Assembly: GCA_026395595.1 (NCBI GenBank)
Contig: JAPLYL010000008.1
Span: 56,417-120,416, forward strand
Length of the DNA stretch: 64,000 bases
Origin: Candidatus Parcubacteria bacterium
GTDB lineage: Bacteria; Patescibacteriota; Minisyncoccia; Phycocordibacterales; CAIJYI01
Direction of reading: 5' to 3'
Shown here: piece after piece, positions 1 to 64,000 of the stretch
Layout of the letters: every line of letters begins with the position of its first letter
How positions within the stretch are numbered: position 1 is the first letter of the stretch
Made by a program: the position numbers and the translations under genes
The notes under the pieces: generated by a model
What the model was told of the DNA's origin: nothing
The model's database searches: none
The model's input: the letters and a program-made list of their open reading frames with translations, nothing else

Positions 1-99
1 TTTTTCATATGAAATAAATAGACTTAAAATATAATCTACATTTACAGTATATCATTGATTTCAAAAAAAAAGAAAAAGGTTGGGGATAAACAGGACAAC

Positions 100-123
100 A
101 AAAGACCCCTTTCGGGGCCTTTC
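100..123 (-). terminator. Rho-independent terminator downstream of pilin gene
   Basis: On the minus-strand transcript AGGCCCC-GAAA-GGGGUCU forms a 7-bp stem followed by a U-run. It lies immediately 3' of the pilin stop. Confidence 0.5.
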
Positions 124-135
124 GAGAAACTGTTT

Positions 136-567
136 TTATTGAATTCCTGCGGGGGTAGCTGTGTGAGCTCCTGAACCAAGAGCCCCGGTTTGTCCTTCAA
201 GGCTGAAGCCAATAGTATAAGTAGTTGCCGCAGCTGCAACATAGGTGTATGCGGCTCCTCCAGGTGAAGGATTGGTCGGCAGTGGGTTCATAAAAGTAGC
301 AAAGGTATCCGACCCACAGGAGGTAGTAGTAAGAAGTCCTCCGGCCGCCCCAATAGTAGTTGCAGTAGCAATAATAGGATAACCATTCGCAGAGTCATAA
401 CATAATTCAAGCGCAGTTTGTAACGCTTTAACATCGCTTATTCTTTTCGCATCGCGGCCTTTCGCGCGAGCGCTATTAAGACCTGCCATAACGACAGTGG
501 AGAGAATCGCGATAATCGCGATAACGACGAGGAGCTCAATTAAGGTAAAACCTTTATTCTTTTTCAT
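136..567 (-). CDS. Type IV pilin / pseudopilin with prepilin N-terminal cleavage-methylation motif
   Basis: N-terminus MKKNKGFTLIELLVVIAIIAIL is a class III signal peptide (G/FTLIE) followed by a hydrophobic helix. Size is about 140 aa. It sits at the end of the pil operon. Confidence 0.9.
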   Translation of the reverse strand: MKKNKGFTLIELLVVIAIIAILSTVVMAGLNSARAKGRDAKRISDVKALQTALELCYDSANGYPIIATATTIGAAGGLLTTTSCGSDTFATFMNPLPTNPSPGGAAYTYVAAAATTYTIGFSLEGQTGALGSGAHTATPAGIQ

Positions 568-904
568 ATGAAAAACTTATAAAAAATTAATAATACTGTT
601 AATAACGACTTTTTCAGGAGAGGTTTGGAAGCACCCCTCATTTACAGGATACCATGGAAAGCATAAGAATGTACAAGCCTGGGTGTGGATAAATGACAGT
701 GATAAAAGTTCTAACGAAGTGAAATAGCCACGAGACCTTGCAAAGAGGACTGCCCTCAAAAAATTCTAAGAATGTGAAATAGCCCCAAGGTCTCTCCTTT
801 CCCCGTCACTCCGCTTCGCTGCGTTCCTCCTTAAGGAAAGACCTTGCAAAGTGCGGTATGTCGTTCCTTTTTTCTTTTTTCTTGTTGCTTTTTCCTTTTC
901 TCTT
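568..904 (-). promoter_or_regulatory. Long non-coding leader/promoter region upstream of pilin gene with internal direct repeats
   Basis: gtgaaatagcc occurs twice and agaccttgcaaag occurs twice. There is a CT-rich hairpin ggtct...ctttcc/ggaaag...acc. The only ORFs here (60 and 62 aa) are low-complexity and unconvincing. Confidence 0.35.
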
Positions 905-2227
905 TTAAGAGATATTCGCGGTAATGTTGTAGATTGGAATAAGAATGGACGCAAGGAGAAAACCGACGGCGACGGCGAGAGAAACTATCATGACAGGCTC
1001 GATCAAACCGACTAAAGTGTCTACAGCTTGCTCTGCTTCTCTTTTGTAGAAGGTGGCAAGAGTTTTGAGAATAGTAGAGAGCTCTCCTGTCTCTTCTCCG
1101 ACTTTAATCATCTGTACCATGATACTGGGGATTTCTTCTCTGTCGGAAAGAGATTCAGAAAGAGAGCTTCCCGCTTTTACTTTCTCTCCCGCCTCAACCA
1201 TGATGGCCATATAGGTAGGATCTCCGACGACTTTTCCCGCAATTTCTATGGAACGAAGCATTGGAACACCATTGGAAAGCATCGTATCAAGATTATCGGA
1301 AATGCGAGAAAGATAAGTTTTTTTGTAAAGCGTGCCAAAAAACGGGATATTAAGCTTGACTGAAGACCAGCCGTTGGCAGCTCCGGGAATACCGACTTTC
1401 CAGAAAATGACACCGGCAATGATGACAAAAATTAAGAAAAAGAATCCGTAATGAACGACAAAATCGCTCAAATTCATAACGATCTGCGTATAGAGCGGAA
1501 CAGATTGCCCTGATTCTTTCAAAACGTCAGCAAGTTTCGGAATGACAAGTACGAGCATGAGAGTCAACACACCGAAAAACGTACAAACAACAAAAGCCGG
1601 ATAGACCAAGGCATTCTTTGTTTTGGTGATAAGAGCCGATTCTCTTTCCATATAGGAAGCAAGATAGGCAAATGCTTCCGAGAGCTTTCCCGACTCCTCT
1701 CCCGATTTAATCATATTGACGTAAAAATCAGAAAAAATATCGGGATGTTTTTCAAGAGCGACAGAGAGAGATTCTCCTCCTTGGATGTCATCGGAAATTT
1801 CCCCCAATTTCTTTTGGAGCAACGGATTTTCTGTTCCTTCCGCAAGAAGACGGAAGATACGAAGAACGGAGACATGCGAATTAAAGAGAATGGATATCTG
1901 ATTGGAAAGCATTACCAGCTCTTTCAGTTTGACATGTTCAAACATTCCGGAGAATTTCGCCATGACCCCCTCGCCCCCTTCGGGGATAATGGACTCAATG
2001 ACAAATCCGCGACGCTGAAGAGAACTGATGGCGACATCAACATTTATGGCATCAATGGAACCGGTTTCTTCGGTTCCCGTCGGATTAAGAACTTTATAAG
2101 TGAAGAGCATAAAATAAATTAATAGCTTAAACTTTACTGATTGAGAAATTTGAAAAAATCTGAATAAAAGAGCGGGATTTTTAAAAGAATTTCTAATTAC
2201 TAATTTCCAATTTCTAAAAAAATCCAA
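905..2227 (-). CDS. pilC: Type IV pilus assembly platform protein PilC (GspF family)
   Basis: Two GspF-type domains and a three-TM topology. The ORF begins with TTG. The likely true start is the internal Met at about 2110 (MLFTYKVLNPTGTEETGS...). Confidence 0.85.
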   Translation of the reverse strand: MDFFRNWKLVIRNSFKNPALLFRFFQISQSVKFKLLIYFMLFTYKVLNPTGTEETGSIDAINVDVAISSLQRRGFVIESIIPEGGEGVMAKFSGMFEHVKLKELVMLSNQISILFNSHVSVLRIFRLLAEGTENPLLQKKLGEISDDIQGGESLSVALEKHPDIFSDFYVNMIKSGEESGKLSEAFAYLASYMERESALITKTKNALVYPAFVVCTFFGVLTLMLVLVIPKLADVLKESGQSVPLYTQIVMNLSDFVVHYGFFFLIFVIIAGVIFWKVGIPGAANGWSSVKLNIPFFGTLYKKTYLSRISDNLDTMLSNGVPMLRSIEIAGKVVGDPTYMAIMVEAGEKVKAGSSLSESLSDREEIPSIMVQMIKVGEETGELSTILKTLATFYKREAEQAVDTLVGLIEPVMIVSLAVAVGFLLASILIPIYNITANIS

Positions 2228-2281
2228 ATATCAAAAAAACGAATCATTTGTTTAGAAATTAGGAATTAGATATTAGAAATT
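2188..2281. repeat. Intergenic imperfect inverted repeat built from GAAATT/AATTTC units (family member 1 of 3)
   Basis: aatttctaattactaatttccaatttctaa ... ttagaaattaggaattagatattagaaatt are near-reverse-complement arms flanking ccaaatatcaaaaaa. It lies between pilT and pilC. Confidence 0.6.
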
Positions 2282-2283
2282 TT

Positions 2284-3351
2284 TTATAGCAGTCTTTCCA
2301 AACTTTTTGAGTTCGTGGAATAGAGAATCGCATTTTCTTGAGTAATTTCTCCGTTGTGTACCAGCTCGGCAAGGCTTCGGTTGAAGTCTATCATGCCGAA
2401 TTCGGCGCCGGTTTCAATGACGCGCGGAATTTCATGAGATCTTTTTTCGCGGATAAGATTGGAAACGGCATTGGTATTGATAAGAAGTTCGTAGGCGGGA
2501 ATTTGTCCGCCGGAAATGCGCGGAATTAAACGCTGGGAAAAGACTCCGAGCAAGCTTTCTGCCAGCTGCGCGCTAATCTGATTTTGCTGTTCGGGAGGGA
2601 AGGTATCAATGATACGATCAATGGTTTGGGTCGCGTCATTCGTATGGAGCGTGGAAAAAACAAGGTGTCCGGTCTCTGCGGCTGTAACGGCAACCGACAT
2701 AGTTTCGTGATCACGCATTTCCCCGATCATGACAACGTCTACGTCTTGGCGGAACATGGAGTACAGCCCCGTATGGAAATCCATCGTGTCGGTGTGTATT
2801 TCACGTTGGTCTATTATAGATTTTACCGGTTTAAAAAGGTATTCAACCGGGTCTTCAATAGTAAGAATATGTTCCGTTCTTTCTTGATTGATAAGTTGAA
2901 TCAATGCAGCGAGGGTGGTTGATTTTCCTTGCCCAATAGGGCCGACAACGAGGAAAAATCCTTGTTTTTTTCGAGCAAAAGTTTCCAGTATGGGAGGGAG
3001 ATTCAATTCTTCAATGTTGCGGACATATTCAGGAATAAGACGAAGCGCAATAGAAAGTATTCCTCTCTGAAAAAAAGCATTTCCGCGAAAACGGGCTTTA
3101 CTCCCATAACTATAAGAAAAATCAACTTCGTATTCTTTAAAAAGTTTCGCCTTTCGGTCATCGGTAAGCATAAGAGAAGCGAATTCAAGCATTTCTTCTT
3201 GAGTCAACGGTTCTTTTTTTACCAAAGGAACCAACTCGCCTACGGCACGAATATACGGTACGCGCCCGGCAGAAAGATGGAGGTCTGATCCGTTTTCACG
3301 GATGACCGTTAAAATAAGCTCTTCAAGTTCTCTTTTTGCGTCTAATGCCAT
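2284..3351 (-). CDS. pilT: Twitching motility / pilus retraction ATPase PilT
   Basis: Walker A GPIGQGKST, GEMRD motif and HLVFSTLHT. Length is 355 aa. Confidence 0.85.
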   Translation of the reverse strand: MALDAKRELEELILTVIRENGSDLHLSAGRVPYIRAVGELVPLVKKEPLTQEEMLEFASLMLTDDRKAKLFKEYEVDFSYSYGSKARFRGNAFFQRGILSIALRLIPEYVRNIEELNLPPILETFARKKQGFFLVVGPIGQGKSTTLAALIQLINQERTEHILTIEDPVEYLFKPVKSIIDQREIHTDTMDFHTGLYSMFRQDVDVVMIGEMRDHETMSVAVTAAETGHLVFSTLHTNDATQTIDRIIDTFPPEQQNQISAQLAESLLGVFSQRLIPRISGGQIPAYELLINTNAVSNLIREKRSHEIPRVIETGAEFGMIDFNRSLAELVHNGEITQENAILYSTNSKSLERLL

Positions 3352-3360
3352 AATTTTTAT

Positions 3361-3759
3361 TTACAATTTCTTAGTTCCAAGCACTTCTAATACTTTTTTT
3401 ACTACCTCCGACGGTGTGGACATTGCTTTTATAATATATCCGTCAGCTCCAAGCGCCGCTCCTTTATCAAGGTCTTCTTTTTGCCCGAGATTTGAAAGGA
3501 CAATGATTCGCGCATTCGGCGCGAACTTTCTTTTTTTAACTTCCTCCAAAAATTCAAACCCGGTCATAACAGGCATAACAACGTCGGTGAGTATAGCGTC
3601 GGGAACGAATTCTTCTTCCAGTTTTGCCAAAGCATCCGATCCTCCAAAAACGGCGGTAACATCAAAGCCTTTTTCTTTGAATTTCGTAGCATACATATCA
3701 AGCAGAAATTTATCATCTTCCACTAGAAGTATTTTGTAGATTTTTTGATTTTCTTCCAT
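3361..3759 (-). CDS. Single-domain response regulator (CheY-like REC) embedded in pil operon
   Basis: ILLVEDD...D...LTDVVMP...K motifs of a receiver domain. Length is 132 aa. Confidence 0.85.
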   Translation of the reverse strand: MEENQKIYKILLVEDDKFLLDMYATKFKEKGFDVTAVFGGSDALAKLEEEFVPDAILTDVVMPVMTGFEFLEEVKKRKFAPNARIIVLSNLGQKEDLDKGAALGADGYIIKAMSTPSEVVKKVLEVLGTKKL

Positions 3760-3857
3760 ATTTTTATATATCAGTAATAGTAAATTAAAGGTTTCTTTAA
3801 TTATAACAAGAAATAAGTAAAAAAGAAAAATTCACCAACAGACCCGTCAACTTTTTA

Positions 3858-5582
3858 TTAGAGAGAGTTCACTTCCATATACTCAATATCTCCATTGAAG
3901 GCCTTGATAATTGCATCTTCTTTCAATGTAATCATTCCTTTCTTGCGAGCCGCTTTGTAAAGATCCATTTCGTTTGAGCTTTTCAGTATAACGCTCTGTA
4001 TATCTAAATCTATATTGAAGAGTTCAAATACGGCAATACGACCCTTTTTCCCTGACGGACAATCAGAGGTTGGTCCCGCTTCATAAACGTGATTCGGAAT
4101 AGCTATGGAATTTCTATACTCCTCGGGAAGATCAGAAAGTTCTTTTGTCACAAGAGCTTTCATTGCCTCGGTCATCGGGATTTCTTTTTTTCCTGCCGGA
4201 CATATTTTAGGAACCAGACGTTGCCCGATGGCAAGAATAAGCGTCGGTGCGATAAGATACGGGTCAACGCCCATGTCTACCAAACGAGTAATAACGCCTG
4301 TTGAGGTATTGGTATGCAAAGTAGAAAGAACCAAGTGTCCGGTAAGGGCCGCTTGGACTGCGAGCTGCGCCGTTTCTTTGTCGCGAATTTCTCCGACCAT
4401 GATAATGTCCGGGTCTTGGCGCAAAATAGAACGCAATCCGCTGGCAAAAGTGTAACCAATCTCCGGCTGAACTTGTGACTGACTTACTCCCGGCATACTG
4501 TACTCCACAGGATCTTCAAGACTGATGACATTATCGGAATCGCGGTCAAGTTCATTCAACATGGCATAAAGCGTCGTTGATTTTCCAGAACCGGTCGGAC
4601 CAGAAAGAAGAATCATTCCATAGGGTCGGAGGATAGCTTCTTTTACGATATCAAGATGCTCTTTTTTCATCCCTAATGAAGTTAAAGTGAGCATTCCCTT
4701 TTCTGAGTCAAGAATACGAAGCACTACCTTTTCTCCGTAATAAGAAGGGAAAGTGGAAACACGAAAGTCTATTTTTCGTCCGTCAATGCGAGCGGAAAAA
4801 CGTCCATCTTGAGGTTTGCGTTTTTCATCCAACTTTAAACTGGCAAGGATTTTTATGCGAGAAACAACAGCGGGATGAACAGCTGCGGGAAGAAGAAGAC
4901 TGGTGTAAAGCGTTCCGTCTACGCGGAAACGAACGCGAATCTTTTCCCCCATGTTTTCAATATGGATATCCGAAGCATTTCCCTCTGTCGCATGGCGAAG
5001 AATAACTGCGACCATTTTTGTAACGGGGGCATCTTCAACGATTGTTTCCTGTTCGCCTTTATCTTTTGAGGCGGTTTTTGCCAAAACGACAGCCTCTTTG
5101 CTTTTCTGCTCGGCATTAACACTTCCGAGCTCAGTGAGAGCCTCTCCGACCTCTCCGCTCAAACCACTATAACTGTTTAAAATTTCTTTAAAGCCCGTTT
5201 GAGAAATGAGAAAAAGTTTGAAGGGCATTCCAACCCTGGAAGAGATAAACTGAACGGCATCGGTAGACTCCATATTTTCAGGATCAACCATTCCCACTTC
5301 AAGCACTCCGTCAGTTACCCCAACCGGAACAAATCGGTAATGTTTTGCAGATTCTTCCGGTATATATTTCAAAATCTCCCCCGTCACATGAAAATCGGTC
5401 GATACTTTAATAGGAATGTTTAAATACTCCCCTTTAAGTCTGAGGAGTACGTCTTCGTCTATCCCATTTTTTATTAAAGATTCTTCCGCGCTTCCATTGC
5501 CATCAGCAACATACTGTTCCACAACAGCAATGCTTTCCTCTGTAATTATTCCCTTTTGAGAAAGAAAGTTTAAAAAATTCAT
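3858..5582 (-). CDS. pilB: Type IV pilus assembly ATPase PilB (GspE family)
   Basis: N-terminal GSPII_E_N-like region. Walker A LLSGPTGSGKSTT, Asp and His boxes. Length is 574 aa. Confidence 0.9.
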   Translation of the reverse strand: MNFLNFLSQKGIITEESIAVVEQYVADGNGSAEESLIKNGIDEDVLLRLKGEYLNIPIKVSTDFHVTGEILKYIPEESAKHYRFVPVGVTDGVLEVGMVDPENMESTDAVQFISSRVGMPFKLFLISQTGFKEILNSYSGLSGEVGEALTELGSVNAEQKSKEAVVLAKTASKDKGEQETIVEDAPVTKMVAVILRHATEGNASDIHIENMGEKIRVRFRVDGTLYTSLLLPAAVHPAVVSRIKILASLKLDEKRKPQDGRFSARIDGRKIDFRVSTFPSYYGEKVVLRILDSEKGMLTLTSLGMKKEHLDIVKEAILRPYGMILLSGPTGSGKSTTLYAMLNELDRDSDNVISLEDPVEYSMPGVSQSQVQPEIGYTFASGLRSILRQDPDIIMVGEIRDKETAQLAVQAALTGHLVLSTLHTNTSTGVITRLVDMGVDPYLIAPTLILAIGQRLVPKICPAGKKEIPMTEAMKALVTKELSDLPEEYRNSIAIPNHVYEAGPTSDCPSGKKGRIAVFELFNIDLDIQSVILKSSNEMDLYKAARKKGMITLKEDAIIKAFNGDIEYMEVNSL

Positions 5583-5676
5583 ATCATATATTGTCTGCTA
5601 TGTGTAGAAAAAAGAAGTACGCCAAACTCTGACCGCAAAAAAGTGTGAAAAACTTCTTTTTGTTAACCCCTTCCTC

Positions 5677-6096
5677 TTATATTTGAGGGGTAGATACCCC
5701 TGCTGGTGCCGGAGTGGTCGGTGGTGCAGAAACAGGAGCTTTCGTTTCCGTAGAAACCGTTCCGGCTACCCCCTCTGTTTCTGTTAAAACAGCATCTTTT
5801 CCGATAGGAGCAAAAGGATTGTTTCTTTCCCTGGGTTCTTCCGCGAGATCCACATGATAATCTTTTAAGCTTAAAAAGGTAGGATCAGAAAAAATCGTAT
5901 CATCAAGCTGAATGACATTGAGTTCTTGAAGGAGTGCGAGTATTTGATCTCCTGTTTCCGAAGGTGTGGAGGATGGTACCTCAACGGAAATAGGGCTTTC
6001 TTGAGCAAACGACCTGTTTCCAGAAATAAACAGAGCCCCAGTTACCGCGAAGGTAAAAAGACCGGTTATGAAAAATATTTTTTTAAGTTGTTTCAT
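5677..6096 (-). CDS. Hypothetical membrane-anchored protein in pil operon (PilP-like position)
   Basis: N-terminal TM/signal with a Pro/Thr-rich C-terminus. It sits between pilO and pilB. No recognisable motif. Confidence 0.45.
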   Translation of the reverse strand: MKQLKKIFFITGLFTFAVTGALFISGNRSFAQESPISVEVPSSTPSETGDQILALLQELNVIQLDDTIFSDPTFLSLKDYHVDLAEEPRERNNPFAPIGKDAVLTETEGVAGTVSTETKAPVSAPPTTPAPAGVSTPQI

Positions 6097-6140
6097 TTTT
6101 ATTATTTACTTGTTCTTTTGTCGCTCTTTATTCCCCTTGC

Positions 6141-6707
6141 TTATTGTTTAAGCCAATAAGTGTCAAAAGACGTTTTGTAATTGTAAATATCTCGATCTCC
6201 TGTCCCGGAAGTTGCTCCAGAAAGGGAAATTGAAGTGATATTTATCAAGCGAAGGCTTTGTTCGAGATCTTTCACAAAAGAAATATAATCTTCGTAGGTT
6301 CCGGTAACGGAAAAATCAAGCTTGCCAGTGCCGTAAACGGATGAATCAGAAATGACCGCTTCTCCTATTGTTTGAGCGGATGGTTTTTCTTCCAAGGCAA
6401 CTCTTGCATTACTAAGCGCCATATTGTATTTTCCTGCGACTTTATCAATTTCAATGACAAGGCGGATATTATCTATGCTATCGGGAAGAAAGGCACCTAA
6501 ACGCTGAAGATTTTCCGTGGATATGCCGTTGTATTTTGCCTCAAGAGCATCGCGAAGACCCTGCGCTTCCTGAGAATTATTCAGTGCTTCGTTATATCTT
6601 GCTTTTGTGGCGCTCAATACTTGAATATCCGCATAGGTCGGAATCGTGATGAGGTAGAAAATTCCTACGGCGGAAAGCATGAGTACTATGGCGATTAAAT
6701 TCTTCAT
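6141..6707 (-). CDS. pilO: PilO-like type IV pilus biogenesis protein
   Basis: Single N-terminal TM, then a coiled-coil and a C-terminal domain. Operon position follows pilN. Confidence 0.6.
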   Translation of the reverse strand: MKNLIAIVLMLSAVGIFYLITIPTYADIQVLSATKARYNEALNNSQEAQGLRDALEAKYNGISTENLQRLGAFLPDSIDNIRLVIEIDKVAGKYNMALSNARVALEEKPSAQTIGEAVISDSSVYGTGKLDFSVTGTYEDYISFVKDLEQSLRLINITSISLSGATSGTGDRDIYNYKTSFDTYWLKQ

Positions 6708-6727
6708 GAAAATTTATTTTTTAAAGA

Positions 6728-7333
6728 TTAGTTCCCGCTCTCTGGTGCGGTCAGAGAAGCTCTATATGAAATTAATGATGGGTCCATGGATCCGTTGAAA
6801 GAAAAAGTTACCGTTCCTGTGGAGGTAAGAGTCAAGTCAGAGAACAACGGATTTCTCCAATTTTTTTCTTGATTAAAAGAATCTGAAAGCAACGCGACAG
6901 AAGAATAGCTTGCTGCCTCTCCTTTCATTCTCACGCTTATATTACCGCTCGTCTCAGAAGAGAAATCAAAAGAAGTAAAACGAACCGTTTTCAAAGTAGA
7001 ACGTTGAAGGGTTTCAAACACGGGAACAACAACAGTATGAGCATCTAAAAGAGTGCGCGCTGTTTTGAGTCGCAAATCAACCCTTTTTACCGAATTGATC
7101 CATTTGGTATCAACCAACGCTTCCTTTGCCGCAATAAGATCTGCCTGTTGTCCGTCTACCTGTTTTTGAAGCAATGCCTTATACAAGAAAACACCGGCAG
7201 CGATAGCGAGCGCCATAAAGAAAATGATTATTCCAATGGACATCAGGGGGTTGATGAGAGCCCTGCTCCCCGAACCACCCTTGGTAACCAGTGTTTTTTT
7301 AGGAACAAATGATGTTCTCAGCCTTGTATCCAT
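6728..7333 (-). CDS. pilN: PilN-like type IV pilus biogenesis protein
   Basis: Short cytoplasmic N-terminus, one TM, then a coiled-coil (QADLIAAKEAL). Immediately downstream of pilM. Confidence 0.6.
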   Translation of the reverse strand: MDTRLRTSFVPKKTLVTKGGSGSRALINPLMSIGIIIFFMALAIAAGVFLYKALLQKQVDGQQADLIAAKEALVDTKWINSVKRVDLRLKTARTLLDAHTVVVPVFETLQRSTLKTVRFTSFDFSSETSGNISVRMKGEAASYSSVALLSDSFNQEKNWRNPLFSDLTLTSTGTVTFSFNGSMDPSLISYRASLTAPESGN

Positions 7334-7375
7334 GTTGCAATGTTAAAATTTAAAATACAAATTAGTTGATACGTT

Positions 7376-8509
7376 TTAGGGTAATTCCTGTAATCGTTTC
7401 AAAGCAAGACCAATAGAAACGGAAAATTCAGGACCGGCATCAGTGAGTACCGCTTGAAGAAACGCGGGAGTTTCAATTTTGGAAAATGAATCGCCGAAAA
7501 CCACTTCCGCTTCCATCCATTTTTTCGCGTGTTCAGGTAAACCTTTGAGAAGGACACCGCCGCCGGTCAGAACCACTCTGCTTACGGTTTTGTTATTTTT
7601 GTTTTGGTATCCTAATAATACTCTATTCGCTTCCGTAAAGATATAACTGACGGTGGATTCCATTATCTCAGAAGCCTTGCGCGCCTCTTCGTCTTTTCCG
7701 AGAAGGCCGATATCTCGTTTCATTTTTTCGGCTTTCGCAATACTGATGTTGAGGGCGCGAGAAAGCGCGATGGTTATTTCCTGAGAACCGCGACTGATAA
7801 TGTGCGCATTCTTAATAACGCCTTGTTCCACGAGGGCGAGTTTGGTAATACCCGCACCCATGTCTATGAACATCATCGGGGAAAGATCTCGTCCGATGGT
7901 CGCGCGAATGGAGCTGTATACTTCAATTTCAAATGTCGTTCCTTCTGTAAGTCCGATTTTTTTCACAACATCTTCATATTTGTTCAGAACTTGATTGTGT
8001 ATAGCGACGATCATCACCTGAATTTTGTCTTTTTTAGGATCACCGGTCATTAAGGCCTCTTCTTCTGCAGTCTTCGGAATAACAATCCAATCAAGAGCAA
8101 CTTCAGTAATGGGAACCGGGATATATTTTCTCGCTTCAACGGGAATCATCTGTGCGAGCTTTTCATCATCAACGACGGGAAGTTCTATCATCGTAAGCAA
8201 AGCGGAAGAGAGGGGGAGGGATACAGATCCGATTCTTGAGGTGACGTTTGCCTCGCGGAAAAGATCTTTGATGGCTTCAACGATTTTATCGGCGGGAAGG
8301 TTTGTTGCTCGTCCGACATCAAAACCGCCATAAGGGCCAAGGGCGAGTTCGCCATATGTTTCCAACACAGCGCGTCCTTGTTCTTTTCTTACCTGAACAA
8401 CCTTAATAACCGAAGATCCGATATCCAAGCCAATAACGCTCTCATTCTTTTTGAAGAGATTTTTAACGTAGGGAATTATTTGTTGAATATCAAAATTTTG
8501 AAGTGCCAT
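7376..8509 (-). CDS. pilM: PilM, actin-like ATPase of the type IV pilus inner-membrane complex
   Basis: N-terminal IGLDIGSSVIKVV phosphate-1 motif of the actin/HSP70 fold. Length is 377 aa. First gene of the operon. Confidence 0.85.
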   Translation of the reverse strand: MALQNFDIQQIIPYVKNLFKKNESVIGLDIGSSVIKVVQVRKEQGRAVLETYGELALGPYGGFDVGRATNLPADKIVEAIKDLFREANVTSRIGSVSLPLSSALLTMIELPVVDDEKLAQMIPVEARKYIPVPITEVALDWIVIPKTAEEEALMTGDPKKDKIQVMIVAIHNQVLNKYEDVVKKIGLTEGTTFEIEVYSSIRATIGRDLSPMMFIDMGAGITKLALVEQGVIKNAHIISRGSQEITIALSRALNISIAKAEKMKRDIGLLGKDEEARKASEIMESTVSYIFTEANRVLLGYQNKNNKTVSRVVLTGGGVLLKGLPEHAKKWMEAEVVFGDSFSKIETPAFLQAVLTDAGPEFSVSIGLALKRLQELP

Positions 8510-9296
8510 GCGTATAACAATTTATGGACAGAAACTGTATTTTTATTATACCATAAAAACAATTATGCATTATAGGGAAAAGTCTCATTTATCCACAACT
8601 TCCATTTCTTGGTTGCAAAATACAGCAAAGGTATTCTATGATTTTATTCTTGATCTTTTTTTTCCAAGAAATTGCATTCTCTGCAAGAAAGACGGGGTCT
8701 TTTTTTGCGCGTCATGCAGAGGTAAAATGCCGATTGATACCACTCCGATGATCAATCATACTTTTTCTCTCTGGAGATACGACCATGAAACCGTACGGAA
8801 AGCGCTCTGGGAATTAAAATACCGCGGAAAACGCGGTTTAGCCCGAGACCTCGCGGAATCGCTCTACGACAAAATTCTTGAAACCCTCTCCGAAGAGGAA
8901 CTTTTCCAAAACCCTGCGGGAAAAGAAGAATGCTCAGACAGGTATATGGTCGTCCCCGTTCCCATTCACAAGAAGAGGAGAAAAGAACGAGGATATAATC
9001 AATCCGAACTTCTTGCCAAAGAACTTTCTTTATTAAACCACTCCCTTTTTATTCTTGAAAATAAAGTACTTCTCAAAACAAAAGCAACGCCGAGTCAGGT
9101 TTCCGTCAAAGACCGAGAAAAACGCCTGAAAAATATCAAAGGTTCTTTCACGATAAAAAATCCGGAAAAAATAATCGAGAAAAAAGTGCTCATTGTAGAT
9201 GATATCACCACCACGGGAGCCACCCTTTCTGAAGCACGACGATTATTAATAAAGTCCGGAGCAAAAAAAGTCTGGTGCGTGACGGTAGCGCATTAA
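8508..9296 (+). CDS. comFC: ComF family protein (ComFC; phosphoribosyltransferase domain with N-terminal zinc finger)
   Basis: CILCKK...CASCRG is a four-Cys zinc finger. The C-terminal PRTase motif is VLIVDDITTTGATL. It is divergent from pilM. The true start may be the internal Met at about 8565. Confidence 0.8.
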   Translation: MRITIYGQKLYFYYTIKTIMHYREKSHLSTTSISWLQNTAKVFYDFILDLFFPRNCILCKKDGVFFCASCRGKMPIDTTPMINHTFSLWRYDHETVRKALWELKYRGKRGLARDLAESLYDKILETLSEEELFQNPAGKEECSDRYMVVPVPIHKKRRKERGYNQSELLAKELSLLNHSLFILENKVLLKTKATPSQVSVKDREKRLKNIKGSFTIKNPEKIIEKKVLIVDDITTTGATLSEARRLLIKSGAKKVWCVTVAH

Positions 9297-9304
9297 CCAA
9301 AAAA

Positions 9305-9326
9305 ATAACCCTTTCGGGTTATTTTT
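9305..9326. terminator. Bidirectional terminator hairpin between comFC and the surface-protein gene
   Basis: ataaccc-tttc-gggttat flanked by an A-run and a T-run. Confidence 0.5.
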
Positions 9327-9339
9327 GTAAGCGCTGAAT

Positions 9340-11163
9340 TTACTGCTGGCTGTTTAACTGCGCCATTCTTGCCAGTATTTGTGAAAGTTCAGTCTGAAGA
9401 ACCTTAACCCTCGTCTGAAGCTGACTCATCGTCATACCGGAAATATCGGTGGAACTTAATGAGGTGCTTGCGGACACAGACCCTGAAGCGCCAATCTGGT
9501 TTAGAGCCGTACGAGTTCCCGGACCAACGACGCCGAGGGTGTTCAATCCATGCGCCGCCTGGAATTTTTTCACAGCAGCGGTTGTTTGCGCCCCGTAATA
9601 ACCGGTCGGTGCGGCAGATAAATATCCTTGTGAAACAAGCGTCCGTTGAAGTTCCATCACTTCATCATTTTGAGTTCCTTGAGTGAGATAACTGCTAAAG
9701 GTATAGGCGGGAGTGGAAATAATCGGTGTTGATATCGGAGCAACCGCCGTTATCGCAGGAGCGACGGCCGTTACTACCGGTGATACCACTACTGCCGTCG
9801 CCCCGTTTACGGTTACCTCAAGAGCAGCACAAGCACCACCGGAGGAACAAACATCCACAGAAGAATGTCCGGAAGAAACGCCGTAGACCGTAAGGCTATT
9901 ACCGTTTAAAGTTTGTTGCGATACAGAACTGGTTCCTCCTGAAATGACATACGGTTGAGAACCTCCAGAGATAATAATGGTAATGCTTTGTCCGGAAGAA
10001 AGAGACAGAGTGTTTTGACTCAAAGAAAGAGGTCCTCCTCCGGTGTTGTATTGCACAGTTATGGTAAGAGAGCTACAAGTCCCCGTTGATGCGCAAACCC
10101 GAACAGACGACGTACCCGCAGAAATTCCGGTAAGAGTAAGGGTTGTCCCGGTAAGATTTGCTTGGACAATCGCCGGGTTAGAGTTGGATGAAACATAAAA
10201 AGTAACTCCGGTCGGGCCATAGATATTTACGGTGGTGCTTTGATTCGCAGAAACGGTCGGTGTGGCAGTGCTGAATGAAATGGAAACGGAACTGGCGTCT
10301 CCTGCTGTTGCATTTACCACCCCGCATACAGCCATGTCTGAAGAACAGACTGTTACGGAAGCCGATCCGCTTGTAGAACCGGTGCTTAATGTCAAAACGG
10401 AACCGCTGATACTCGCCTGTATAATGCTTGAATTTGAATTGCTGACAATTGTATAGCTTCCGTTACCGCCGGTTATGGTTATAGGGAGAGACTGTCCGTT
10501 TACCACCGTCGGGTTTATTTGACTAAAAGAAAGTTGTCCTGAACCGGCTTGATTTACTATGACATAGATACTCGGACAATTCGTAGTGATGCCTCCCACC
10601 TGACAAAGCGTGATGTTCGTAGAACCGGAAACGTTTCCTGAAATGACGGCTGATGTTCCGCTGATGTTAACGTTCGCAATGGAAGGATTGGAATTATTGG
10701 AAACATACAAAGAACCTGAACCGGAGTTGCTTGCGGTAACGGTTGCTGAAGATCCGACACTCAAAACGAGAGCACTCTGACTTAACGTAAGAGCGTTAGC
10801 AGAAGTAACGGACGGCCAAGCGACGGCGGAAGAGGTCGGGCCACTCAATCCGTTCAAGATTGCGGTGATAAGCGTCCCCGTAGTAAGACTATACGTTGAG
10901 GCAGATAGCGTGGTGGAAAAATGACCGGTTGAATCGGTTGTGCCTATCGGAGAAATCGTTAGCCCACTTCCCGTCTTCGTATAGGAAAGCATCACTCCGA
11001 CATTCGGATCTCCGACAACAGAAACAAGAACGTTATCACTATTCCCTGTTGCACTCAAAGAAAGGGTCGGAGTAACGGAAGCAAAAGCTGATGGAGTAAT
11101 ACTTAATAAACCGACAACAAAAGCACACCACGATAATTTCAAAGAAAGATGTTTCATAAGCAT
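9340..11163 (-). CDS. Secreted repeat-containing surface protein with C-terminal peptidoglycan-binding (PG_binding_1-like) domain
   Basis: Signal peptide, then about four or five divergent ~80-aa Ser/Thr-rich Ig-like repeats, each ending ...VxVCxS. The C-terminus LQRTLVSQGYL...GYYGAQTTAAVKKFQAAHGL fits a PG-binding fold. Confidence 0.7.
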   Translation of the reverse strand: MLMKHLSLKLSWCAFVVGLLSITPSAFASVTPTLSLSATGNSDNVLVSVVGDPNVGVMLSYTKTGSGLTISPIGTTDSTGHFSTTLSASTYSLTTGTLITAILNGLSGPTSSAVAWPSVTSANALTLSQSALVLSVGSSATVTASNSGSGSLYVSNNSNPSIANVNISGTSAVISGNVSGSTNITLCQVGGITTNCPSIYVIVNQAGSGQLSFSQINPTVVNGQSLPITITGGNGSYTIVSNSNSSIIQASISGSVLTLSTGSTSGSASVTVCSSDMAVCGVVNATAGDASSVSISFSTATPTVSANQSTTVNIYGPTGVTFYVSSNSNPAIVQANLTGTTLTLTGISAGTSSVRVCASTGTCSSLTITVQYNTGGGPLSLSQNTLSLSSGQSITIIISGGSQPYVISGGTSSVSQQTLNGNSLTVYGVSSGHSSVDVCSSGGACAALEVTVNGATAVVVSPVVTAVAPAITAVAPISTPIISTPAYTFSSYLTQGTQNDEVMELQRTLVSQGYLSAAPTGYYGAQTTAAVKKFQAAHGLNTLGVVGPGTRTALNQIGASGSVSASTSLSSTDISGMTMSQLQTRVKVLQTELSQILARMAQLNSQQ

Positions 11164-11432
11164 AATTATTTACAATAAAAATAGAACCAAAAACATTTTT
11201 TATTTTTGTGTATAGTTTAATTGTACTGAAAAAACAGAAAAAAAGCGACAAAAGATTTCTTGTTTTTATGCACAGTGAAGGGGTATATCTTTCTTCTTAC
11301 TTGAAAAAAATAAGAATTTTGTTTTTTCCTTCTTTTGTGATAGATTATCTACATGTTCGCGCGATAAGTGCAAGGGAAAGTGTGAAAACCGCAGGTTTTC
11401 ACAACCCTAGCGACGAAGGAGCGAGAATGTAA

Positions 11433-11521
11433 CGGAGAGGTGGGTGAGCACGGTCGAAACCACCACACTGCTAACGTGGCAGGGGGTAAAACCCCTCGAG
11501 GGTTCGAATCCCTCCCTCTCC
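11433..11521 (+). tRNA. tRNA-Ser (anticodon GCU), class II with long variable arm
   Basis: Acceptor GGAGAGG/CCTCTCC with discriminator G. D stem GGT/ACC. Anticodon loop CTGCTAA. Variable arm GGGGGTAAAACCCC. T arm GAGGG-TTCGAAT-CCCTC. Confidence 0.85.
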
Positions 11522-11533
11522 GCAGTAAGTTTT

Positions 11534-11556
11534 TAGTATCGGAAGACCCGAGTGCC
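11534..11556. repeat. 23-bp direct repeat (copy 1) agtatcggaagacccgagtgcct, 13 bp after tRNA-Ser; putative island junction
   Basis: An exact second copy lies at 29682..29704. It contains the RACCCGAGTR core, which occurs at least 7 times in the window. It is embedded in a partial palindrome aagaccc...gggtctt. Confidence 0.7.
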
Positions 11557-11592
11557 TTGATATTCAAGGGTCTTTTGAATCACTGGAATCTC

Positions 11593-11628
11593 AAAAAGTT
11601 CGAACCTTTATGGGGTTCGAACTTTTTG
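11593..11628 (-). terminator. Terminator hairpin after the 1098-aa helicase gene
   Basis: Perfect palindrome aaaaagttcgaacc-tttatgg-ggttcgaacttttt. Confidence 0.6.
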
Positions 11629-11641
11629 TTACTTCGGACTA

Positions 11642-14600
11642 TTATTCACTGCAAATCACGTCAAGGTCAACGCCCACTGTTTCTTTAAGATAGCTATGTG
11701 CGGCCGCTAAAATCGCTGTTTGATCTGGTGTATGGTTGGTTTTTGATAATCCCGGTTGAACGATAATGATCTCAGCCCTGATTTCCTTGAATCTGCTTAT
11801 CTTTACAAATTTATTCATATCAGCTGATGAACCCAACAAGAAGCGAGTAACTCTTTCTTCGTTTGTGAGACGCTTTTCTCTGTCTAATATATGTTTGCAT
11901 AAATCCTTGAACTTCCATTTCCATTTAGCCGAACGGACCGCTTGCGAAGAAACCTCTACAACATCGCTAATACGTTCACCTGCTGTAGTTTCTGTTGTAA
12001 ATTTACAGTGAATTAAAGCTAATCTAATATGATCATCTTCCTCTTTGAAACAGACTAGATCGGCAGCCTCTCCTGCACCATCGTCATCAAATACTGTTTC
12101 AAAATTTCCAGCAATAAACTGTTGAGCGGCTCGCCATTGTATGGAATCTTCTCTTTGCGCTCCGTTCTTCCAAATAGACTCTTTGCGCAAATCAACACCC
12201 ACCCAATCCCACGCCTCAAATCTTTCTTCTGGGAAAATGAGTTCCTGGGTGTTTTGTGGCTTAATAAGTAGGTTGCCATCAAGTTCAGAAATATCAACGA
12301 ATCGAATCATTGGGGGATAGTTTGAAAAATATTCTTCAATCGGAAGTACTAAATTTCCAACTCGAATAGTAACCTGCTCTTGAGAGTTTTTTGTAACCTT
12401 AAAACCTTCATCACCACCAACAGTTAGTGACAGGTTTAACCAAACATCTTCAGGATCCGTAACTAACCTAAAATAAACTTGGCTGGTCACAATATCAGTT
12501 TTTATAAACTGAAGGTCAAACAATGAGACCGATTTTTCAATTCCTCCTTTTTTTAGAATGACTCTTTCTTCCGATTGCCTAATAATTTCAAGTGGCCATT
12601 CGATACTAAGAACCTGCTTGTCGGGTAACGCGGTTACTTCTTCGGGAATAAGCACGTTTGCAATAATATCAGCAGTATCTATGTTTCCATCTTTAATTTT
12701 TCCACCAACAGATTCACACCATTTGATAAGTTCAGGTATTGAACCTGGATCTCTGGCCCACACACGTCCTTTGTAAGAACAACCTATCGTTACAGGTTCT
12801 CCATTTTCCCAACCCGTGCCACTTAGATTGGATTTAACGGAACCGGCTCGTTCAGAAACGCTGAGCGCTGTTGCCACATCTGAACCGGTATACATTGCGT
12901 ATCGTAGATTGCGTCGGCCGTGTTTTGTCACCCCAACGTTTTGGAAGATTAATCTGTTAATTCGTCCAAGTGCGCGAAATATTATGTCTCCAGAAACGAG
13001 TTTTGTTGCACCAATAGCCCCGGCTATCTTTTCATGATTTGAAGATTTGTCGCTGGAGGAAACGAATAACAGATTGCGAGCTTCATCAAAATGAAAAACG
13101 TGTAAATCCCATATACGATCGCGAAGCTTTCGCGATCTTGTCCATCGAATCGGAGATTCAAGCCTTGTCACAAAATACAAAGTGTTTGATTCTTCATGAA
13201 TCCATACGCGATGCACATTTATACCCCTGGGTATTCCCTCAAAAAACTTTTTTGGCGTAAATGAATTTGCCTCATACATCAATGTACTAAATGTTGGACG
13301 CAACAAATGGTGGGATATTTCTATCTTTTCTTCATCTTCAGAGTTATCAAGAACTTCAGATGCATTCAAAAATGCAATGAGCTCGGAATGAGTCTTTGCC
13401 GCATCGGAACTAAATTCACTTAACAACTGATTCCAGTCAGCATCTTCACTATATAATCGCTCAAGAGCAGATGAAACATCTTGATCGGCAATGTTTGCTA
13501 CTACTGTGGCATCGCCGATTGCTTCACCAGCAGTTCGGGTAAATCTTCCCGTAAATTGAAGTAGAATTGCAAGACTTTTATGTGTATCATGAACAGCCGC
13601 AATTTTCAGTTGAGGTAAATCAAAACCTTCCCCAAGCATGTTTACACAAATAACGATACGACTCTGTCGAGATCTAATTTTTTCAATTGAAGCATCGGTT
13701 TCATCTTCCTCTGAGTGAATAAGAACGGGATTAAGGTCTGGTGCGATTCTATCATAGATAGCGTAGATAGTTCTGGCTCGACCAATACTGGCACATCTTG
13801 CCATCATAAGATGATCTTTTCCAGAAGCGAGGTCTCTTCGAAGTATTTCTACACCTTTTGTGGCAATTGCCTCATCGGCGTTTTCTTGGTCAATCTCATA
13901 TACAGGTTCAAAATTTATATTCTTGAAATACCCATCGTTTTGTGCTGAATGCAATGGATACTCATAAATAACTTTCCCATCAACAAGTTTCCCATCTCTT
14001 CGATAAGGGGTCGCTGTAAACTGCAAAACTCTGTTATCTTTAAACTTTTCTCGAAATGCACCCCACCCAACTGCTCCAACATGATGAGCTTCATCAACTA
14101 TAAGCGTCTTCACATAATCAGCAATAGGAAGAGGTGTATCACCAGAAGAATCGCTTTCCATTACGCTCATCGTCGCGATAACAACATTACATTTATTAAA
14201 AATATCTAAATCTTCTTCCGACTGAAGCCTTTTTTTGATTACTCCAACAATAGGATTTTTTGCTTCAGATGAAAGATTACCAAGGGACCGAAGTAGTCCG
14301 AGAGTAAGAAACTTTTTTGCTGTTTGGTCGCGCAACACTTTTGATGGAACAACCACGAGTAAACTTCCTGTCGAATAGGCAACGAGAGTTGCAAGCATAG
14401 CTTCTGTCTTTCCTGTGCCTGTTGGCATGACAATCGTAGCTGGTTGTTGATACAAACTCCAGTGAGCACCTATTGAATGAAGACTTCCGATTTGTGGTGG
14501 CCTTAATCCTTTTTTAGTTACAGTACCGACAAGGTCTTTTTCTTCGGATTGAAAATTGAATTTTCCATACCAGCTTTCAGTTATGTCTTTCGAAACTTTT

Positions 14601-14938
14601 TCTAAACCACCCTCGTCGACATCATATTTTAGAGCATTTAATTTTCGGTGTGCTATCCACTTCAACGCGTTTCCGAGTTGACCAAAAAGAACTCCATCAA
14701 CATCTCGAGGTAGTTCAAGTTTCTTCTTTTTTGTAATGAGTATTTTTTGACCGTCATCGAGAACATATAGAGTTTCTCTAACTCTTGGAGACGTAAAAAA
14801 TTCCTCAGTCCTGGATATGACTTTATTACCGCCTAAATCTAATACATGAGAAATAATGCCGATAGAATGCTTAATAGGCCCGAATTCTAATGGCGGGAGG
14901 AATAGCATATTCGGATTTTCTGGGTTTGAAGGGCTCAT
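11642..14938 (-). CDS. Large SF2 (ResIII/DEAH-type) helicase fused to an about 500-aa C-terminal domain of unknown function; defense-island-type protein
   Basis: Motif I MPTGTGKT, motif II DEAHH, motif III TATP and motif VI QFTGRFTR are in the N-terminal half. The C-terminal half has no recognisable family apart from a possible degenerate PD-(D/E)xK-like segment (ADLVCF...LALIHCKF). Confidence 0.7.
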   Translation of the reverse strand: MSPSNPENPNMLFLPPLEFGPIKHSIGIISHVLDLGGNKVISRTEEFFTSPRVRETLYVLDDGQKILITKKKKLELPRDVDGVLFGQLGNALKWIAHRKLNALKYDVDEGGLEKVSKDITESWYGKFNFQSEEKDLVGTVTKKGLRPPQIGSLHSIGAHWSLYQQPATIVMPTGTGKTEAMLATLVAYSTGSLLVVVPSKVLRDQTAKKFLTLGLLRSLGNLSSEAKNPIVGVIKKRLQSEEDLDIFNKCNVVIATMSVMESDSSGDTPLPIADYVKTLIVDEAHHVGAVGWGAFREKFKDNRVLQFTATPYRRDGKLVDGKVIYEYPLHSAQNDGYFKNINFEPVYEIDQENADEAIATKGVEILRRDLASGKDHLMMARCASIGRARTIYAIYDRIAPDLNPVLIHSEEDETDASIEKIRSRQSRIVICVNMLGEGFDLPQLKIAAVHDTHKSLAILLQFTGRFTRTAGEAIGDATVVANIADQDVSSALERLYSEDADWNQLLSEFSSDAAKTHSELIAFLNASEVLDNSEDEEKIEISHHLLRPTFSTLMYEANSFTPKKFFEGIPRGINVHRVWIHEESNTLYFVTRLESPIRWTRSRKLRDRIWDLHVFHFDEARNLLFVSSSDKSSNHEKIAGAIGATKLVSGDIIFRALGRINRLIFQNVGVTKHGRRNLRYAMYTGSDVATALSVSERAGSVKSNLSGTGWENGEPVTIGCSYKGRVWARDPGSIPELIKWCESVGGKIKDGNIDTADIIANVLIPEEVTALPDKQVLSIEWPLEIIRQSEERVILKKGGIEKSVSLFDLQFIKTDIVTSQVYFRLVTDPEDVWLNLSLTVGGDEGFKVTKNSQEQVTIRVGNLVLPIEEYFSNYPPMIRFVDISELDGNLLIKPQNTQELIFPEERFEAWDWVGVDLRKESIWKNGAQREDSIQWRAAQQFIAGNFETVFDDDGAGEAADLVCFKEEDDHIRLALIHCKFTTETTAGERISDVVEVSSQAVRSAKWKWKFKDLCKHILDREKRLTNEERVTRFLLGSSADMNKFVKISRFKEIRAEIIIVQPGLSKTNHTPDQTAILAAAHSYLKETVGVDLDVICSE

Positions 14939-15002
14939 TTTTGGGTGACGTGAGATAAGATTTAGATTTCATCACCACCACATTTTATCACTTTTGCAAG
15001 AT

Positions 15003-16328
15003 CTACGCTATTGTCACCACCCCCTTCGTAACTTTAATTTTTGACTTAAAACACCCCATCAATTCTCTCTTCTCTTCGTTCGTCCCTTCTCGGAGAATAT
15101 ATTGGGCGTACGTTTTTGAATCTATTTCCTTGTAGGTTTCTTTTGGGTTTGTCATTCCGAGCACCTTTCTTTGAAATTTGTTCATTCGTTTTAATTCCTC
15201 ATCAAATTTATGTTTGATGCCGAGATTATTGAAGTCTATTTGATCCAGTACTTTTAAAAGTTGTTCAACTAATTCTTCTTCTCGAAGGTACTGACATTTG
15301 CAGTGCCTGTCTTTTGACCTTCCGCATCCATAGTAAATGTATTTTGCGGTCGTTCCATCTTTGAGTACTTTATATTTCTCTTCGGCTGAAATTCCTGATC
15401 CACACAATCCACAGACCATAAGTTTTGTAAAAGCGAATTCTTTGCTTTGTCGATGAATATCATCTCGTTTCAACTGTTCTTGAACTTTATCAAAAAGTTC
15501 TTTTTCAATGATCGGTTCATGTTTTCCGGTATACCAGTTTCCGGACTTTTTCGGGTATTCAAAAACTCCGTAATAAAACGGATTCGATAATGCCCGGTAA
15601 ATATTTCCAAGAGCGACATTATGATTTCCTACCGATTTAAAATTGAGTTCAAATTTTAACCATTGATGAATTTTTCGCCCCGACCATTTTTCATAAGCGA
15701 CTTTTTCATACATTTTTTTAACAATAGGAGCCCTGTCTGGATCTATGGTAACTTGGCATTTTCTATCAATTCTTTTTTCGTTCAAATATCCAAGCGGAGC
15801 GATTCCCGGCCACAGCCCCATTTCAACCCTCGTCCGAAGCCCGCGCTTTACGTTTATTCCGCGATTGTCATTTTCAAGCTTTGCCTGAGATCCAAGAATC
15901 ATCAACAAGAATTTTTCGTTTGGATTATTCCGGAAGCTTTGGCTGAATGTTCGAATCTCTACCAGTTTTCCTGCATCCATCAAGTCTACGATTTTTCCGA
16001 GATCTCCCGCATTACGACTGATACGATCCGGCGCCCATGTCAGAATCCCAGTAAACTTCCCGGCACGTAATTCTTCAACAATCTCATTAAATACAGGCCG
16101 TTGTCCAGTTTCCTTCGCCGAGTGCGATTCGCGCTTCATTGTTACGACCTCTAACCCTTCCCGATCCGCCAGTTGGAGCATTTCCTTAATCTGGCTGTCT
16201 ATTGAAAGCACCTGTCTTTCCTCTGATTCGGTACTCTTTCTCGCATAAAGGCAGTATTTTACCGCCGTTGGAACCTCTATTTTAGCCCTGGTTCCCGCTG
16301 GCATTTGCATTGTTTCCATATGTCTCAT
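15003..16328 (-). CDS. Large serine recombinase (resolvase catalytic domain + recombinase domain + zinc ribbon)
   Basis: YARKSTESEERQ...SIDSQ catalytic Ser region. LTWAPDRISRN. GLWPGIAPLGY recombinase domain. CGLCGSG...YYGCG zinc ribbon. Confidence 0.9.
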   Translation of the reverse strand: MRHMETMQMPAGTRAKIEVPTAVKYCLYARKSTESEERQVLSIDSQIKEMLQLADREGLEVVTMKRESHSAKETGQRPVFNEIVEELRAGKFTGILTWAPDRISRNAGDLGKIVDLMDAGKLVEIRTFSQSFRNNPNEKFLLMILGSQAKLENDNRGINVKRGLRTRVEMGLWPGIAPLGYLNEKRIDRKCQVTIDPDRAPIVKKMYEKVAYEKWSGRKIHQWLKFELNFKSVGNHNVALGNIYRALSNPFYYGVFEYPKKSGNWYTGKHEPIIEKELFDKVQEQLKRDDIHRQSKEFAFTKLMVCGLCGSGISAEEKYKVLKDGTTAKYIYYGCGRSKDRHCKCQYLREEELVEQLLKVLDQIDFNNLGIKHKFDEELKRMNKFQRKVLGMTNPKETYKEIDSKTYAQYILREGTNEEKRELMGCFKSKIKVTKGVVTIA

Positions 16329-16447
16329 TAATGACGCAACCCTCCTAAGGAGTCCAGAGCGACCCGAGTAGGTAACTTTTGCACAAAATATCCGTTTTAC
16401 TTTAATGAAAATTAAGTGTAAACTTATGTTAAGTTAACACTTTTGCT

Positions 16448-16633
16448 ATGACTACATCAAACACGGGAGATATCATTACGCTTAAGGAGGCATGCGAACT
16501 GCTGAACTGTCATCCGAATACCCTGCGAAAATGGGATAACTCCGGTTTCTTGAAAGCGATCCGTTTTGGTGCACGGCGCGACCGGCGGTATCATCGTGCC
16601 GATATTGAGAAATTAATTTCCCAAAAAACATAA
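16448..16633 (+). CDS. Small HTH DNA-binding protein (excisionase/MerR-like HTH_17); candidate RDF or controller
   Basis: ITLKEACELLNCHPNTLRKWDNSG helix-turn-helix. Length is 61 aa. It is the first gene of the MTase operon and lies next to the recombinase. Confidence 0.6.
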   Translation: MTTSNTGDIITLKEACELLNCHPNTLRKWDNSGFLKAIRFGARRDRRYHRADIEKLISQKT

Positions 16634-16635
16634 TT

Positions 16636-17751
16636 ATGAAAGATAAAGTTTCAAACGCCAGCCTTCATGGGGCAAAAAAAGCAAAGAAAGATGAGTTTTA
16701 TACTCAGCTTGTTGATATTGAAAAAGAATTGAAACATTATAAAGATCAGTTTCGTGGCAAGGTGGTATATTGCAACTGTGATGATCCATTTGAAAGTAAT
16801 TTTTTTAAGTATTTTGCCGCTAATTTCAATGCTCTCGGGTTGAAAAAACTTATCGCCACGAGTTACAAGCCATCCCCCATAGCCAATACACAACTGGGAC
16901 TATTTGGCGTAGATAAAGTACTTGCTTCACCAAAAGGACGCCCCAAAGTAACCGCTAACAAATTTATTATCAATGAGGTTAGTGACATAGACGGCGACGG
17001 TGCATTTGATTTACGTGACGTTGCCGAGCAACTTAAGGCTAATAAAAACAATGAGTGGGCCCCATTAGAAGATGAAGGAGATTTTAGAAGTAAAGAAAGC
17101 ATAGAACTGCTAAAGCAGGCTGATATTGTCGTAACTAACCCGCCATTTTCGTTATTTCGGGAATATATTGCACAGATTGTAGAATACGACAAAAAGTTTT
17201 TAATTATCGGCAATATAAATGCGGTTACTTATCAGGAATGTTTTAGACTTGTTCAAAATGATAGAATGTGGCTCGGGGCAAGTATTCATAGCGGTGATCG
17301 TGAATTTCGCGTTCCGAATGATTACCCGCTTGAAGCCGCGGGTTGTAGAGTGGACGAGAGCGGTAATAAATATATCCGCGTCAAAGGTGTCCGTTGGTTT
17401 ACGAATTTGGATTATAAAGAACGTCATGAAGATTTAGTATTGTACAAAAAATACACACCAGAAGAGTATCCTTTATACGACAATTATAGTGCAATTAATG
17501 TTGATAAGACGGCCGATATTCCAATGAGTTACGTTGGGGAGATGGGTGTTCCGATTACATTTCTTGATAAATACAATCCTGATCAATTTAAAATTGTAGG
17601 TGCTCTAATATCTGGCCCACTTGGGCATGAATTGGGAGCAACTAAAACGCAACAGATTAGACCGAACGGAAAGACAACATTGGAATACGGACCAATTATC
17701 AACAAAAAAGGATATTATGGAAGAATTGTTATTAAAAACAAGAAAATATGA
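16636..17751 (+). CDS. N6-adenine DNA methyltransferase (NPPF motif; EcoRI-methylase-family-like)
   Basis: Motif IV VVTNPPF and an upstream CNCDDPFESNFF motif I-like region. The stop overlaps the next gene's start (ATGA). Confidence 0.65.
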   Translation: MKDKVSNASLHGAKKAKKDEFYTQLVDIEKELKHYKDQFRGKVVYCNCDDPFESNFFKYFAANFNALGLKKLIATSYKPSPIANTQLGLFGVDKVLASPKGRPKVTANKFIINEVSDIDGDGAFDLRDVAEQLKANKNNEWAPLEDEGDFRSKESIELLKQADIVVTNPPFSLFREYIAQIVEYDKKFLIIGNINAVTYQECFRLVQNDRMWLGASIHSGDREFRVPNDYPLEAAGCRVDESGNKYIRVKGVRWFTNLDYKERHEDLVLYKKYTPEEYPLYDNYSAINVDKTADIPMSYVGEMGVPITFLDKYNPDQFKIVGALISGPLGHELGATKTQQIRPNGKTTLEYGPIINKKGYYGRIVIKNKKI

Positions 17752-18854
17752 AAATTGAACTAAACAGAATTAAAATACGCGAAGTAATAGAAGAATACAA
17801 AGACAGCGCCGAGGAGGGTGTTGTGGCTTACGGTGGCAAACTTGATGTTCGTCCAAAATATCAGCGTGAGTTCGTCTACAAAGACAAGCAGCGAGATGCG
17901 GTTCTTGATACTATCAAAAAAGGATTCCCACTCAACGTCTTGTACTGGATGGTGCGTGAAGATGGCGGTTATGAACTACTCGATGGACAACAGCGAACGA
18001 TTAGCATTGGTCAGTATATCAGCGGTGACTTTTCGCTAGATGACCGTTATTTTCACAATCTCACAAAAGAAGAACAAGAGCAGATATTGAATTACGAATT
18101 GATGATTTATTTCTGCGAAGGTACAGATAAAGAAAGACTGGGCTGGTTCAAAACTATCAATATCGCGGGTGAAAAATTAACAGATCAGGAATTACGCAAC
18201 GCCGTTTACACTGGCCCGTGGCTTTCTGACGCAAAACTAAAATTCAGTAAATCAAATTGCGCCGGATACCTTTTGGCAAATGACGGTGGCACATTACTCA
18301 CCGGTTCGCCGATCCGGCAAGAATATCTGGAAACCGCACTTTCTTGGATCAATGATGACGAAGTGGCGGGCTATATGGCAAAACACCAGCACGACAAAAA
18401 CGCAAATGAATTGTGGGAGTATTTCCAAAATGTCATTGCTTGGGTACGAAAAACATTCACAAACTATCGCAAAGAAATGGCTCATGTAAACTGGGGCGAA
18501 TTGTACAACGAATTTAAAGATAAGAAGTTGGATTCAAAAAAGTTGGAAGCTGAAATCTTTAAATTGATGCAAGACGAGGACGTAACGAAAAAATCCGGTA
18601 TCTATCCTTATGTTCTCACAAAGCAAGAAAAACATCTTTCCATACGTGCATTCAACGATAAAATGAAACGCGAAGCATACGAGCGACAGGAAGGAATTTG
18701 TCCGCATTGCAAAGGAGAGAATAAGAAAAAGAAATGGGAAATTGAAGAAATGGAAGCCGATCACGTCACCCCATGGCACGAAGGTGGTAAAACGACCGCG
18801 GAAAATTGTCAGATGTTGTGTAAAGAAGATAATCGACGGAAATCGGGGAAATAA
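17748..18854 (+). CDS. DUF262 (ParB/Srx-like DGQQR NTPase) fused to C-terminal HNH endonuclease; GmrSD/BrxU-like
   Basis: DGQQRT motif in the N-terminal domain. C-terminal CPHCKG...ADHVTPWHEGG...NCQMLCKEDNRRK is the HNH signature. Translationally coupled to the MTase. Confidence 0.75.
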   Translation: MKIELNRIKIREVIEEYKDSAEEGVVAYGGKLDVRPKYQREFVYKDKQRDAVLDTIKKGFPLNVLYWMVREDGGYELLDGQQRTISIGQYISGDFSLDDRYFHNLTKEEQEQILNYELMIYFCEGTDKERLGWFKTINIAGEKLTDQELRNAVYTGPWLSDAKLKFSKSNCAGYLLANDGGTLLTGSPIRQEYLETALSWINDDEVAGYMAKHQHDKNANELWEYFQNVIAWVRKTFTNYRKEMAHVNWGELYNEFKDKKLDSKKLEAEIFKLMQDEDVTKKSGIYPYVLTKQEKHLSIRAFNDKMKREAYERQEGICPHCKGENKKKKWEIEEMEADHVTPWHEGGKTTAENCQMLCKEDNRRKSGK

Positions 18855-18857
18855 GCC

Positions 18858-21059
18858 ATGATTAATAAAATTCTAAAAATCGAAGGACTAGGAAAGTTTA
18901 AGAAGTTTTCCAATACAGGAAACGACGATTTGAAATTCTTGAAATACACTGTTATTTTCGGTTACAACACATACGGAAAAAGTACTCTGACAACCATTTT
19001 TAGATCTCTTAAAGATTCCGATCAAAAACGCCTGAATGGAAAGAAAAGTTTTGGATTCATTGGAAATCTTGCCATCGATATATTGGATGAGACTGGTCAA
19101 CACCTAACACTTGCAAACGGCAAATGGAGCAATCCTAATATAGCTATTTTTGATAATTATTTCACCCATAGCTCTGTTTTTGTTGGAGATGAAATAGGTC
19201 ACAAACACAAGTCATCTTTGTATGGAGTTTTTGTCGGGGAGGATATCAGACAACAAATTTCTAAGTTAAAAGAACTGCGGGGTGAGCAAGATGCCTTAGA
19301 AAAAGAGCGTGACAAAATTAAGTCTGAATACACAAAAGGGTATCTTGGAACTTTCGATGCCTTTCTTGGAAAGGAAGCGGTTGATGGAGTTGAAGAGAAA
19401 AAAGAAACTAAAAAGAAAGAAATTCAAAGGATAAAGAACTCCGTTTCGCTTAAACAACTTATTGCGAGCTCTCCATTTGCAAGTAAGTTCGAGAAATTTT
19501 CGGCATCAATGCAAAAAACACTTGATACCTCAGCTGAAACGAATATCGAAAATCATGTAAAATCTCATTGGAAAGATGTTACAGCCTCCAAAAATTTTCT
19601 GGCCGCAGGCGTTGATTTATTGAAAGACGGTACGAACACTTGTGTTTTCTGTGGGCAGGGCCTCACGCCCGTGGTAAATCTTATCAAAGACTTCAAAAAT
19701 GTTTTTGGGGCTACCTACAAAGAAACACAGCAGGAAATAGAAAAAATTGGCGAGGCGTTCTTGCGATTTGATGTAGAAGCTGAAATGGCAAAATTCACTC
19801 CGCTCGGGGTTATCTGCGAAGAAATATACAACAAGGATGTTTTGTTAAAAAATAAAAATATCCTCGACGAAGATGTTCGCAAAAAACTTAAGAATTTAAA
19901 TTACGCAATTGATGTTACTTCAGCTATAAGCCCCTTCAAATCTTTTGTTGCGGAAATAGTAAAATTACATCCAACTTTTGAGATGCTTAAGACTCAGGAG
20001 TTTTCTACTATAAAACAAACCGCATTGGAAAACGAACTGAAACAATTAGAACTCGCACAATATCGCCACGGGGAGGAAGGTGTCGCTCTTGCTCAAAAAT
20101 TTACCAAGGCCATTATAGCCGTTGAAACCAAAAAAACAGAAATCGATACTCTACGAAAAAAGATTGACGAAGCAACCAAAGATACTATTGGAAAAAACCA
20201 GAAGCAAGTTAATACAATACTTACGGATGTATTAAAGGCGGATTTCACAATCCAAAAAATGAGCGGTCAATCAAATTTAACCAGAGCTAATGCTCACTCT
20301 ATAGATTATGAATTCGTTATAAACGAAAATATCGTTCCCATATCCAATAAACACTTACAGACTGATGAGGAGCCATTAGACAAACCATATTTCGGAAATA
20401 CACTTAGCGATAGTGATAGAAGATTGCTCGCACTCGCGTTCTTCATTGCCAGCTTGCAAACGGATAGTAATCTGAAAGACAAGATAATTGTTTTAGATGA
20501 TCCATTTTCTAGCTTTGATTCAAATAGAAAAGATTATTTGGCGAGAATGATTATTGATATCCAGAACGAGAAAAAGGAACGACCGGGACAAATAATCGTT
20601 ATGACACACGACGATGGGTTTCTTGGTCGACTCCAATCAAAATTACCGTCATCTGACACGAAAGTACTTAAGATTAAAAACTCCGTTGCCGATGGCTCAG
20701 TTTTAGACAAATGTGATGTTGATGAAATTATCGAGGAAGAATATTTCAAAAACATAAAGCACATCAAAGAGGCAGCAGATAAAACAAGGGATGTAGATAG
20801 TGCCCTGAAACGGGTTCGTCCATGTCTTGAGCGAGTTTTACGACATAAGTACTATTTTTGTCTTGATAAAGAAACACTTGAGAGCGGAAGCATAACCTCT
20901 TATCTTGAAAAAATTGATAAAAAGTGCGTGATAAAAGATGAAATACTGAAAAGTGGTTGGCACGAACACATGCACGATGAACACGAGATTATGAAATTAT
21001 TGGAGCCGGAAAAAGTTCAAAAATTGAAGGATTTTCTTGTTCTCCTTGAAAAAATATAG
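18858..21059 (+). CDS. Rad50/SMC-like ABC ATPase with coiled-coil insert carrying a CxxC zinc-hook motif; PrrC/RloC-like or Septu PtuA-like candidate
   Basis: Walker A GYNTYGKST near the N-terminus. About 450-aa coiled-coil region containing CVFCGQGLT (compare Rad50 hook CPVCGR). Walker B IIVLDDPFSSFD, H-loop VMTHD, and an about 170-aa C-terminal tail (RPCLERVLRH...WHEHMHDEH). Confidence 0.65.
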   Translation: MINKILKIEGLGKFKKFSNTGNDDLKFLKYTVIFGYNTYGKSTLTTIFRSLKDSDQKRLNGKKSFGFIGNLAIDILDETGQHLTLANGKWSNPNIAIFDNYFTHSSVFVGDEIGHKHKSSLYGVFVGEDIRQQISKLKELRGEQDALEKERDKIKSEYTKGYLGTFDAFLGKEAVDGVEEKKETKKKEIQRIKNSVSLKQLIASSPFASKFEKFSASMQKTLDTSAETNIENHVKSHWKDVTASKNFLAAGVDLLKDGTNTCVFCGQGLTPVVNLIKDFKNVFGATYKETQQEIEKIGEAFLRFDVEAEMAKFTPLGVICEEIYNKDVLLKNKNILDEDVRKKLKNLNYAIDVTSAISPFKSFVAEIVKLHPTFEMLKTQEFSTIKQTALENELKQLELAQYRHGEEGVALAQKFTKAIIAVETKKTEIDTLRKKIDEATKDTIGKNQKQVNTILTDVLKADFTIQKMSGQSNLTRANAHSIDYEFVINENIVPISNKHLQTDEEPLDKPYFGNTLSDSDRRLLALAFFIASLQTDSNLKDKIIVLDDPFSSFDSNRKDYLARMIIDIQNEKKERPGQIIVMTHDDGFLGRLQSKLPSSDTKVLKIKNSVADGSVLDKCDVDEIIEEEYFKNIKHIKEAADKTRDVDSALKRVRPCLERVLRHKYYFCLDKETLESGSITSYLEKIDKKCVIKDEILKSGWHEHMHDEHEIMKLLEPEKVQKLKDFLVLLEKI

Positions 21060-21127
21060 GGCTGTAAGTGGTAATAGGTGAATCAAACAAAAAGGAACTC
21101 ATTAAGTTACTTTGTCTTCGTTGAAAC

Positions 21128-21140
21128 GGGGGGGGGGGGG
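21128..21140. repeat. Homopolymeric G13 tract in convergent intergenic region
   Basis: 13 consecutive G in an AT-rich genome. Possible slipped-strand site or assembly artefact. Confidence 0.6.
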
Positions 21141-21175
21141 CGAATATCGTGGAAAATTATGCATTGAAAATTGTC

Positions 21176-24040
21176 TTAGGGACACGCCAAACATGCTTTT
21201 GCAAGATCTTCAAGCTCTTTGAAGATTGTTTCCGCTTCTACTCGCTCAGGAGTTACCCCTTCAGGTAAGGAGTTTATAAATATTGGAGAATCCAACAACT
21301 GATCCTCAAGCATTACTGCAATTCCAACATCGGTTCTTTTCCTAATAAGTCTTCCGAAGCCCTGCTTAAAAAGCATTACGGCGAGTGGCTGATAGTAGTT
21401 TTTGAAACCATCTAACCTCTTGTTGTCCAATTCCTTACAACGAGCCTGTATAATGGGAAGGTTTGGGTTTCTATAGGGCGTTTTGTAGATAAAAAGAGAT
21501 CTTAGAGAATTACCTGGGACATCAACCCCCTGCCATAAAGTTTCTGTACCGATCAACACTGAATTTGTGTCACTGGAAAAATCTCTGATTACAGAAGTAC
21601 AAGATTGCCCCCTCGATTGTTTCAGTAGCCAAAGATTCTTTTTTGATAATGGACGAACCAGTTTTTCATAAATCTTGTTTACCTGGTCAAAACTCGTACA
21701 GAGAATAAGTGCCCCTCCGTTACTTGCGATAATCGCTTTTTCTAAAAAATCAACACTTTCGTTAAAATGACGGTCGCCCTTCATTGTCTTGAACGAAATG
21801 CCTTTCGGAAGGAAAAATTTGGCTTGTTTATCGTAATCAAATGAAGAGGAAAAGATGTACCCTTTTACGTTTCCTTTTTCTATAAGTCCCAACCCGCAGC
21901 GACTCGAAAAAAAGTTAAATTTTTTATCAATTGTTAGTGTCGCGGATGTCAGTACCACAGAGGAATAATTTTGATAGACTTTTTCGTTCAATTCTTTAGC
22001 GACAGACAGTAAAGATCCTTTTATCTCAACGCCCGAGTTGGTTCTTTCTAAGTATTTAATATATGCGGGGCTGGTGTTTATAAAAACAATGACTGTATCA
22101 ATTATTTGTTTTACCGTACGTATACGGATAGTTAATATTTTTTGTTGTTGCTCGTTCTTTGTTTCTTTTGCAAAAACTTCCATTATACTTTGGATACTTG
22201 CGAGACGGTCTCGAATCTGAATCAAAATACCCTGAAGAGCAGTTAATCCATCCTTGTTCATTTCTGAAAAAAGACTGTACTGAGAGTAACCTTTGTCGTT
22301 CGGTTTTGAAACAAGTTTTGGCGTAATCTCGTCAAACAAAGAGGTAATATCAAGATTAAGATTGGATTCTACCTCAAAAAAAGAATCCGACAAAGACGAC
22401 AACCTATTCTCATTTTTTTGTTTTGCGATATTTTCTATTATGTTAGCAACGCCTTTCCTTTTTCCTTTTCCAAACAAATGTTGCTCAAGTAAAATAAAAC
22501 GATCTTTAGAGAGAATTTGTTCCCATGCGGAAGTGGCATCTTCTTCAAGGTGATGAGCTTCGTCAAATACTATGTATTTTGCTTCTCCAGGAAATACGGT
22601 GTGTGAAAAACTAACGGCATGTTTTTGTGCGGAATTTTCTTCATCAACAAAATCGTTTTCTTTTTCTTCGGCTGGAACAATCCCAGACAACATAATCGCG
22701 TGATTCACAACCACAAGGTCTGCGTCTCTTGCGCGAAGTTTTGCTTTTGCGAGAAAACACTTTCCCTCACCAAACAAATCGCAAACTCCTTGTGTGCAAA
22801 GCTCGTCAGTATTGCATACATCGTGTTCGATCTTCTTTGGCATTCGTTCTGTAAGCCAATAAGGTAGTTCTCCCCAGTCTCCACGTGTAGTCTCTAAAAC
22901 CCAAGAAGAAAGAAGAATTCCTGATAGCGGGCGAGTAAACCTAATTCCATCTCTTTTGAATTCATATAAAGAACGCTGTGTACCTTCTGCTATTATTTCC
23001 TCTATGAATTCACTAAATTTTGATAAACAAACATAATTCTTTTTTCCCTTCAAGACGGCAACGTGTAATTCTTTTCCCATTAGTTCACATAGGTGGGGAA
23101 TTTCTTTAAATGCGAGCTGGTCTTGCAGAGCTTTTGTATGGGTTGAAATTATAACTGGTATATTATTTTCAAGCGCAAAAAGGACGGAAGGGGCTAAATA
23201 TGCTTTTGATTTTCCCGTTCCTGTACCGGCTTCAATAACCGCGTGTTTTTTATTATTAAAGGAGAATGCAATTGCCGCAGCCATTTTCTTTTGTTCTGGA
23301 CGAGCCTCCGAATAGTTGCCGGATTTATCAATCGCTGGATCAAAATATTTTTCTACATCCTCTATTTTTATTTCCTTGTTGGCCTTAAACCCAAGAGTGT
23401 TTTGCCCCACGGGTTTTCTATATGACTGAAACGGTTCGACTAAATGTGAAATATCTATGATATCCTCTGACCTAGCAGGTAGAAAATCTTTCCACCACCA
23501 ATTTACTCGTTCAGACAAGTAACGAAGCGCTGATCTGTGCTTTAACGGTTTTCTTACATATAGTGCTTGTAGGTTTTTTATAATCTCAAATTCACTTTCG
23601 CAATCCTGAAGAGCGCGATGCCTGACCGATTCTAATTTGAAATATTCTGAAAGTGCTGTAGTCGAATGCCCAAATGGATTTGTCGGCAAGATAAAAAATG
23701 CGAATTCAAGAGAATCTTGCTTGTCATCGAATTTAAGACCCTCTCGTTCCAGTATCGGAAAATCGAAAGAAAATCCATTATGAGAAACTACGGTATATCC
23801 TTTAATAAATTCTCTTGTTTGTTTAATTACTTCTTCAATTGTTGGTGCGTTGCAAACATCTTTTTCTGTAATTCCAGTAATTCGTTTTATTGTTTCTGGG
23901 ATTTCATCAGAATAACGCACAAAAGTAGACCATCTTTTTAAAACAGTATTTCCTGAAACCAAAATAGCACCGACTTCAAGGACAGAGGAAAATTCACGAT
24001 CTAAACCCGTTGTTTCAATATCCAGTATGACGTATTTCAT
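21176..24040 (-). CDS. dinG: DinG-family (Rad3-like) helicase with N-terminal DEDD 3'-5' exonuclease domain
   Basis: N-terminal ILDIETTGLD exonuclease motif I. Helicase motif I AGTGTGKS and motif II FDEAHH. Length is 954 aa. Confidence 0.8.
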   Translation of the reverse strand: MKYVILDIETTGLDREFSSVLEVGAILVSGNTVLKRWSTFVRYSDEIPETIKRITGITEKDVCNAPTIEEVIKQTREFIKGYTVVSHNGFSFDFPILEREGLKFDDKQDSLEFAFFILPTNPFGHSTTALSEYFKLESVRHRALQDCESEFEIIKNLQALYVRKPLKHRSALRYLSERVNWWWKDFLPARSEDIIDISHLVEPFQSYRKPVGQNTLGFKANKEIKIEDVEKYFDPAIDKSGNYSEARPEQKKMAAAIAFSFNNKKHAVIEAGTGTGKSKAYLAPSVLFALENNIPVIISTHTKALQDQLAFKEIPHLCELMGKELHVAVLKGKKNYVCLSKFSEFIEEIIAEGTQRSLYEFKRDGIRFTRPLSGILLSSWVLETTRGDWGELPYWLTERMPKKIEHDVCNTDELCTQGVCDLFGEGKCFLAKAKLRARDADLVVVNHAIMLSGIVPAEEKENDFVDEENSAQKHAVSFSHTVFPGEAKYIVFDEAHHLEEDATSAWEQILSKDRFILLEQHLFGKGKRKGVANIIENIAKQKNENRLSSLSDSFFEVESNLNLDITSLFDEITPKLVSKPNDKGYSQYSLFSEMNKDGLTALQGILIQIRDRLASIQSIMEVFAKETKNEQQQKILTIRIRTVKQIIDTVIVFINTSPAYIKYLERTNSGVEIKGSLLSVAKELNEKVYQNYSSVVLTSATLTIDKKFNFFSSRCGLGLIEKGNVKGYIFSSSFDYDKQAKFFLPKGISFKTMKGDRHFNESVDFLEKAIIASNGGALILCTSFDQVNKIYEKLVRPLSKKNLWLLKQSRGQSCTSVIRDFSSDTNSVLIGTETLWQGVDVPGNSLRSLFIYKTPYRNPNLPIIQARCKELDNKRLDGFKNYYQPLAVMLFKQGFGRLIRKRTDVGIAVMLEDQLLDSPIFINSLPEGVTPERVEAETIFKELEDLAKACLACP

Positions 24041-24194
24041 GATAGGTGATTCAAAAGTATCACACTATAAGCAATGCGTCAAAAAAGTTTTCTATTTAGA
24101 TCCGACAAAACTTGTTGATAACCACCCCTTCGCAACCGCTTCTTTTTAAGCTAAGGTACATGGACTAATAGTACTTTTTGCGCTATTATGTTCA

Positions 24195-24426
24195 TTGACA
24201 ACTGAATATTCTGGTCGGAAGACCAGGTACCTAACCCCGAAAGATTTTCTTTCGGATATGGTACGGAATCCCATGGAAGACACTGAACCCTGCGTTCAGC
24301 GACTCTTCCATGGGTCATATCGGGAAACTGGTATGGGACCGAAAGGTCTAGCTGGCGCAGGGTTCAGTGTACCCACTGTTTCTCTCGCCAGCTACTTAAT
24401 AGCTGGTTTTTATTCTCTCTAATAAT
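24195..24426 (+). promoter_or_regulatory. GC-rich highly structured leader ending in terminator hairpin directly upstream of ORF 24427 (riboswitch/attenuator or sRNA candidate, class unknown)
   Basis: Nested palindromes ccatggaaga...tcttccatgg and ctgaaccctgcg...cgcagggttcag. Terminal ccagcta-cttaat-agctgg plus TTTTT sits 10 nt before the ATG. The 75-aa ORF here is not credible. Confidence 0.4.
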
Positions 24427-25173
24427 ATGCCCTTCAAAGAGTACATAAGTAATCACCCCGATCTTGTTCGGGAACGAATTCATAATTTTTTAGGATACGG
24501 AAATCTCTTAGGCGACATTTGGTTCGTCGGAATGGAAGAAGGAGGCAATGAGACGCCAGAAATTCTGCTGTCTCGTTTTCTCGCCACCTCGCAAGGGAAA
24601 ATGTTCGACATTTATGATGATATGCGCGAACATCCGGATCATATGCGTTGGTTCAAAGAAAATGCACCAACGCAGGCGACATATCGAAAACTTATTTATC
24701 TTTTACTGTTCCTCCGTTTGGGAAAAGAGCCTTCCCTCGGAGACATTCGCGAGTATCAAATAAAGAGCTTCGGAAGAAAATCGTCCGATCACGCGGTTTT
24801 GGAACTCATGCCGTTACCGTCAAAAACAATAGACAAAAAAGACTGGAGATATGGTGATCTCGGTATCGAAGAACTTTCTTCTCGGAAAAAGTATCTTACC
24901 GAATTCAAATCCGACCGTGTGGAACTTTTCCGATCGCTCGTTGAAGATCACAAGCCGAAGCTTGTAATCTTTTATTCTCTTGGATATATCAAAGACTGGC
25001 AGAAAATTGCTGAAACGCCTTTTACGGAAATAATTCCGAAAAAACTATTAATCGCGCAAAGAGACGGAACCACCTTCGTTGTGGTTCCGCACTCTGTCGC
25101 GAGAGGACACTCAGATGAATCATGGAGATCTATCGTCGAAGGCATTATATCTGCTCATCCGTTTTCTTCATAG
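24427..25173 (+). CDS. Hypothetical protein (248 aa), no recognisable domain
   Basis: Clean ORF preceded by the structured leader. No motifs recognised. Confidence 0.5.
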   Translation: MPFKEYISNHPDLVRERIHNFLGYGNLLGDIWFVGMEEGGNETPEILLSRFLATSQGKMFDIYDDMREHPDHMRWFKENAPTQATYRKLIYLLLFLRLGKEPSLGDIREYQIKSFGRKSSDHAVLELMPLPSKTIDKKDWRYGDLGIEELSSRKKYLTEFKSDRVELFRSLVEDHKPKLVIFYSLGYIKDWQKIAETPFTEIIPKKLLIAQRDGTTFVVVPHSVARGHSDESWRSIVEGIISAHPFSS

Positions 25174-25540
25174 GTACCGTATAAATATTTAACTTGGTAA
25201 TCGGAGGAACGAACTCGCTATCGGGCGTTTTCTGATTCTTTGTTTGGTAGTCCGGATGGCATCTCTCGAGTTGGAATTTCACGGCTTGCATATTGTTCTG
25301 CTGGATATTTTGGATAAGATGCGTATGAGCAAGATCATTCACGAAGCTTTTTCCAAGGTTGATAGCATTATCCGCCTTAAGAGCAAATGGCCGTTCCTCT
25401 TTCCATGTGTAGAAAGTTTCTCGACTAATACCGGCTCGTTTGCAGGAATACCATATATTTCCCGAATCGCGGAGAAATTCAAGTACTTTTTCTTGCATTC
25501 TATGAGTCCTCTCTTTCACGTCTGATGATTTTTTCGCCAT
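25145..25540 (-). CDS. Phage terminase-small-subunit-like HTH protein
   Basis: SCKRAGISRETFYTWKEE resembles TerS/insertion-element HTH. It is adjacent to the ParB-MTase as in phage packaging modules. The true start may be the internal Met (MQEKV...) abutting the MTase stop. Confidence 0.5.
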   Translation of the reverse strand: MAKKSSDVKERTHRMQEKVLEFLRDSGNIWYSCKRAGISRETFYTWKEERPFALKADNAINLGKSFVNDLAHTHLIQNIQQNNMQAVKFQLERCHPDYQTKNQKTPDSEFVPPITKLNIYTVPMKKTDEQI

Positions 25541-26288
25541 GTCCGGTAAGTTTTTTCCAGCGTTCCACTATCGTCGCGCAATATTCAGGTTCGATTTCGA
25601 CCATAACGCAACGTCTCTTCGTCTGCTCGCACGCAATAAGCGTTGAGCCACTACCGCCGAAGGGATCGTATACGCAATCGTTCACACTGGTGCTGTTAAG
25701 AATGATTTTCCTCAAAATCCCGATCGGTTTCATCGTCGGATGAAGTTTGCTTCGGGACGGTTTCGGAGCGAAGATGACTGATTTGTCTTTTCCTCTTTCG
25801 AATTTATGCGTTCCTTTCCAACCGTAAAGGATGAGTTCGTGCTGGGGAAGGTAATCGAGCCGTCCGATGATTGCTCGGTCTTTTACCCAAATAATCAGCT
25901 GGGATACTTTCACGCCAAGGTCTACGAACGCTTGCCTGAGGGAGAAAATCATCTTGTCACAATTGAAGACGTAAATGCTATTCTTTTTTGAGAGGTGCGG
26001 AAGAATATTTTTCAGCCATCCTTTCGTGAAATCGGCATACTCCTCGTCGCTCATAAGCCCATCGTTTTCAATATCTTTGTCGACAGAAATTTCTTGCATT
26101 CCTCGCTTGCTCGCAACGTAATCAATCGCATACGGCGGATCTGTCAGAATCAAATCGATTGTACCTTTCAGAATCTCGCGGAGAGGAACCGTCTTTGCCT
26201 CTCCGCAAACGAGAATGTGATCGCCGAGAGTGATAATGTTGCCTTTCTTAATCGAGTTGCTTCGCTTTGTGTCCGGTGAATTTTTCAT
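25500..26288 (-). CDS. DNA methyltransferase (N6/N4 beta-class, DPPY motif)
   Basis: ILTDPPY motif IV precedes C-terminal FDPFGGSGSTLIACE motif I, which is the beta-class order. Length is 262 aa. Confidence 0.85.
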   Translation of the reverse strand: MKNSPDTKRSNSIKKGNIITLGDHILVCGEAKTVPLREILKGTIDLILTDPPYAIDYVASKRGMQEISVDKDIENDGLMSDEEYADFTKGWLKNILPHLSKKNSIYVFNCDKMIFSLRQAFVDLGVKVSQLIIWVKDRAIIGRLDYLPQHELILYGWKGTHKFERGKDKSVIFAPKPSRSKLHPTMKPIGILRKIILNSTSVNDCVYDPFGGSGSTLIACEQTKRRCVMVEIEPEYCATIVERWKKLTGHGEKIIRREREDS

Positions 26289-27522
26289 ATCGGTTGATGA
26301 TGAGCTGGCAAAAGATAGGGCTTTTTTCGACCAAGAATGCCCGGCGTTTCATTTGTTCGCAAGCGAGAAGTGTGGAACCGCTTCCTCCGAATAGATCAAG
26401 TACGTTATCGCCGATTTTTGTGCATCGGTTTAGAGGTCGCTCATGAAGAGAAAGCGGTTTCTGTGTCGGATGTTCGTACTCGTCACCCGAAATGCGTTTC
26501 GCGAGCCAGATGTCGATCATGTCGGTGATATCGTCGATTGTTGCGTTTCCGATTCCAATGTCTTTGTTAAGAATCTCCGCGAATTTCGTGTGCTTTGGCG
26601 AAAGATAGGGTTTTCCGGTCGTTCCGTAAACGCAGGGTTCATAAAGCTTAGAGAACGCTACCTGAGGTGTCACATTGATTCCGTTTTTAACCCAGAGTGC
26701 CGTGCGTTTGTATCCGATACCTAGTTCTTCGAAAAGCATTTGAAGCATGCCGACATATTTTTGATCGCAGTACCAGAAGTGGTGGGCGTTTTCCGCACTT
26801 ACGGAAAGGGCGCTTGTCATCGCTTTGCGGAGAAACTCGCGATATTCGACATCGGTCTTCTTGTCGTCGACATCTCCGCCGTAATTCGCCTTTCCGCCAA
26901 GACCTTTATTGTAGTCGAGCGAGATATTGTAAGGCGGATCGGAATAAGCCATATCAATTTTGTGATTTCCGACAAGACGTTTCGCGACCGCTTTGTCCGT
27001 ACTATCTCCGCAGATAAGGAAGTGATCGCCGAGAGAGAAGAGATTTCCTTCTTTGATGTCCGTTTTCTTCGCTTCTTCCATTTCCTTCTTCTCATCGAAA
27101 TCGTCATCTTCAATTTCGAGAACATCGTCCCAAATGTTCGAAAGGTCGGTATCGTCAAAGCCGATGTCGAGAAGAAATTCAGTATCGAACGCTTTCAGTA
27201 GGTCGTAATCCCACGAGCCGGTGTTCTTGTTGCTTCGGAGAAGGTACTCTTCACATTCCTTCGTCGTGAGCTTCCGATTCGGAACGCGGACGTCGATTTC
27301 TTCTTTTCCGCGACCGAGTGCTTGCATAATTCGGAGGCGGGCGTGTCCCGCCAAAATGCCGTTGTCTGTATTGATGGCCGGGATTTCGACCAAGTTATAT
27401 CTATTAATACTTGTTTCGAGGTCTTTCCGCTCTTTATCGGAAATCTTCCTCGGATTCTTGGCGTGCGGGATGAGATCATCGATCTTTCTCGTTTCCGTAC
27501 TCCAGACTAATGCTTTTTGCAT
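26248..27522 (-). CDS. ParB-like nuclease domain fused to DNA methyltransferase (phage-type orphan MTase)
   Basis: N-terminal ParB/Srx-like region (NPRKISDKE...EIPAIN...GHARL), then SDPPYNI and LDLFGGSGSTLLACE. Confidence 0.85.
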   Translation of the reverse strand: MQKALVWSTETRKIDDLIPHAKNPRKISDKERKDLETSINRYNLVEIPAINTDNGILAGHARLRIMQALGRGKEEIDVRVPNRKLTTKECEEYLLRSNKNTGSWDYDLLKAFDTEFLLDIGFDDTDLSNIWDDVLEIEDDDFDEKKEMEEAKKTDIKEGNLFSLGDHFLICGDSTDKAVAKRLVGNHKIDMAYSDPPYNISLDYNKGLGGKANYGGDVDDKKTDVEYREFLRKAMTSALSVSAENAHHFWYCDQKYVGMLQMLFEELGIGYKRTALWVKNGINVTPQVAFSKLYEPCVYGTTGKPYLSPKHTKFAEILNKDIGIGNATIDDITDMIDIWLAKRISGDEYEHPTQKPLSLHERPLNRCTKIGDNVLDLFGGSGSTLLACEQMKRRAFLVEKSPIFCQLIINRYEKFTGHKAKQLD

Positions 27523-27925
27523 ATTGGTTTATATGCTATCTAATACTTAGAGACTCGTGATCTTGTCGAAAGAATCGCAAATCTCGCAGCTTTTTCTTAA
27601 CGCTATCTTAATTATATCAGGCGCATATTTTTGCCTCGTATTTTTTCGCAAGATTATGTAAAAAAGTCATATTTTAAGGTGTATTATTCGTTTCAAAACT
27701 ATTAATTTTCGCGTTCAAAACGCATTAAAAACACCTCAAAAATTGAATTTCTTTTGATTTTTTTTAAGGCGAAAAACGGTGTTCAAACCACCCCGAAAAG
27801 GCGAAATACTTCCATATATCGCCATGTATTTCGGTAAACTGCTGAATACCGTAGAGTGTGTCAGATTTGTAAGGTAGCCGACTCGCGTGCTGGAAGATTA
27901 AAATCATGCTAATATTGCTTTACTT

Positions 27926-28558
27926 ATGGAAAACATTTGGATTTCAATCGCTCTTTCGTTGTTAACCGGTGTGGTTTCCAGTTCCTTGGTTGTTTTGTAT
28001 TTTGAGCTACGACACCAAAAAATGCACGCCCTTTCACGCGCGCATATTCTTGAACGATTTTCTCGAGAGCTATTTCATATACTCACAGCGGTCAGGATTG
28101 CTTCTAATCTCAAATTAAAAAACACAGCAACAAGCAAAGCCGAAATGGTTAAAGAATTGGAACAAATTTTGGGAAGAAATACCCTTACGATTCTTCTGGG
28201 GAGAATTTCTAATCTGTCTCCCAAACAACACCAAGTCTTACTCAACGAGCTGATTTTAGCCCACTCCTCTTTGTCTGTTTTATTTTCTCAGTCCATAGGC
28301 CATAAAACACTGGAAGATCGCATTGCGGCATCAATGGCGGAAACACAAGAGTGGATTGATTCCGTTTTAATTTACTACACTACGTATCCTGAAATTATTG
28401 ACGGGACAGCTGATCAGACAATCCACATGGTTTGGATGACAAGCGTTTTTAACCTTGTCGAAAATTCCTTTGCGATTCTCAATGACGTAGTAAAGGCTCA
28501 AACATTATCTGAGGGGGCATTACGTTGGGGCAGTCGTAGTTCAAAACACGGTTCTTAA
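27926..28558 (+). CDS. Hypothetical protein with N-terminal TM helix
   Basis: ORF of 210 aa with a hydrophobic N-terminus. No motifs. Confidence 0.45.
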   Translation: MENIWISIALSLLTGVVSSSLVVLYFELRHQKMHALSRAHILERFSRELFHILTAVRIASNLKLKNTATSKAEMVKELEQILGRNTLTILLGRISNLSPKQHQVLLNELILAHSSLSVLFSQSIGHKTLEDRIAASMAETQEWIDSVLIYYTTYPEIIDGTADQTIHMVWMTSVFNLVENSFAILNDVVKAQTLSEGALRWGSRSSKHGS

Positions 28559-28571
28559 TAAACTGTATATT

Positions 28572-29543
28572 ATGTTTTGCACAAACTGCGGAAACAAAAC
28601 ATATGCGGAAGATAACTTCTGCGGAAATTGCGGTAAAGCGAACAAGCGTACCAGTGTTTCAGGTGTTGAAAAACCATCTCCTAAAATAGAACCAAGACCG
28701 AGATCTCCAGCGTGTAAAGAACCAGAATATACACCGCCACCTATCCAACCTACTCGTAGTATTAAAGGTGAAGCAAGGGACGAAAAGAAAAAACAGGAAC
28801 GCAAAGAAGAATTGAGAAAGTTATTAGAGAGAGAGCGAGGACGAGAAATTTCCGATCAGGAACTCTTTGATGCAGAACTTTGGCTCACCAACTACGCCAA
28901 TCTGATGTATGACTTTGCCAAAACAGATTTTCAGAGAAAAACAAAGTTAGAAGAAAATCCAAAAGGTTTCCCTCTTGAAGGAAAAGGATATACCTGCGGC
29001 ATCTGTCACAACTCTATCTCAGACGAACAGACATGGTATGACCAAAACGGTCTCAAATGTTTAACCTGCCAGGATGCGTTAGATAAAAATATCATTCCGG
29101 TTTCAGTTATTATTGATCGTGAAAGTTGGTATTCAGTAAGTGATTTTGAAAGTAGTTTCTTTATGAAGCCAAATGCGGTGAGGAGATTCGTAAAAGAGGG
29201 TCTGTTAAAACCACGAATCATTTCAAATGCCTCAGGAAAAACTCACTTCCAATTATTTCTTATCGAAGAGCATGAAGGTATCTTGCCTCCTAAAGAAGTG
29301 ACGAAATGGCCAATGGTTAAATTTAAGAAAAATGGCAAAGTCTACTATCATTCAGAACCGTGGTTTATGCATAAAGATCCTAAAGAAGCTCTGGGAAGTT
29401 ACAAGATATCGGAGTACATGGCGACCCTGAAAGAGAACGAGATAAAGCAGTCATATCCTGATCTAAGCTTTGAAATGCACCTGGGATCAGAGTCTATATT
29501 AAAGATTGATTATATTGATGAAAAGCCAGAAAGTGCCGAGTAG
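28572..29543 (+). CDS. Zinc-ribbon domain protein (two CxxC...CxxC modules), hypothetical
   Basis: N-terminal CTNCGN...CGNCG, then a charged/Pro-rich linker, then CGICHN...CLTCQ. Confidence 0.5.
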   Translation: MFCTNCGNKTYAEDNFCGNCGKANKRTSVSGVEKPSPKIEPRPRSPACKEPEYTPPPIQPTRSIKGEARDEKKKQERKEELRKLLERERGREISDQELFDAELWLTNYANLMYDFAKTDFQRKTKLEENPKGFPLEGKGYTCGICHNSISDEQTWYDQNGLKCLTCQDALDKNIIPVSVIIDRESWYSVSDFESSFFMKPNAVRRFVKEGLLKPRIISNASGKTHFQLFLIEEHEGILPPKEVTKWPMVKFKKNGKVYYHSEPWFMHKDPKEALGSYKISEYMATLKENEIKQSYPDLSFEMHLGSESILKIDYIDEKPESAE

Positions 29544-29574
29544 CGTCTCTTTTGTCTCATTTTCAAAAAAATGA

Positions 29575-29704
29575 GTATAGTGACCCGAGTGCCTCGACAT
29601 CACAGCCAAAAGTGCGCTAAAATACCCTTACTGGGCTTAGACTCGCTGGTACTTAACCCGAGTGGCCCGCCATAAGAAAGAAGTATCGGAAGACCCGAGT
29701 GCCT
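29575..29704. repeat. Cluster of three RACCCGAGTR motif copies including 51-bp cassette repeat (copy 1) and 23-bp direct repeat (copy 2)
   Basis: gtgacccgagtgcc at about 29581. aataccctta...gtacttaacccgagtggcccgcc at 29621..29671. agtatcggaagacccgagtgcct at 29682..29704, identical to 11534..11556. Confidence 0.7.
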
Positions 29705-29709
29705 AAAAT

Positions 29710-30243
29710 ATGCAAAAGAAACAAACCACAATTATATTATTTCGAGGTCGCCCAGGCGTTGGAAAAAGCACTATTTCTAACGCATTCGCGAAAAAGGAGA
29801 ATATGCCGGTTCTTAGAAAGGACGATATTTATGATGCCGCCGCAACCTATGTAGAAGACCATGGGATACGAAACAAGATCAGTTACGATTCGCTGTTCAA
29901 GATGCTTGAGTCTAATATATCCTCAGAAACCTCTCTAATTCTTGATTACCCTTTCCAAAGGGACGAAGAGGTCTTAAACCTTCAGAGGTGGTGTAAAGAG
30001 CGAAATTTGCAACTCGTTTCGGTATTGGTGGTTTGTTCTGATCGAGAAATTTGGAAAAGTCGTTTTAATGTTCGTTCACAAAATCCAACGCCAAACCAAC
30101 TCATTACAGATTTAGATGAATTGGAGCGACACTATGGTGATTTAATTCTAAAACCCCTCGAAGATGAAATTGTCATTGACACTGTTGAATCCATCGAAAT
30201 CATCCTAAAACAGTTGGCGACCCGAGTACCCCGGGAGGGCTAG
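29710..30243 (+). CDS. Small P-loop kinase / AAA_33-like NTPase (zeta-toxin/gluconate-kinase fold class)
   Basis: Walker A ILFRGRPGVGKST. Length is 177 aa. Flanked by about 51-bp direct repeats. Confidence 0.6.
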   Translation: MQKKQTTIILFRGRPGVGKSTISNAFAKKENMPVLRKDDIYDAAATYVEDHGIRNKISYDSLFKMLESNISSETSLILDYPFQRDEEVLNLQRWCKERNLQLVSVLVVCSDREIWKSRFNVRSQNPTPNQLITDLDELERHYGDLILKPLEDEIVIDTVESIEIILKQLATRVPREG

Positions 30244-30257
30244 AGAAAAAACTTTGA

Positions 30258-30309
30258 AATACCCTTATGGTGTCTTGTCCGCCATAGTACTTAACCCGAG
30301 TGGCCCGCC
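30258..30309. repeat. Cassette direct repeat copy 2 (aataccctta...gtacttaacccgagtggcccgcc)
   Basis: The 23-bp 3' part is identical to 29649..29671 and the 5' aataccctta is shared. The middle diverges. Confidence 0.65.
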
Positions 30310-30314
30310 CGTAC

Positions 30315-30342
30315 AAAAAATAGCCCCGAGGGGCATTTTTTG
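30315..30342 (+). terminator. Terminator after kinase cassette
   Basis: gccccg-a-ggggc hairpin preceded by an A-run and followed by a T-run. Confidence 0.55.
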
Positions 30343-30540
30343 TTGGGAAGAGAGGAGCGAGTGCCCTGCGGCACTCGCGCGAGGGATTCGAAGAGGTTGA
30401 GTCTGTCGCAACGAGCCGAGGTCGGCGAAGTGAGACACGAAACCTATACCGCTCCTGTAAGGAGAGAAATTCCCTCCCTCTCCGTCAGCCCACACACCAA
30501 TGACGAATGTGTGACTCGGCTACCTCATAAATTGTAAATA
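30343..30540 (+). other. GC-rich structured non-coding segment containing a tRNA-Ser 3'-end-like stretch (tccctccctctccg); candidate attachment-site remnant or unclassified ncRNA
   Basis: Perfect hairpin gcgagtgcc-ctgc-ggcactcgc. cgagggattcgaa resembles the tRNA-Ser T-arm. A 14-nt exact match to the tRNA-Ser 3' end sits at about 30469..30482. Hairpin cacacac...gtgtgtg. ORFs on both strands are implausible. Confidence 0.35.
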
Positions 30541-30627
30541 AAAACAACGACTTTTTCGGTCGCTGTTTTTATTTTTATAAAAATCGGTTCTTCAATAAAG
30601 TCAATTTTTGAGATATAATAAGAACCT

Positions 30628-31095
30628 ATGACTTCGTACAAACACACTCAAATCAGTTACCTGATGATAGTTGTTACGCTTATGGTATTAGCTCTTTTTT
30701 CATGGGCTTATATCACCGCTCGGGCAGAACCGCCATCGGTTGACTCCGGCACAAATCTGCTCGTTACATCGATAATGGCATTCGTTCTGTTTCTTCTTGC
30801 GTCGCTTGTAACACTAACAGCGTCCATTGATGAAAAATATCTTAAGATTAAATTTGGTTATGGAATTTTTAGAAAAAAATTTTCTCTTAATGAAATAGTC
30901 TCAGCAAAGCAAGTAAAGAATCATTGGTATTACGGCTGGGGCATAAAATTCTGGTTATGGCCAAAAATGTGGATATATAATGTTTCCGGTTTTGATGCGA
31001 TTGAAATAACTATGAAGAATGGAAGAATTTATCGTATAGGAACGAATGACCCAAAAATACTTGAGACCGCCATTAAACAAACGATAAAAATTTAG
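30628..31095 (+). CDS. Hypothetical membrane protein (two TM helices)
   Basis: Hydrophobic N-terminal segments. Length is 155 aa. Confidence 0.5.
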   Translation: MTSYKHTQISYLMIVVTLMVLALFSWAYITARAEPPSVDSGTNLLVTSIMAFVLFLLASLVTLTASIDEKYLKIKFGYGIFRKKFSLNEIVSAKQVKNHWYYGWGIKFWLWPKMWIYNVSGFDAIEITMKNGRIYRIGTNDPKILETAIKQTIKI

Positions 31096-31341
31096 CATTA
31101 CCAGTAAAAACAATAACCACGATGTCATTTTGTAAAAATTGGAAAAGAGAAAATTATCATCCAGGCCAGCTTTTAGTCGGATTTCAAATCTTTCTTTTGG
31201 TTTTAATTATCGTCGGTATCACCCTTATCTTTACGCAAAATCTGTGGGTTCCCAAATTGGTGGAATTCATTTTGCTTCCAAAATAACAAAAACAAGCATA
31301 ACCCCTTCCCAAATCGTTAAAAATGTGTTATTCTTGAAGGA

Positions 31342-32790
31342 ATGTCAAAAAATGAGTCAATACTGCGATTTGAGAAAGTTCGCTTCGGATATTCAGAAAC
31401 CAAACCTCTTCTTGATGAAGTGGATTTTTCTGTGCGTCGCGGAACCAAAACAACCGTCATGGGACAAAATGGCGCAGGCAAAAGTACCCTTTTCAAACTG
31501 ATTACCGGTGAAATTTTCCCAGAAGAAGGAAACATTAACGTCTTCAGTGGAGTTTCTATCGCTGTTTCCCGACAGGTTATTCCTCGCGACCAACTTGACC
31601 TGACCGTCCGAGAATTTTTTGAAAAATCCTTTGACCATAAAGTGTACGATATTGACCCGAAGATAGATGAAATTTTGGAAGTCGTGCACCTTGATGTTCC
31701 CCGCGACCGCATTATGCGTTCTTTTTCCGGCGGACAACAAGCGCGTCTTTTGCTTGCCTCCGCCCTTATCCAAAATCCCGACCTGCTTTTGCTTGATGAG
31801 CCGACCAACAATCTGGATAAAGCCGGCATTGAACATCTCACAAAGTTTTTGAAAGAATATGAGAAAACCGTTATCGTCATTTCGCATGACGCGGGATTTT
31901 TAAACAGTTTTACCGATGGAGTTCTCTATCTTGATGTCTTTACAAAAAAAATAGAGCAATACGTCGGAAACTATTTTGATGTACGCGAACAAATTACCGC
32001 TCGGGTAGAAAAAGAGAATCGCAAGAACGCGCAGCTCGCAAAAGAAATTCAGGCAAACAAAGACAAAGCCAATTTCTTCGCCATGAAGGGCGGCCAGATG
32101 CGTATGGTCGCGAAACGCATGCGTGAAAAAGCGGAAGAAATGGAAGAAGAAAAAGTGGATACCAGAAAAGAAGACAAAACCATACGTCCCTTCATTATTC
32201 CCTCTCAACAAAACATCGGAGGAATCGTTCACATCACCGCTTTCAAAACCTACAAAAACGGCAAAGTGTTTCAAAGAAAAACCGACGTGAAGCTTGGGCG
32301 AAATCAGCATCTCCAGCTTCAAGGACCGAACGGAATAGGCAAAAGCACGCTTCTTGAACTCATTGCTAAAAATGAATCAGAAGGGACAACCATTCCGAAA
32401 GATATCGTCATCGGCTATTATCGCCAAGATTTTTCTACGCTCAATTTTGAGGACACCGCTTACGAATCACTCACCAAAGTCGCCCCGAAAGAAACCGAAG
32501 AAAAAATCCGCAGTATTGCGGCGGGATTTCTGCTTACCGGCAACACGGTTCACACAAAAATCGGAAGTCTTTCCGAAGGACAAAAAGGTCTCGTCGCTTT
32601 CACGCGTTTGGTTTTGCAAAAACCGGGTCTGCTCATACTGGACGAGCCGACCAATCACATCAACTTCCGTCACCTCCCTATCATTGCCGAAGCCCTCAAC
32701 AAATATGACGGCGCCATGATAGTGGTAAGCCACGTCCCCGATTTCGTGGAAAAAATCCGCATTGACGATGTGTTGGATTTAGAGAAATAA
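31342..32790 (+). CDS. ABC-F family ATPase (two tandem ABC domains, no TMD)
   Basis: GQNGAGKST / LSGGQQ / LLLDEP, then GPNGIGKST / LSEGQK / LILDEP. Length is 482 aa. Confidence 0.85.
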   Translation: MSKNESILRFEKVRFGYSETKPLLDEVDFSVRRGTKTTVMGQNGAGKSTLFKLITGEIFPEEGNINVFSGVSIAVSRQVIPRDQLDLTVREFFEKSFDHKVYDIDPKIDEILEVVHLDVPRDRIMRSFSGGQQARLLLASALIQNPDLLLLDEPTNNLDKAGIEHLTKFLKEYEKTVIVISHDAGFLNSFTDGVLYLDVFTKKIEQYVGNYFDVREQITARVEKENRKNAQLAKEIQANKDKANFFAMKGGQMRMVAKRMREKAEEMEEEKVDTRKEDKTIRPFIIPSQQNIGGIVHITAFKTYKNGKVFQRKTDVKLGRNQHLQLQGPNGIGKSTLLELIAKNESEGTTIPKDIVIGYYRQDFSTLNFEDTAYESLTKVAPKETEEKIRSIAAGFLLTGNTVHTKIGSLSEGQKGLVAFTRLVLQKPGLLILDEPTNHINFRHLPIIAEALNKYDGAMIVVSHVPDFVEKIRIDDVLDLEK

Positions 32791-32796
32791 AAAAAG

Positions 32797-32832
32797 TGCC
32801 GGCATTTTGCCGGCGCTGTTTTGTTTTTAGGT
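32797..32832. terminator. Bidirectional terminator (gccggc-atttt-gccggc)
   Basis: Hairpin followed by a T-run, between convergent genes. Confidence 0.6.
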
Positions 32833-32836
32833 CGCG

Positions 32837-33505
32837 TCAAAAAAAAGAAACGACGAGTCCAACAAGCAGAAGAACAAAGAGCATGCAGTCAAAAACGGTG
32901 TGATAGACAATTGATGTCGCAATCGCTCTTGAATGCGCCATGTTTAGATCTTCTCCGCAGTACGGCAGTGTTTCCAGATAGGCTTTCCTGTATTTATACC
33001 CCAGAAAAAATCCGAGAAAAGTTAGAGCGACAGGGGCGGCTAAAGGAATACCAAGCACGAGATGTATCAGCCCGAATTTCACCGATTGCCAAGATACGGC
33101 TCCCCACTCAGTGTGCCCGTAGCGGAAAATTTCTTCTTCCACTTTCACAATAAACGGAGCGAGAAAAATAAGTACAGTAAGCAAGACAACCGGAATACAA
33201 CGAATGAGATAATCGGAAGATTCTGCAAGATCCGTGAAGGGCTTTAATATAATGTTTCCGCCTTCGTGGGCAAAAAAATTCATCCAGCCTATTCGCATGA
33301 ACGGGATGAACACCATCAGAAACATCATGGTTCCTACGACGAGAATGAGAATTCCGAACACCTCCGCAATCATTTTTGGATGAACGCGTTTCCAAATAAA
33401 CGGAATGAAAGAGATATTCGCGAATGCCTCCCTTGCCATACTGACGATAAAATACAGAGAATACGCCAAAGCGATGCCTTTGAGATAAAAAACGGGGTCA
33501 GACAT
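32837..33505 (-). CDS. CPBP-family (CAAX/Abi) intramembrane metalloprotease
   Basis: EExxxR (EEEIFRYG), FxxxH (FGLIHL) and a later His motif. Multi-TM protein. Confidence 0.65.
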   Translation of the reverse strand: MSDPVFYLKGIALAYSLYFIVSMAREAFANISFIPFIWKRVHPKMIAEVFGILILVVGTMMFLMVFIPFMRIGWMNFFAHEGGNIILKPFTDLAESSDYLIRCIPVVLLTVLIFLAPFIVKVEEEIFRYGHTEWGAVSWQSVKFGLIHLVLGIPLAAPVALTFLGFFLGYKYRKAYLETLPYCGEDLNMAHSRAIATSIVYHTVFDCMLFVLLLVGLVVSFF

Positions 33506-33619
33506 GGGTTATGCCTCCTCTGTTGATTTATATGCAAAAAACTTATTCTGGCGTCAGAGTAACATAATTATATAGACAGGGCAAGAAATTCTTGTCCAAA
33601 GAGTAGTGATCTCAAAACA

Positions 33620-33656
33620 AAAAAAGAAGACGCCATTTGTAAAAAATGACGTCTTT
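33620..33656 (-). terminator. Terminator after terC-family gene
   Basis: On the minus strand aagacg...cgtctt forms a stem followed by a U-run. Confidence 0.45.
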
Positions 33657-33669
33657 GGTATTCATACCC

Positions 33670-34668
33670 TTATTTTTTTGGAAAACAAATCGATGTAATG
33701 AAGGCGATAACGAGTGCAGACATAATAATGCCAAATGATAACAATGAAGGTATATGAATACCAAATATCACGACAAGCATTTTTATGCCGATGAATACGA
33801 GAATAAAACACAAGGCCTTATTCAAATGATGGAATCTTTCCATAAAACCTTCGACGACAAAGAAGAGTGATCTCATCCCCAAAACCGCAAAAATGTTTGA
33901 TGTAAAAACGATAAACGGATCTTGCGAAATAGCAAAGACCGCAGGAATTGAATCAACGGCAAATATAATGTCGGTTGCTTCTACTAAAAGAACGATTAAA
34001 AAAAGTGACGTGAAAAGAACTTTTCCGTTCTCTTTTACAAAAAACCGACCTTCATGATTATTTGCAGAAAAGGGTAAAAAACGTCGTGCGAATTTTACAA
34101 TCCATTTCTCTTCAAAATTTTCGTCCTCTTCATTTTTCTCTTGCACCAGTTTAATACCACTATAGACAAGAAAAGCACCAAAAATATATAACACCCAGTA
34201 AAATTGACTAATGAGTAATGCTCCGGCTCCGATAAAAATTCCTCGAAAGACAAGAGCTCCCATAATACCGTAGAACAATACACGATGATGATATTTTGCT
34301 TCCAGTGCGAAAAAATTGAAAATCAGGATTAATACAAAAAGATTATCCACTGACAACATTTTTTCAGTTACGTAAGCGGTCACAAACAGAACGGCTGATT
34401 CTTTATCCATATACAGATAAATCAAAACAGCGAATGTGAGAGAAATAGCGACCCAGAAAACTGACTGGTACAAGGCTGATTTAAATTCCATTTTATGGCA
34501 AGTTCGGTTAAAGAAACCAAGATCAATAACCAAAAATAGCAATACGACAATTCCAAAAAGAATGGACAAAACCGTCTGGATACCCAACATTCCAAAAATA
34601 ACCGATATAATGGCTTTAATAGCAAGCGTGGATTCAGAAAGAATAAAAAAGATTGTTTGTATGCCCAT
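33670..34668 (-). CDS. TerC family integral membrane protein
   Basis: Duplicated signature LSVDNLFV and FAVDSIPAVF. Length is 332 aa. Confidence 0.8.
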   Translation of the reverse strand: MGIQTIFFILSESTLAIKAIISVIFGMLGIQTVLSILFGIVVLLFLVIDLGFFNRTCHKMEFKSALYQSVFWVAISLTFAVLIYLYMDKESAVLFVTAYVTEKMLSVDNLFVLILIFNFFALEAKYHHRVLFYGIMGALVFRGIFIGAGALLISQFYWVLYIFGAFLVYSGIKLVQEKNEEDENFEEKWIVKFARRFLPFSANNHEGRFFVKENGKVLFTSLFLIVLLVEATDIIFAVDSIPAVFAISQDPFIVFTSNIFAVLGMRSLFFVVEGFMERFHHLNKALCFILVFIGIKMLVVIFGIHIPSLLSFGIIMSALVIAFITSICFPKK

Positions 34669-34868
34669 GAGGGGCTCCTTAGCGTTGACGCTAAAATGAG
34701 ATGAAAAACAGGTACTTCTGTTGTTTTTTTAAATGTAAAAGTTCTCTTCAGACCCTTAAAAAGGTCTTTTTTCTGTTGTAGACAATATCATACTTTATAA
34801 TTAATGTCAATAAATTTTCTGAATTTTCTCTTTGTTTTTTTTGAAAAAAATGATAAAATAAACAGCTT

Positions 34869-35666
34869 ATGTCTAGCACTATACTAAATAAAGTCCCCGT
34901 CCCTACACGTTGGAGATTAGCAATAAAAACTCTTCCTTTTATCACTGTAATCATTTTTCTCAAGTTCTGTGTTCACTCTTACGGATATGAATTTTTAACA
35001 CTCAACTCTCTTTTTACCGCGATTATTTCCGCCAACATTTTTCTCATAGGATTTTTAATTTCCGGCACCCTTGTAGATTATAAAGAAAGCGAGAAGTTAC
35101 CGGGAGACTTGTCGTCAAGTTTGGAGGCAATGGCAGATGAAGGAATCATTATTTGGAAAAATAAAAAAAGCCAAGAATCAAAAGATTATTTATTAAAAAT
35201 ATCACAATTCAATAAAGCCCTTATTGATTGGTTTTACAAAAAAGAGCACACGGATACTCTCATGGAAAAGTTACGTTCCTTCAACGAAGATTTTCTCGCT
35301 TTTGAAAACCAAACTCAAGCAAATTTTATCGTCCGAATGAAACAGGAACAAAACAGTATCAGAAAAATGATAAACAGAATTCATACGATCAGAGAAACAT
35401 CTTTTTTGGGTACGGGGTATGCCATCGCCGAAATAATAACTTTTATTCTCGTTATCGGTTTGATTTTCATAAAAATGGATCCGTTTTACGAAAGCATCTT
35501 TTTTATTTCTTTCGTCAGTTTTATATTAATTTATATGATCTATTTCATCAAAGATTTAGATAATCCTTTTGGATACACAGAGGAAGACAGCTTAGTGGAA
35601 AACGTGTCCTTAAAACCGCTCTTGGACAGCCAAAAAAGACTAGAAACATATTACCAAGAAAAGTAA
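34869..35666 (+). CDS. Hypothetical multi-TM membrane protein
   Basis: Four predicted TM segments. No motif recognised. Confidence 0.5.
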   Translation: MSSTILNKVPVPTRWRLAIKTLPFITVIIFLKFCVHSYGYEFLTLNSLFTAIISANIFLIGFLISGTLVDYKESEKLPGDLSSSLEAMADEGIIIWKNKKSQESKDYLLKISQFNKALIDWFYKKEHTDTLMEKLRSFNEDFLAFENQTQANFIVRMKQEQNSIRKMINRIHTIRETSFLGTGYAIAEIITFILVIGLIFIKMDPFYESIFFISFVSFILIYMIYFIKDLDNPFGYTEEDSLVENVSLKPLLDSQKRLETYYQEK

Positions 35667-35765
35667 TGATATCTCCATCGTATTCTCAAGATAAAAAAAC
35701 GACCGAAGAAAGGTTTCTCTTTGGTCGTTTTTTTATTCTCTCACTGTATGTTTTTATCGGTGTTC

Positions 35766-36239
35766 CTACCCCTCTTCATTATTGCAATACGCTATCATAG
35801 CATTCCGAATAAATTCGGCCAACCCCTTCCCCATTTTTTCGTAATGTGATCTGAATCGTTCATCTGAAACATATATATCCGCCAATCCTCGATATATTTG
35901 CAAATTCGGTTCATAAAAAGTACGGAGGTGATGATAATGTCTCGCAATAAGCGCCTGTACTTTTTCACTTTCCGGCGCTTCACCCTCTTTCATACATTCC
36001 GCAATTTCCGCGATTATTTTATCCATATCAAGAGCCGACTGTGCCAGTTCCTCTTTGTTCATTTTTTTCACGCGCTCTTGCGATTGTTTATAGGCTTCGG
36101 TATCACCCCACTTCTCGCGAGTTTCTTCTTCGTGCTTGTTGATGTCGTCCATATTTTTATTTTTTGTTAAGAGAACTTTATTATAACAAAGGTTGTCTTT
36201 TTTTTCCCCTCTGATACGATAAAGAGAGGAAGTTACCAC
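35766..36239 (-). CDS. TipAS-like antibiotic-recognition domain protein (no MerR HTH)
   Basis: YVSDERFRSHYEKMGKGLAEFIRNAMIAY matches the TipAS C-terminal signature. The ORF starts with GTG. The internal Met (MDDINKH) is a possible true start. Confidence 0.6.
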   Translation of the reverse strand: MVTSSLYRIRGEKKDNLCYNKVLLTKNKNMDDINKHEEETREKWGDTEAYKQSQERVKKMNKEELAQSALDMDKIIAEIAECMKEGEAPESEKVQALIARHYHHLRTFYEPNLQIYRGLADIYVSDERFRSHYEKMGKGLAEFIRNAMIAYCNNEEG

Positions 36240-36296
36240 AAAAGGCCCACCGTCGTCCTGAGTTTACCGAAGGGCTATGGCGAGGCAAGGAAAAAT

Positions 36297-36653
36297 ATGA
36301 AAACAAAAAAAACAATTTTTGTCGCGCATCCGATCAGCGGAGACATTCAAGGCAACGTGGAAAAAATCCTTAAAATTTGCAAGGAAATCCATAATGAAAC
36401 GACGATACCCGTCGCCCCTTATCTCATGTCTCTCAGATATTTAGACGACAGCGAATCAGAAGAAAGAGATCTCGGCATCGGCGCAAACCTTGAAACATTT
36501 CACAGGGGATATGTTGACGAGTTATGGCTTTTCGGAGACACCGTTTCTCCCGGGATGAAAGAAGAAATTGATCTCGCTCTTTCTCTTGGAATTCCAATTG
36601 TGGCAAAAACAGAAGGAACAAAGAAATCCCTGCAAAATATAATCAGCGAATAG
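36297..36653 (+). CDS. Small hypothetical protein, nucleoside 2-deoxyribosyltransferase-like (DUF4406-like) fold candidate
   Basis: Length is 118 aa. KTIFVAHPISGD...LWLFGD pattern. Confidence 0.4.
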   Translation: MKTKKTIFVAHPISGDIQGNVEKILKICKEIHNETTIPVAPYLMSLRYLDDSESEERDLGIGANLETFHRGYVDELWLFGDTVSPGMKEEIDLALSLGIPIVAKTEGTKKSLQNIISE

Positions 36654-36661
36654 TTTTCAAA

Positions 36662-36690
36662 AAGCGATGCCATAGCATCGCTTTTTTCTT
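36662..36690 (+). terminator. Terminator (aagcgatgc-cata-gcatcgctt + T-run)
   Basis: Perfect 9-bp stem followed by a T-run. Confidence 0.6.
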
Positions 36691-36707
36691 TTTGATATAC
36701 TATACAG

Positions 36708-37103
36708 ATGAAAACAAGAAACTTTTCAGGAACAATTGTTTTTATCGCCATGGCGTGCATCGCTATTTTGTGGTTTTCAAATATTCCGACGCAAACAGCA
36801 ACGAAAGAAGAGCAAAAACCGCCTGAAATTCTTGTCCCTCCAACAGAAAAACCCACACAGGTAACAACTTCAACCACCACTCCAATAACCCAAACTCCAA
36901 AACCAATATCTTGTCCGCCAAAAACAGGAAAGGAAGGCGAAGTCATGTGTATTGCCATCTACAAACCGGTCTGTGCAGAAGTACAAGTTCAATGCATCAA
37001 AGCCCCCTGTCCGCCGATACCATATACTTTCAGTAACTCCTGCGAAGCCTGCGCAAATCCTTTAGCCAAAGAATATACAGAAGGAGAATGTGTAAAAAAG
37101 TAA
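36708..37103 (+). CDS. Secreted protein with Thr/Pro-rich linker and Cys-rich Kazal-like domain
   Basis: Signal peptide. YKPVC and TFSNSCEAC match the Kazal YxPVC / TYxNxCxxC core. There are 8 Cys. Confidence 0.45.
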   Translation: MKTRNFSGTIVFIAMACIAILWFSNIPTQTATKEEQKPPEILVPPTEKPTQVTTSTTTPITQTPKPISCPPKTGKEGEVMCIAIYKPVCAEVQVQCIKAPCPPIPYTFSNSCEACANPLAKEYTEGECVKK

Positions 37104-37364
37104 AACATTATTAACTCTATTATTTTTAATACATACTATGAAACAATCGCAAATTCCACCAATGGATAAAGAAAGAAATGTCCGTCAAAATCAACACGTA
37201 ACCAGAGCTCCGCGAATGGAAATGAGAAGAGAGAAAAAGAAATAAACGAAAAGGAATAAGCAAAAAGCAACAAGAAAAAAGGAGACGGCGACCGTTTCCT
37301 TTTTTCTTGTTTGCTACTCTTTATTCCTGTTCCCCTGCTTTAACATATTTGTTATACTTTTTCT

Positions 37365-38450
37365 ATGCTTCAAATAATCATTTTCGCAACCATAGCTATC
37401 GGTCTTCTTGCTGTTACGCATGTCTTTCTCTTCTTTTCTTTCATAAAATTCTTCACCGTTGAGTCGGTAAAAATGCAATACTTTATCGGAAGCATTTTGA
37501 TTTTTCTTCCCGTCGGACTAATTTGTGCGCAGATTCTCTCTCATTTTTACGATACCTATTTTTCTCGTTGTATTTTTTATCTTTTCAATCTCTGGTTCGG
37601 AACTCTGACCGCACTCCTTACTTTTTTTATTTTGGCGTGGATAGCCACTCTTCCTCCCTTCAATGCTCCGCGTTTTGTATTGGGAAGCATCGTACTGTTC
37701 GCCTCTATCGCCTATACCTCGTATGGGATATGGAATGCCTACCATCCAGAAATAAAACATATTACCGTTACGATAAAAAATCTTCCGGAAGGGTGGAAAG
37801 GCAAAAAAGTCGTTCAGGCCTCTGACATTCATCTCGGATTTATTTGGAGTGAAGCTTTTTTCCACCGGCTTATTGCCGATATTAACGTGCAAAAACCGGA
37901 AGCGGTATTTATTACCGGAGACCTTTTTGACGGGACGGGAGACAAATTTGATTATGTCGCCAACGATCTCAGAAAACTTATCGCGCCGAAAGGTTCTTAC
38001 TTTATCACCGGCAATCACGAGACGTATTTCGGCGTTGAAAAATCGTACGCGCTCCTTCAAAATTCCGGCGTCACCATACTTCGAGATGAAATGAAAAACG
38101 TAGACGGTCTGCAAATCGTCGGGATAAACTTTGAAAACAAAAAAGTGACGGATACGCTCGCAAAAATGCCAGAATACGACAGAAACGGTCCCTCCATTCT
38201 TCTCTATCATGAACCGGCAAGAACCGACGAAGCCAAAGCTTCGGGAATCAAACTCCAACTCTCTGGACATACTCATGCCGGGCAAATTTTCCCATACGGC
38301 TTTATTACCTCCCTCTATTATTCCAGTCTTGATTACGGATTACACAAATTCGGCGATTATACCCTGTACACTTCCAGCGGAGCCGGCACATGGGGTCCGG
38401 CGATGAGAGTCGGTACAAATTCCGAAATCGTCGTCATTACGCTTCAATAA
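37365..38450 (+). CDS. Membrane-anchored metallophosphoesterase (calcineurin-like)
   Basis: GDLFDGTGD, GNHE and GHTH motifs. N-terminal TM helices. Confidence 0.85.
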   Translation: MLQIIIFATIAIGLLAVTHVFLFFSFIKFFTVESVKMQYFIGSILIFLPVGLICAQILSHFYDTYFSRCIFYLFNLWFGTLTALLTFFILAWIATLPPFNAPRFVLGSIVLFASIAYTSYGIWNAYHPEIKHITVTIKNLPEGWKGKKVVQASDIHLGFIWSEAFFHRLIADINVQKPEAVFITGDLFDGTGDKFDYVANDLRKLIAPKGSYFITGNHETYFGVEKSYALLQNSGVTILRDEMKNVDGLQIVGINFENKKVTDTLAKMPEYDRNGPSILLYHEPARTDEAKASGIKLQLSGHTHAGQIFPYGFITSLYYSSLDYGLHKFGDYTLYTSSGAGTWGPAMRVGTNSEIVVITLQ

Positions 38451-38458
38451 AAAAAGAA

Positions 38459-38492
38459 ACCGCCCCGATAGACAATCGGGGCGGTGTTTTTT
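38459..38492. terminator. Bidirectional terminator (ccgccccga-tagacaa-tcggggcgg)
   Basis: Nine-bp GC stem followed by a T-run. A similar stem recurs at about 44303. Confidence 0.6.
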
Positions 38493-39453
38493 AAAGAACC
38501 ATATTAAATAAATAGCCGGTCAGGATAATACCAATACCGACAACACTAAAGTACAAAGCCAAAAGTTTTGGTTTTAACACATTACGAAGGATAATCATTT
38601 CAGGAAGAGAAAGCGCCGTGACCGACATCATAAAAGCCAACGCTGTCCCCATGGGCAAACCTTTTTCAACCAATGATCGCACAATAGGTATCGTTCCCGC
38701 CGCGTTTGAGTATAAAGGAATACCTATTAAAACAACAATAATTACGGCAAACGGATTACTTGCACTGGCATACGTAGAAAGAAACCCTTCAGGCAAATAT
38801 CCGTGAATTCCCGCACCCAAAGCGACACCAATGAGAACATAAGGGAAAATTTTTTTCACTAAATCTTTCGTGTAATAATAAGATGAAAATAACCGTTGTT
38901 TTACTGTCAATTTTTCTTCCCATTCTTCTCCTTCCGATTTGAATTCCCAAACATATTCTTCAACTAAATGTTCCAATTTCATTTTTCCAAAAATAACCCC
39001 TGCCACGATAGAGAGAAAAATTCCTGAAATTACATACAAAAGCGCGACTTTCCATCCGAACATCCCAAACAAGAGAACAACAGCAATTTCATTCACCATT
39101 GGTGCAGAAATCAGATAAGAAAAGGTGACGCCAAGGGGAACCCCAGCTTCCAAAAGTCCAATAAACAGAGGAACGGCGGAACACGAACAAAAAGGAGTAA
39201 TAACACCAAGTAAAGAGGCGAGGATATTACCGACAAAGGAAAATCGGTTGGAAAGCATTCGTCTTATTTTTTGTGCAGGAAGATATGACCGAATAAGAGT
39301 AATAACAAAAACGATAACAGAGAGAAGCAATCCTATTTTTATGCTATCGTAAATGAAAAAATGAAGGGAGGTATACAAGACATCGTTCGGAGAGAGAGTG
39401 GTAAAAGCCAATAACCAATCCGCAAATTTTTCTACCGGATAAAAAATAGACAT
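38491..39453 (-). CDS. Permease of the DUF318/UPF0718 family (CxC-containing)
   Basis: PFCSCSAVPLF motif. Multi-TM protein. Operonic with a thioredoxin-like protein and ArsR. Confidence 0.7.
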   Translation of the reverse strand: MSIFYPVEKFADWLLAFTTLSPNDVLYTSLHFFIYDSIKIGLLLSVIVFVITLIRSYLPAQKIRRMLSNRFSFVGNILASLLGVITPFCSCSAVPLFIGLLEAGVPLGVTFSYLISAPMVNEIAVVLLFGMFGWKVALLYVISGIFLSIVAGVIFGKMKLEHLVEEYVWEFKSEGEEWEEKLTVKQRLFSSYYYTKDLVKKIFPYVLIGVALGAGIHGYLPEGFLSTYASASNPFAVIIVVLIGIPLYSNAAGTIPIVRSLVEKGLPMGTALAFMMSVTALSLPEMIILRNVLKPKLLALYFSVVGIGIILTGYLFNMVL

Positions 39454-39464
39454 GATATCATTCC

Positions 39465-39755
39465 TTATTGGTTATCAAGAAGTATTTTTTTAATTTTCTC
39501 TTTTTTAACTTCTTCCGGCTCAAGATCAAATCCTATCATCACCGCTTTTCCTCGGATGGTAATTATCGGGGTTTTTAAAACCTTCAGTTTTAAAACTTCT
39601 TTAATGTCGGGAACGTAGATAATTGACTCCGTGATTCCGACTTCTTTTGCCACTCGAGAAACAAGGTTAAACAATTTTTTACATGTCGGACACCCGGAAC
39701 CAAGGACTTTAATATCCATCGGAGTTGTTTCAGTTTTTTTATGTTCTTCTGTCAT
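39465..39755 (-). CDS. Thioredoxin-fold redox-active disulfide protein
   Basis: MDIKVLGSGCPTCKKL CxxC motif. The ORF track extends to 39833, but a start at about 39755 or 39719 avoids overlap with arsR. Confidence 0.55.
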   Translation of the reverse strand: MTEEHKKTETTPMDIKVLGSGCPTCKKLFNLVSRVAKEVGITESIIYVPDIKEVLKLKVLKTPIITIRGKAVMIGFDLEPEEVKKEKIKKILLDNQ

Positions 39756-39766
39756 TTCTTTCCCCT

Positions 39767-40036
39767 TTATAATTTTCTTAAAAAACCTCGCAATTCTGCA
39801 AAACTTTTTTTGTTCAAAGAATAATGTATCCATTTCCCCTCCCTGTGTGCGATAATAAGATTGCTTTTTCGTAAAGTTCCCAGATGATACGAAACCAGAT
39901 TTTGCGGTAATTTCAGATTTTCAAGAATCTCACACACACACTTTTCGCCAATAGAAAGATATTGGATAATTTTTATCCTTTCACTCCCTCCGAGAACTTT
40001 AAATGTCTGCGCTATTTTTTTGTGGTTCATATACAT
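39767..40036 (-). CDS. ArsR/SmtB family transcriptional regulator
   Basis: EKCVCEILE metal-sensing-type helix and a winged HTH. Length is 89 aa. Confidence 0.75.
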   Translation of the reverse strand: MYMNHKKIAQTFKVLGGSERIKIIQYLSIGEKCVCEILENLKLPQNLVSYHLGTLRKSNLIIAHREGKWIHYSLNKKSFAELRGFLRKL

Positions 40037-40091
40037 ATCAAAGAACTTTGATATGACTTATACTAGCACAATCGTTTTTTGTGTCAATAAA

Positions 40092-40121
40092 AAATCGGCG
40101 ACCCGTTTGAGGGTCGCCGAT
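40092..40121 (-). terminator. Terminator after ALDH gene
   Basis: aatcggcgaccc-gtttga-gggtcgccgatt is a perfect 12-bp stem. Confidence 0.6.
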
Positions 40122-40127
40122 TGCGTT

Positions 40128-41693
40128 TTAACTTTGTATCAATTTAGCCGAATAATCTATCGGACCGACGTCGCGGATAATACATCTTGGAGAGCTCCAT
40201 GTGTTGATGATTGCTTGCGGAGTACCGATACCGGCGCCGCGAGGATCGCCACAGGGGCCGAACCAATGATTTTGAGGAGCGCCGGTTGTGCGAGCGCGCA
40301 TGCCCGCATAGGTCGTTCCGTTCACAGTTGAACCAAGCACACGATTGATAAAAACGGGGTCATCTGAAACCACAGCTGCGGTCAAATGATTTTCCATACG
40401 ATCACAGGCTTCCAGTACGTATTCAGTATCTCTATTTTCATAAGAAGTGACCAACTGAAACGGACCAAAAACTTCGGTCGTCGCAGTATTCCAATATCTT
40501 GGCAATAAAATTTGCTTAAGCGGGACATATACCGCCGTCGGTTCTATCGCGCCATAACAATCCGGAATAGTGTGATTTATAAGAGGTTTTCCGCCGAACA
40601 GAAGTCTCGCTCCGGGAATTTCAAGAAGCTTGTTCATGTGGTGCAACATCTCTTTCGTCTTCCACGTAAGAACCGGGCCAACGGTGAGGTCGTGAAGATT
40701 CCGCGAATAAGCTAAGGATTTTAATTTGGAAAAAAGACCGCCATCCACCCAATTGTTATGAGCAAAAAGGATGGAAGTCGCCGAGCATTTTTGTCCGCTT
40801 GCCGCATACGCATCTTGGTCGCATTGCCAAGCAACATAATCAAGATTTTCTTTATTGAAATCCGGACCGAGAATTTTCCAGTCAAAACCGGCATCTTCAA
40901 TGCGCACTTTTCCGCGCATAATCTGTGAAATTTCTTCCGCAACGTTGCTTGAACCGGTGAATTGAACGAGACGGATAATATCTTTTCCTTGTTTCAATAA
41001 TTCGTTCATCACGGAACCGCGACAGTGGATAAGGTCAACATCTCCCATCGGCAAACCGCAAAAGTGAAGCAGGGCCAAGAATTGGTCAATAACCACACTC
41101 ACGGTCGTCGCCGATTTAATGAGCGGTTTATTGCCCATATAAAGTGCGCCCATCAATTGCAAGACGGGAATTTCCATCGGAAAGTTAAACGGCGCGATAA
41201 TTACCGCGGAGCCATAGGGCCACTGATAATCCTGCGGTTGCTGTCCGAAGTGATCACCGGGGGTTGTCTTCCCCGTCGCCAGAAACCGCACTTGGTCTCC
41301 GGAAAAGTTTTTCAAAAATTGTTTCGTTACGACGACTTCGCCACGCGCTTGCGCGTACGATTTCGGCATTACGCTTTGGATAAGGCGAGTAAAGTACCCC
41401 TCAACAGCAGAATCTTCCAAAGCCATTGCCGCCTTAAAAGAAACTTCGCCGAGCATTTTATAGCGCTCAACATTTTTTATCGGATTATGTAGCCCGCTTT
41501 TCGGACACTTCGCCAACGACTCCAAAAATGGCGCAATTTCGTCCGCTTGAGTATCGGGATATTCCAACAGTGGCGTTCCCTCAAGCGGGTTTATAAGTAC
41601 AGCCATTTTCGCCGTATTCACATATTCCCCGCCGACGATGTTGCATAAATGTTTTTGGTCGTCTTTCAATGCTTCTAACAAGTCTTTATACAT
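40128..41693 (-). CDS. Aldehyde dehydrogenase superfamily protein (possibly 1-pyrroline-5-carboxylate dehydrogenase type)
   Basis: FTGSSNVAEEI and catalytic GQKCSATS motifs. Length is 521 aa. Confidence 0.75.
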   Translation of the reverse strand: MYKDLLEALKDDQKHLCNIVGGEYVNTAKMAVLINPLEGTPLLEYPDTQADEIAPFLESLAKCPKSGLHNPIKNVERYKMLGEVSFKAAMALEDSAVEGYFTRLIQSVMPKSYAQARGEVVVTKQFLKNFSGDQVRFLATGKTTPGDHFGQQPQDYQWPYGSAVIIAPFNFPMEIPVLQLMGALYMGNKPLIKSATTVSVVIDQFLALLHFCGLPMGDVDLIHCRGSVMNELLKQGKDIIRLVQFTGSSNVAEEISQIMRGKVRIEDAGFDWKILGPDFNKENLDYVAWQCDQDAYAASGQKCSATSILFAHNNWVDGGLFSKLKSLAYSRNLHDLTVGPVLTWKTKEMLHHMNKLLEIPGARLLFGGKPLINHTIPDCYGAIEPTAVYVPLKQILLPRYWNTATTEVFGPFQLVTSYENRDTEYVLEACDRMENHLTAAVVSDDPVFINRVLGSTVNGTTYAGMRARTTGAPQNHWFGPCGDPRGAGIGTPQAIINTWSSPRCIIRDVGPIDYSAKLIQS

Positions 41694-41857
41694 CAGATAC
41701 TCTCCATTTCTCGCCTGCCATAGCCTCTGGCAAAGGCGGGTTTTTTGTTAAAAATCAATCCGTGCTTATTCTGCCTAATTTTGTCATAAATGTCAATAAA
41801 AATCGGGACTTTTTCGTGCTATAATACCAGCGGAAAAACACGAAGAAGGAGGTCTTT

Positions 41858-42307
41858 ATGAAACCCCTCAAATACGCTATTTTGGCAGTTCTATTTCTTT
41901 TTGTCAGTTGTAAACCTCCGCAACAAGCAGACCCGGGCGGACGATGGCGCGGGTATATGGATCGCGTCGCTTCAACGCAAAAAACGGGAGCGAGCGTTCT
42001 CATTGATTATGAATGTGATAGTTCGTGCCTTATTCTTCTCTCTTCCGGACCTGGGCTTCGTATTTCAAAAGACGCCAAGTTCGGTGTTCACGAAACGAGA
42101 TATGTTCTTCCTCACTCCGAGTACTTGGACAATACCAGCAAAAGAAGTGAAGTCGGCACCAAACTTTTCAAAACACTGCTTCCCGAATGTCACGATTTAT
42201 TCGTGGCGTTTATTGTCGTTTCCTTTTTTCTTATTGTTTTTTTCTTTTCCCTTCGTGTTATCGTATGGTATTTTCCACCAACACTTCCGTTGCTTCTTCT
42301 TCACTAA
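41858..42307 (+). CDS. Hypothetical lipoprotein
   Basis: Signal peptide with lipobox LFVSC. The 3' end overlaps the MATE gene's ORF track, so the real stop region is uncertain. Confidence 0.4.
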   Translation: MKPLKYAILAVLFLFVSCKPPQQADPGGRWRGYMDRVASTQKTGASVLIDYECDSSCLILLSSGPGLRISKDAKFGVHETRYVLPHSEYLDNTSKRSEVGTKLFKTLLPECHDLFVAFIVVSFFLIVFFFSLRVIVWYFPPTLPLLLLH

Positions 42308-43673
42308 TCAGACGCTTGTGCTTCCAGTCCCCTTTTAGGAACCACACAACAGCCAAGAGCGCGGTAAAAACATACGAAACGGGAAATGCCCACCATATCC
42401 CGATTTCATGAAGGGAGGTATGTTTGGAAAGAAGATAGGCAACGGGGAATTGAAAAACCCAGAGAGAAACGACGGAAAACAAAAGAGGAACCATCATATT
42501 TCCCGAAGCGCGAAACACTCCGGAAAGCGACATCTGTAAACCGAGGAAACCGAAAGTGAGAGCGATGATGCGCAAAAAAACCGCACCCTGCCCTATCACC
42601 TCGGGATCGTTCGGAACAAAAAAACTGACGAGACGCGGAGCAAAAACAAAACAAAAAATTCCGACGACCGTGAGAAAAACAAAAGAAATAAACGCACCCA
42701 AAATAGCAGTATCATGCGCGCGTTTTATCTTCCCCGCCCCGATATTATGTCCAACCAAAACAGATGTTGCCACGGAAAGCCCAAGCGCCGGTATGACCAC
42801 TACCTGCAAGATATTGGAACCGACCCCATACACCGCCGTCACGACCGTACCAAAGCTGGTGATAAGGAACGTCATCGTCAGAATCCCAAAAGAACGAATA
42901 GATTGTTCCAGAGAGGCAGGAACGCCGAGAAAAAATAATTTTTTTAAGAAAATCATATCGGGAACAAAATCAGAAAGTTTAAGACAGATAGTGTAATTCC
43001 CTCGGAAGAGAAGAAATATCCCGATAAAAGCGGCAAGTGTTTGAGTTCCAAAAGTCGCCATAGCGGCACCGGCCACACCCGAGGCGGGAATGTTTTTCCA
43101 GCCAAATATAAAAAGCGGATCCAGTAAAAAATTCAGCGTCGTCGTTCCGATAATAATGATCATAGGAACTTTCACTTGCCCGATACCCCGCATAACCGAT
43201 TGAAAAGCAGTAAACCAAAACATAAACGGCAACCCAAGAAAAAGCACACGTAAAAAAAGAAGGGCGTTCAAAAACACTTCAGGAGAAACCCCCATAAGTT
43301 TCAATAAAACAGGAGAAAAAAACCAGCCGATAATTGCAAAAATTATGGAAGCAAACGTCACCAATACCAAGGTTTGTGCTACCACATGATTCACTTTTTT
43401 GTAGTTGCGCGCTCCGGCATATTGCGCGACAAGTGCCGATCCTGCAATAAGGAAACCGGTAACGATAGAGATGAGAAGAAAAGTAATAGGAAAACTGATA
43501 GAAACCGAAGCCACAGCATTCGCACCCAAACGACCTACCCAAAAAGCATCAGTGAGTTGATACGCCACTTGAAGAAGATTTATGCAAACAATGGGTATAG
43601 CAAGCATCGTCAAAGATCGGGCAATAGAACCCTCCGTCCCGCACCATTCTTTTGTTTTTGTTATCGGTTCCAT
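42258..43673 (-). CDS. MATE family efflux transporter
   Basis: Twelve-TM duplicated architecture. The likely start is MEPITKTKEW at about 43673. The ORF track extends to 43823. Confidence 0.75.
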   Translation of the reverse strand: MEPITKTKEWCGTEGSIARSLTMLAIPIVCINLLQVAYQLTDAFWVGRLGANAVASVSISFPITFLLISIVTGFLIAGSALVAQYAGARNYKKVNHVVAQTLVLVTFASIIFAIIGWFFSPVLLKLMGVSPEVFLNALLFLRVLFLGLPFMFWFTAFQSVMRGIGQVKVPMIIIIGTTTLNFLLDPLFIFGWKNIPASGVAGAAMATFGTQTLAAFIGIFLLFRGNYTICLKLSDFVPDMIFLKKLFFLGVPASLEQSIRSFGILTMTFLITSFGTVVTAVYGVGSNILQVVVIPALGLSVATSVLVGHNIGAGKIKRAHDTAILGAFISFVFLTVVGIFCFVFAPRLVSFFVPNDPEVIGQGAVFLRIIALTFGFLGLQMSLSGVFRASGNMMVPLLFSVVSLWVFQFPVAYLLSKHTSLHEIGIWWAFPVSYVFTALLAVVWFLKGDWKHKRLISEEEATEVLVENTIR

Positions 43674-43922
43674 ATAAAATAATATCGCATTGCAAGGGTA
43701 GTCCTTAAGGAGGTGAGGAATGGGTTGGGGCCCATTCCGTAAGACCTTTTGAGAGATTTTATGAGGTACGAATAAAATATCCAAAAAGTGTACCGTCCAT
43801 GTAATGGAAGGAGCGAAGCGCAATGACGGGGAAAGGACTGCCCTTGGGGTGATTTCACTTTGAATCTATTTATAAAATACGTTATACTACGAAATATCTT
43901 ATAAGTATACCCTTTTATCTCT

Positions 43923-44291
43923 ATGAACAACATGGAAAAAACAAGCGTTCGTCCGAAAATATCGGAAAACGACAAAAAAATACAAGAAAATCTTATCTCC
44001 GCTTTTGAAGAAAACAAATGCCCTTCATGTGGTAAAGACATCGGTCTTTTGGGAATTGAAAACTGGAATGGTTTTTGCGACGAAGATTGTTTCCAAAAAT
44101 ACAAAGGAGGGGACCAAAATCTCGCTATGGCCGGAGGAGAATACGATTACCGAAAATCCCTCGCCAGAGATGCCGAAAAACTCGGTATGGACGTAAATGA
44201 ATACAAAAAGCTCAGAGAAGAAAAGAAACTCTCGTTTGCGGAAATACAAGACGGAATAAGAAACGAAGAACAGCAAAAAATGGCCGCATAA
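43923..44291 (+). CDS. Hypothetical protein with CxxC...C zinc-binding N-terminus
   Basis: ORF of 122 aa. CPSCGKD...CDEDC. Confidence 0.45.
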   Translation: MNNMEKTSVRPKISENDKKIQENLISAFEENKCPSCGKDIGLLGIENWNGFCDEDCFQKYKGGDQNLAMAGGEYDYRKSLARDAEKLGMDVNEYKKLREEKKLSFAEIQDGIRNEEQQKMAA

Positions 44292-44302
44292 AAAATAACT
44301 GA

Positions 44303-44333
44303 AAAAAAACGCCCCGAGCAATCGGGGCGTTTA
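44303..44333. terminator. Bidirectional terminator (cgccccga-gcaa-tcggggcg)
   Basis: GC stem between an A-run and a T-run. Confidence 0.55.
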
Positions 44334-44339
44334 CTCGTA

Positions 44340-47000
44340 TTATTGAGCTAAACTTTTTTCAATTTTTTCCATCGTTCCTTTTACTTTTTCCATGGGAACT
44401 TTCAGAAGTTCTTCTTTCAAACGCAAAAGTTCCGTTTTCATCATTTCTTGAAGTCTTGGAATGTATCGTTTCCAATTAGTCAGAGATGAAACCATTCGCG
44501 AAGCGACAATATCATTCTTTGGAGCATAGCCTATAAGGAAATCGGTCAAGAACGCATACCCTTCTTTCGTATGGAAATGTTTAGCATTCCCTCCGGCAAA
44601 AGCGCCGACCAAAGCCCGTACTCGATTCGGATTATTGATGTCAAAATCCGGATGATTCATCAGCGCTTTGACACGCCCTATCGCGCCCTTTTCCTCAGAA
44701 TATGCTTGTACAGCGAACCACATATCAGTGACGTTATTATCACCCTTGAATTGTTCATAGAATCTATGAAGTGAATCTGAGGCAGAATTGGAAAATCCAT
44801 ATTTTGCAACACGATCAACCAAACAAGAAAGCGCCGTATATTTATCTGACATACCTTTCGCACGAGCATATTGTCCAAATATCCGAACCTCGTTTACATC
44901 AAGTTCCGTCAAATAGCCAAGAGCGGTATTAGCAACCGAACGTCTAGCTACCGATTCCGGGTCAAAAGAAAGTTCGGCATCAAAATCGCTCCGATTTTCC
45001 TTGTATAAGCGTTCAAATTCCTTGCGGTACATTCTCGCTAAAACACGATAAGCAAAAGTACGCGCTTTATGAATCGCGTGAGGATCAACTTTTTCGCTCA
45101 TATTAGAAAGTGTTCTGGAACCCGGCAAACACATCATTTCTGCAAGCAAATTCTTATCAATACTCTTTTCGCGGAGTATGGAACCGAATGCTTGTATAAA
45201 ACTATCTTCCAAAACAAGCGTTCTTCCAACTTTTGCGTCTTCCACAAGTTTGAGCAATACTTGCGCGCCATAGGTTTGACTCGCATCCCAACGAGCAAAC
45301 AAACTCGTGTCATACGCCATCAAGTGCGCTAATTCGCCGCCCGCATATTCATACTTCACTTTAACCGGAGCAAAATTCCGATTCAAAGAAAGCACTGGTT
45401 TTTCCGAAACGCAAGCAAAAACAAATTCTTGTTCTTTTTGAGTAATGCGAAGAGTTCCATCATGGTAATCGCCGGAAATTGCTCTCGCGTTTATCTCGCC
45501 TTTCTTGCCGATAAAACCGACAGAAAAAGGAATATCAAACGGTTCAAGTTCTTTTCCTTCCTTCAAAGGAGTCGTTTCCTGCTTTACAAGAAGACGAAGT
45601 TTTTGCAAAGCTTCGTCATATTCTGAAACGATGGTCACGGTTGGCGTCCCCGATTGGGTGAACCAGTTACGGAATTGATACAGGTCAACATCATTCGCTT
45701 CTTCCATGCAACGCATTACATCTTCAATTCGGGTCGCTTGACCGTCATGGCGTTTTGCGTAAAATTTCATGCCTTTCAAAAAACCGTCCCGTCCGATAAT
45801 GCCTTCCAGCATTTTGTACACTTCCGCGCCTTTTTGGTAAACCGTTGAGGTGTACATATTATTCGGTTCTTTAATTACCTCCGGGCGTATCGCATGACGA
45901 TTCGGGCCTGCATCTTCCGAAAACTGTCCGGAACGAATACTGGAAACATCATCAATTTCTTTGCGAAGTCCCCAACCGCGATAATCCTTAGAAAAAAGGC
46001 AGTCGCGGCGAACTGTAATGCTTTCTTTTACTCCGAGTTCTCGCCAGTCAACATTGGTAATCCGATTTCCCGTCCAGTTATGAAAATACTCATGACCGAT
46101 AACCCCTTCAACGTGTTCGTAAGTAGAATCAGCCGCTGTTTCCGGACTGGCAAGTACGCACGACACATTAAAGATATTCAGTCCTTTGTTTTCCATTGCG
46201 CCCATATTGAAATACGGGGTCGCGACAATTTTGTAATCGTCAACATCACACTCGTATCCGTACCAGTCTTCATCATACTTCATCGCGTGTTTGAGCGAAT
46301 CCATCGCATGATGGCATTTTTCAATGTCTTTCTTATCGGCGTAAATTTCAAGATTTACACTGCGTCCGGACATCGCCAAATACGAATCTTTCAGTACTTC
46401 CAATTTTCCCGCCACCAAAGCGAATAAATAGCTTGGTATGGGGAACGGCAGGTCGTAGGCCTTCCAATGCGATCCGTTTTTTTCTCCTTCATCAACCAAG
46501 TTGCCGTTGGAAAGTATGACCGGATATTTTTCTTTGTTGCCGATGATAGTGGTGCGAAATGGCGCCATTACTTTCGGCATATCAAGGTAAGGTACGATCT
46601 TGCGAAATCCTTCCGGTTCGTTTTGAGTCAGAAGCATATCGCCCGCCGCATACAACCCTTCACCGGTCGTATTGTTTTTCGGGTCTATCAAAACAACGGT
46701 TTCCACTTTGCACCCGTTGGGTACTCCGTGGAGAATAAGCTTGTTGCCGGTACGTTCGTGCCGAAAAACCCACCCATTTATTTTAAGACTTAACAGCTTC
46801 ACTTCAGGGGCCAAATCCAAAGTAAGCGGAGTATTATCCGCCACTTTTGGATTTCGCCGTATCCGATAAGTCGCCGTCACCTTTGTTTCATTTTCGGGGG
46901 TTGCGTCAAGTTCAAATCGTAGATCCACTCGCCCTATGGGGATATAATCCGCTTCAGGATAGTGTTTGTCTAGTTCGTGCGGTTTGCGCGGTTCGTTCAT
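44340..47000 (-). CDS. pepN: Aminopeptidase N (M1 family zinc metallopeptidase)
   Basis: GAMEN exopeptidase motif and HEYFHNWTGNRIT (HExxH plus E). Length is 886 aa. Confidence 0.9.
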   Translation of the reverse strand: MNEPRKPHELDKHYPEADYIPIGRVDLRFELDATPENETKVTATYRIRRNPKVADNTPLTLDLAPEVKLLSLKINGWVFRHERTGNKLILHGVPNGCKVETVVLIDPKNNTTGEGLYAAGDMLLTQNEPEGFRKIVPYLDMPKVMAPFRTTIIGNKEKYPVILSNGNLVDEGEKNGSHWKAYDLPFPIPSYLFALVAGKLEVLKDSYLAMSGRSVNLEIYADKKDIEKCHHAMDSLKHAMKYDEDWYGYECDVDDYKIVATPYFNMGAMENKGLNIFNVSCVLASPETAADSTYEHVEGVIGHEYFHNWTGNRITNVDWRELGVKESITVRRDCLFSKDYRGWGLRKEIDDVSSIRSGQFSEDAGPNRHAIRPEVIKEPNNMYTSTVYQKGAEVYKMLEGIIGRDGFLKGMKFYAKRHDGQATRIEDVMRCMEEANDVDLYQFRNWFTQSGTPTVTIVSEYDEALQKLRLLVKQETTPLKEGKELEPFDIPFSVGFIGKKGEINARAISGDYHDGTLRITQKEQEFVFACVSEKPVLSLNRNFAPVKVKYEYAGGELAHLMAYDTSLFARWDASQTYGAQVLLKLVEDAKVGRTLVLEDSFIQAFGSILREKSIDKNLLAEMMCLPGSRTLSNMSEKVDPHAIHKARTFAYRVLARMYRKEFERLYKENRSDFDAELSFDPESVARRSVANTALGYLTELDVNEVRIFGQYARAKGMSDKYTALSCLVDRVAKYGFSNSASDSLHRFYEQFKGDNNVTDMWFAVQAYSEEKGAIGRVKALMNHPDFDINNPNRVRALVGAFAGGNAKHFHTKEGYAFLTDFLIGYAPKNDIVASRMVSSLTNWKRYIPRLQEMMKTELLRLKEELLKVPMEKVKGTMEKIEKSLAQ

Positions 47001-47149
47001 TTTCTTCTCCTTTCAGGAAAAAGTAATTTCAAGGAAAAACCTCAAAATGAAGTTTCTGTGCCTACAGTACTATAAAATGACAAAAAGTCAATACAGGCTT
47101 GTTACCGAAAAACCTCTGTGATATAGTAAACATACAATTTAATATCCAA

Positions 47150-47300
47150 TGGCCTAAACCGTTAGCATTTTGCTACGGCATGGCCGATAATCGTTCCACA
47201 CAAAAAACCCGTTATCAGGGCGTGTGGAACGTTGCGTGGGGAAACTCACACAGGGGCTTCGGCCCTCCTGGTAGCGGGTTTTTTGTACCCAAAAAAACAG
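47150..47300 (+). promoter_or_regulatory. GC-rich structured intergenic element with mutually exclusive hairpins (attenuator/riboswitch-like or sRNA)
   Basis: gttccacac...gtgtggaac hairpin competes with gtgtgg...ctcacac. Terminal gggc-ttcg-gccc and cccg...cggg are followed by a T-run. Confidence 0.35.
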
Positions 47301-47337
47301 CGCGCCCGGGAAATTTATTCGTTCATTTTTTTATAAC

Positions 47338-47631
47338 ATGAAAAAAGAACCGATCATTTCCTTCCAAGGGAAAAACGCGAACATAGAACTTTTTGAGACG
47401 GAAATAAAAATAGGAGAAAAGCATATCGCCATAAAAGATATTCTTTCTCACAAAATAAAACAACCCAAGAAAACCTGCGGTTTTCTCCATTTTTCTCTCG
47501 CGGGAAATCTTCCCTCTCAGAAATGGACTCTCGGCGACGAACCGGACGAAAACACGGTCTGCTTTACCACTGAAGAAGACCACCAAAAAGCGCAGGAGAT
47601 AGTAAAATACATCACAAAAAGTAAACGCTAA
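47338..47631 (+). CDS. Hypothetical protein (97 aa)
   Basis: ORF with a plausible start. No motif. Confidence 0.4.
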   Translation: MKKEPIISFQGKNANIELFETEIKIGEKHIAIKDILSHKIKQPKKTCGFLHFSLAGNLPSQKWTLGDEPDENTVCFTTEEDHQKAQEIVKYITKSKR

Positions 47632-47704
47632 AGAAAAATTATTATGACGAAGAGCGCCGTCTTTCTATTTTATTATTTCTCTATTCTGTTATCATAGAAA
47701 GATA

Positions 47705-48445
47705 ATGGCCACCAGCAAAAAAGAAGAAAATTGGCTCCTCAATGAGAAGTACCAAGGAAAAGAATGTCCCGAATTTTTTGAGGATATAAAAAGAATAGAA
47801 AACGGCAAACCGATTGATTATGTCATCGGTTTTACAGAATTTCTCGGCGCAAAAATAGACCTTTCTTTCCACCCCCTCATCCCTCGCCAAGAAACCGAGT
47901 ACTGGGTAGAAAAAGCCATAAAAGAAATGCCCGCGGAAAAACTTCAGGTATTAGATCTCTTCGCCGGTTCCGGTTGTATCGGTGTCGCCCTTCTCAAAAA
48001 TCTTCCCGACATTGCTGTTGATTTTGGAGAAAAAGACCTGAACCTCATACCGCAAATAGAGAAAAATCTTGCAATAAACAATATCGCCGCTGAAAGAGCG
48101 CGTGTTTTTACCACCGATGTTTTTTCATATCTCCCGCCAAAAAAGTACGATTATATTTTCGCCAATCCTCCGTATATTTCCAAAGATAAAAAAGAGCAAG
48201 TAGCAGACTCCGTTATGAAATACGAACCGCATCTCGCCCTCTTTGCCGATGACGACGGACTCTTTTTCATAAAAAAATTATTGAACGAATCTCCCAATTT
48301 TCTCTCTCCAAAAGGAAAACTCTTCATAGAATTTGATGCATGGCAAAAAGAAAAAATTGCGGAACTTATCAAAGAGTCAAAATTCCAAGGCGAGTTTCGG
48401 AAAGACCAATTTGATACATGGCGCGTTATCGTATGTACCCTTTAG
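47705..48445 (+). CDS. prmC: Release-factor glutamine N5-methyltransferase PrmC/HemK
   Basis: LDLFAGSGCIGVAL (motif I) and FANPPYIS (NPPY motif IV). Confidence 0.8.
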   Translation: MATSKKEENWLLNEKYQGKECPEFFEDIKRIENGKPIDYVIGFTEFLGAKIDLSFHPLIPRQETEYWVEKAIKEMPAEKLQVLDLFAGSGCIGVALLKNLPDIAVDFGEKDLNLIPQIEKNLAINNIAAERARVFTTDVFSYLPPKKYDYIFANPPYISKDKKEQVADSVMKYEPHLALFADDDGLFFIKKLLNESPNFLSPKGKLFIEFDAWQKEKIAELIKESKFQGEFRKDQFDTWRVIVCTL

Positions 48446-48468
48446 AAACTTAGCGGTGAGTCCTCCCT

Positions 48469-48918
48469 TTGGAGGTTCCACCGCCAAGTTGCCGCCAAAC
48501 ACTATTTAAAAACAATATGAAAAAAATACGCTATATTATTATATTTATACTTATTCTTATCATCAGTCTTCTCTTTTTCTTCTGGCCGAAACAGGCGGTA
48601 CAGAGAGACCTTTTTAGCTCGCCACAAAAAGAGAGGGGTATATTCTCCAACTCTCCTCCAAGAACTCCGCAAACCAAAGAAATCACCTATACGAACGAGG
48701 GTTTCAGTCCTACCGTTCTTTCTATAAATGCAGGAGACACGGTCATTTTCAAAAATAAAAGCAAAAAAAATTTCCAACCAAAAAGCGATAAAAATTTCGA
48801 AGCCGAAACCCCCATCGCAAAATACAAAGAATATCAATTCACCTTCCAAACCTCGGGAGAATACGGCTACTACGACCAACTCGACCAATCCAAATTCGGC
48901 GCGGTGGTAGTGAAATAA
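48469..48918 (+). CDS. Secreted hypothetical protein, cupredoxin-like fold candidate
   Basis: Signal/TM N-terminus. The beta-rich C-terminus (GDTVIFKNKS...YQFTFQTSGEYGYY) lacks obvious copper ligands. Confidence 0.4.
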   Translation: MEVPPPSCRQTLFKNNMKKIRYIIIFILILIISLLFFFWPKQAVQRDLFSSPQKERGIFSNSPPRTPQTKEITYTNEGFSPTVLSINAGDTVIFKNKSKKNFQPKSDKNFEAETPIAKYKEYQFTFQTSGEYGYYDQLDQSKFGAVVVK

Positions 48919-49646
48919 AAGGGGTCAGGTACCTTTGTTTTGCCTTCCTCTTTTTCGTATTGTTGCAAGAAGTCCATGCCTGTTTATCATTTCATTCGTC
49001 CACTCCGGTGTACCAAACGGCTTGCCTCGATTTACCGAATAGCGGACAGATTCTTCCTCTTCGCATGTTTGTGGAAGATTCACAAAAGAAATATAATCCT
49101 TGGGTTCGGCAATCGGCCAAGGAGACAAAAGATCCGTTTGCTTATTTTTCAATCTTTTGTTTAAACTTGAAAAATCCCAATTTTGCGCTTTCGTAACCAA
49201 CTTTGCGCGAAGTGGATTTCTCTCAACATACCGGATCACCGTTAAAAGGTGATCGTCCCCTTCTATCCCAAACGACTTGTATCTTCCCTGATACAAATGC
49301 CCGGTGCCAACAGTTTTGTTTTTTGTATGCCAGCGCTGGGTGTGTGTTAATGTAATCCACTGCATAAATTTCTGAAGGTCTCCGTCGAGATAAGGGTAGA
49401 GAACGAGATGAAAATGATTTGGCATCAAGCAATAGGCAAGGATACGCATTTTGTATTTTTGTTTTGCTTCTTCAAGAATGGTTTCAAACAACTTAAAATC
49501 ATCTTCTTCAAAAAAGATCGGGAGACGTGCGTTCGCGCGATTGATGACGTGATAAATTTCTCCGCCAATATCTACTCGCGGTAATCGTGGCATTTCAAAA
49601 TTATATCATATCGAATTTTTTAATCAAAGGTACCTGACCCTTTTAT
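48917..49646. mobile_element. Compact IS200/IS605-like (HUH Y1 transposase) element bounded by about 19-bp terminal inverted repeats
   Basis: Left aaaaggggtcaggtaccttt and right aaaggtacctgaccctttt are reverse complements apart from one G. They enclose only the transposase gene. Confidence 0.65.
48925..49593 (-). CDS. IS200-like / REP-associated HUH tyrosine transposase
   Basis: HUH motif LMPNHFHLV and an N-terminal YHVINRANAR pattern. Confidence 0.75.
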   Translation of the reverse strand: MPRLPRVDIGGEIYHVINRANARLPIFFEEDDFKLFETILEEAKQKYKMRILAYCLMPNHFHLVLYPYLDGDLQKFMQWITLTHTQRWHTKNKTVGTGHLYQGRYKSFGIEGDDHLLTVIRYVERNPLRAKLVTKAQNWDFSSLNKRLKNKQTDLLSPWPIAEPKDYISFVNLPQTCEEEESVRYSVNRGKPFGTPEWTNEMINRHGLLATIRKRGRQNKGT

Positions 49647-49933
49647 TATCAAAAAAGTCTCGCTCCCTGCCTGTTGGCGGATGCGAGACCTTAATAAAAA
49701 CTAGTGATTCATTTCATCATAATCACAACCGCTATGATGGACGGGGGGTCTTTCTGTTTTGATCATCCAAACAACACCGACGATCAAAGTAAAAATCACC
49801 AACAAAAAAATAATAGTAAACAAATCAAACCTCTGGGTTTTCCCGATAGACAAAAGTAACAAATTTAACTGTGTGTAGTATATCACAAATAAATTTTCTT
49901 GTCAACACACCTCCCGTCTGTTATCATTACCAA

Positions 49934-52090
49934 ATGACTCCAGAGTCGCTTATTGTTGAAACCTTCCGTCTTTCTCCTCTGCAAAAAGCCGCACTTGCTC
50001 GGCTTAATTTGCATACCATTTTAGATCTTCTATATTACTTCCCTACCCGTTACAGCAGTATCTCAGAAATAAAAAACATTTCGGAACTCATTATCGGTGA
50101 AAAAGCTGTTATCTATGGACAAATTTCCAACCTCAAAACTGCCAAAGGATTCAAATCAAAAATGACCTATGCGGAAGCGACCATTGAAGACCGCACGGGA
50201 AAAATCAAGACCATCTGGTTTCGTCAGCCGTATATCGCCAAGATGTTCGGAGAGGGAGATCTCGTCAAACTTTCCGGAACGGTTTCCGACAAAAACGGCG
50301 CCAAATACCTCAGCAATCCGGAAATAGAAAAAACCAAAGATCTGCCGATAGACGCGGGAAATTCGCTGTTCAAAAATACCGATCAGATCGGCGCGGTTTC
50401 CTATCCCGTGTATCCGGAGACGCAAGGCATTACGAGCAAGTGGATCTACCACGCGATAGACAAAATAATAAAAAATGGAACGATTGAAGCTATCGTTGAC
50501 CCGATACCGCAAGAAATTCTTGAAAAATACCACCTCCCGGCGCTAAAAACAGCACTCGTCTGGGTGCATATGCCAAAGGAAGAATCTCACGGATTGATCG
50601 CTCGCAAACGTTTTGCTTTTGAAGAAATTTTCTTTATTCAGCTCCTCCGCCAAAAAGCAAAAAAAGAATACGAGAAAAATAAATCGTTTTTCGTGCATGC
50701 CAAAGAAGAAGACGTGAATGACTTTATTTCCCGTTTCCCTTTTCGCCCCACAGACGCTCAAAACAAGGCGATAGAAGATATTTATAAAGACCTCCGTTCC
50801 GAAAAGCCGATGCTCCGCCTTCTTGAGGGGGATGTGGGTTCAGGAAAAACATTCGTCGCCGCCGCCATTGCTTATGCCCTCACACAAGAACGAACGCAGG
50901 GTGAATTTACCAAACTTCAAACCGCTTACATGGCGCCGACCGAAATTCTCGCCACCCAGCTTTTTGAGAATTTCATCAAATACTTTTCGCATTTACCCGT
51001 TACTATCGGTCTGGTAACCGGTTCCGGCTGCAAAAAATTCCCGTCAAAAGTTGATCCGACCGGTTGGACAAACATTTCAAAAACACAGCTCATGAAATGG
51101 GTCGGGGGCGGCGAAGTAGACATTCTCGTCGGCACGCACGCTATCATTCAAAAAAGCGTCAATTTCAAAAATCTCGCTTTCGCCATCATTGACGAACAGC
51201 ATCGTTTCGGTACCGCTCAGAGGATGAAACTCGTCAAAAAAGGCCAGCCGGTTCCCCACTTCCTCTCCATGACCGCCACCCCCATACCGCGAACGCTCGC
51301 CCTCACTATTTACGGTGACCTTGACCTCACTCTTTTGGATGCCATGCCTCCGGGAAGAAAACCGGTCATTACCGATATCATCTACGCAAAAAATCGCGAC
51401 CAAATGTACGAAGACATCCGCAAAGAACTCAAAACCGGCCGCCAAGCCTACGTTATTTGTCCGCGCATTGACGAACCCGACCCCGAAAAAGAAATGGCGC
51501 TCCAAGCAAAATCAGTAAAAGAAGAAGCAAAACGCTTGAAGAAAAACATTTTTCAAGAATACGAGATTGATATTCTGCATGGAAAAATGACACCGAAAGA
51601 AAAAGAAAGCATCATGGCGAGCTTTGAGAAAAAAGAAATAGATATTCTCTGCGCGACTTCCGTCGTGGAAGTCGGTGTCAACGTCCCGAACGCCACGATT
51701 ATCATTATAGAAGGAGCCGAACGATTCGGCCTCGCCCAGCTCCACCAGCTCCGCGGAAGAGTCATCCGAAGCAATCACCAAGCATACTGTTATCTTTTGA
51801 CGGAAAGTTTCGGTCAAAAAACAAAAGACCGACTCCACGCGCTCAAAACCGCCAAAAACGGTTTTGAACTCGCCGAGATGGACTTGGCTTTGCGCGGCGC
51901 CGGAGAACTCGGCGGCAAAAAACAATGGGGTGTCAGCGACCTCGGAATGGAAGCGATCAAAAATCTAAAAATGGTAGAAGCAGCACGATTTGAAGCAAAG
52001 GAAATGTTAAAAAAGAATCCATCGCTCAAAAAATATCCGCTTATTCTCGCAAAACTGGAAGGAAAAGAAACCGTAAGCCATTTTGAGTAA
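49934..52090 (+). CDS. recG: ATP-dependent DNA helicase RecG
   Basis: Wedge domain, DVGSGKT, IIDEQHRFG, TATPIPRT and QLRGRV motifs. The ORF track starts at 49871 but the likely Met is at 49934. Confidence 0.85.
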   Translation: MTPESLIVETFRLSPLQKAALARLNLHTILDLLYYFPTRYSSISEIKNISELIIGEKAVIYGQISNLKTAKGFKSKMTYAEATIEDRTGKIKTIWFRQPYIAKMFGEGDLVKLSGTVSDKNGAKYLSNPEIEKTKDLPIDAGNSLFKNTDQIGAVSYPVYPETQGITSKWIYHAIDKIIKNGTIEAIVDPIPQEILEKYHLPALKTALVWVHMPKEESHGLIARKRFAFEEIFFIQLLRQKAKKEYEKNKSFFVHAKEEDVNDFISRFPFRPTDAQNKAIEDIYKDLRSEKPMLRLLEGDVGSGKTFVAAAIAYALTQERTQGEFTKLQTAYMAPTEILATQLFENFIKYFSHLPVTIGLVTGSGCKKFPSKVDPTGWTNISKTQLMKWVGGGEVDILVGTHAIIQKSVNFKNLAFAIIDEQHRFGTAQRMKLVKKGQPVPHFLSMTATPIPRTLALTIYGDLDLTLLDAMPPGRKPVITDIIYAKNRDQMYEDIRKELKTGRQAYVICPRIDEPDPEKEMALQAKSVKEEAKRLKKNIFQEYEIDILHGKMTPKEKESIMASFEKKEIDILCATSVVEVGVNVPNATIIIIEGAERFGLAQLHQLRGRVIRSNHQAYCYLLTESFGQKTKDRLHALKTAKNGFELAEMDLALRGAGELGGKKQWGVSDLGMEAIKNLKMVEAARFEAKEMLKKNPSLKKYPLILAKLEGKETVSHFE

Positions 52091-52157
52091 GTTGACATGT
52101 AACATATCCAATGCTAATCTTAAAAAAGATTTTCAGATAGAACAAAGAAGGTTCAAT

Positions 52158-52505
52158 ATGGAAAAAATAAGCGAAGAAATAAGAAAACTTGAAAAAGAGA
52201 TTGAAGAAAAAACAAAACCCATTGAAGATTTAAAAAATGAACTTTTACAGAAAAAACGTAAATTACTGAAAGAGTATCCGAAAGTAAAATTCAAAAATTT
52301 ACGACCGGGACAAAAATTCAGATTACTCCACGAGGGCAGCCCTTTGAGTATGAAGGCCTACATCCCCGAAAAGTCTATGAAGCAAATGGGGTTGTATCAT
52401 GAAGTATCGTGGCCCAACACATCCCCCGACACAGTAGTATTGGAAGGCGAAGACATAGGAAGAATAATACAAACTTACTCTGATATCGTCGCTCTTATTG
52501 AGTAA
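52158..52505 (+). CDS. Hypothetical coiled-coil protein
   Basis: Preceded by a TTGACA...TAATCT promoter-like sequence. No motif. Confidence 0.4.
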   Translation: MEKISEEIRKLEKEIEEKTKPIEDLKNELLQKKRKLLKEYPKVKFKNLRPGQKFRLLHEGSPLSMKAYIPEKSMKQMGLYHEVSWPNTSPDTVVLEGEDIGRIIQTYSDIVALIE

Positions 52506-52595
52506 TACAGATAATATCCCAATCCAGCCCGTCGCTCTGCGATTGGCTGGTTTTTTGTACTTGCTTTTTATATAACCAAAGTATATCATATAGTT

Positions 52596-52871
52596 ATGAA
52601 AACATTATTGAACATAAAGATTGATAGTGCGATTAAAGAAAAAGCAAAGGAGACGGCGAGGGATTTGGGTATGCCATTAAGCACTATATTGAATGCCTAC
52701 ATTCATCAACTCGTCCGCAGTCGTGAAGTATACTTTACCTCCGCCCCGCGCATGACGCCGGAACTGGAAAAACTCGTCGGGGTCGCGAAACGCGATTTTC
52801 GCAACAAAAAAAACATCGCAGGACCATTTAAAACCGGCGCAGAAATGGACGCCTATCTGGACGCCATTTAA
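52596..52871 (+). CDS. Type II antitoxin, DinJ/RelB family (RHH)
   Basis: Length is 91 aa. NIKIDSAIKEKAKE ribbon-helix-helix pattern. Followed immediately by the toxin gene. Confidence 0.7.
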   Translation: MKTLLNIKIDSAIKEKAKETARDLGMPLSTILNAYIHQLVRSREVYFTSAPRMTPELEKLVGVAKRDFRNKKNIAGPFKTGAEMDAYLDAI

Positions 52872-52874
52872 TCT

Positions 52875-53135
52875 ATGGAAATTTTTCTTCACAAACATTT
52901 CCTCAAAAAATATCCCGACCTTAAACCGGGAGAAAAAACACGGTTCAAAGAACGGCGCGAACTTTTTCTTTCCGACCCGTTTCATCCGATTTTAAACAAC
53001 CACGCCCTTTCCGGAAAATATAAGGGACTGCGAAGTATAAATATCGGCGGAGATTTGCGTGCTGTTTATGATGCCATTTCAGACAATGCCGTGCTTTTTG
53101 TTGATATTGATACGCATAGTAAATTGTACGAGTAA
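52875..53135 (+). CDS. Type II toxin, RelE/YafQ family mRNA interferase
   Basis: Length is 86 aa. ...RAVYDAISDNAVLFVDIDTHSKLY is a RelE-fold signature. Confidence 0.7.
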   Translation: MEIFLHKHFLKKYPDLKPGEKTRFKERRELFLSDPFHPILNNHALSGKYKGLRSINIGGDLRAVYDAISDNAVLFVDIDTHSKLYE

Positions 53136-53161
53136 GACAAACTCACTAAAAACAGAAGACG

Positions 53162-53195
53162 AAGAAACCGTGAGCCATTTTGAGTAGGGGGGGGG
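53162..53195. repeat. Duplicate of recG 3'-terminal 25 nt followed by a G9 homopolymer
   Basis: aagaaaccgtgagccattttgagta matches 52066..52089 with 24 of 25 identities. ggggggggg lies at 53187..53195. Confidence 0.65.
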
Positions 53196-53265
53196 CACAC
53201 ATTGACAAAATATACAAATGTGATATACTTTTTGCAGTTATAACTCAACGAAAAAAGGAAAAGAA

Positions 53266-53550
53266 ATGACCAATCTGTATGTAAGTCCGGATGATTACAA
53301 AAAAGTTAGAAAGTCTGATATCTCAAAAATTGAAACTTTTGAAGACGCAAAAACCGCTTTCTGTTTAAGAGAAAATATTCAACAGGCTCTTCAAGAAAAC
53401 TGTGAACAACAAAAAGCAAGATTTGAAATGGAAAAAATATGTCAATTTATTCTTGACCATTATGGTGAAAATTTGGCTACGGTTGAATGGGTGTCCACTC
53501 ATGCCGAATTTGGTAAAGCAAGAACGTTGGCTCATGAAATGTTGAGATAA
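53266..53550 (+). CDS. Hypothetical protein (94 aa)
   Basis: Preceded by a consensus-like promoter ttgacaaaatatacaaatgtgatatact. Confidence 0.4.
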   Translation: MTNLYVSPDDYKKVRKSDISKIETFEDAKTAFCLRENIQQALQENCEQQKARFEMEKICQFILDHYGENLATVEWVSTHAEFGKARTLAHEMLR

Positions 53551-53648
53551 TAAACCCCCGTCACATCGCGCTTCGCGAGGTGACGGGATTTCTATATACT
53601 CGCATATTAAAGTATTGACAAAATATATACAATATATATACTTTACTT

Positions 53649-53951
53649 ATGACTACTCAATTCATGTTTAAAATAGAGCCGAAGCTCAAAAAAGCGGCTA
53701 TGAAAAAAGCAAAAGAGCAAGGAACCACCTTCTCTTCCGTTCTTAATTTTGCCGCAACCGCTTTTATAGAGGGACAGTTCAATGTTGGGCTTATTATAAA
53801 CGAAGTACCGAATATTCGTACTCAAAAAATACTCCGACAAGCAAGTGAGGATTACCGCCTTGGAAAAAATATCTCCCCCGCTTTTTCCAATGCAAAGGAC
53901 GCCATTGCCTATCTAAAGTCTCAAACAACGCATGCTCGCAAGGTTTCATAA
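53649..53951 (+). CDS. Type II antitoxin (DinJ/RelB-like), second copy
   Basis: Length is 100 aa. KIEPKLKKAAMKKAKEQG. It overlaps the toxin gene. Its promoter is a near-duplicate of that at 53199. Confidence 0.6.
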   Translation: MTTQFMFKIEPKLKKAAMKKAKEQGTTFSSVLNFAATAFIEGQFNVGLIINEVPNIRTQKILRQASEDYRLGKNISPAFSNAKDAIAYLKSQTTHARKVS

Positions 53952-54186
53952 AAAATTCGCCAAGCGACTGGAAAAACTTCCCCTAAAAATTGAAGATGCT
54001 TTTTACGCAAGACTCGAAATTTTTCTTGTGAATAAATTTGACCAACGTCTTAATAATCACGAACTTGAGGGCGAATACGCCGGATATAAAAGCATAAATG
54101 TTACGGGTGATTATCGCGCCATTTTCCAAGATTTTGGTGACAATGTTCTTTTTATTACCATCGGCACCCATAGCGAACTCTATTAA
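53932..54186 (+). CDS. Type II toxin RelE/YafQ family, second copy
   Basis: Length is 84 aa. ...RAIFQDFGDNVLFITIGTHSELY is paralogous to 52875..53135. Confidence 0.7.
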   Translation: MLARFHKKFAKRLEKLPLKIEDAFYARLEIFLVNKFDQRLNNHELEGEYAGYKSINVTGDYRAIFQDFGDNVLFITIGTHSELY

Positions 54187-54287
54187 ACAGCCCTTTGCTG
54201 TCTTTTTTGAATTTCTCTTGTTTTTTTATATTAATGTGTTATCCTCATACCAGTCCTGTTATTTTAAACACTCAAAAGGAGAACAAC

Positions 54288-54749
54288 ATGACTCAAGAAA
54301 AACTCGCATGTCTTGAATGCGGCAGTCCCGCCGAATGGATACGGTATACGCAATTTTCCGGCAATCATCCCTACTGCGAAGCTTGCGCCAAAAAAGAAAC
54401 AGATTTTCCCGAAGGCAACGGCTCTTATTCCGATTGGGACAAATGGCCGCCCGAAGAAAACCGCAAAAAAGAAGATTCTACCCGTCTTCATCAAATAAGA
54501 AAAGAAATTTGCGAGATAAGAGAGGAGTCCGACGCAAAAATTGCTCTTCTTCAGAGAGAAGCAGAGCAAATCTTTGAAGAAGCCCCGACTTTTTGGGAGA
54601 TTCCCCTCGGACAAAAGTTTATGTATGACCTCTATGGCCCGATATGCAAAAAGACCGGTGATTCCCGCGAAGCGACAATAGAAAGCGAACACAACAAAGG
54701 AATGCGCTTTCTTTTAAGAAGCACGGGCAAAGTTTTCCTTATAGAATAA
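54288..54749 (+). CDS. Hypothetical zinc-ribbon protein
   Basis: CLECGS...CEAC. RBS aaaggag precedes the ATG at 54288. The ORF track began earlier at 54195. Confidence 0.45.
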   Translation: MTQEKLACLECGSPAEWIRYTQFSGNHPYCEACAKKETDFPEGNGSYSDWDKWPPEENRKKEDSTRLHQIRKEICEIREESDAKIALLQREAEQIFEEAPTFWEIPLGQKFMYDLYGPICKKTGDSREATIESEHNKGMRFLLRSTGKVFLIE

Positions 54750-54765
54750 AGGGATTCCCTTAAAA

Positions 54766-55002
54766 ATGGATAAAACAATAAGTATGTATTTGGGGTATTT
54801 TTCCCCATATTATGCTTTTCTGTTCACTTTCGTTTTTTTATCTCTTACCGGTTTTCTGATAATTGCTTATGGATGGTCTTTTGAAGTTCTGTGTGTCGCT
54901 ATTGCCGGTGCGGGCATACTTTCTTTGTATTTTATAAAAGGAAGAGAAAGACTGAGAGAATTGGTAAACAAAATGAAGAAAAACAAAATCTTTCTTGCCT
55001 AG
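54766..55002 (+). CDS. Small two-TM membrane protein
   Basis: Length is 78 aa with two hydrophobic helices. Confidence 0.4.
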   Translation: MDKTISMYLGYFSPYYAFLFTFVFLSLTGFLIIAYGWSFEVLCVAIAGAGILSLYFIKGRERLRELVNKMKKNKIFLA

Positions 55003-55183
55003 CTAGTAAATCCGCCCGTCGCATGGTCGTCCATAGTCCGTTGTTTTTTAGATGCATGCGATCATTATCGGAAAAATCGCTCGTAAACATCATCGCCCCG
55101 CGCTTATGCGTCGGGGCGATTTTTTGTTGCGAAATTTAATATAAAAAGGGCCGCCAATAAAGACAACCCTTTGAACTCTTAAT

Positions 55184-55666
55184 CTAAAATTTTATTTTTT
55201 TGGGAATAGCTGCGGTTGCGGTTAATTCCACCAGCGTATCTTCCGCGGGGTATTCCAGCGGAACTTCTGATACCCACACGAGCGTTCTTGCGGGAAGATT
55301 TTTTGTTTCTTTGGACACCATGTGTCCCGCAAAAAAATCTATATAAGCGGCACCGAAATTTTTTCTTGCCTCGGCTCTCGCTAGATGTTTCGCTTCCCCT
55401 GTTTCCTCAGCATCCTTCAAAAAAACTTTAATTTCAACAATACTGTTGATATTACCGCCAGCCGCTTTAACAACAGCCAAAATGTTCCTGAGCGCTTGAA
55501 ATGTCTGTTGGTATAAACCGCCAGAAACGACAGGTTCATCTGGAACACCCGGAATGTTTCCAGTCTGCCCAGCAAGAAAAAGTAAATTGCATTTTTCCAG
55601 ATCAACCAAAACAGCCTGACTGTAAAACCCCGGTTCCGGGGCATTCTTCGTAAATATGTGCTTCAT
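55184..55666 (-). CDS. ridA: RidA/YjgF/L-PSP family protein
   Basis: NAPEPGFYSQAV...AGQ...FLKD...PART pattern typical of the RidA family. Confidence 0.75.
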   Translation of the reverse strand: MKHIFTKNAPEPGFYSQAVLVDLEKCNLLFLAGQTGNIPGVPDEPVVSGGLYQQTFQALRNILAVVKAAGGNINSIVEIKVFLKDAEETGEAKHLARAEARKNFGAAYIDFFAGHMVSKETKNLPARTLVWVSEVPLEYPAEDTLVELTATAAIPKKIKF

Positions 55667-55789
55667 GAGATATCTCCTCTTTTTTCAGGGTACAAATTAC
55701 TTTTTTATGATATCATATTTGTTCAATACTGTCAAATCCATTGCGAAAAAACCGAAAATACGCTAAAATTCTCTGCATAACCAAAGTAT

Positions 55790-55828
55790 GCACGCATAGC
55801 TTAATTGGTTAAAGCATTTGGCTTATAA
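55790..55828 (+). pseudogene. 5' tRNA fragment (acceptor + D arm + anticodon stem-loop only)
   Basis: gcacgcatagcttaattggttaaagcatttggcttataa is near-identical to the 5' half of the downstream intact tRNA, then diverges. Confidence 0.6.
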
Positions 55829-55858
55829 TTACAAACGAAGAACAAAATAAAAGAAAAT

Positions 55859-55932
55859 GCACGCATAGCTCAATTGGTTAGAGCATTTGGCTTATATCCA
55901 AAAGGTTCATGGTTCAAGTCCATGTGCGTGCA
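55859..55932 (+). tRNA. tRNA-Ile (anticodon UAU) (74 nt)
   Basis: Acceptor GCACGCA/TGCGTGC with discriminator A. D arm GCTC-AATTGGTTA-GAGC. Anticodon stem TTTGG/CCAAA with loop CTTATAT. T arm CATGG-TTCAAGT-CCATG. Confidence 0.75.
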
Positions 55933-55983
55933 CAACAAAGTGCATTATCTTTTATTTTTTCTGAGTGCTGTAATTATACGAAG

Positions 55984-56023
55984 TATATCCAAAAGGTTCA
56001 TGGTTCAAGTCCATGTGCGCCCA
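55984..56023 (+). pseudogene. 3' tRNA fragment (anticodon loop to acceptor 3' strand)
   Basis: tatatccaaaaggttcatggttcaagtccatgtgcgc matches the intact tRNA up to the acceptor, which then differs. There is no 5' partner. Confidence 0.6.
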
Positions 56024-56067
56024 CATTCAAAACAAAAGCGGCAAAGCCGCTTTTGTTTTTATATTTT

Positions 56068-57264
56068 TTATTTTACATCCGACTCCAATACCCTTTTCAC
56101 CACCTTTCCCCATCGAGCGAGCGGTTCGTGTGTGAGTAGTGCAATGATCTCTTCTTTTTCGTATCCGGCATCCTCCATTTTTCTTACCGCACCTACACCG
56201 ATTGTAAGGGTTTCTTTGTATTCTTGGACAAGCGTTTTTTCTACAACTTCTTTTGTTAGAGCGCGGATATCATCGCTTGATTTTAGCCACAAATACTCCG
56301 CTTTTCTCGGTTCTTCGAGGAAATCATAAATGCCTCCCTCTTCTTTTGGCATGTTCAATTCAACAAGCGCCATGTCTTCGTGCCCGTCCTTGTAGTGTGC
56401 AATCATTTCATCTTTTGCAAAGGCTTCGGCATTTTTCCGGAACTGGCGGAAAAAATTTATGAGTATCTTTTCTTTTTCTTCCATCGTTTCCGCGTCAAGA
56501 AAACTTTGACGAACATTTCTGACGTTGATCGGGTCATTTGGATCAAGCAGGTCTTTATCGAAAAGGCTATTTATTGCATGCTGTTCTTCATGAATAAAAA
56601 TAACGGCGCTTTCTTCTTCTTTCGGATTTCTTCCGATTCCTGAATTGTTTTCAGCCATTACTACCCTACCAATTTCTGGATGAGACACGGAAAAAATATT
56701 TATTGCCTTGCATCCCATCGCTTCCGCTTTTTCCTCTTCGGTAAAATCCCGCTTTTTTCCGTGATGTCTTCTTTGGTTTGAATAAAAGACAGTTAAATAA
56801 TCTTTAAAATCATAACATTTAAAATATAACGATACGGGTCCCGTCACTAATTCCACTTTTCCTTTTGGCGCTTCAAAAAAGAGCTCTTTGTATAAATCAT
56901 TCGTATTCGGAAATTTTTGCCGGATATTTTCAATTCCTTTATACAAAAGACTATATCGGTCAAGAATTTTTGCAATCTCTTTTTTTTGTTGTTTATTCAT
57001 CCCAAACTCTGCGCCGAGTTCAACCGCCATGTCATAGAAATCTTCAATTTTTCCGTTCGGCTTATTACGAATCTCATCAATAAGAATATCCTGCACGCGA
57101 GCCAAACCTACTTGTTGAAAGGCCAGTTTTTCTTTAAATTCAGCAAGCTTCTGCTGTCGTTCTTCTTTTGGAGCTTTCAGAATCTCTCTGACCGCAATCT
57201 CAGGGTCAAAAACTTCCCCATATTTTATCGGTGGCTGTTCCATAACGAATTTTTCTTCTTGCAT
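56068..57264 (-). CDS. Hypothetical protein (398 aa)
   Basis: Long clean ORF. No motif recognised. Confidence 0.5.
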   Translation of the reverse strand: MQEEKFVMEQPPIKYGEVFDPEIAVREILKAPKEERQQKLAEFKEKLAFQQVGLARVQDILIDEIRNKPNGKIEDFYDMAVELGAEFGMNKQQKKEIAKILDRYSLLYKGIENIRQKFPNTNDLYKELFFEAPKGKVELVTGPVSLYFKCYDFKDYLTVFYSNQRRHHGKKRDFTEEEKAEAMGCKAINIFSVSHPEIGRVVMAENNSGIGRNPKEEESAVIFIHEEQHAINSLFDKDLLDPNDPINVRNVRQSFLDAETMEEKEKILINFFRQFRKNAEAFAKDEMIAHYKDGHEDMALVELNMPKEEGGIYDFLEEPRKAEYLWLKSSDDIRALTKEVVEKTLVQEYKETLTIGVGAVRKMEDAGYEKEEIIALLTHEPLARWGKVVKRVLESDVK

Positions 57265-57311
57265 AATACCCCCATTTTAGCATATTTTCCAAAGGTGTGC
57301 AGTCCGTCCGT

Positions 57312-57380
57312 TTAGAAATTAAAAATTGGAAATTAGAAATTAGAAATTAGAAATTTTTAGATTCGCCAAATATCAAAAAA
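57312..57380. repeat. Tandem GAAATTAG-type repeat array plus ccaaatatcaaaaaa (family member 2 of 3)
   Basis: ttagaaattaaaaattggaaattagaaattagaaattagaaattttt is the reverse complement of the arm at 2188..2217. The ccaaatatcaaaaaa box is shared with locus 1. Confidence 0.6.
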
Positions 57381-57416
57381 CAATGCGCTTTGTTTTACAC
57401 AAAGCGCATTGTTTTC
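57381..57416 (-). terminator. Terminator after secY
   Basis: caatgcgctttgt-tttaca-caaagcgcattg is a perfect 13-bp stem followed by a T-run on the minus strand. Confidence 0.6.
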
Positions 57417-57429
57417 AAGATTTAGTATT

Positions 57430-58728
57430 CTAGTACTCTCTCATGCTTATCTGCGAGTCCACTTTCTTAATCAAATCAAGAACGACGGAAACGACGATGA
57501 GGAGAGCGGTACCGCCGATGGCAAGAGACTGGATGCCGGTCAAGCTTCGCATAATGAGCGGTAAGACGGCGATGACCGCCAAGAAAGTAGCGCCGACCAG
57601 AGTAACGCGAGAAACGATTTTTTCAATGTATTCTGCCGTGGTCTGTCCCGGACGAACCCCCGGAATGAAAGCTCCGTTTTTCTGAAGATTGGTCGCGACC
57701 GATTCGGGTTCAAACGTGATTGCCGTATAGAAGAATGTGAAGACAAATACGAGCACGAAGTAAGATATGGAGTAGAGCCACTGATTCTGTACAAAATTGA
57801 GAAGTGCTTTAGAAATCTTCAAAAGAACTTCTTGTTTGGAGAGAACAAGAACACTGGCAATGACCTGAGGGAATACCAACATGGACAAAGCGAAGATAAT
57901 CGGAATGACTCCTGCCTGGTTGATACGGATAGGAAGATACGTGGAAATACCGCCGTATTGTCTGTTTCCTCGGACTTGTTTCGCATAGGTAATGGGAATA
58001 GGTCGTTCCGCTTCTGTGGCATATACCACTCCGGTAATAACAGCGATAGCGGCTGCAATAAAAGCGAGGGCGGTCGGAATAACTGAGGCATCAATAAAAG
58101 GAAATGACGAAGTCCCGTAGGCGGTCATAAATTGTCCGAATTGCGCAGGAAGAGCCACAACGATACCGGCAAAAATAAGTAAAGAAGTTCCGTTTCCTAC
58201 TCCGAATTCAGTCATAAGCTCTCCAATCCATGTCAAAAGCATCGCTCCTGCAATGATAACCATTACGTTGGTTGTCATCTGGAAAAAAGAAAGGGGTGCG
58301 AGAATCTGCTGTTTTTCAAGAAGCGTCAAAAGGGCGTAACCCTGAAGTGCTCCGAGAGGAACAGTAAGGAGTCGTCCGTATTGAGTAAATTTCTTTCGTC
58401 CGATTTCCCCTTCTTCGTGATACATCGCTTTCAGTTTCGGGGACATAACCGTTGAGAGCTGCATGATAATAGAACCCGTGATGTAGGGTCCGAGTCCGAG
58501 CATGACAATGGAAAGCTGATTCAGACCGCCTCCGGAAAATACATTTAAGAATCCCAAGAACTGAAAGTCAGTGAGAAGAGTACGAAGTCTGTCTGCGTTG
58601 ACTCCCGGAACAGGAATTGCAGAAAGAAGACGGAAGAGAAAGAATCCGAAGCCGACAAACAAAATGCGATTTCGCAGAATTCTGTCCTTAAAAACGAGTT
58701 CTATTTTCTCTAAAAAAACATTAAACAT
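57430..58728 (-). CDS. secY: Preprotein translocase subunit SecY
   Basis: Ten-TM topology with conserved SecY segments. Position after rplO. Confidence 0.9.
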   Translation of the reverse strand: MFNVFLEKIELVFKDRILRNRILFVGFGFFLFRLLSAIPVPGVNADRLRTLLTDFQFLGFLNVFSGGGLNQLSIVMLGLGPYITGSIIMQLSTVMSPKLKAMYHEEGEIGRKKFTQYGRLLTVPLGALQGYALLTLLEKQQILAPLSFFQMTTNVMVIIAGAMLLTWIGELMTEFGVGNGTSLLIFAGIVVALPAQFGQFMTAYGTSSFPFIDASVIPTALAFIAAAIAVITGVVYATEAERPIPITYAKQVRGNRQYGGISTYLPIRINQAGVIPIIFALSMLVFPQVIASVLVLSKQEVLLKISKALLNFVQNQWLYSISYFVLVFVFTFFYTAITFEPESVATNLQKNGAFIPGVRPGQTTAEYIEKIVSRVTLVGATFLAVIAVLPLIMRSLTGIQSLAIGGTALLIVVSVVLDLIKKVDSQISMREY

Positions 58729-58807
58729 AAAGATGGTGTGACAATGGTTATTTATTTACCTTGCGTACTCTGTTTGAATTTACCACTCGAGTCATATGAC
58801 ACAAATA

Positions 58808-58913
58808 ATTTCCAATATCCAATTTCAAATTTCAAATAAAATGTCCAATGTCTAAATACGGTTTCAACATTTAGATTTTCATTGGGAATTTGAAATTGGA
58901 TATTGGAAATTTT
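58808..58913. repeat. Intergenic inverted repeat of AATTTC/GAAATT units (family member 3 of 3) between rplO and secY
   Basis: aatttccaatatccaatttcaaatttcaaa ... gaatttgaaattggatattggaaatttt are reverse-complement arms around an about 45-bp spacer. Confidence 0.6.
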
Positions 58914-58976
58914 CAAAAATCAAGCCTCTCTCTTTCGCTCAAAATTCCCGCATAAAGCGAGAATTTGAAGAAACAT

Positions 58977-59441
58977 TTATTTTTCGGAAACGCTTCCTCC
59001 CGCTTTTTCAATTTTTGCTTTTGCGGAAGCAGAAACGGCAGAAGTTCTGAAACCAGTTAAGGCGAGTTTTTTAGTGAGTTCTCCAGTACCGAGGATTTTA
59101 ACAATCGGCATTTTCCCTTTTTGAGCTTTAATGACTTTTTTCTCCACTAAAGTAGCAAGGGTTACGGAAGCGCCTGCGTCAAAATTCTTTTCGAGAAGCG
59201 CAATGTTTACGATAACCGGTCTCAAATTAAGAGGAACGACTGATCGCGCACGGTTTTTACCGTATCCGCGTTTCTTCGGAAGTTTTTTGATGATATCGCG
59301 CATTTCAGGACGCATTCTGTGTCCGGCGCGAGCTTTCTGACCTTTGGTGCCTCGTCCGGAAGTTTTTCCGTGTACTCCTCCGCGTCCGACGCGTCGGGAT
59401 TCTTTATTGGGGTGCACCCTTTTAATGTTATGGATTTGCAT
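58977..59441 (-). CDS. rplO: 50S ribosomal protein L15
   Basis: MQIHNIKRV...RRVGRGG...GRG.KG signature. Confidence 0.9.
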   Translation of the reverse strand: MQIHNIKRVHPNKESRRVGRGGVHGKTSGRGTKGQKARAGHRMRPEMRDIIKKLPKKRGYGKNRARSVVPLNLRPVIVNIALLEKNFDAGASVTLATLVEKKVIKAQKGKMPIVKILGTGELTKKLALTGFRTSAVSASAKAKIEKAGGSVSEK

Positions 59442-59464
59442 GATAGTTTTTTATCTGGACTTTT

Positions 59465-60124
59465 TTATTCTTCAACAACAGGAACAATTTCCTCTACTTT
59501 AACTTCCGGAAGCTTCTCACCGCGAGGCAGAGAAAGCAGGGAAAGTGCGAGGATTGCCGCCTTTGCGTTGTTCAATTTATTCTTCGTTCCTGAACGGAGC
59601 TTTGCGGTAACGTTGGTAACACCGGCGAGGTCAAGAACGGAACGTACGGAACTTCCCGCAACAAGACCGCGTCCGGGAGCAGGCATGATAACCACGCGAG
59701 CGCTGGAATACTTGGCGGATGTCTCGTGAGGAACAGAACCTTCTTTGGTTCGGCGAACCGTAATCATATTCTTTTTCGCAGAAGTAACCGCTTTTTCAAT
59801 AGCGAGTGCGGTATCACCGGCTTTTCCGATTCCTACGCCGACTTTTCCTTTTTTATCTCCGGCCACAACAACAACGCTGAAGCTGAAACGACGTCCACCT
59901 GCGACCACACGGGCCACGCGTCTGATATCAATTATTTTTTGTGAGAACTCTGAAGCGAATTTCCCCTGAGGTCTTTTCCCTCCGGTTCCTCGAGATCCGC
60001 CTCGGTTAGGAGCTCCGGCACCACCGGTTCCACCCTGAGATTTTCCGTCTCTCTGACCAGGACCCTTTGTCCAAGGTCCCGGACGCTTCCCTTTTTGATT
60101 ATTTACTGGTGATTTTAGTTCCAT
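59465..60124 (-). CDS. rpsE: 30S ribosomal protein S5 with about 55-aa Gly/Arg/Lys-rich N-terminal extension
   Basis: Core IDIRRVARVVAGGRRFSFSVVVVAGD. Disordered N-terminal tail. Directly followed by rplO with no rpmD (L30). Confidence 0.9.
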   Translation of the reverse strand: MELKSPVNNQKGKRPGPWTKGPGQRDGKSQGGTGGAGAPNRGGSRGTGGKRPQGKFASEFSQKIIDIRRVARVVAGGRRFSFSVVVVAGDKKGKVGVGIGKAGDTALAIEKAVTSAKKNMITVRRTKEGSVPHETSAKYSSARVVIMPAPGRGLVAGSSVRSVLDLAGVTNVTAKLRSGTKNKLNNAKAAILALSLLSLPRGEKLPEVKVEEIVPVVEE

Positions 60125-60136
60125 GATGTATATAAA

Positions 60137-60487
60137 TTAGAAATCCAAACCGCCTTCTCTGGCGCCTTCCGCGACCGCTTTTACTCTTCCGGCATACAAG
60201 TATCCTCCGCGATCAAAAACAACCTTTGAGATATTTTTCTCCTTTGCTTTTTTAGCGAGTTCTACTCCTATAGTTTTTGAACTTTCAATTTTTCCTTTCT
60301 TCTTTCCTTTCAACTCCATATCAGAAGCGGAAACAAGCGTCTTGCCGGCTTCGTCGTCAATGATCTGAGCGTAAATGAATTTATTGGAACGAAAAATAGA
60401 AAGTCGCGGACGTTCTACGGTCCCCAACACTTTCGCGCGAACGCGAGCATGTCTTCTGTCTCTTTTTTGTGTTTTTATTGCCTTCAT
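60137..60487 (-). CDS. rplR: 50S ribosomal protein L18
   Basis: RHARVRAKV...[10 protein letters not shown] signature. Confidence 0.9.
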
Positions 60488-60491
60488 GATT

Positions 60492-61025
60492 TTATGCGGT
60501 TTTCTTTCCTTCTTTTCTCTTCACGACCTCGTTATCATAACGAATTCCTTTTCCTTTGTACGGTTCAGGTTTCTTTTTGGCTCTGACGAGGGCGGCAAAA
60601 GATCCGACATCCTCTTTGTTAATACCTGAAATGGTAATGTTATTTTTTTCTGCGGTTACCGTTAAAGAAGCGGGGATGGCGATATGTACCGGATGTGAAA
60701 AACCGAGGCTCATAACGAGCTCCTTTCCAACAACAGCAGATTTGAACCCGACTCCTTCAACAATCAATTTTTTAGAAAAAAGAGTATTGACACCCTGAAC
60801 CATATTTTTGATATGGGAAGCAACCGTACCCCAAAGGGCATGCGCAAAAATGGTATCATCTACCAATTGAACTTTAACTTCATTTCCATCCACAACGATA
60901 TCCACTCCTTTCGCGAAGCTTCTTGAAAGCTGGCCGAGCGGTCCTTTTACCGTTACCACGCCGTCTTTAAGAGAAACTTCCGTTTTTGCGGGGATTGCTA
61001 TGGGATTTTTTCCGATTCTTGACAT
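60492..61025 (-). CDS. rplF: 50S ribosomal protein L6
   Basis: [11 protein letters not shown]...GV..VKGP.G signature. Confidence 0.9.
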
Positions 61026-61031
61026 ATATTT

Positions 61032-61427
61032 TTACCAAATCTTAAATAGTGCTTCTCCGCCGACCTTGATTTTTCTTGCCTCGTTTCCTGAAAGAATTCC
61101 TGTCGGAGTGGAAAGTACAAGAGTTCCATATCCGTGACGTATCGGTTTAATATCGGTTACCGCAAAATACATTCTGCGAGAAGGTTTTGAAAGGCGATCT
61201 GCTCCGCTGATGCGGTGTTTACCGTCGGCAGTATACAAAAGGCCGATTTCCATTGTTTTAACAACCTTCTTCCCTTTCTTTGCAACGGACTCAATGTAAC
61301 CATACTTAACAAGCGCGGTTGCAACGGCGTAGCGAAGTTTTGAATAAGGCAATACAATCGTACTTTTATGTACGGCTCCTGCATTCCTTATCTGGGCAAG
61401 CATGTCTCCTATAGGGTCTGTTACCAT
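61032..61427 (-). CDS. rpsH: 30S ribosomal protein S8
   Basis: [13 protein letters not shown]... signature. Confidence 0.9.
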
Positions 61428-61606
61428 GATGATTTTCTTACTCCGGGTACTTTACCTTCATTGGCAAGTTCTCGGAAACAAATACGGCAAATTCCAAAAT
61501 CGCGCATAAAAGCGTGCTTTCTTCCACAACGAAAACATCGATTAGAGATGCGTGTTGAGAATTTCGGTTTTTTAAGCGATCTTGCTACTACTGAAGTCTT
61601 TGCCAT
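61421..61606 (-). CDS. rpsN: 30S ribosomal protein S14 type Z (zinc-binding, 61 aa)
   Basis: MAKTSVVAR...CFRCGRK...CRICFRE. The ORF track extends upstream to 61699, but the real Met is MAKTSV. Confidence 0.85.
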
Positions 61607-61767
61607 AATGCTCTTAATGTATAAATAATAGGTGTCTAAAAAATACTGCACTCTCAAGAAAGCATCTTCCTGAAAATCCAAGTGTTTCCATACTAGCAAG
61701 ACGAGCCAGTATTGTCAATAACCCATTATGATTAAAGCCTCTTTTTTCTCGCCGTTTCTGAAATATG

Positions 61768-61796
61768 TTGACATGTAAATCTTAAAGTGTTATAAT
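61768..61796 (+). promoter_or_regulatory. Consensus sigma70-type promoter (TTGACA-17 nt-TATAAT) for gene 61859
   Basis: ttgacatgtaaatcttaaagtgttataat is a perfect -35/-10 with a 17-nt spacer, about 60 nt upstream of the RBS aaaggagg. Confidence 0.6.
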
Positions 61797-61858
61797 CTAA
61801 CACGGCTTAGGCTTATACCGTACATTCACAATAATTTTCATTCAGAAAGGAGGTTCTC

Positions 61859-62341
61859 ATGCTTCAGTGGCTTGAGAAAGAAGCTTGCGGTAAACAGATG
61901 GTCTATTGCATCATTCGGTTTGCTTTGATTAGTTTTGTCTTGCAAATAGCAGCTTTTATCATCGCGGCACTATTCACAATAGACGTATCTTCGATGTCAA
62001 AAAATATGGTAATAATAACGAATTACCGCATATTTTATGTGATGATTATCCCCATAATTATGGAGGAAACAGTCTTTCGTCTCTTTCCTGTTTTTCTTGC
62101 AAAAAAACTAAAATTTTCAAAAAAAGAAATACTCGTTCTTGTCGCGATAAGTTCGGCGGTATTCGGATGCCTGCACGGCAATGCCTATAACATTTTCTTT
62201 CAGGGAGTATCGGGATTTCTCTTTTCTCTCTTGTTTCTAAAATGTGGCGGGTTACAGGAGCATTACGGAAAAGCCTTTGTTTCTTCAAGTGCATCCCACT
62301 ACCTGTTTAACTCTATCGTGAGTATTATGATTCTCTTATAA
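61859..62341 (+). CDS. Small CPBP-family (CAAX/Abi-like) membrane protein
   Basis: MEETVFRLFP (EExxxR) and FGCLHGNAYN (FxxxH). Four TM helices. Length is 160 aa. Confidence 0.55.
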   Translation: MLQWLEKEACGKQMVYCIIRFALISFVLQIAAFIIAALFTIDVSSMSKNMVIITNYRIFYVMIIPIIMEETVFRLFPVFLAKKLKFSKKEILVLVAISSAVFGCLHGNAYNIFFQGVSGFLFSLLFLKCGGLQEHYGKAFVSSSASHYLFNSIVSIMILL

Positions 62342-62483
62342 CAAGATTTTAAGATAAGCAAATCGGCATCAGTATTGATGCTGATTTTTTTTATAAAAAA
62401 AGCGCATAGCGCTTTTTTTGAAATGTGATAATGTTCAATTTCTTTCATTTTGGGATGAGATGCGAAGTCAAAACTTAAAAAAC

Positions 62484-62523
62484 AAAACGGGGCTGTACAA
62501 AAGTACTGCCCCGTTTTGTTTTT
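62484..62523 (-). terminator. Terminator after rpsG
   Basis: aaaacggggc...gccccgtttt is a 10-bp stem followed by a T-run on the minus strand. Confidence 0.6.
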
Positions 62524-62561
62524 TAAGTTTTGGCGAGTAGATCGCCCAAAATGAAAGAAAT

Positions 62562-63032
62562 TTACCAGCTGAAGTGTGCGAACGCTTTGTTGGAATCGGC
62601 CATTTTGTGGGTGTTGTCTCTCTTTTTGATAGCTTCTCCTTCGTTCTTACTGGCGCTGATCAATTCATCGGCGAGGCGGTTGGCCATCGGTGAACCTTTT
62701 TTACTGCGAGCGGCTCCCAAGATCCAGCGCATAGCGAGCGACAAACGGCGTTCAGCGCGGACTTCTCTCGGAACCTGATAGTTAGCTCCTCCGATTCGGC
62801 GTGAACGGACTTCCATGACCGGGCCGGCATTTTTCATTGCCATTTCAAAGACTTCAAGAGGGTCTTCGGTTTTTGCTTTTTCCTTTACGGCAAGCATGGC
62901 ATCGTTAACGACTTTTCGGGCCGTTTCTTTCTTTCCGTCATACATCAAGTAGTTGACGAATTTTTCAAGGCGTACCGATTTATAGGTCGTATCCGGCTTG
63001 ACGAGTCTTTTGTGTTTGAGTTTTCTTCGCAT
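62562..63032 (-). CDS. rpsG: 30S ribosomal protein S7
   Basis: MRRK...PD..Y.S..L.KF.N.LM.DGKK..A signature. Confidence 0.9.
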   Translation of the reverse strand: MRRKLKHKRLVKPDTTYKSVRLEKFVNYLMYDGKKETARKVVNDAMLAVKEKAKTEDPLEVFEMAMKNAGPVMEVRSRRIGGANYQVPREVRAERRLSLAMRWILGAARSKKGSPMANRLADELISASKNEGEAIKKRDNTHKMADSNKAFAHFSW

Positions 63033-63048
63033 GATAGCTTATTTTTTC

Positions 63049-63501
63049 TTATTTTTTCTTACCGCCTTTACCTTTTGGTTTAACGGCCGGGCCTTTCGGT
63101 GTTTTTGCGCCGTAGAGGCTGCGTCCTTTTCTTCGGTTTTCAACCCCGGAAGCATCCAAAACTCCTCTGACAATAGTATAGCGAACTCCAGTCAAGTCTT
63201 TCACGCGTCCACCGCGGAGCATAACGACGGAGTGTTCCTGGAGGTTGTGCTTCATTCCCGGAATGTAGGCGGTGACTTCCTGACCGTTCGTCAAACGAAC
63301 TCTGGCGATTTTTCGCAAAGCTGAGTTCGGTTTTTTCGGAGTCGTTGTTGAAACTCTGATACAAACTCCTCGTTTAAAAGGCGACGGTGAAAATGTCGGC
63401 TTGTTTTTGAGGGTATTGAAACTTCGCCCGAGAGCAACGGTTTTAACCTTCTTTGCGGAAGAAATTCTTCCTTTTTTTACTAGCTGTCTTATTGTTGGCA
63501 T
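63049..63501 (-). CDS. rpsL: 30S ribosomal protein S12 with Lys/Gly-rich C-terminal extension
   Basis: [12 protein letters not shown]...[10 protein letters not shown]. Tail [10 protein letters not shown]. Confidence 0.9.
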
Positions 63502-63558
63502 ATGTAGGGTGTATCGTAATATATTGTGAGGAAAAATGCAAGGGGTAGCCGAAAAATC

Positions 63559-63975
63559 TTACATTCCGGTGATAAGATGAAGAAAGAAGGCAACGAGATA
63601 GGAAATGACATCGCCCATAAAAAGAAGGAAAAAAGCGATAAAAATAAGCCAATATCGTTCCATAAACTCCTGAACGTATCGCATATGATACGGGAAAAAC
63701 GCAAAGAAAACACGGGAACCGTCCAAAGGGAAAATGGGGAGTAGGTTAACCACAGCCAAAGAAAGGTTAACGGTGACGATAATAAAGAGGATTTCCGCCG
63801 GAGCAGAACCAAGAGTGATTATTCCGCTTGCACCCAAACGAATGATTACGCCAAAAAAGACCGCGAGCAAGATATTAGACAACGGCCCTGCCACCGCAAC
63901 CTTCGCCTCGCCCCATCTTTGATCCCTTAAATTATATGGATTATACGGTACCGGTTTTGCCCAGCCGAACGGCAA
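63559..63975 (-). CDS. M50 family site-2 protease homolog, C-terminal part; gene probably continues past the window end
   Basis: NLLPIFPLDGSRV is the conserved M50 C-terminal motif. The HExxH region is expected upstream and is not in the window. Confidence 0.55.
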   Translation of the reverse strand: MPFGWAKPVPYNPYNLRDQRWGEAKVAVAGPLSNILLAVFFGVIIRLGASGIITLGSAPAEILFIIVTVNLSLAVVNLLPIFPLDGSRVFFAFFPYHMRYVQEFMERYWLIFIAFFLLFMGDVISYLVAFFLHLITGM

Positions 63976-64000
63976 AGCGCCGTTGGAAGCAAAATAGGTA

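Follow-up and report, generated by a model that had tools for sequence, protein, structure and literature searches.

A type II restriction-modification operon with a predicted RloC-family anticodon nuclease gene in a tRNA-adjacent island of a Candidatus Parcubacteria bacterium

The 64,000-nt stretch of DNA analysed here (the window) comes from a Candidatus Parcubacteria bacterium (contig JAPLYL010000008.1). Four tightly packed open reading frames run in the same direction on its + strand, at the coordinates at which a preliminary description of this DNA had read them. The features of the locus are as follows.

11434..11523, + strand: tRNA-Ser(GCT), found with ARAGORN, the probable integration landmark of the island
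15003..16328, - strand: large serine recombinase, for mobility of the island, divergent from the operon
16414..16442, no strand: 13-nt inverted repeat AAGTGTAAACTTA/TAAGTTAACACTT, found by repeat search, a candidate operator
16448-16633, + strand: HTH protein (ORF1), 61 aa
16636-17751, + strand: adenine methyltransferase (MTase; ORF2), 371 aa
17748-18854, + strand: DUF262/HNH protein, the restriction endonuclease (REase; ORF3), 368 aa
18858-21059, + strand: ABC ATPase (ORF4), 733 aa

The HTH and MTase genes are separated by a gap of 2 nt, and the MTase and REase genes overlap by 4 nt in an ATGA that spans the MTase stop codon. This overlap and the common direction of the four genes agree with the preliminary description, but the gap between the REase and ATPase genes, given there as 4 nt, measures 3 nt. 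The locus is probably an island next to a tRNA gene, with a serine recombinase and, in one operon, two defence modules of known kinds. The recombinase and tRNA genes bear out the earlier placement of the operon as restriction-modification (RM)-linked defence within a recombinase-bearing island next to a tRNA.

The recombinase matches the Pfam families Resolvase (5e-21), Recombinase (1.6e-15), and Zn_ribbon_recom (6e-8). Its homologues lie beside related cargo in other contigs, with 59% identity in L091 and L099 and 53% identity in the viral contig L175. Related islands also adjoin tRNA genes: a tRNA-Ser(GGA) lies directly 5' of the related HTH-RM-RloC island of L091, and a tRNA-Gln in L099 and a tRNA-Glu in L089 adjoin related serine-recombinase islands. 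Over 29 nt, the 3' end of the window's tRNA-Ser (11496-11524) is 97% identical to L091; within the window there is no second copy of this 3' end. L091 has in common with the window its HTH (74%), its recombinase (59%), its RloC (65%), and the tRNA-Ser site, and carries a type III RM instead.

ORF1 is a DNA-binding protein of the HTH_17/MerR-excisionase type (Pfam HTH_17, 8.7e-12), which also matches the TIGR01764 excisionase family (1.2e-8) and a PHROG excisionase/regulator. Upstream of its gene, the arms of the inverted repeat (16414-16426 and 16430-16442) are 92% complementary across a 3-nt spacer, and the repeat is placed 6 nt 5' of the HTH start. The surrounding sequence is partly kept 5' of the L091 HTH, which leads a different operon, one of type III RM and RloC. 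A controller (C) protein is a small HTH_3-family protein that heads an RM operon and binds an upstream palindromic C-box. In at least 18 of 74 loci with the REase only, an ORF of 55-82 aa lies at the same 2-nt junction 5' of the MTase, and all 10 of the leader proteins sampled from REase-only loci are HTH_3 proteins (C-protein family) of 65-72 aa at this junction. ORF1 fills the controller slot by its position, size, junction, and upstream inverted repeat, suggesting a putative controller that would act through a candidate operator. In having a small HTH leader coupled to M and R genes downstream of an inverted repeat, and genuine HTH_3 C-protein-type leaders in its sister loci, the operon resembles the C-regulated type II RM systems of the C.PvuII/C.AhdI type. 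However, its own leader is of the HTH_17/MerR-excisionase type rather than HTH_3, and its genes are ordered C-M-R, ending with the REase.

The matches of ORF1 to excisionase families, together with its co-occurrence with a serine recombinase, run counter to a controller reading.

ORF2 is an EcoRI-family N6-adenine MTase. It matches Pfam PF13651 (EcoRI_methylase) over its full length (5.6e-147) and the PADLOC MTase_II profile (1.7e-124), and has its NPPF motif at residues 168-171 (nt 17137-17148). ORF3 contains the Pfam domains GmrSD_N (4.5e-17) and HNH (PF01844, 1.5e-10), with the DGQQR of the ParB-like DUF262 domain at residues 79-83 (nt 17982-17996) and the HNH motif CPHC...DHVTP...CKEDN at residues 318-362 (nt 18699-18833). 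It aligns end to end with the PADLOC REase_II profile PDLC03418 ("Type II restriction enzyme"; 2.1e-135; residues 1-368 on profile positions 1-372 of 372). More than 8000 homologues of ORF3 were found, and the best 120 of these are all at least 81% identical. Of the 87 other loci in which 1.2 kb or more of flank is available, 85 have an MTase homologue 5' of the REase homologue, namely 60 of 62 metagenome loci and 25 of 25 viral ones. The pair is also annotated on plasmids of many phyla, where the partner is an 'adenine-specific methyltransferase EcoRI family protein'. ORF2 and ORF3 are thus separate, adjacent MTase and type II REase genes conserved as a pair, a self-contained and very widespread type II RM pair by its predicted activity. 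Together, ORF1-3 form a conventional type II RM module with a putative controller ahead of M and R, the first module of the locus. The MTase would methylate adenine at target sites in host DNA, the DUF262/HNH endonuclease would cleave incoming unmethylated DNA, and the small HTH, probably via the upstream inverted repeat, would time and tune expression of both.

With an N-terminal DUF262/ParB-like domain that contains DGQQR and is fused to a His-Me finger nuclease, ORF3 resembles GmrSD, BrxU, and SspE, and had been likened to these modification-sensing type IV nucleases. Those proteins, however, have a DUF1524 domain, act on modified DNA, and lack a cognate protecting MTase. ORF3 has no Pfam match to DUF1524; its nuclease domain is a canonical PF01844 HNH, and its match to the type II REase profile is full-length. 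In addition, a protecting MTase strictly accompanies it, the opposite of what is expected for a modification-dependent enzyme. A type IV assignment is thus not supported. The PADLOC profiles NsnA, PD-T4-2, and HEC-05 match ORF3 in its N-domain only.

ORF4, the second module, is an RloC-family anticodon nuclease (ACNase) whose tRNase activity is predicted. It matches Pfam AAA_13 (1.2e-21), its 733 residues fall inside the 658-897 range of RloC, and its homologues bear the JGI product name 'wobble nucleotide-excising tRNase'. Conservation of its motifs was scored over 41 sequences, down to 22% identity.

18960..18986, + strand: Walker A GYNTYGKST (K41); G35, N37, G40, K41, S42, and T43 invariant in the 41 sequences
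19641..19658, + strand: zinc hook CVFCGQ, aa 262-267 (C262, C265); C262, F264, C265, and Q267 invariant to 22% identity
20403..20615, + strand: ABC signature LSDSDRR, Walker B/D-loop LDDPFSSFD, and linchpin His THDD, from conserved residues
20715..21056, + strand: predicted all-helical C-terminal anticodon-nuclease domain, R654-x3-E658-x47-H706, from the motif and the AF2 model

In the AF2 model, the head resembles that of Rad50/SMC proteins. The zinc hook sits in a loop between helices 241-254 and 270-283, inside a helical insert of residues ~115-458. As in RloC, this coiled-coil insert separates the N- and C-lobe strands of the ATPase and has a central CxxC hook, for which zinc binding is predicted. 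Around the signature, Walker B, and linchpin motifs, S517, D520, D547, D548, P549, S552, D554, and H584 are invariant among the 41 sequences. The C-terminal tail, which the preliminary description gave as about 170 aa rich in Arg and His, does contain RPCLER (aa 654-659) and WHEHMHD (aa 701-707), but the distinct domain in the AF2 model is ~114 aa (residues 620-733) and consists of helices only (621-732). Within it, R654, E658, and Y665 do not vary across the 41 sequences, and conservation of H706 is 90% or more. The catalytic triad of RloC has been defined as Arg-X3-Glu-X36-52-His (PMC2610378), and the x47 spacing of ORF4 falls inside this definition. Residues K44, C291, and D572 of Geobacillus kaustophilus RloC (GkaRloC) correspond to the Walker A, zinc hook, and Walker B region of ORF4 (PMC3458546), and the ORF4 motifs fall in the same order as the GkaRloC residues defined by mutation (K44, C291, D572, R692, E696, and H737). 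An exhaustive search with the ORF4 C-domain by itself recovered RloC-sized proteins only. Because the nuclease domain has no detectable sequence similarity to PrrC, its assignment as an ACNase rests on motif, spacing, and family name; these features point to an ACNase, putatively of the HEPN type. Every other motif named in the preliminary description (NPPF, DGQQR, HNH, and CVFCGQ) was likewise located in ORF2-ORF4, and Pfam upholds its domain calls with matches to HTH_17, EcoRI_methylase, GmrSD_N plus HNH, and AAA_13.

RloC, known from GkaRloC and from Acinetobacter baylyi ACIAD0152, is a wobble-nucleotide-excising anticodon nuclease. ORF4 has the same architecture and size class, with the Walker A Lys, a CxxC hook in a coiled-coil insert, the Walker B Asp, the linchpin His, and the C-terminal triad in colinear order; the Pfam family, the Rad50-like head, and the product name of homologues are also those of RloC. 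Thus, the hook-bearing ATPase, which had been compared with RloC and PrrC, goes beyond mere similarity: it has the predicted nuclease tail and is in fact a member of the RloC family. It differs from the Acinetobacter-type relatives recovered (L075, L080), to which it is ~22-27% identical, in its host, a candidate-phyla-radiation bacterium represented by a Parcubacteria metagenome-assembled genome, and in the predicted status of its activity. Its partner is a type II RM, not type I or III. The locus brings candidate-phyla-radiation bacteria, and with its relatives type II, IIS, and IIG RM partners, into the RloC picture.

The proposed action of ORF4 is that of the RloC family. The Rad50-like ABC head and the zinc-hook coiled coil would hold the putatively HEPN-type C-terminal tRNase inactive; once switched on, the enzyme would cut or excise the wobble position of tRNA and arrest translation. 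RloC is triggered by linear DNA together with its ATPase (PMC3458546, PMC3874168), and DNA ends would be abundant while the neighbouring REase (or a phage nuclease) cuts DNA. This would be abortive infection, a second line after restriction, and the earlier suggestion of a second line behind the RM system is accepted logic for the family.

The preliminary description proposed that the four genes form an uncharacterised composite system, in which the DUF262/HNH protein, as a type IV-like or Septu-like nuclease, would work with the hook ATPase. Neighbourhood data have already largely refuted this proposal, which is now most improbable. Essentially all of the 107 loci with the M+R pair lack RloC, which lies directly downstream in 0 of 86. 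Conversely, of 80 genome loci that encode ORF4 relatives, 79 lack the window's RM, the relatives pairing with other RM types instead, and a search for the MTase, DUF262-HNH, and ATPase triad as a neighbourhood recovered it in 3 other contigs only (L085, L094, and L005). The end-to-end type II REase match of ORF3 also argues against it. Nor does the gene order define a novel system: the locus is essentially RM type II plus RloC (PADLOC PDC-S06), and this is its proper annotation.

Septu, which pairs the PtuA ABC ATPase with the PtuB HNH protein, was considered separately and is not supported. No PADLOC match to PtuA or PtuB was found at E<=0.01, similarity to PtuA is that of a generic ABC head only, and the ATPase and HNH genes are not a conserved pair. 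ORF4 also differs from Septu in combining its ATPase with a nuclease domain and a zinc hook, and the HNH protein here goes together with the MTase instead of the ATPase.

Relatives of ORF4 (41-77% identity) lie within or just after RM operons in 14 of 16 evaluable contexts, and these operons are of type I, IIS, IIG/ISP, and III in addition to the type II of the window. The subclade is thus RM-embedded near-obligately, irrespective of RM type, in contrast to the textbook view of rloC as rarely RM-linked (8/73 for RloC at large; PMC2610378).

The RM linkage recalls PrrC, the tRNA-Lys anticodon nuclease of EcoprrI, in which an ABC-ATPase and HEPN ACNase gene lies inside a type Ic RM operon as a second defence line. 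PrrC itself has ~340-420 aa, no coiled-coil/zinc-hook insert, a PrrC box, and invariable type Ic linkage. ORF4 is not a PrrC: it has 733 aa, the insert and hook, and a type II neighbour, and the PADLOC PrrC profile aligns to its ATPase residues 537-617 only (E 1.1e-5). PrrC-like control is a separate matter: contact with an RM protein would silence RloC, and a phage anti-restriction protein would free it, with no sensing of DNA ends. Such silencing is kept as a candidate because the near-obligate embedding of the subclade is closer to the habit of PrrC than to that of RloC as described, with its rare linkage. Several relatives, moreover, sit exactly in the slot of PrrC, with the order HsdS>RloC>HsdR (L011, L030) or HsdM>RloC>HsdS (L009, L012, L051), and the RM-RloC junctions of relatives are translationally coupled, with anything between an overlap of 4 nt and a gap of 7 nt. 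Nevertheless, RloCs that are 65-77% identical to one another go with structurally unrelated RM enzymes (type I, ISP, III, AlwI-like IIS, and DUF262-HNH), and a specific protein-protein silencing interface is therefore hard to reconcile with these partners. The elements of an internal switch, namely the hook and the ATPase motifs, are all invariant, the RM of A. baylyi has neither a silencing nor an activating effect on its RloC (PMC3874168), and L202 and L205 have no RM neighbour at all. PrrC-like silencing is accordingly a rather doubtful explanation.

These two stand-alone relatives would suit a looser relationship, in which RloC is a mobile single-gene cassette that enters a defence island at the 3' end of an operon, borrowing its promoter and acting independently of the RM. 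The edges of the cassette are precise: DNA homology sets in 0-12 nt 5' of the ATG and goes no further than the RloC stop codon. In addition, rloC has been noted as the sole cargo of mobile elements (PMC3458546), and distant ORF4 relatives mostly have no RM link, 19 of 67 having a type I or N6_N4 component somewhere in the flanks retrieved. All but two of the close contexts, however, have specifically an RM gene next to RloC, which at times lies between two RM subunits (Mod>RloC>Res in L081; also L009 and L011). Such non-random insertion next to RM genes argues for selection on the RM-RloC linkage, and co-location without coupling is unlikely.

A further reading, which is possible and is put forward tentatively, is that the subclade acts as a generic 'restriction relay', which joins any RM type because its trigger would be a product common to all RM systems, the double-strand ends of restricted invader DNA. 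The Rad50-like head would sense these ends, and ongoing or overwhelmed restriction would lead to tRNA cleavage and translation arrest without specific contact to an RM protein. The genetic signature of the relay would be the exact single-ORF edges of the cassette and a common HTH/recombinase scaffold with swappable RM cargo. One RloC scaffold with varied RM cargo is a natural experiment that could discriminate between triggers of ACNases, loss of RM function or restriction-made DNA ends.

A palindrome-avoidance test for the recognition site of the RM singled out no one palindrome: TCGA has an O/E of 0.42 in the window, and of 0.78 vs 0.99 in the pooled loci, but GGCC and ACGT are low too.

The four genes at the centre of the locus are co-directional and closely packed, as the preliminary description had it, with trivial corrections only: a 2-nt gap separates the HTH gene from the methyltransferase (MTase) gene, a 4-nt ATGA overlap joins the latter to the restriction endonuclease (REase) gene, and a 3-nt gap precedes the ATPase gene. 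A large serine recombinase and a tRNA-Ser flank the operon.

11434-11523, tRNA-Ser
15003-16328, minus strand, large serine recombinase
16414-16442, 13-nt inverted repeat upstream of the HTH gene
16448-16633, plus strand, ORF1, HTH protein, 61 aa
16636-17751, plus strand, ORF2, MTase, 371 aa
17748-18854, plus strand, ORF3, DUF262/HNH protein, 368 aa
18858-21059, plus strand, ORF4, ABC ATPase, 733 aa

Pfam assigns the four ORFs to HTH_17, EcoRI_methylase (5.6e-147), GmrSD_N plus HNH, and AAA_13, respectively, and all the motifs originally read by eye are present (NPPF, DGQQR, the HNH residues CPHC...DHVTP...CKEDN, Walker A, CVFCGQ, RPCLER, and WHEHMHD). The proposal that the genes make up a new defence system is not supported. 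ORFs 1 to 3 are predicted to constitute a type II restriction-modification (RM) system with a controller-like HTH, and ORF4 a RloC anticodon nuclease, carried together on a mobile island of a CPR bacterium.

Current defence-finder surveys list RloC by name (PMC12322248). Its definition calls for 658-897 aa, ABC ATPase motifs resembling those of PrrC, a CxxC zinc hook on a coiled-coil insert, and a C-terminal Arg-X3-Glu-X36-52-His triad (PMC2610378). Alignments of 19 and 41 ORF4 homologues, down to 22% identity, reveal invariant residues in Walker A (G35, N37, G40, K41, S42, T43), the hook (C262, F264, C265, Q267), the signature (S517, D520), and Walker B/D-loop (D547, D548, P549), together with the linchpin H584 and the nuclease residues R654, E658, and Y665. 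With a conservation of 90% or more, H706 completes the motif R-x3-E-x47-H together with R654 and E658. The motif residues are colinear with K44, C291, D572, R692, E696, and H737 of the Geobacillus kaustophilus protein, GkaRloC, which have been validated by mutation (PMC2610378, PMC3458546). PADLOC names ORF4 PDC-S06 (5.6e-56), and several homologues are called 'wobble nucleotide-excising tRNase' by JGI. An AF2 model (mean pLDDT 86) contains a split ABC head, a helical insert of ~340 aa with the CxxC in its central loop, and an all-helical C-terminal domain (residues 621-732). Together, these lines of evidence identify ORF4 as a predicted RloC-family anticodon nuclease.

Among solved structures, PDB sequence searches found no PrrC or RloC relative; ORF4 gave generic Rad50/RecF ATPase matches only, with RAD50 the top profile match (3e-7). 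Neither PADLOC profiles nor exhaustive phmmer detected sequence similarity between the ORF4 nuclease domain and PrrC, the RM-embedded anticodon nuclease. With the C-terminal 114 aa as query, phmmer returned 10 proteins, RloC-sized except for one of 474 aa and one repetitive protein of 1279 aa; none is PrrC-sized. Tests of family membership rejected PrrC for ORF4 and Septu for the locus.

The neighbours of ORF4 relatives show whether MTase, DUF262-HNH protein, and ATPase form a conserved unit. Among 80 genome loci that encode an ORF4 relative, an ORF3 homologue lies upstream of it only in L005, a 1.8-kb fragment. Other comparison loci (L numbers; identity to ORF4 in brackets) are arranged as follows.

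L085 (77%) and L094 (66%): M/R pair as in the window, then RloC
L081 (72%): Mod, RloC, Res (type III)
L204 (72%): HTH_3, Ymh-HEPN, Mod, Res, RloC
L091 (65%): HTH_17, Mod, Res, RloC
L089 (71%): type ISP/IIG fusion, then RloC
L203 (68%): type ISP fragment, then RloC
L083 (68%): HTH_3, Dam, AlwI-like REase, MTase, RloC (type IIS)
L093 (58%): hsdM-S-R, then RloC
L003, L008, and L009 (66%, 43%, and 41%): RloC flanked by type I components

Counting the window and L005, 14 of the 16 evaluable close contexts are RM contexts, the exceptions being L202 and L205. Relatives of 30-33% identity occupy PrrC's own position, in the order HsdS, RloC, HsdR (L011, L030) or HsdM, RloC, HsdS (L012, L051). Type I or N6_N4 components accompany 19/67 of the more distant relatives, a lower bound since only fetched flanks were counted, which agrees with the published finding that rloC is 'rarely linked' to RM (8/73; PMC2610378). 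The three genes are thus not conserved as a unit; what is conserved is the RM embedding of ORF4's RloC subclade. RM-operon and mobile-island contexts of PrrC/RloC-family ABC-HEPN proteins have already been described (PMC3710099).

Other genes are found in these neighbourhoods. Members of two uncharacterised families, DUF2130 (L004, L008, L015, L089, L202) and DUF2779 (L085, L093), lie immediately beside RloC relatives, sometimes inside the RM operon, as in L008 (HsdM...DUF2130, RloC, HsdS), and may be accessory partners. Some RloC-bearing RM operons contain a second HEPN RNase, of the Ymh family in L204 (247-999), and in L047 (616-3816) an MTase-S-subunit-AbiU2 HEPN fusion is directly upstream of RloC. 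A 2509-aa polymorphic-toxin-like protein (SpvB, FG-GAP, PT-HINT, C-terminal HNH; L026, 2386-9912) directly precedes a 31%-identical RloC relative.

Gene identities, motif conservation, and modular architecture are direct observations at the window locus; its mode of action is proposed by analogy. GkaRloC excises the wobble nucleotide, and hook mutations uncouple the RloC switch (PMC2610378, PMC3874168, PMC3458546). The RloC of A. baylyi responds to inducers of double-strand breaks independently of its RM (PMC3874168). In the window, the RM would restrict unmethylated DNA, and RloC would stop translation once DNA ends indicate that restriction is under way or failing, or that a phage is attacking. 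The near-obligate RM embedding of the subclade would also suit a PrrC-like arrangement, in which a specific contact with the RM silences RloC; however, RloCs that closely resemble each other go with RM enzymes of unrelated structure, and silencing of this kind seems rather improbable. Because of that pairing, a generic signal, DNA ends, is the favoured trigger.

ORF2 and ORF3 appear to form a conventional type II RM pair of a very widespread kind. ORF2 matches PADLOC MTase_II (1.7e-124), and residues 1-368 of ORF3 match the 372-position REase_II profile PDLC03418 (2.1e-135), a full-length match which places the ORF3 family already among restriction-enzyme reference sets. Databases contain more than 8000 relatives of ORF3, the best 120 of which are 81-95% identical and spread over several phyla. 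Loci encoding ORF3 relatives were fetched from metagenomes (80) and viruses (27); where the upstream flank reaches at least 1.2 kb, an EcoRI-family MTase homologue lies upstream of the ORF3 relative in 60/62 and 25/25 of them, respectively. Where downstream flank is available (86 loci), an RloC relative never follows directly, and the window's HTH was found in none of the fetched loci. On plasmids of Firmicutes, Actinobacteria, Proteobacteria, and Bacteroidetes, a 'DUF262 domain-containing protein' adjoins an 'adenine-specific methyltransferase EcoRI family protein'.

GmrSD and BrxU are modification-dependent enzymes, whereas ORF3 is strictly paired with a protecting MTase and is therefore read as a classical REase. 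GmrSD-type IV membership was rejected: ORF3 is without DUF1524, has a canonical HNH, and keeps its strict MTase partner. A PDB sequence search with ORF3 yielded the bare HNH motif only, and its AF2 model (28 homologues) has a mean pLDDT of 47, since all usable homologues are at least 81% identical. Literature searches turned up nothing beyond survey listings, whether on PDC-S06 or on DUF262+HNH proteins as characterised type II REases. When L095-L201 are compared with window 16636-18854, conservation is higher for the REase than for its cognate MTase (77-88% vs 48-77% identity in the 80 metagenomic loci), the opposite of the usual RM pattern. In a palindrome-avoidance analysis aimed at the recognition site of the RM, TCGA is strongly depleted in the 64-kb window (110 observed vs 261 expected, O/E 0.42, z -9.3); its O/E is 0.78 in pooled REase-bearing loci and 0.99 in controls. 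Since GGCC and ACGT are low too, the depletion is not specific and no tie to the window's RM is claimed.

At least 18 of 74 REase-only loci have a leader ORF of 55-82 aa that stops 2-4 nt short of the MTase start, and all 10 leader ORFs sampled are HTH_3 Cro/C1-type, the family to which RM controller (C) proteins belong. The window HTH, of the HTH_17/MerR-excisionase type, is non-homologous to these and has the same 2-nt junction. In L091, a 74% identical HTH leads a different RM operon, with partly conserved sequence upstream. The window HTH is read as a putative controller-like regulator. A role solely as excision factor for the adjoining serine recombinase is less favoured: L099 has the recombinase (59% identity) and no homologue of this HTH, although a 103-aa unannotated ORF occupies its leader slot, and sister loci fill the slot with C-protein-type HTH_3 genes.

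The window and L091 share the tRNA-Ser 3' end (97% over 29 nt), the HTH (74%), the serine recombinase (59%), and RloC (65%), and between HTH and RloC L091 carries a type III pair unrelated to the window's RM. Nucleotide homology of the RloC gene (window 18846-21059) to L081, L089, L091, and L094 extends from 0-12 nt ahead of the ATG to the stop codon or just short of it, precise limits which indicate that the gene moves as a single-ORF cassette between unrelated RM operons. Related recombinase islands adjoin tRNA-Gln (L099) and tRNA-Glu (L089). Together, the sharing with L091, the cassette limits, and the tRNA neighbours mark these serine-recombinase islands next to tRNAs as one family, in which the RM cargo can be swapped and RloC rides along. 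No attR copy of the tRNA-Ser 3' end was found in the window. The near-obligate embedding of the subclade, whatever the RM type, and the natural cargo-swap series are of moderate interest and could serve to study the triggering of RM-linked anticodon nucleases.

Between tRNA-Ser and recombinase lies a 1098-aa protein (11642-14938, minus strand) with a ResIII/DEAD helicase core (residues ~144-470), ~600 residues without a family match, and a weak PADLOC PbeA match (4e-14); the island may here carry a separate gene for defence or for a helicase-nuclease. Convergent with RloC is a 954-aa DnaQ-exonuclease/DinG-helicase fusion (21176-24040, minus strand; NCBIfam DinG 2e-139, below the curated cutoff; PADLOC type IV-A CRISPR-associated DinG 2e-99), probably a housekeeping gene marking the island end. 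A phage-like remnant (24427-27522) comprises three minus-strand genes: a small-terminase-like ORF of 131 aa and two DNA MTases, one of 262 aa and one of 424 aa fused to ParB. Beyond its recombinase, L091 carries a terminase-like gene and an N6_N4 MTase of 424 aa comparable to that in the window. At the remnant, orf248 (24427-25173) belongs to no family and has a 54% homologue on viral contig L175 beside the recombinase and the same RM. Finally, ARAGORN predicts a tRNA-Ile with anticodon TAT at 55859-55933, an uncommon bacterial route for decoding AUA.

Follow-up and report, generated by a model that had tools for sequence, protein, structure and literature searches.

The window, by which is meant the whole 64-kb stretch of DNA that was analysed, carries an intact tRNA-Ser(GCT) gene, an insertion of about 18 kb behind it, and, beyond this island, a small P-loop kinase gene set between two copies of an imperfect direct repeat (Table 1). 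Genes on the island encode a ResIII helicase, a large serine recombinase, a type II restriction-modification pair and a PDC-S06/AAA_13 protein. Further content includes a DinG-DEDDh helicase, a LOOT RNA, ParB-N/N6_N4 methylases (two DNA methylases) and a Zn-ribbon protein. When the island proteins were searched with Pfam, a serine recombinase was the only recombinase detected and no tyrosine recombinase was found.

The original prediction described the kinase ORF and its terminator as being bracketed by direct repeats of about 51 bp that are identical over their last 23 bp. The repeats are confirmed. There are exactly two copies of GTACTTAACCCGAGTGGCCCGCC in the window (29649-29671 and 30287-30309; chance expectation 0), and each is the exact 23-nt part of a 51/52-nt imperfect copy on one side of the 177-aa Walker A ORF. 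Both copies are headed by AATACCCTTA (29621 and 30258), and the middle 18/19 nt diverge between them. The terminator, however, is not enclosed, as the hairpin in question follows the second repeat. Also confirmed is the presence of the octamer ACCCGAGT in both repeats and at the 3' end of the kinase ORF (30220), to which four overlooked copies can be added. Two of these are local (29583, and 29693, which is 17 nt before the kinase ATG) and two are distant (11546, 23 nt past tRNA-Ser, and 16362, 34 nt ahead of the point where the serine recombinase gene starts). In total, seven copies are present, all on the plus strand, compared with 0.9 expected. The five local cores are identical in sequence, which is a peculiarity of the lineage of the window.

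Table 1. Features of the tRNA-Ser locus, the island and the kinase cassette in the 64-kb window
Feature	Position	Strand	Evidence or remark	Proposed role
tRNA-Ser(GCT), intact	11434..11523	+	ARAGORN; Rfam tRNA 50.5 bits	Array anchor, left half of original attB
Trailer AGTAAGTTTTTAGTATCGGAAGACCCGAGTGCCT, core at 11545-11556	11524..11558	+	23-nt string identical to 29683-29705	Element-derived right arm, left junction of island
Inserted island, ~18 kb	11559..29581	.	Pfam and PADLOC	
Large serine recombinase, 441 aa	15003..16328	-	Resolvase PF00239, Recombinase PF07508, Zn_ribbon_recom PF13408, all above cut-offs	
Recombinase-proximal block TGTCTCATTAATGACGCA-N-GAGTCCAGAGC-GACCCGAGT	16321..16369	+	Kept by the recombinase start in L066, L007, L096, L128	
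Tandem 9-10-nt motif (CGTCTCTTTTGTCTCATTTT), right end of island	29544..29566	+	Similar tandem motif before core 1 in many loci	
Core 1 of unit 1 (GACCCGAGTGCCTC)	29582..29595	+	73 nt upstream of element-internal core	
Predicted sigma-70-like promoter TCGACA-18-TAAAAT	29594..29623	+	Matches 10/12 positions	
Element copy 1, pseudo-tRNA-Ser 3' end	29621..29671	+	Aligns with tRNA-Ser 3' halves	Left half of att site, owned by island on its left
Trailer ATAAGAAAGAAGTATCGGAAGACCCGAGTGCCT	29672..29705	+	With element 1 makes GGTACTTA/AAGTATC dyad	Left end of kinase cassette
P-loop kinase ORF, 177 aa	29710..30243	+	Pfam AAA_33 E=8e-12; Walker A GRPGVGKS	
Core 1 of unit 2 (GACCCGAGTACCCC)	30219..30232	+	Inside kinase ORF, 74 nt upstream of element 2 core	
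Element copy 2, without promoter	30258..30309	+	Kept 3' of kinase homologues in L001, L005, L007, L008, L011, L012	Right end of kinase cassette
Intrinsic-terminator-like hairpin	30313..30343	+	Inverted repeat I12	Native sequence downstream of tRNA-Ser
Structured tRNA-Ser-mimicking RNA, ~150 nt	30343..30492	+	No Rfam match; has homologues	Native right-hand neighbour of array

Each repeat is the downstream part of a longer unit that begins with another core (core 1), and the two cores are spaced 73/74 nt apart in unit 1, in unit 2 and in a further locus, L013. The predicted promoter of unit 1 points across element 1 and its trailer into the kinase gene, and the last codons of this gene overlap core 1 of unit 2. 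The last 23 nt of AGTAAGTTTTTAGTATCGGAAGACCCGAGTGCCT, the sequence that trails the tRNA gene, recur just ahead of the kinase. The block beside the recombinase gene likewise ends in the core, and the window and locus L066 diverge directly past this point.

The kinase matches only AAA_33 and AAA_18 in Pfam. It resembles adenylate-kinase-like P-loop kinases in its Walker A motif, its AAA_33 match and weak profile matches to adenylate kinases, but it differs by invariant residues that are particular to its family (RKDD, C109, W115, R118/R122). A profile search of the PDB returned 2rhm ('putative kinase') and adenylate kinases at E 3e-6 or weaker, which are generic P-loop matches, and neither this search nor Pfam revealed a close characterised relative. 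Homologues with 62-82% identity are found in Paceibacterota/Nomurabacteria genomes, and remoter ones occur in Paenibacillus and Bacteroidota as solitary genes. The C-terminal tail past LAT is variable among homologues. A zeta-toxin-like activity with an addiction or abortive-infection role had been proposed for this protein, and this suggestion is unsupported. No Zeta_toxin match was obtained with Pfam, the best PADLOC match is marginal (VakA, 22.8 bits, E=2.8e-5), and no cognate antitoxin or partner gene lies beside the kinase, which has non-coding units on both flanks.

A conserved unit bounding unrelated cargo

A metagenome scan with the query GGTACTNAACNCNNNNNGCCCGC returned at least 120 stretches, and about 90 of the matches listed are true copies. 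The element, about 50 nt long and ending in GGTACTTAACCnnnnnGCCCGC(C), is thus present at no fewer than about 90 metagenomic loci, on AT-rich contigs of Paceibacteria-like members of the CPR. Among the matches listed, it sits within a conserved unit of about 90 nt that is always in one orientation and often present several times per contig. Relative to GGTAC, this unit extends from about -67 to +22. It opens with core 1 (ccGACCCAcaTGCCTcAAAat), continues through a spacer that is often followed by an extended -10 (TGnTAAAAT), and closes with the element. In an anchored profile, similarity between copies is restricted to this interval and is gone directly past GCCCGC, and core 1 of unit 1 in the window corresponds to the conserved block from -67 to -52. 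A tandem 9-10-nt motif (e.g. TGTCTCATTTGTCTCATTT) is often found ahead of core 1 in the matches listed, and its two halves vary in concert across loci. Many contigs among these matches carry two same-orientation copies separated by 0.5-3.4 kb, and many of the copies are situated at the ends of contigs. The anatomy and the distribution of the units are direct observations. No published description of such a unit was found in the literature on CPR bacteria, serine recombinases, tRNA-Ser or cassettes.

The ORFs that lie between units are of many kinds. They encode a Ser/Thr kinase, uridine-kinase-like proteins, a nucleotidyltransferase, a HAD hydrolase, a HIT protein, SAM methyltransferases, a beta-lactamase-fold protein, a SUKH-1 immunity protein, a Bro-N protein and an HNH endonuclease, together with many proteins that have no Pfam match, and the 18-kb defence island of the window also belongs to this range. 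In L013, a different ORF of 206 aa is packaged exactly as the kinase is. The heterogeneity of the cargo is therefore plainly seen, and the view of the repeats as boundaries of a cassette-like unit gains support from other assemblies, in which the same repeat family surrounds many unrelated genes. Nor does the kinase behave as a core gene with fixed flanks, as the gene neighbourhoods of its homologues differ and the neighbours are unrelated. What the close homologues do keep is the non-coding layout. On the 3' side there is an element of about 50 nt ending in GGTACTnAACCnnnnnGCCCGC(C), and 5' of the gene there is a trailer, AGTATCGG...GAyCCnnnTGCCT, before which stands another element or a tRNA gene. 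Because this arrangement of kinase and element is conserved over 62-82% protein identity, the kinase cassette may have been immobile for a long time.

An association of the units with a recombinase is likewise observed. Homologues of the serine recombinase of the window, with 36-78% identity, are encoded at 13 loci selected by the element pattern and in both true matches from IMG/VR, where eight of the ten matches to the pattern arose by chance. Unbiased clustering of 572 kb gave the large serine recombinase as the sole recurrent recombinase, and among the recurrent families in these 572 kb, for which part of the ORFs were scanned, no tyrosine recombinase family was found. The ParB-methylase and Zn-ribbon families of the island also recur in element-containing loci. 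Among the loci listed, which are mostly short contigs, about 73 of 86 with an element have no recombinase gene. The earlier suggestion that the recombinase of the island may have inserted or exchanged the kinase cassette is supported insofar as its homologues recur with the repeats, and its action on them is what the following model would add.

tRNA-Ser genes and proposed attachment sites

Among the loci listed, there are 16 cases of a tRNA gene on the same strand no more than 1.5 kb upstream of an element, and in all 16 it encodes tRNA-Ser, with isoacceptors GGA, TGA, GCT and CGA represented. The trailer is found after at least 16 of 29 tRNA-Ser genes and after about 0 of 54 other tRNA genes in these loci. 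This link is evident from the contigs themselves. Furthermore, the element ends in ...CCGC(CA), as tRNA-Ser does, and can be aligned with tRNA-Ser 3' halves, with identities to a tRNA-Ser end of 16/29 in the window and 19/28 for L007 versus L008. Judged by these alignments, the element is a diverged mimic of tRNA-Ser and not a copy of the adjacent tRNA. The sequences that follow are shared as well, since an element then carries either the same trailer as occupied tRNA-Ser genes or a terminator as after empty ones. Terminators are present 3' of 22/91 elements in the loci listed and also 3' of tRNA-Ser genes that have no trailer. Several trailer-less elements, including the second one in the window, are followed by a terminator and then by the 150-nt RNA, as is seen behind unoccupied tRNA-Ser genes.

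The reading that we favor, with a probability of roughly 0.55, is that the units are element-borne pseudo-tRNA-Ser ends that function as the attP of serine-recombinase integrative elements, and of small cassettes lacking a recombinase, in Paceibacteria-like CPR bacteria. The attP site would comprise core 1, the spacer and the element on one side of the crossover and the trailer on the other, with the element thus forming one half of attP. The attB site would comprise the tRNA-Ser 3' end and, across the crossover, the native terminator. A large serine recombinase would join attP to the tRNA-Ser 3' end, or to a surrogate target with a tRNA-like 3' end, such as an earlier inserted element or the 150-nt tRNA-like RNA. 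If the crossover falls at about the CC of ...CCGC, the tRNA would remain intact. Each event would yield the order tRNA or element, trailer, cargo, core 1, element and old downstream sequence, so that repeated events would build arrays with a single orientation.

The junctions, which are sharp and can be observed directly, are consistent with this scheme. Loci L007 and L008 share one kinase, and from the CCGC/ATCAAG boundary onward into the gene their identity is 100%. Upstream of the CCGC switch, a genuine tRNA 3' end in L008 stands opposite an element in L007, with 19/28 positions shared. Conversely, L070 and L142, as well as L124 and L139, are alike through the element and unrelated past it. 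Inverted arms, GGTACTTA and T(T/A)AGTATC, occur at fixed spacing, and the centre of the dyad lies inside GCCCGC. A dyad score of at least 6/8 was reached by 21/82 units compared with 4-16 in shuffled-target controls, which is a modest excess. The variable middle of the element co-varies with the cargo on its left (8 elements only), and in element copy 1 it is similar to that of the elements at the island ends in L007 and L023. This comparison suggests that an element belongs to the cargo on its left.

When applied to the window, the model would start from a native locus consisting of tRNA-Ser(GCT), the terminator and the 150-nt RNA. The distal insertion would be a kinase-only cassette of 638 bp without a recombinase (~29668-30305), bounded by both elements. 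The 18-kb defence island with its recombinase would be a second insertion, proximal to the tRNA gene, and its terminal unit would provide a promoter for the kinase. The predicted empty site would read tRNA-Ser ...CTCTCC/GCC followed by CGTACAAAAAATAG, with 11521 joined to about 30308. The action of the recombinase on these sites, the exact crossover, the order of events and any present-day mobility are inferred. Exact-protein look-ups of the kinase and of both flanking chromosomal genes found no other occupancy of this genome, and the sole other contig that matches it, L169, is 100% identical to the window, so neither these look-ups nor L169 furnished an empty site or an occupied-versus-empty pair. 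The genome also occurs in the read set SRR20698640.

Two properties of serine recombinases bear on the model. These enzymes normally need sites of only about 40-50 bp, and a site of this size does not account for the conserved core 1, for the tandem motif or for the core being directly repeated. Also, serine recombinases seldom reuse hybrid attL/attR sites, so the building of arrays would call for a promiscuous recombinase, and promiscuity is known for Ccr recombinases.

A broader version of the attachment-site model is possible but distinctly more tentative. CPR bacteria of the Paceibacteria type might possess a form of gene capture that resembles that of integrons and is mechanistically unrelated to it. 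A serine recombinase would stack single- or multi-gene cassettes behind tRNA-Ser through a pseudo-tRNA-Ser unit of about 130 nt, which would itself be the next target and would sometimes bear a promoter. The 150-nt RNA might then serve as a surrogate target or as a regulator.

Alternative accounts of the units

Units of this kind could instead be transcription or RNA elements. They would then supply accessory genes linked to tRNA-Ser with a conserved promoter and 5' leader, as well as a 3' element, or else would represent small RNA genes, and the kinase would be a resident gene with the element in each of its two UTRs. Certain features do fit this account. Unit 1 contains a sigma-70-like promoter, and about one third of units have an extended -10 at one fixed position, the presence of which correlates with a trailer and cargo downstream. 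Terminators stand behind many elements, and the sharp 3' edge could equally well be read as the 3' end of an RNA. However, the promoter is missing from two thirds of the units. Moreover, the idea that the ~50-nt element is a structured RNA was rejected when RNAalifold and an anchored, register-scanned pairing test revealed no consensus helix and no covariation in 82 copies, with GGU/ACC pairs that are invariant being the only ones found, and Rfam gave no match to the interval 29400-30700 even at E up to 5. This account also leaves the specificity for tRNA-Ser, the mixed cargo, the association with a recombinase and the junction pairs unexplained, and we consider it unlikely. A role in transcription is compatible with the attachment-site model as an added function, not as a replacement for it.

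It is improbable that the element spread or was homogenised with no site-specific recombinase of its own, whether as a repeat of the MITE or REP type or through local duplication and homologous exchange. Multiple copies that break assemblies, many of them at contig ends, are what such a repeat would produce, and the five identical local cores of the window suggest homogenisation. Terminal inverted repeats and target duplications are nonetheless absent, and the copies occur strictly in a single orientation, bound to tRNA-Ser-like 3' ends. Furthermore, the unit is conserved over genomes of 25-50% GC, and the window holds only two element copies in 64 kb, both of them within the array.

Very little weight can be given to the short core GACCCGAGT as the crossover or target that is duplicated upon insertion, with the cargo bounded by direct repeats of the core. 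The kinase is indeed flanked by GACCCGAGT (29692 and 30219), and ORF X of L013 has GACCCGAGTG on both sides. But in 18 cassettes the core on the left resembles the one on the right no better than in shuffled pairs (1.9 versus 2.0 of 5 variable positions, P=0.78), and the consensus of the trailer cores differs from that of core 1. Cores as insertion duplications were rejected on these two grounds, and ACCCGAGT as a duplication of this kind in general is not borne out by the 18-cassette comparison.

A true integron-type cassette, with an attC site folded as single-stranded DNA and a tyrosine integrase, can for practical purposes be dismissed, even though same-orientation arrays, mostly single-gene cargo and ORFs that run into the boundary unit are shared features. 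Single-stranded folds of both units on both strands gave z-scores of -1.8, -0.3, -0.6 and +1.0, the two copies of the element adopt different folds and share no hairpin, and an attC-like hairpin was accordingly rejected. The boundary has no GTTRRRY core, and the trinucleotide GTT is absent from 29621-29710. The sequence ACTTAAC fits RYYYAAC but lacks an inverted partner, and no inverted R''/R' pair is present. Since there is neither an attC hairpin nor a tyrosine integrase, among the island proteins or the recurrent families, the system is not an integron. The likeness to attC-bounded cassettes drawn in the original prediction thus survives for the same-orientation, unrelated cargo and fails for the mechanism.

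Comparison with known arrays and islands

The nearest known counterparts of the arrays are tRNA-anchored islands such as tycheposons, SCC composite islands and, in logic alone, integrons. Tycheposons form arrays in which elements lie side by side with partial-tRNA copies between them and newer elements push older ones outward, with a tyrosine recombinase in use by 910 of 937 tycheposon-type elements (Hackl et al., bioRxiv 10.1101/2020.12.28.424599). The arrangement described here would share with tycheposons and Islander-type tDNA islands the site-specific integration beside a tRNA gene in a streamlined genome. Like tycheposons, it has side-by-side elements parted by sequences resembling part of a tRNA, newer elements that would displace older ones outward, many degenerate or cargo-only units, and defence genes among the cargo. 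In contrast, the recurrent recombinase is a large serine enzyme rather than a tyrosine enzyme, and the 'partial tRNA' is a diverged pseudo-tRNA end conserved throughout the family rather than a copy of the adjacent tRNA. Core 1, the tandem motif and the trailer come as additional conserved modules, and many units hold a single small gene. What sets the arrays apart from the known systems is the class of recombinase together with the family-wide pseudo-tRNA unit, the frequent single-gene cargo and the group of hosts.

A second parallel is offered by SCC elements. In staphylococci, the Ccr large serine recombinases insert these elements at the 3' end of rlmH, and the gene is not inactivated. Composite islands at rlmH share with the arrays, as modelled here, a large serine recombinase and the use of a 3' end of a conserved gene that is kept functional, as well as tandem accretion with repeated attachment sequences and pseudo-elements without a recombinase that are presumably mobilised in trans. 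The likeness of the window enzyme to the Ccr enzymes is one of recombinase class. The target here is a tRNA-Ser or tRNA-like 3' end instead of rlmH, the hosts belong to the CPR, and the boundary unit is tRNA-derived and about 90-130 nt long, whereas the SCC repeat measures about 15-20 nt.

Integron cassettes are similar in their same-orientation arrays, their compact and mostly single-gene unrelated cargo, ORF ends that overlap the boundary, a terminal recombinase gene in the array and a promoter that can be supplied from outside the cassette. They differ in relying on a tyrosine integrase, an attC hairpin and a GTTRRRY core, none of which was found here, where the array is anchored on a tRNA gene and some units have their own promoter.

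CPR/Patescibacteria have tiny genomes, and how they acquire genes is little understood. If the attachment-site model is correct, such arrays would be a main route by which these bacteria gain and shuffle accessory and defence genes, and single-gene cassettes would apparently be handled by a serine rather than a tyrosine recombinase. The conserved attachment unit would be easily searchable, would be tied to one serine-recombinase family and would mark tRNA-Ser-anchored arrays with unrelated cargo. In practice it would also help to delimit mobile DNA in fragmented MAGs, whose assemblies break at the unit. The serine integrases, with their defined target of a tRNA-like kind, would be potential tools.

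Beyond the array, the 150-nt stretch that follows the hairpin is GC-rich, and its 3' end repeats 14 nt of the tRNA-Ser 3' end. Compensatory changes are present at 19/26 pairs. This pattern of substitution provides good support for a tRNA-mimicking RNA that is a new structured RNA in its own right.

A structured RNA of about 150 nt

Downstream of the second copy of the pseudo-tRNA element and its terminator lies a structured RNA that occurs in eight sequences, including the window (see table), and has no match in Rfam. Compensatory changes are present at 19 of the 26 predicted base pairs among these sequences. The predicted fold comprises a 9-bp hairpin, a long-range helix (GAGGGA/UCCCUC), a further hairpin that carries a conserved UGUAA loop preceded by GUAC, and an acceptor-like stem formed by the two ends of the RNA.

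The tRNA directly upstream has its T-stem and acceptor copied at the 3' end of the RNA. For the window and for L010 and L011 (L-numbers denote comparison loci), this tRNA is tRNA-Ser(GCT); for L037 it is tRNA-Trp. The kinase cassette directly follows the RNA in L010 and L011. The first hairpin, GAGCGAGTGCC-CTGC-GGCACTCGCGC, includes CGAGTGCC, 8 nt identical to the local core GACCCGAGTGCC; this identity may reflect either coincidence or a relationship.

Features and their positions
Feature	Locus	Position	Remarks
~150-nt RNA	window	30343-30492	+ strand
~150-nt RNA	L010	5825-5968
~150-nt RNA	L011	5830-5964
~150-nt RNA	L037	3956-4084, 5855-5980
~150-nt RNA	L152	2513-2644
~150-nt RNA	L127	179-302
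~150-nt RNA	L165	4044-4167
First hairpin of ~150-nt RNA	window	30352-30378
LOOT RNA (RF03000)	window	24228-24349	+ strand, 84 bits
LOOT RNA (RF03000)	window	47151-47266	+ strand, 68 bits
Defence set	window	16636-24040
Recombinase-proximal block	window	16321-16369	also L066, L007, L096, L128
Tandem 9-10-nt motif	window	29544-29566	many loci, e.g. L070, L096, L131, L165, L073, L079
ORF through core 1	L013	756-776
ORF through core 1	L058	~1894-1914
ORF through core 1	L104, L105, L112, L126, L142, L152
tRNA-Trp by kinase	L014	2734-2805
tRNA-Gln by kinase	L015	4805-4878
tRNA-Ser-GGA by kinase	L004	9852-9939

Sequences around core 1 and kinase homologues

At least 11 unrelated cargo ORFs cross core 1, the short conserved core upstream of the element, in one common frame (GAC-CCN) and end in similar C-terminal tails (...DPSAS, ...DPHAS, ...DPHTS). 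This frame bias looks non-random; the kinases cross in a different frame (tail ...ATRVP). Located 10-20 nt 5' of core 1 is a tandem motif whose halves co-vary between loci (GTCTCA/GTCTCA, TGGCA/TGGCA, GTCGCA/GTCGCA, GTAACA/GTAACA), and in five loci, the window among them, it lies behind a recurrent Zn-ribbon protein gene. The motif looks like a sequence bound by a dimeric protein specific to the element.

In L014, L015, and L004, kinase homologues that are more distant (52-79% identity) likewise begin within about 5-60 nt of the 3' end of a tRNA gene, here with neither the element nor the conserved trailer that follows it, which suggests a deeper link between the kinase family and tRNA-proximal positions.

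The defence island

Directly 5' of the serine recombinase start codon is the conserved block AT(T/C)RATGACGCA-N12-14-GAGTCCAGAGC-core. This block could act as an operator; alternatively, it could mark a second site of recombination, or an element junction, within the island. The island's defence set includes an EcoRI-type methylase paired with a GmrSD/HNH 'REase_II' and a PDC-S06 (AAA_13) protein. A DEDDh-DinG helicase, a type linked to type IV CRISPR systems, also belongs to the set. The first of the two LOOT RNA matches lies within this island, flanked by the DinG-like helicase and by an ORF of 248 aa that has no match in Pfam.

Follow-up and report, generated by a model that had tools for sequence, protein, structure and literature searches.

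Rickettsia palindromic elements (RPEs) are tolerated inside genes, and occur even in frame within protein-coding genes (PMC1779305). The element described below resembles both RPEs and MITE-like repeats in being small, non-coding, hairpin-forming selfish DNA of a reduced, host-dependent bacterium, and it likewise has an in-frame copy, in the gene dut. However, RPEs are dispersed in many copies, whereas the present element is concentrated in the anticodon loop of one gene and is low-copy elsewhere; unlike RPEs, it can also carry a complete copy of the gene that it interrupts, and it nests. Among the features by which MITE-like repeats are recognized, it has self-complementary structure and polymorphism, but not many dispersed copies: one copy was found in the 64-kb window, i.e., the whole stretch of 64,000 nt analyzed here.

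Two further classes of mobile DNA share features with this element. In tRNA-targeting integrative elements, as here, the sequence of the invader replaces a displaced part of the tRNA, and the displaced part stays behind as a fragment. Such elements are kilobases long, encode their own integrase, replace the 3′ part only and leave a 3′ repeat only; in contrast, the 156-bp insert at the locus described here brings a whole tRNA and leaves both halves, without a recombinase. The IS200/IS605 elements and their hairpin-only derivatives are comparable in being strand-specific, with subterminal hairpins, a short internal guide, a fixed short target and a fixed orientation. They differ in spreading over many sites that share a target of 4–5 bases, whereas the present element is almost restricted to a single tRNA gene and has no matching transposase that we could find.

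Intervening sequences of tRNA genes form a third point of comparison. The tRNA genes of the Thermoproteales contain several introns per gene, and there is evidence that these introns have moved between tRNA genes (PMC4090602; PMC4390854; summarized in PMC10714607). As in archaeal intron-containing and split tRNA genes, the sequences described here interrupt the anticodon, D and T loops, several per gene. Archaeal introns, however, present a bulge-helix-bulge motif that is cut by EndA, and their exons must form a working tRNA; the present loci have no evident bulge-helix-bulge, contain many broken outer halves (hereafter shells), and always retain an intact inner gene. The group I introns of cyanobacterial tRNA-Leu and Azoarcus tRNA-Ile also occupy an anticodon-loop site in bacteria, where an internal guide forms a helix with the final bases of the exon. 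They are 200 nt or more in length, compared to about 80 nt for the present element, which lacks a group I core, a junction U-G pair and a match in Rfam.

Here we describe nested, 'Russian-doll' tRNA-Ile(UAU) loci in a clade of Parcubacteria. A search of the full-text literature, which omitted most subscription journals, returned no description of nested tRNA genes or of the hairpin element, and such loci are, as far as we found, previously undescribed.

An intact tRNA-Ile(UAU) lies between two tRNA halves

The window derives from the chromosome of an uncultured CPR bacterium (Parcubacteria/Paceibacterota); a 398-aa protein encoded next to the locus is 100% identical to one from a 'Candidatus Parcubacteria' genome bin. 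At positions 55790-56023, a spacer of 31 nt separates a 5′ tRNA piece of 38 nt from an intact tRNA-Ile(UAU), and one of 51 nt separates that gene from a 3′ piece of 40 nt. ARAGORN, which called two tRNAs in the whole window, placed a single intact tRNA-Ile with anticodon TAT at 55859-55933, and the Rfam tRNA model scored it at 75.1 bits (55859-55932) against a cut-off of 29. Both programs confirm the intact gene that an earlier note on this DNA had described from the sequence as lying between a 5′ and a 3′ tRNA fragment.

The 5′ piece (55790-55827) matches positions 1–37 of the intact gene at 36 of 38 bases. Its two mismatches, C13T and G22A, face each other in the D stem, and the pair is thereby retained. 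The 3′ piece (55984-56023) copies the stretch of the gene that starts at anticodon position 34 and ends with the discriminator. As the earlier note had reported, it agrees with the intact gene up to the last acceptor bases: the first 36 bases are exact, and the sole departure is at acceptor positions 70–71 (TGCGTGC to TGCGCCC). Joining of the two halves in silico yielded five of seven acceptor pairs, with C2/C71 and A3/C70 mismatched, which upholds the further claim that the fragments cannot be joined into a valid acceptor stem. Shuffled windows gave no match comparable to either piece. Since the 5′ piece ends and the 3′ piece starts with TATA (anticodon positions 34–37), this tetranucleotide occurs twice, once at each junction.

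The features of the locus, all on the forward strand, are as follows.

55741..55769, + strand: promoter-like site (TTGCGA, 17 nt, TAAAAT) from a consensus scan, upstream of the 5′ fragment and not of the intact tRNA
55790..55827, + strand: putative 5′ half (positions 1–37) of an older split tRNA-Ile(UAU), the outer shell; 36/38 identity, D-stem differences compensatory
55824..55832, + strand: 5′ strand of helix P1, TATAATTAC, i.e., U34 A35 U36 A37 and the first five insert bases; predicted to pair with 55970-55978
55828..55858, + strand: left arm of the hairpin insert, with the P1 and P2 5′ strands; matched by covariance model R1
55859..55932, + strand: intact tRNA-Ile(UAU), the cargo of the insert, in the P2 loop (ARAGORN, Rfam, model alignment)
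55933..55983, + strand: right arm, the 3′ strands of P2 and P1 followed by the P3 remnant CGAAG (predicted fold, model alignment)
55970..55978, + strand: 3′ strand of P1, GTAATTATA, a putative internal 'guide' pairing with the UAUA of the anticodon loop (predicted fold, covariation)
55984..56023, + strand: putative 3′ half (position 34 to discriminator) of the older tRNA-Ile(UAU), with a GGGCGCA-type acceptor strand (TGCGCCC), from sequence comparison
56029..56059, + strand: intrinsic-terminator-like hairpin closing the transcription unit, a stem of 14 pairs and then a T run

In nearly all related loci, the motif TTGCGAAAA...TAAAAT stands ahead of the outermost 5′ piece or of the plain tRNA, and the window 5′ half occupies the site of the plain tRNA of relatives, immediately 3′ of this native promoter. 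The native terminator region follows the window 3′ half, as in L027, L029 and L033; in these three loci, hairpins homologous to the window terminator come after the outermost 3′ piece. With a single promoter-like site ahead of the 5′ half and a single terminator beyond the 3′ half, the locus has the layout of a single transcription unit. Its neighbors are a Rid-family gene and a conserved hypothetical gene, with genes for SecY, ribosomal proteins and RecG close by.

Our preferred reading, to which we assign a probability of about 0.72, is that an older tRNA-Ile(UAU) was split in its anticodon loop by a 156-bp palindromic-element insert carrying a replacement tRNA, and that the whole forms one transcription unit.

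Related loci contain nested insertions

Related loci were collected through a scan for the 3′ half in one genome per species (three loci), a metagenome scan, and contigs retrieved via homologues of the neighboring protein. There were 24 distinct loci, 18 with fragments and 6 plain. The plain loci include L002 and L003; the tRNA-Ile(UAU) gene of L003 is identical to the intact gene of the window and has the same promoter motif ahead of it. The three-part layout of the window is found in L001 with different sequences. There, the halves are mutually complementary (acceptor GGGCGCA/TGCGCCC, anticodon stem UUUGG/CCAAA), and the inner tRNA-Ile(UAU) has an acceptor and an anticodon stem unlike those of the flanking halves.

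Four loci (L008, L011, L014 and L033/L034) are more deeply nested, with the order 5′ half A, 5′ half B, intact C, 3′ half B, 3′ half A, and nests reach three inserts deep. L035 and L039, read by eye, are further multi-fragment loci of less regular order. Each locus tested that spans the whole region contains exactly one intact tRNA-Ile(UAU) according to ARAGORN (by eye in L035 and L039); L004 starts within the tRNA and yields no ARAGORN tRNA. Wherever both halves of a shell persist, the intact tRNA is the innermost copy. L025, L026 and L027 are identical in three independent assemblies, as are L033 and L034 in two, which indicates that the nests are not assembly errors.

The order of events can be read where the same tRNA occurs both intact and split. 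A tRNA beginning GGACGCA is intact and innermost in L027 and L029; in L033, it is split by a window-type cassette, showing that the new cassette went into the intact copy. Together, the loci show that new cassettes enter the innermost intact tRNA, producing 5′ halves, one intact gene and 3′ halves in succession, and that nested repeats swap sequence, yielding chimeric shells. The earlier note had allowed for the three-part arrangement being a processed precursor conserved among relatives. While the arrangement does recur widely, it does so as independent nested insertions, with plain alleles in close relatives, and not as one conserved precursor.

The spacers are the arms of a conserved structured element

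Once the inner tRNA is removed, 17 copies of the element can be aligned (alignment A1). The element spans approximately 75–90 nt without its tRNA, and the window insert is 156 bp long (55828-55983). Helix P1 joins U34 A35 U36 A37, and the five insert bases that follow them, to an internal ...UAUA strand. It is followed by GA-rich internal loops, in which GAGNGAG lies opposite CCGARCGA, and then by P2; P3 is a short hairpin, AUAUC-GYAGCGAAGCGGAG-AUAU, adjoining the 3′ junction. Box C/D or kink-turn, hammerhead, group II domain V and bulge-helix-bulge motifs were considered by eye for the GA-rich loops, and none fits.

The helices are supported by comparison across copies. Pairing is found in 84.3% of helix cells in A1, compared to 69.7% in shuffled alignments (0 of 500 shuffles as high) and 39–56% when the partners are slid. 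P1 is 94.7% paired over the 17 copies, and changes on both sides occur at five of its nine pairs; the variants, read directly from the loci, are AUUAC/GUAAU, AAUAC/GUAUU, AUUUC/GGAAU, AUUGC/GCAAU, AUGAG/CUCAU and AAACC/GGUUU. The predicted fold of the window copy has a z-score of -3.3. The element is a conserved family with covarying helices, and has copies both with and without a tRNA.

The position of the cargo varies between copies. The inner tRNA sits at the tip of P2 in the window, L008, L012, L016, L027 and L033, and at the tip of P3 in L001, L010, L011 and the outer shell of L014; copies without a tRNA, about 75 nt in length, are found in L005, L009, L011, L023, L035 and L039. When run with search filters off, the covariance model of the family detected one copy in the window (55820-55990, 53 bits), aligning the tRNA as an 89-nt insertion in the P2 loop. 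The same alignment has a 12-position gap where other copies have P3, i.e., P3 is deleted in the window copy. No further copies of the element, of the P3 motif or of small hairpin inserts were found in the window. No Rfam family matched the element at the window locus (E up to 10), at nine related loci (E up to 1) or on the viral contig L028.

At tRNA loci, the element has a uniform orientation with respect to the tRNA in at least 25 copies, seven of which are tRNA-less. Such a single orientation, despite the palindromic nature of TATA, implies a strand-specific mechanism. The summed folding energy is -458 kcal/mol for the sense strand and -386 kcal/mol for the antisense strand, and the helices contain 22 G-U versus 19 A-C pairs, a count that does not separate an RNA fold from a DNA fold. 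In 203 kb of related loci, there is one element copy outside tRNA-Ile loci. A 4-base TATA guide is insufficient to explain this near-confinement.

The cassette is more conserved than its genomic surroundings

Comparison with other genomes suggests that the element is mobile. The window cassette is 98.1% identical to that of L014 over 155 nt, with secY at 76.0%, and 89.9% identical to that of L033, with secY at 78.6%; the left arm matches L014 at 31 of 31 bases and L033 at 29 of 31, and the right arm is identical to L014 at 45 of 50 compared bases. The window 3′ half is identical in all 40 bases to the 3′ fragments of both L001 and L014. L031, the closest relative in the set (secY 93.0% identical in nucleotides and 98.6% in amino acids), has a plain gene. 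A non-coding cassette that is more conserved than secY across distant genomes, and is missing from a close one, is a signature of horizontal movement. Judging from these sequence comparisons, the window cassette has moved between genomes, and the three host contexts compared suggest that the inner tRNA moves together with the arms. Other traits are those of palindromic elements, namely orthologous loci that are plain in some genomes and filled in others, and TATA or TAT repeated at the junctions.

Outside tRNA-Ile loci, the only strong hit of the covariance model was an 87-nt tRNA-less copy inside the dUTPase gene dut of L008. This copy is antisense to the gene, in frame and stop-free over 29 codons, giving a protein that reads MSITLK[29 aa]IKRL..., and solved dUTPases align to this protein only from residue 30 onward. 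It is flanked by a 7-nt direct repeat, ATTTTGA, which pairs with the internal GTCAAAAT. The dut copy behaves as a DNA-level palindromic element would.

A search of the window for an insertion enzyme with element-like ends found none, nor was a reverse transcriptase seen among some 50 window proteins. The only HUH-type gene of the window, at 48925-49593, is transposase-like (76.9 bits, cut-off 80) and is flanked by GGGTCAGGTACC inverted repeats. We considered this REP-associated tyrosine transposase as the mobilizing enzyme and rejected it, given that its flanking repeats are unrelated to the element and that the gene is absent from the related loci.

It is possible, if somewhat doubtful, that the window gained an already interrupted allele by homologous recombination after DNA uptake, with the halves or the flanks serving as arms. 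The similarity to L014 spans the halves and the cassette (97.4% over 232 nt) and falls in the flanks, and genes for a ComF-like protein and for a type IV pilus/competence-type cluster are present in the window; together, these observations make homologous replacement a live alternative. The loss of P3 from the window copy would also be compatible with this route, and chimeric shells indicate that recombination among the repeats is active. However, the arms of homology would be merely about 40 bp long, and four differences, acceptor type among them, separate the 5′ half of the window from that of L014. Moreover, this route concerns only the arrival of the window copy, and leaves unexplained the origin of the first nests and the step from L027 to L033.

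Outer shells range from broken to fully complementary

The shells differ widely in preservation. The number of acceptor pairs formed is five of seven in the window, four of seven in L039, and six of seven in L012, L016 and shell A of L033. In L027, inner and outer sequence are mixed in a chimeric 3′ half whose anticodon and T stems are broken. Damage is heavier in the outer than in the inner shells of L008, L011 and L033, and orphan 3′ or 5′ halves are found in L015 and L023. Small GC-rich hairpins, in both orientations, are inserted in the D and T loops of outer shells. Fully complementary shells were found in L001, L014 (shells A and B), L033 (shell B) and L010; like the shell of L001, shell B of L014 departs from its inner tRNA in the acceptor stem. 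Shell A of L014 contains three hairpin inserts and a large element, yet has 0 substitutions in 73 exon bases; in the outer shell of L008, the 3′ half has five changes, all of which still pair as G-U. The outer halves are most likely relics because they are often chimeric or mismatched, that of the window included. Some of them (L014 shell A, L008 outer shell) look better kept than expected of neutral relics.

The identity of the split gene can be traced in the window. Its 3′ half and terminator region match the outermost 3′ ends of L027 and L033, and this match, together with the native promoter, identifies the split gene as the resident one, of the GGGCGCA type. In the 5′ half, the acceptor is that of the inner tRNA (GCACGCA), whereas one D-stem pair is private. 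This combination is most simply explained if a short tract was converted from the inner copy, or if nested 5′ halves recombined in a layout like that of L014.

The well-preserved shells bear on a different account of the loci, in which the spacers belong to a new bacterial class of true introns. Self-cleavage and a ligase, or else a protein, would remove them from the transcript, so that the halves are exons and one transcript gives rise to two or three tRNA-Ile molecules. In a second formulation, a guide-directed mobile RNA/DNA element or intron of CPR bacteria would be processed at the RNA level, with the nested halves again serving as exons. An intron would suit the insertion site, which is at or beside the canonical position 37/38 and always co-oriented with the tRNA though TATA is palindromic, and also the conserved covarying structure, in which P1 holds the 5′ junction in the manner of an intron guide. 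The perfectly complementary shells, the absence of exon substitutions in L014 shell A despite its four inserts, the wobble pairing kept by the changes in L008 and the better folding of the sense strand point in the same direction.

We nevertheless consider the intron account unlikely, and its second formulation equally so. The interrupted gene is never the sole copy (0 of 24 distinct loci), and many shells, such as those of the window and L039 and the chimera in L027, cannot form a valid tRNA. The dut copy runs antisense to the mRNA, and the reading frame continues through it; the hairpins in D and T loops are inserted in both orientations. No ribozyme or intron family of Rfam was matched. Splicing endonuclease and RtcB-type ligase were looked for among the approximately 50 proteins encoded within the ~64-kb window, and neither was found. 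As regards introns of the archaeal type, which have two 3-nt bulges around a 4-bp helix at the junctions, the predicted folds, judged by eye, place the 5′ junction within a continuous 9-bp helix without bulges. We know of no bulge-helix-bulge splicing endonuclease in bacteria.

Discussion

Under the preferred reading, i.e., a resident tRNA-Ile(UAU) split by an insert that carries its replacement, the following sequence of events can be proposed. The split would lie after A37 or, equivalently, would involve a 4-bp duplication of TATA. The element probably chooses its target through pairing of its internal ...UAUA strand with the UAUA of the anticodon loop, on single-stranded nucleic acid, and insertion would most likely take place at the DNA level, by an enzyme acting in trans. 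The replacement copy would make a hit in an essential single-copy gene survivable and would renew the target, and repeated rounds would build the Russian doll. Transcription would then run from the native promoter through the entire unit, with RNase P and 3′-end processing freeing the inner tRNA alone and leaving the outer halves as inert leader and trailer. Gene conversion or recombination between nested repeats may have produced the mismatched halves of the window, in which a 5′ GCACGCA now faces a 3′ half that needs GGGCGCA. The window copy itself is a somewhat degraded example. Rather than transposing into place, it may have come in with DNA taken up by the cell and replaced the homologous allele; having lost P3, it may no longer be mobile.

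The earlier note had seen in the fragments a mark of past integration and excision at this tRNA. The fragments do record an insertion, and that part of the claim stands; the remainder does not, as there is no integrase-driven island and no excision, and the inserted DNA is still present. It is accordingly very improbable that the fragments are att-site footprints of integrase-driven islands or prophages that have since been excised or deleted. Such elements usually betray themselves by partial duplications of the tRNA, and both breakpoints fall within the anticodon loop, where some integrase families are known to cross over. However, no integrase or island lies near: the sole recombinase of the window is at 15003-16328, 40 kb away and beside a tRNA-Ser gene. 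The repeats lie 31 and 51 nt away from the intact gene rather than kilobases away, and a 5′ half remains as well, whereas elements that restore the 3′ end leave none. Nothing has been excised, given that the intact tRNA is cargo of the inserted DNA and the spacers are two arms of one conserved structured element. Neither tRNA half was found in 2.9 million viral contigs, and the relatives carry nests, not islands. No mobile element would be needed if the tRNA had been duplicated locally in tandem and two deletions had followed, or if the arrangement were an assembly artefact from strain variants; tRNA genes do duplicate in tandem, and metagenome assemblers can mis-join repeats. We regard this as extremely improbable because both breakpoints fall on the same four bases, the covarying structure of the spacers is common to loci from different samples and assemblers, and the same cassette occurs in three different host tRNA contexts.

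An unusual strategy for decoding isoleucine, which the earlier note had offered as another meaning of the fragments, finds no support in the related loci. All 24 distinct loci have a tRNA-Ile(UAU), and AUA accounts for 22% of isoleucine codons (17 per 1000 codons) in 23 long open reading frames of the window, a usage that requires an AUA decoder; no TilS was seen among the approximately 50 proteins of the window. On both grounds, the UAU anticodon looks like the normal AUA decoder of the lineage, unconnected with the fragments.

If the shells were spliced after all, the loci would reveal a new bacterial RNA-processing pathway, and the first tRNA splicing system in bacteria other than that of group I introns. 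If processing took place at the RNA level, a tRNA gene would be housed within the intron of another tRNA gene, and each transcript would give several tRNA-Ile(UAU). Independently of these possibilities, the loci offer a natural setting in which to measure how very short repeats undergo gene conversion with one another. They are also a trap in the annotation of CPR genomes, in that tRNA finders report the innermost gene alone. The element itself is an uncharacterised structured element that apparently recognizes an anticodon loop by base pairing. Under the preferred reading, it would represent a route for selfish DNA into an essential single-copy gene without death of the host, namely by bringing along a spare copy of that gene; as each invasion recreates the target, the locus would hold a layered, readable record of successive invasions.

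The Hairpin Element and Further Hairpins at Other Loci

One copy of the hairpin element, the structured family that splits tRNA-Ile(UAU) in the anticodon loop, lies within a protein-coding gene of L008, a related locus compared with the window:

L008 2470–2560, plus strand: hairpin element copy, 87 nt, within dut (2066–2581, minus strand)

The copy follows codon 6 of dut, keeps the reading frame and introduces no stop codons. It is oriented antisense to the dUTPase gene, and the 7-nt direct repeat ATTTTGA is present on both of its sides.

The outer tRNA shell of L008 has also changed. In its 3′ half, TGCGCCC has become TGTGTTT and CCATG has become CCGTG; each of these five transitions retains pairing as G-U, and the anticodon now reads UGU. 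The outer shells of L005, L009, L010, L011, L012, L014, L023, L029, L033, and L035 contain GC-rich hairpin inserts of approximately 25–37 nt, confined to the D or T loops of the disrupted tRNA halves and preceded by TAGC(T/A)C, TGGTTA, or TGGTT(C). Inserts of one class occur in both orientations and share GTAGC...GAAGC with P3, the short hairpin abutting the 3′ junction of the hairpin element.

The P3 motif was also observed on L028, a small viral contig (IMG/VR contig IMGVR_UViG_3300045988_000138):

L028 1400–1560 and 7780–7940, minus strand: P3 motif sites

Here the motif, TATCGTAGCGAAGCGGAGATA, is contained within a larger hairpin of an intergenic repeat. The contig itself has a repeat unit of approximately 6.4 kb. 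An Rfam search of this viral contig matched no family for the motif.

Other Features of the Window

A region resembling a genomic island follows a tRNA-Ser gene (11434–27522, tRNA gene included):

11434–11523: tRNA-Ser(GCU)
15003–16328: large serine recombinase

In addition to the recombinase, the region encodes a helicase, an EcoRI-type methylase, a GmrSD/HNH nuclease, an AAA_13 ATPase, a DinG-like exonuclease-helicase, and two further DNA methylases. It may be a classic tRNA-associated island, situated 40 kb from the tRNA-Ile(UAU) locus.

Four further features were identified:

24228–24349 and 47151–47266, plus strand: LOOT RNA motif (Rfam RF03000), present twice (84 and 68 bits, respectively)
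48925–49593, minus strand: REP-associated tyrosine transposase-like gene (76.9 bits; cut-off, 80)
56068–57264, minus strand: gene for a 398-aa protein, adjoining the tRNA-Ile(UAU) locus
136–9296: type IV pilus/competence-type gene cluster

Within 48922–49640, the transposase-like gene is bracketed by the 12-nt inverted repeat GGGTCAGGTACC, of which no further copies were present in the window. The 398-aa protein matched nothing in Pfam or NCBIfam and is far more divergent than its neighbors, sharing 37–77% amino acid identity with relatives whose SecY proteins are 84–99% identical. The pilus/competence-type cluster, which bears on DNA uptake, comprises a pilin, a PilC-like protein, two PilB/PilT-like ATPases, PilM, and a ComF-like phosphoribosyltransferase.
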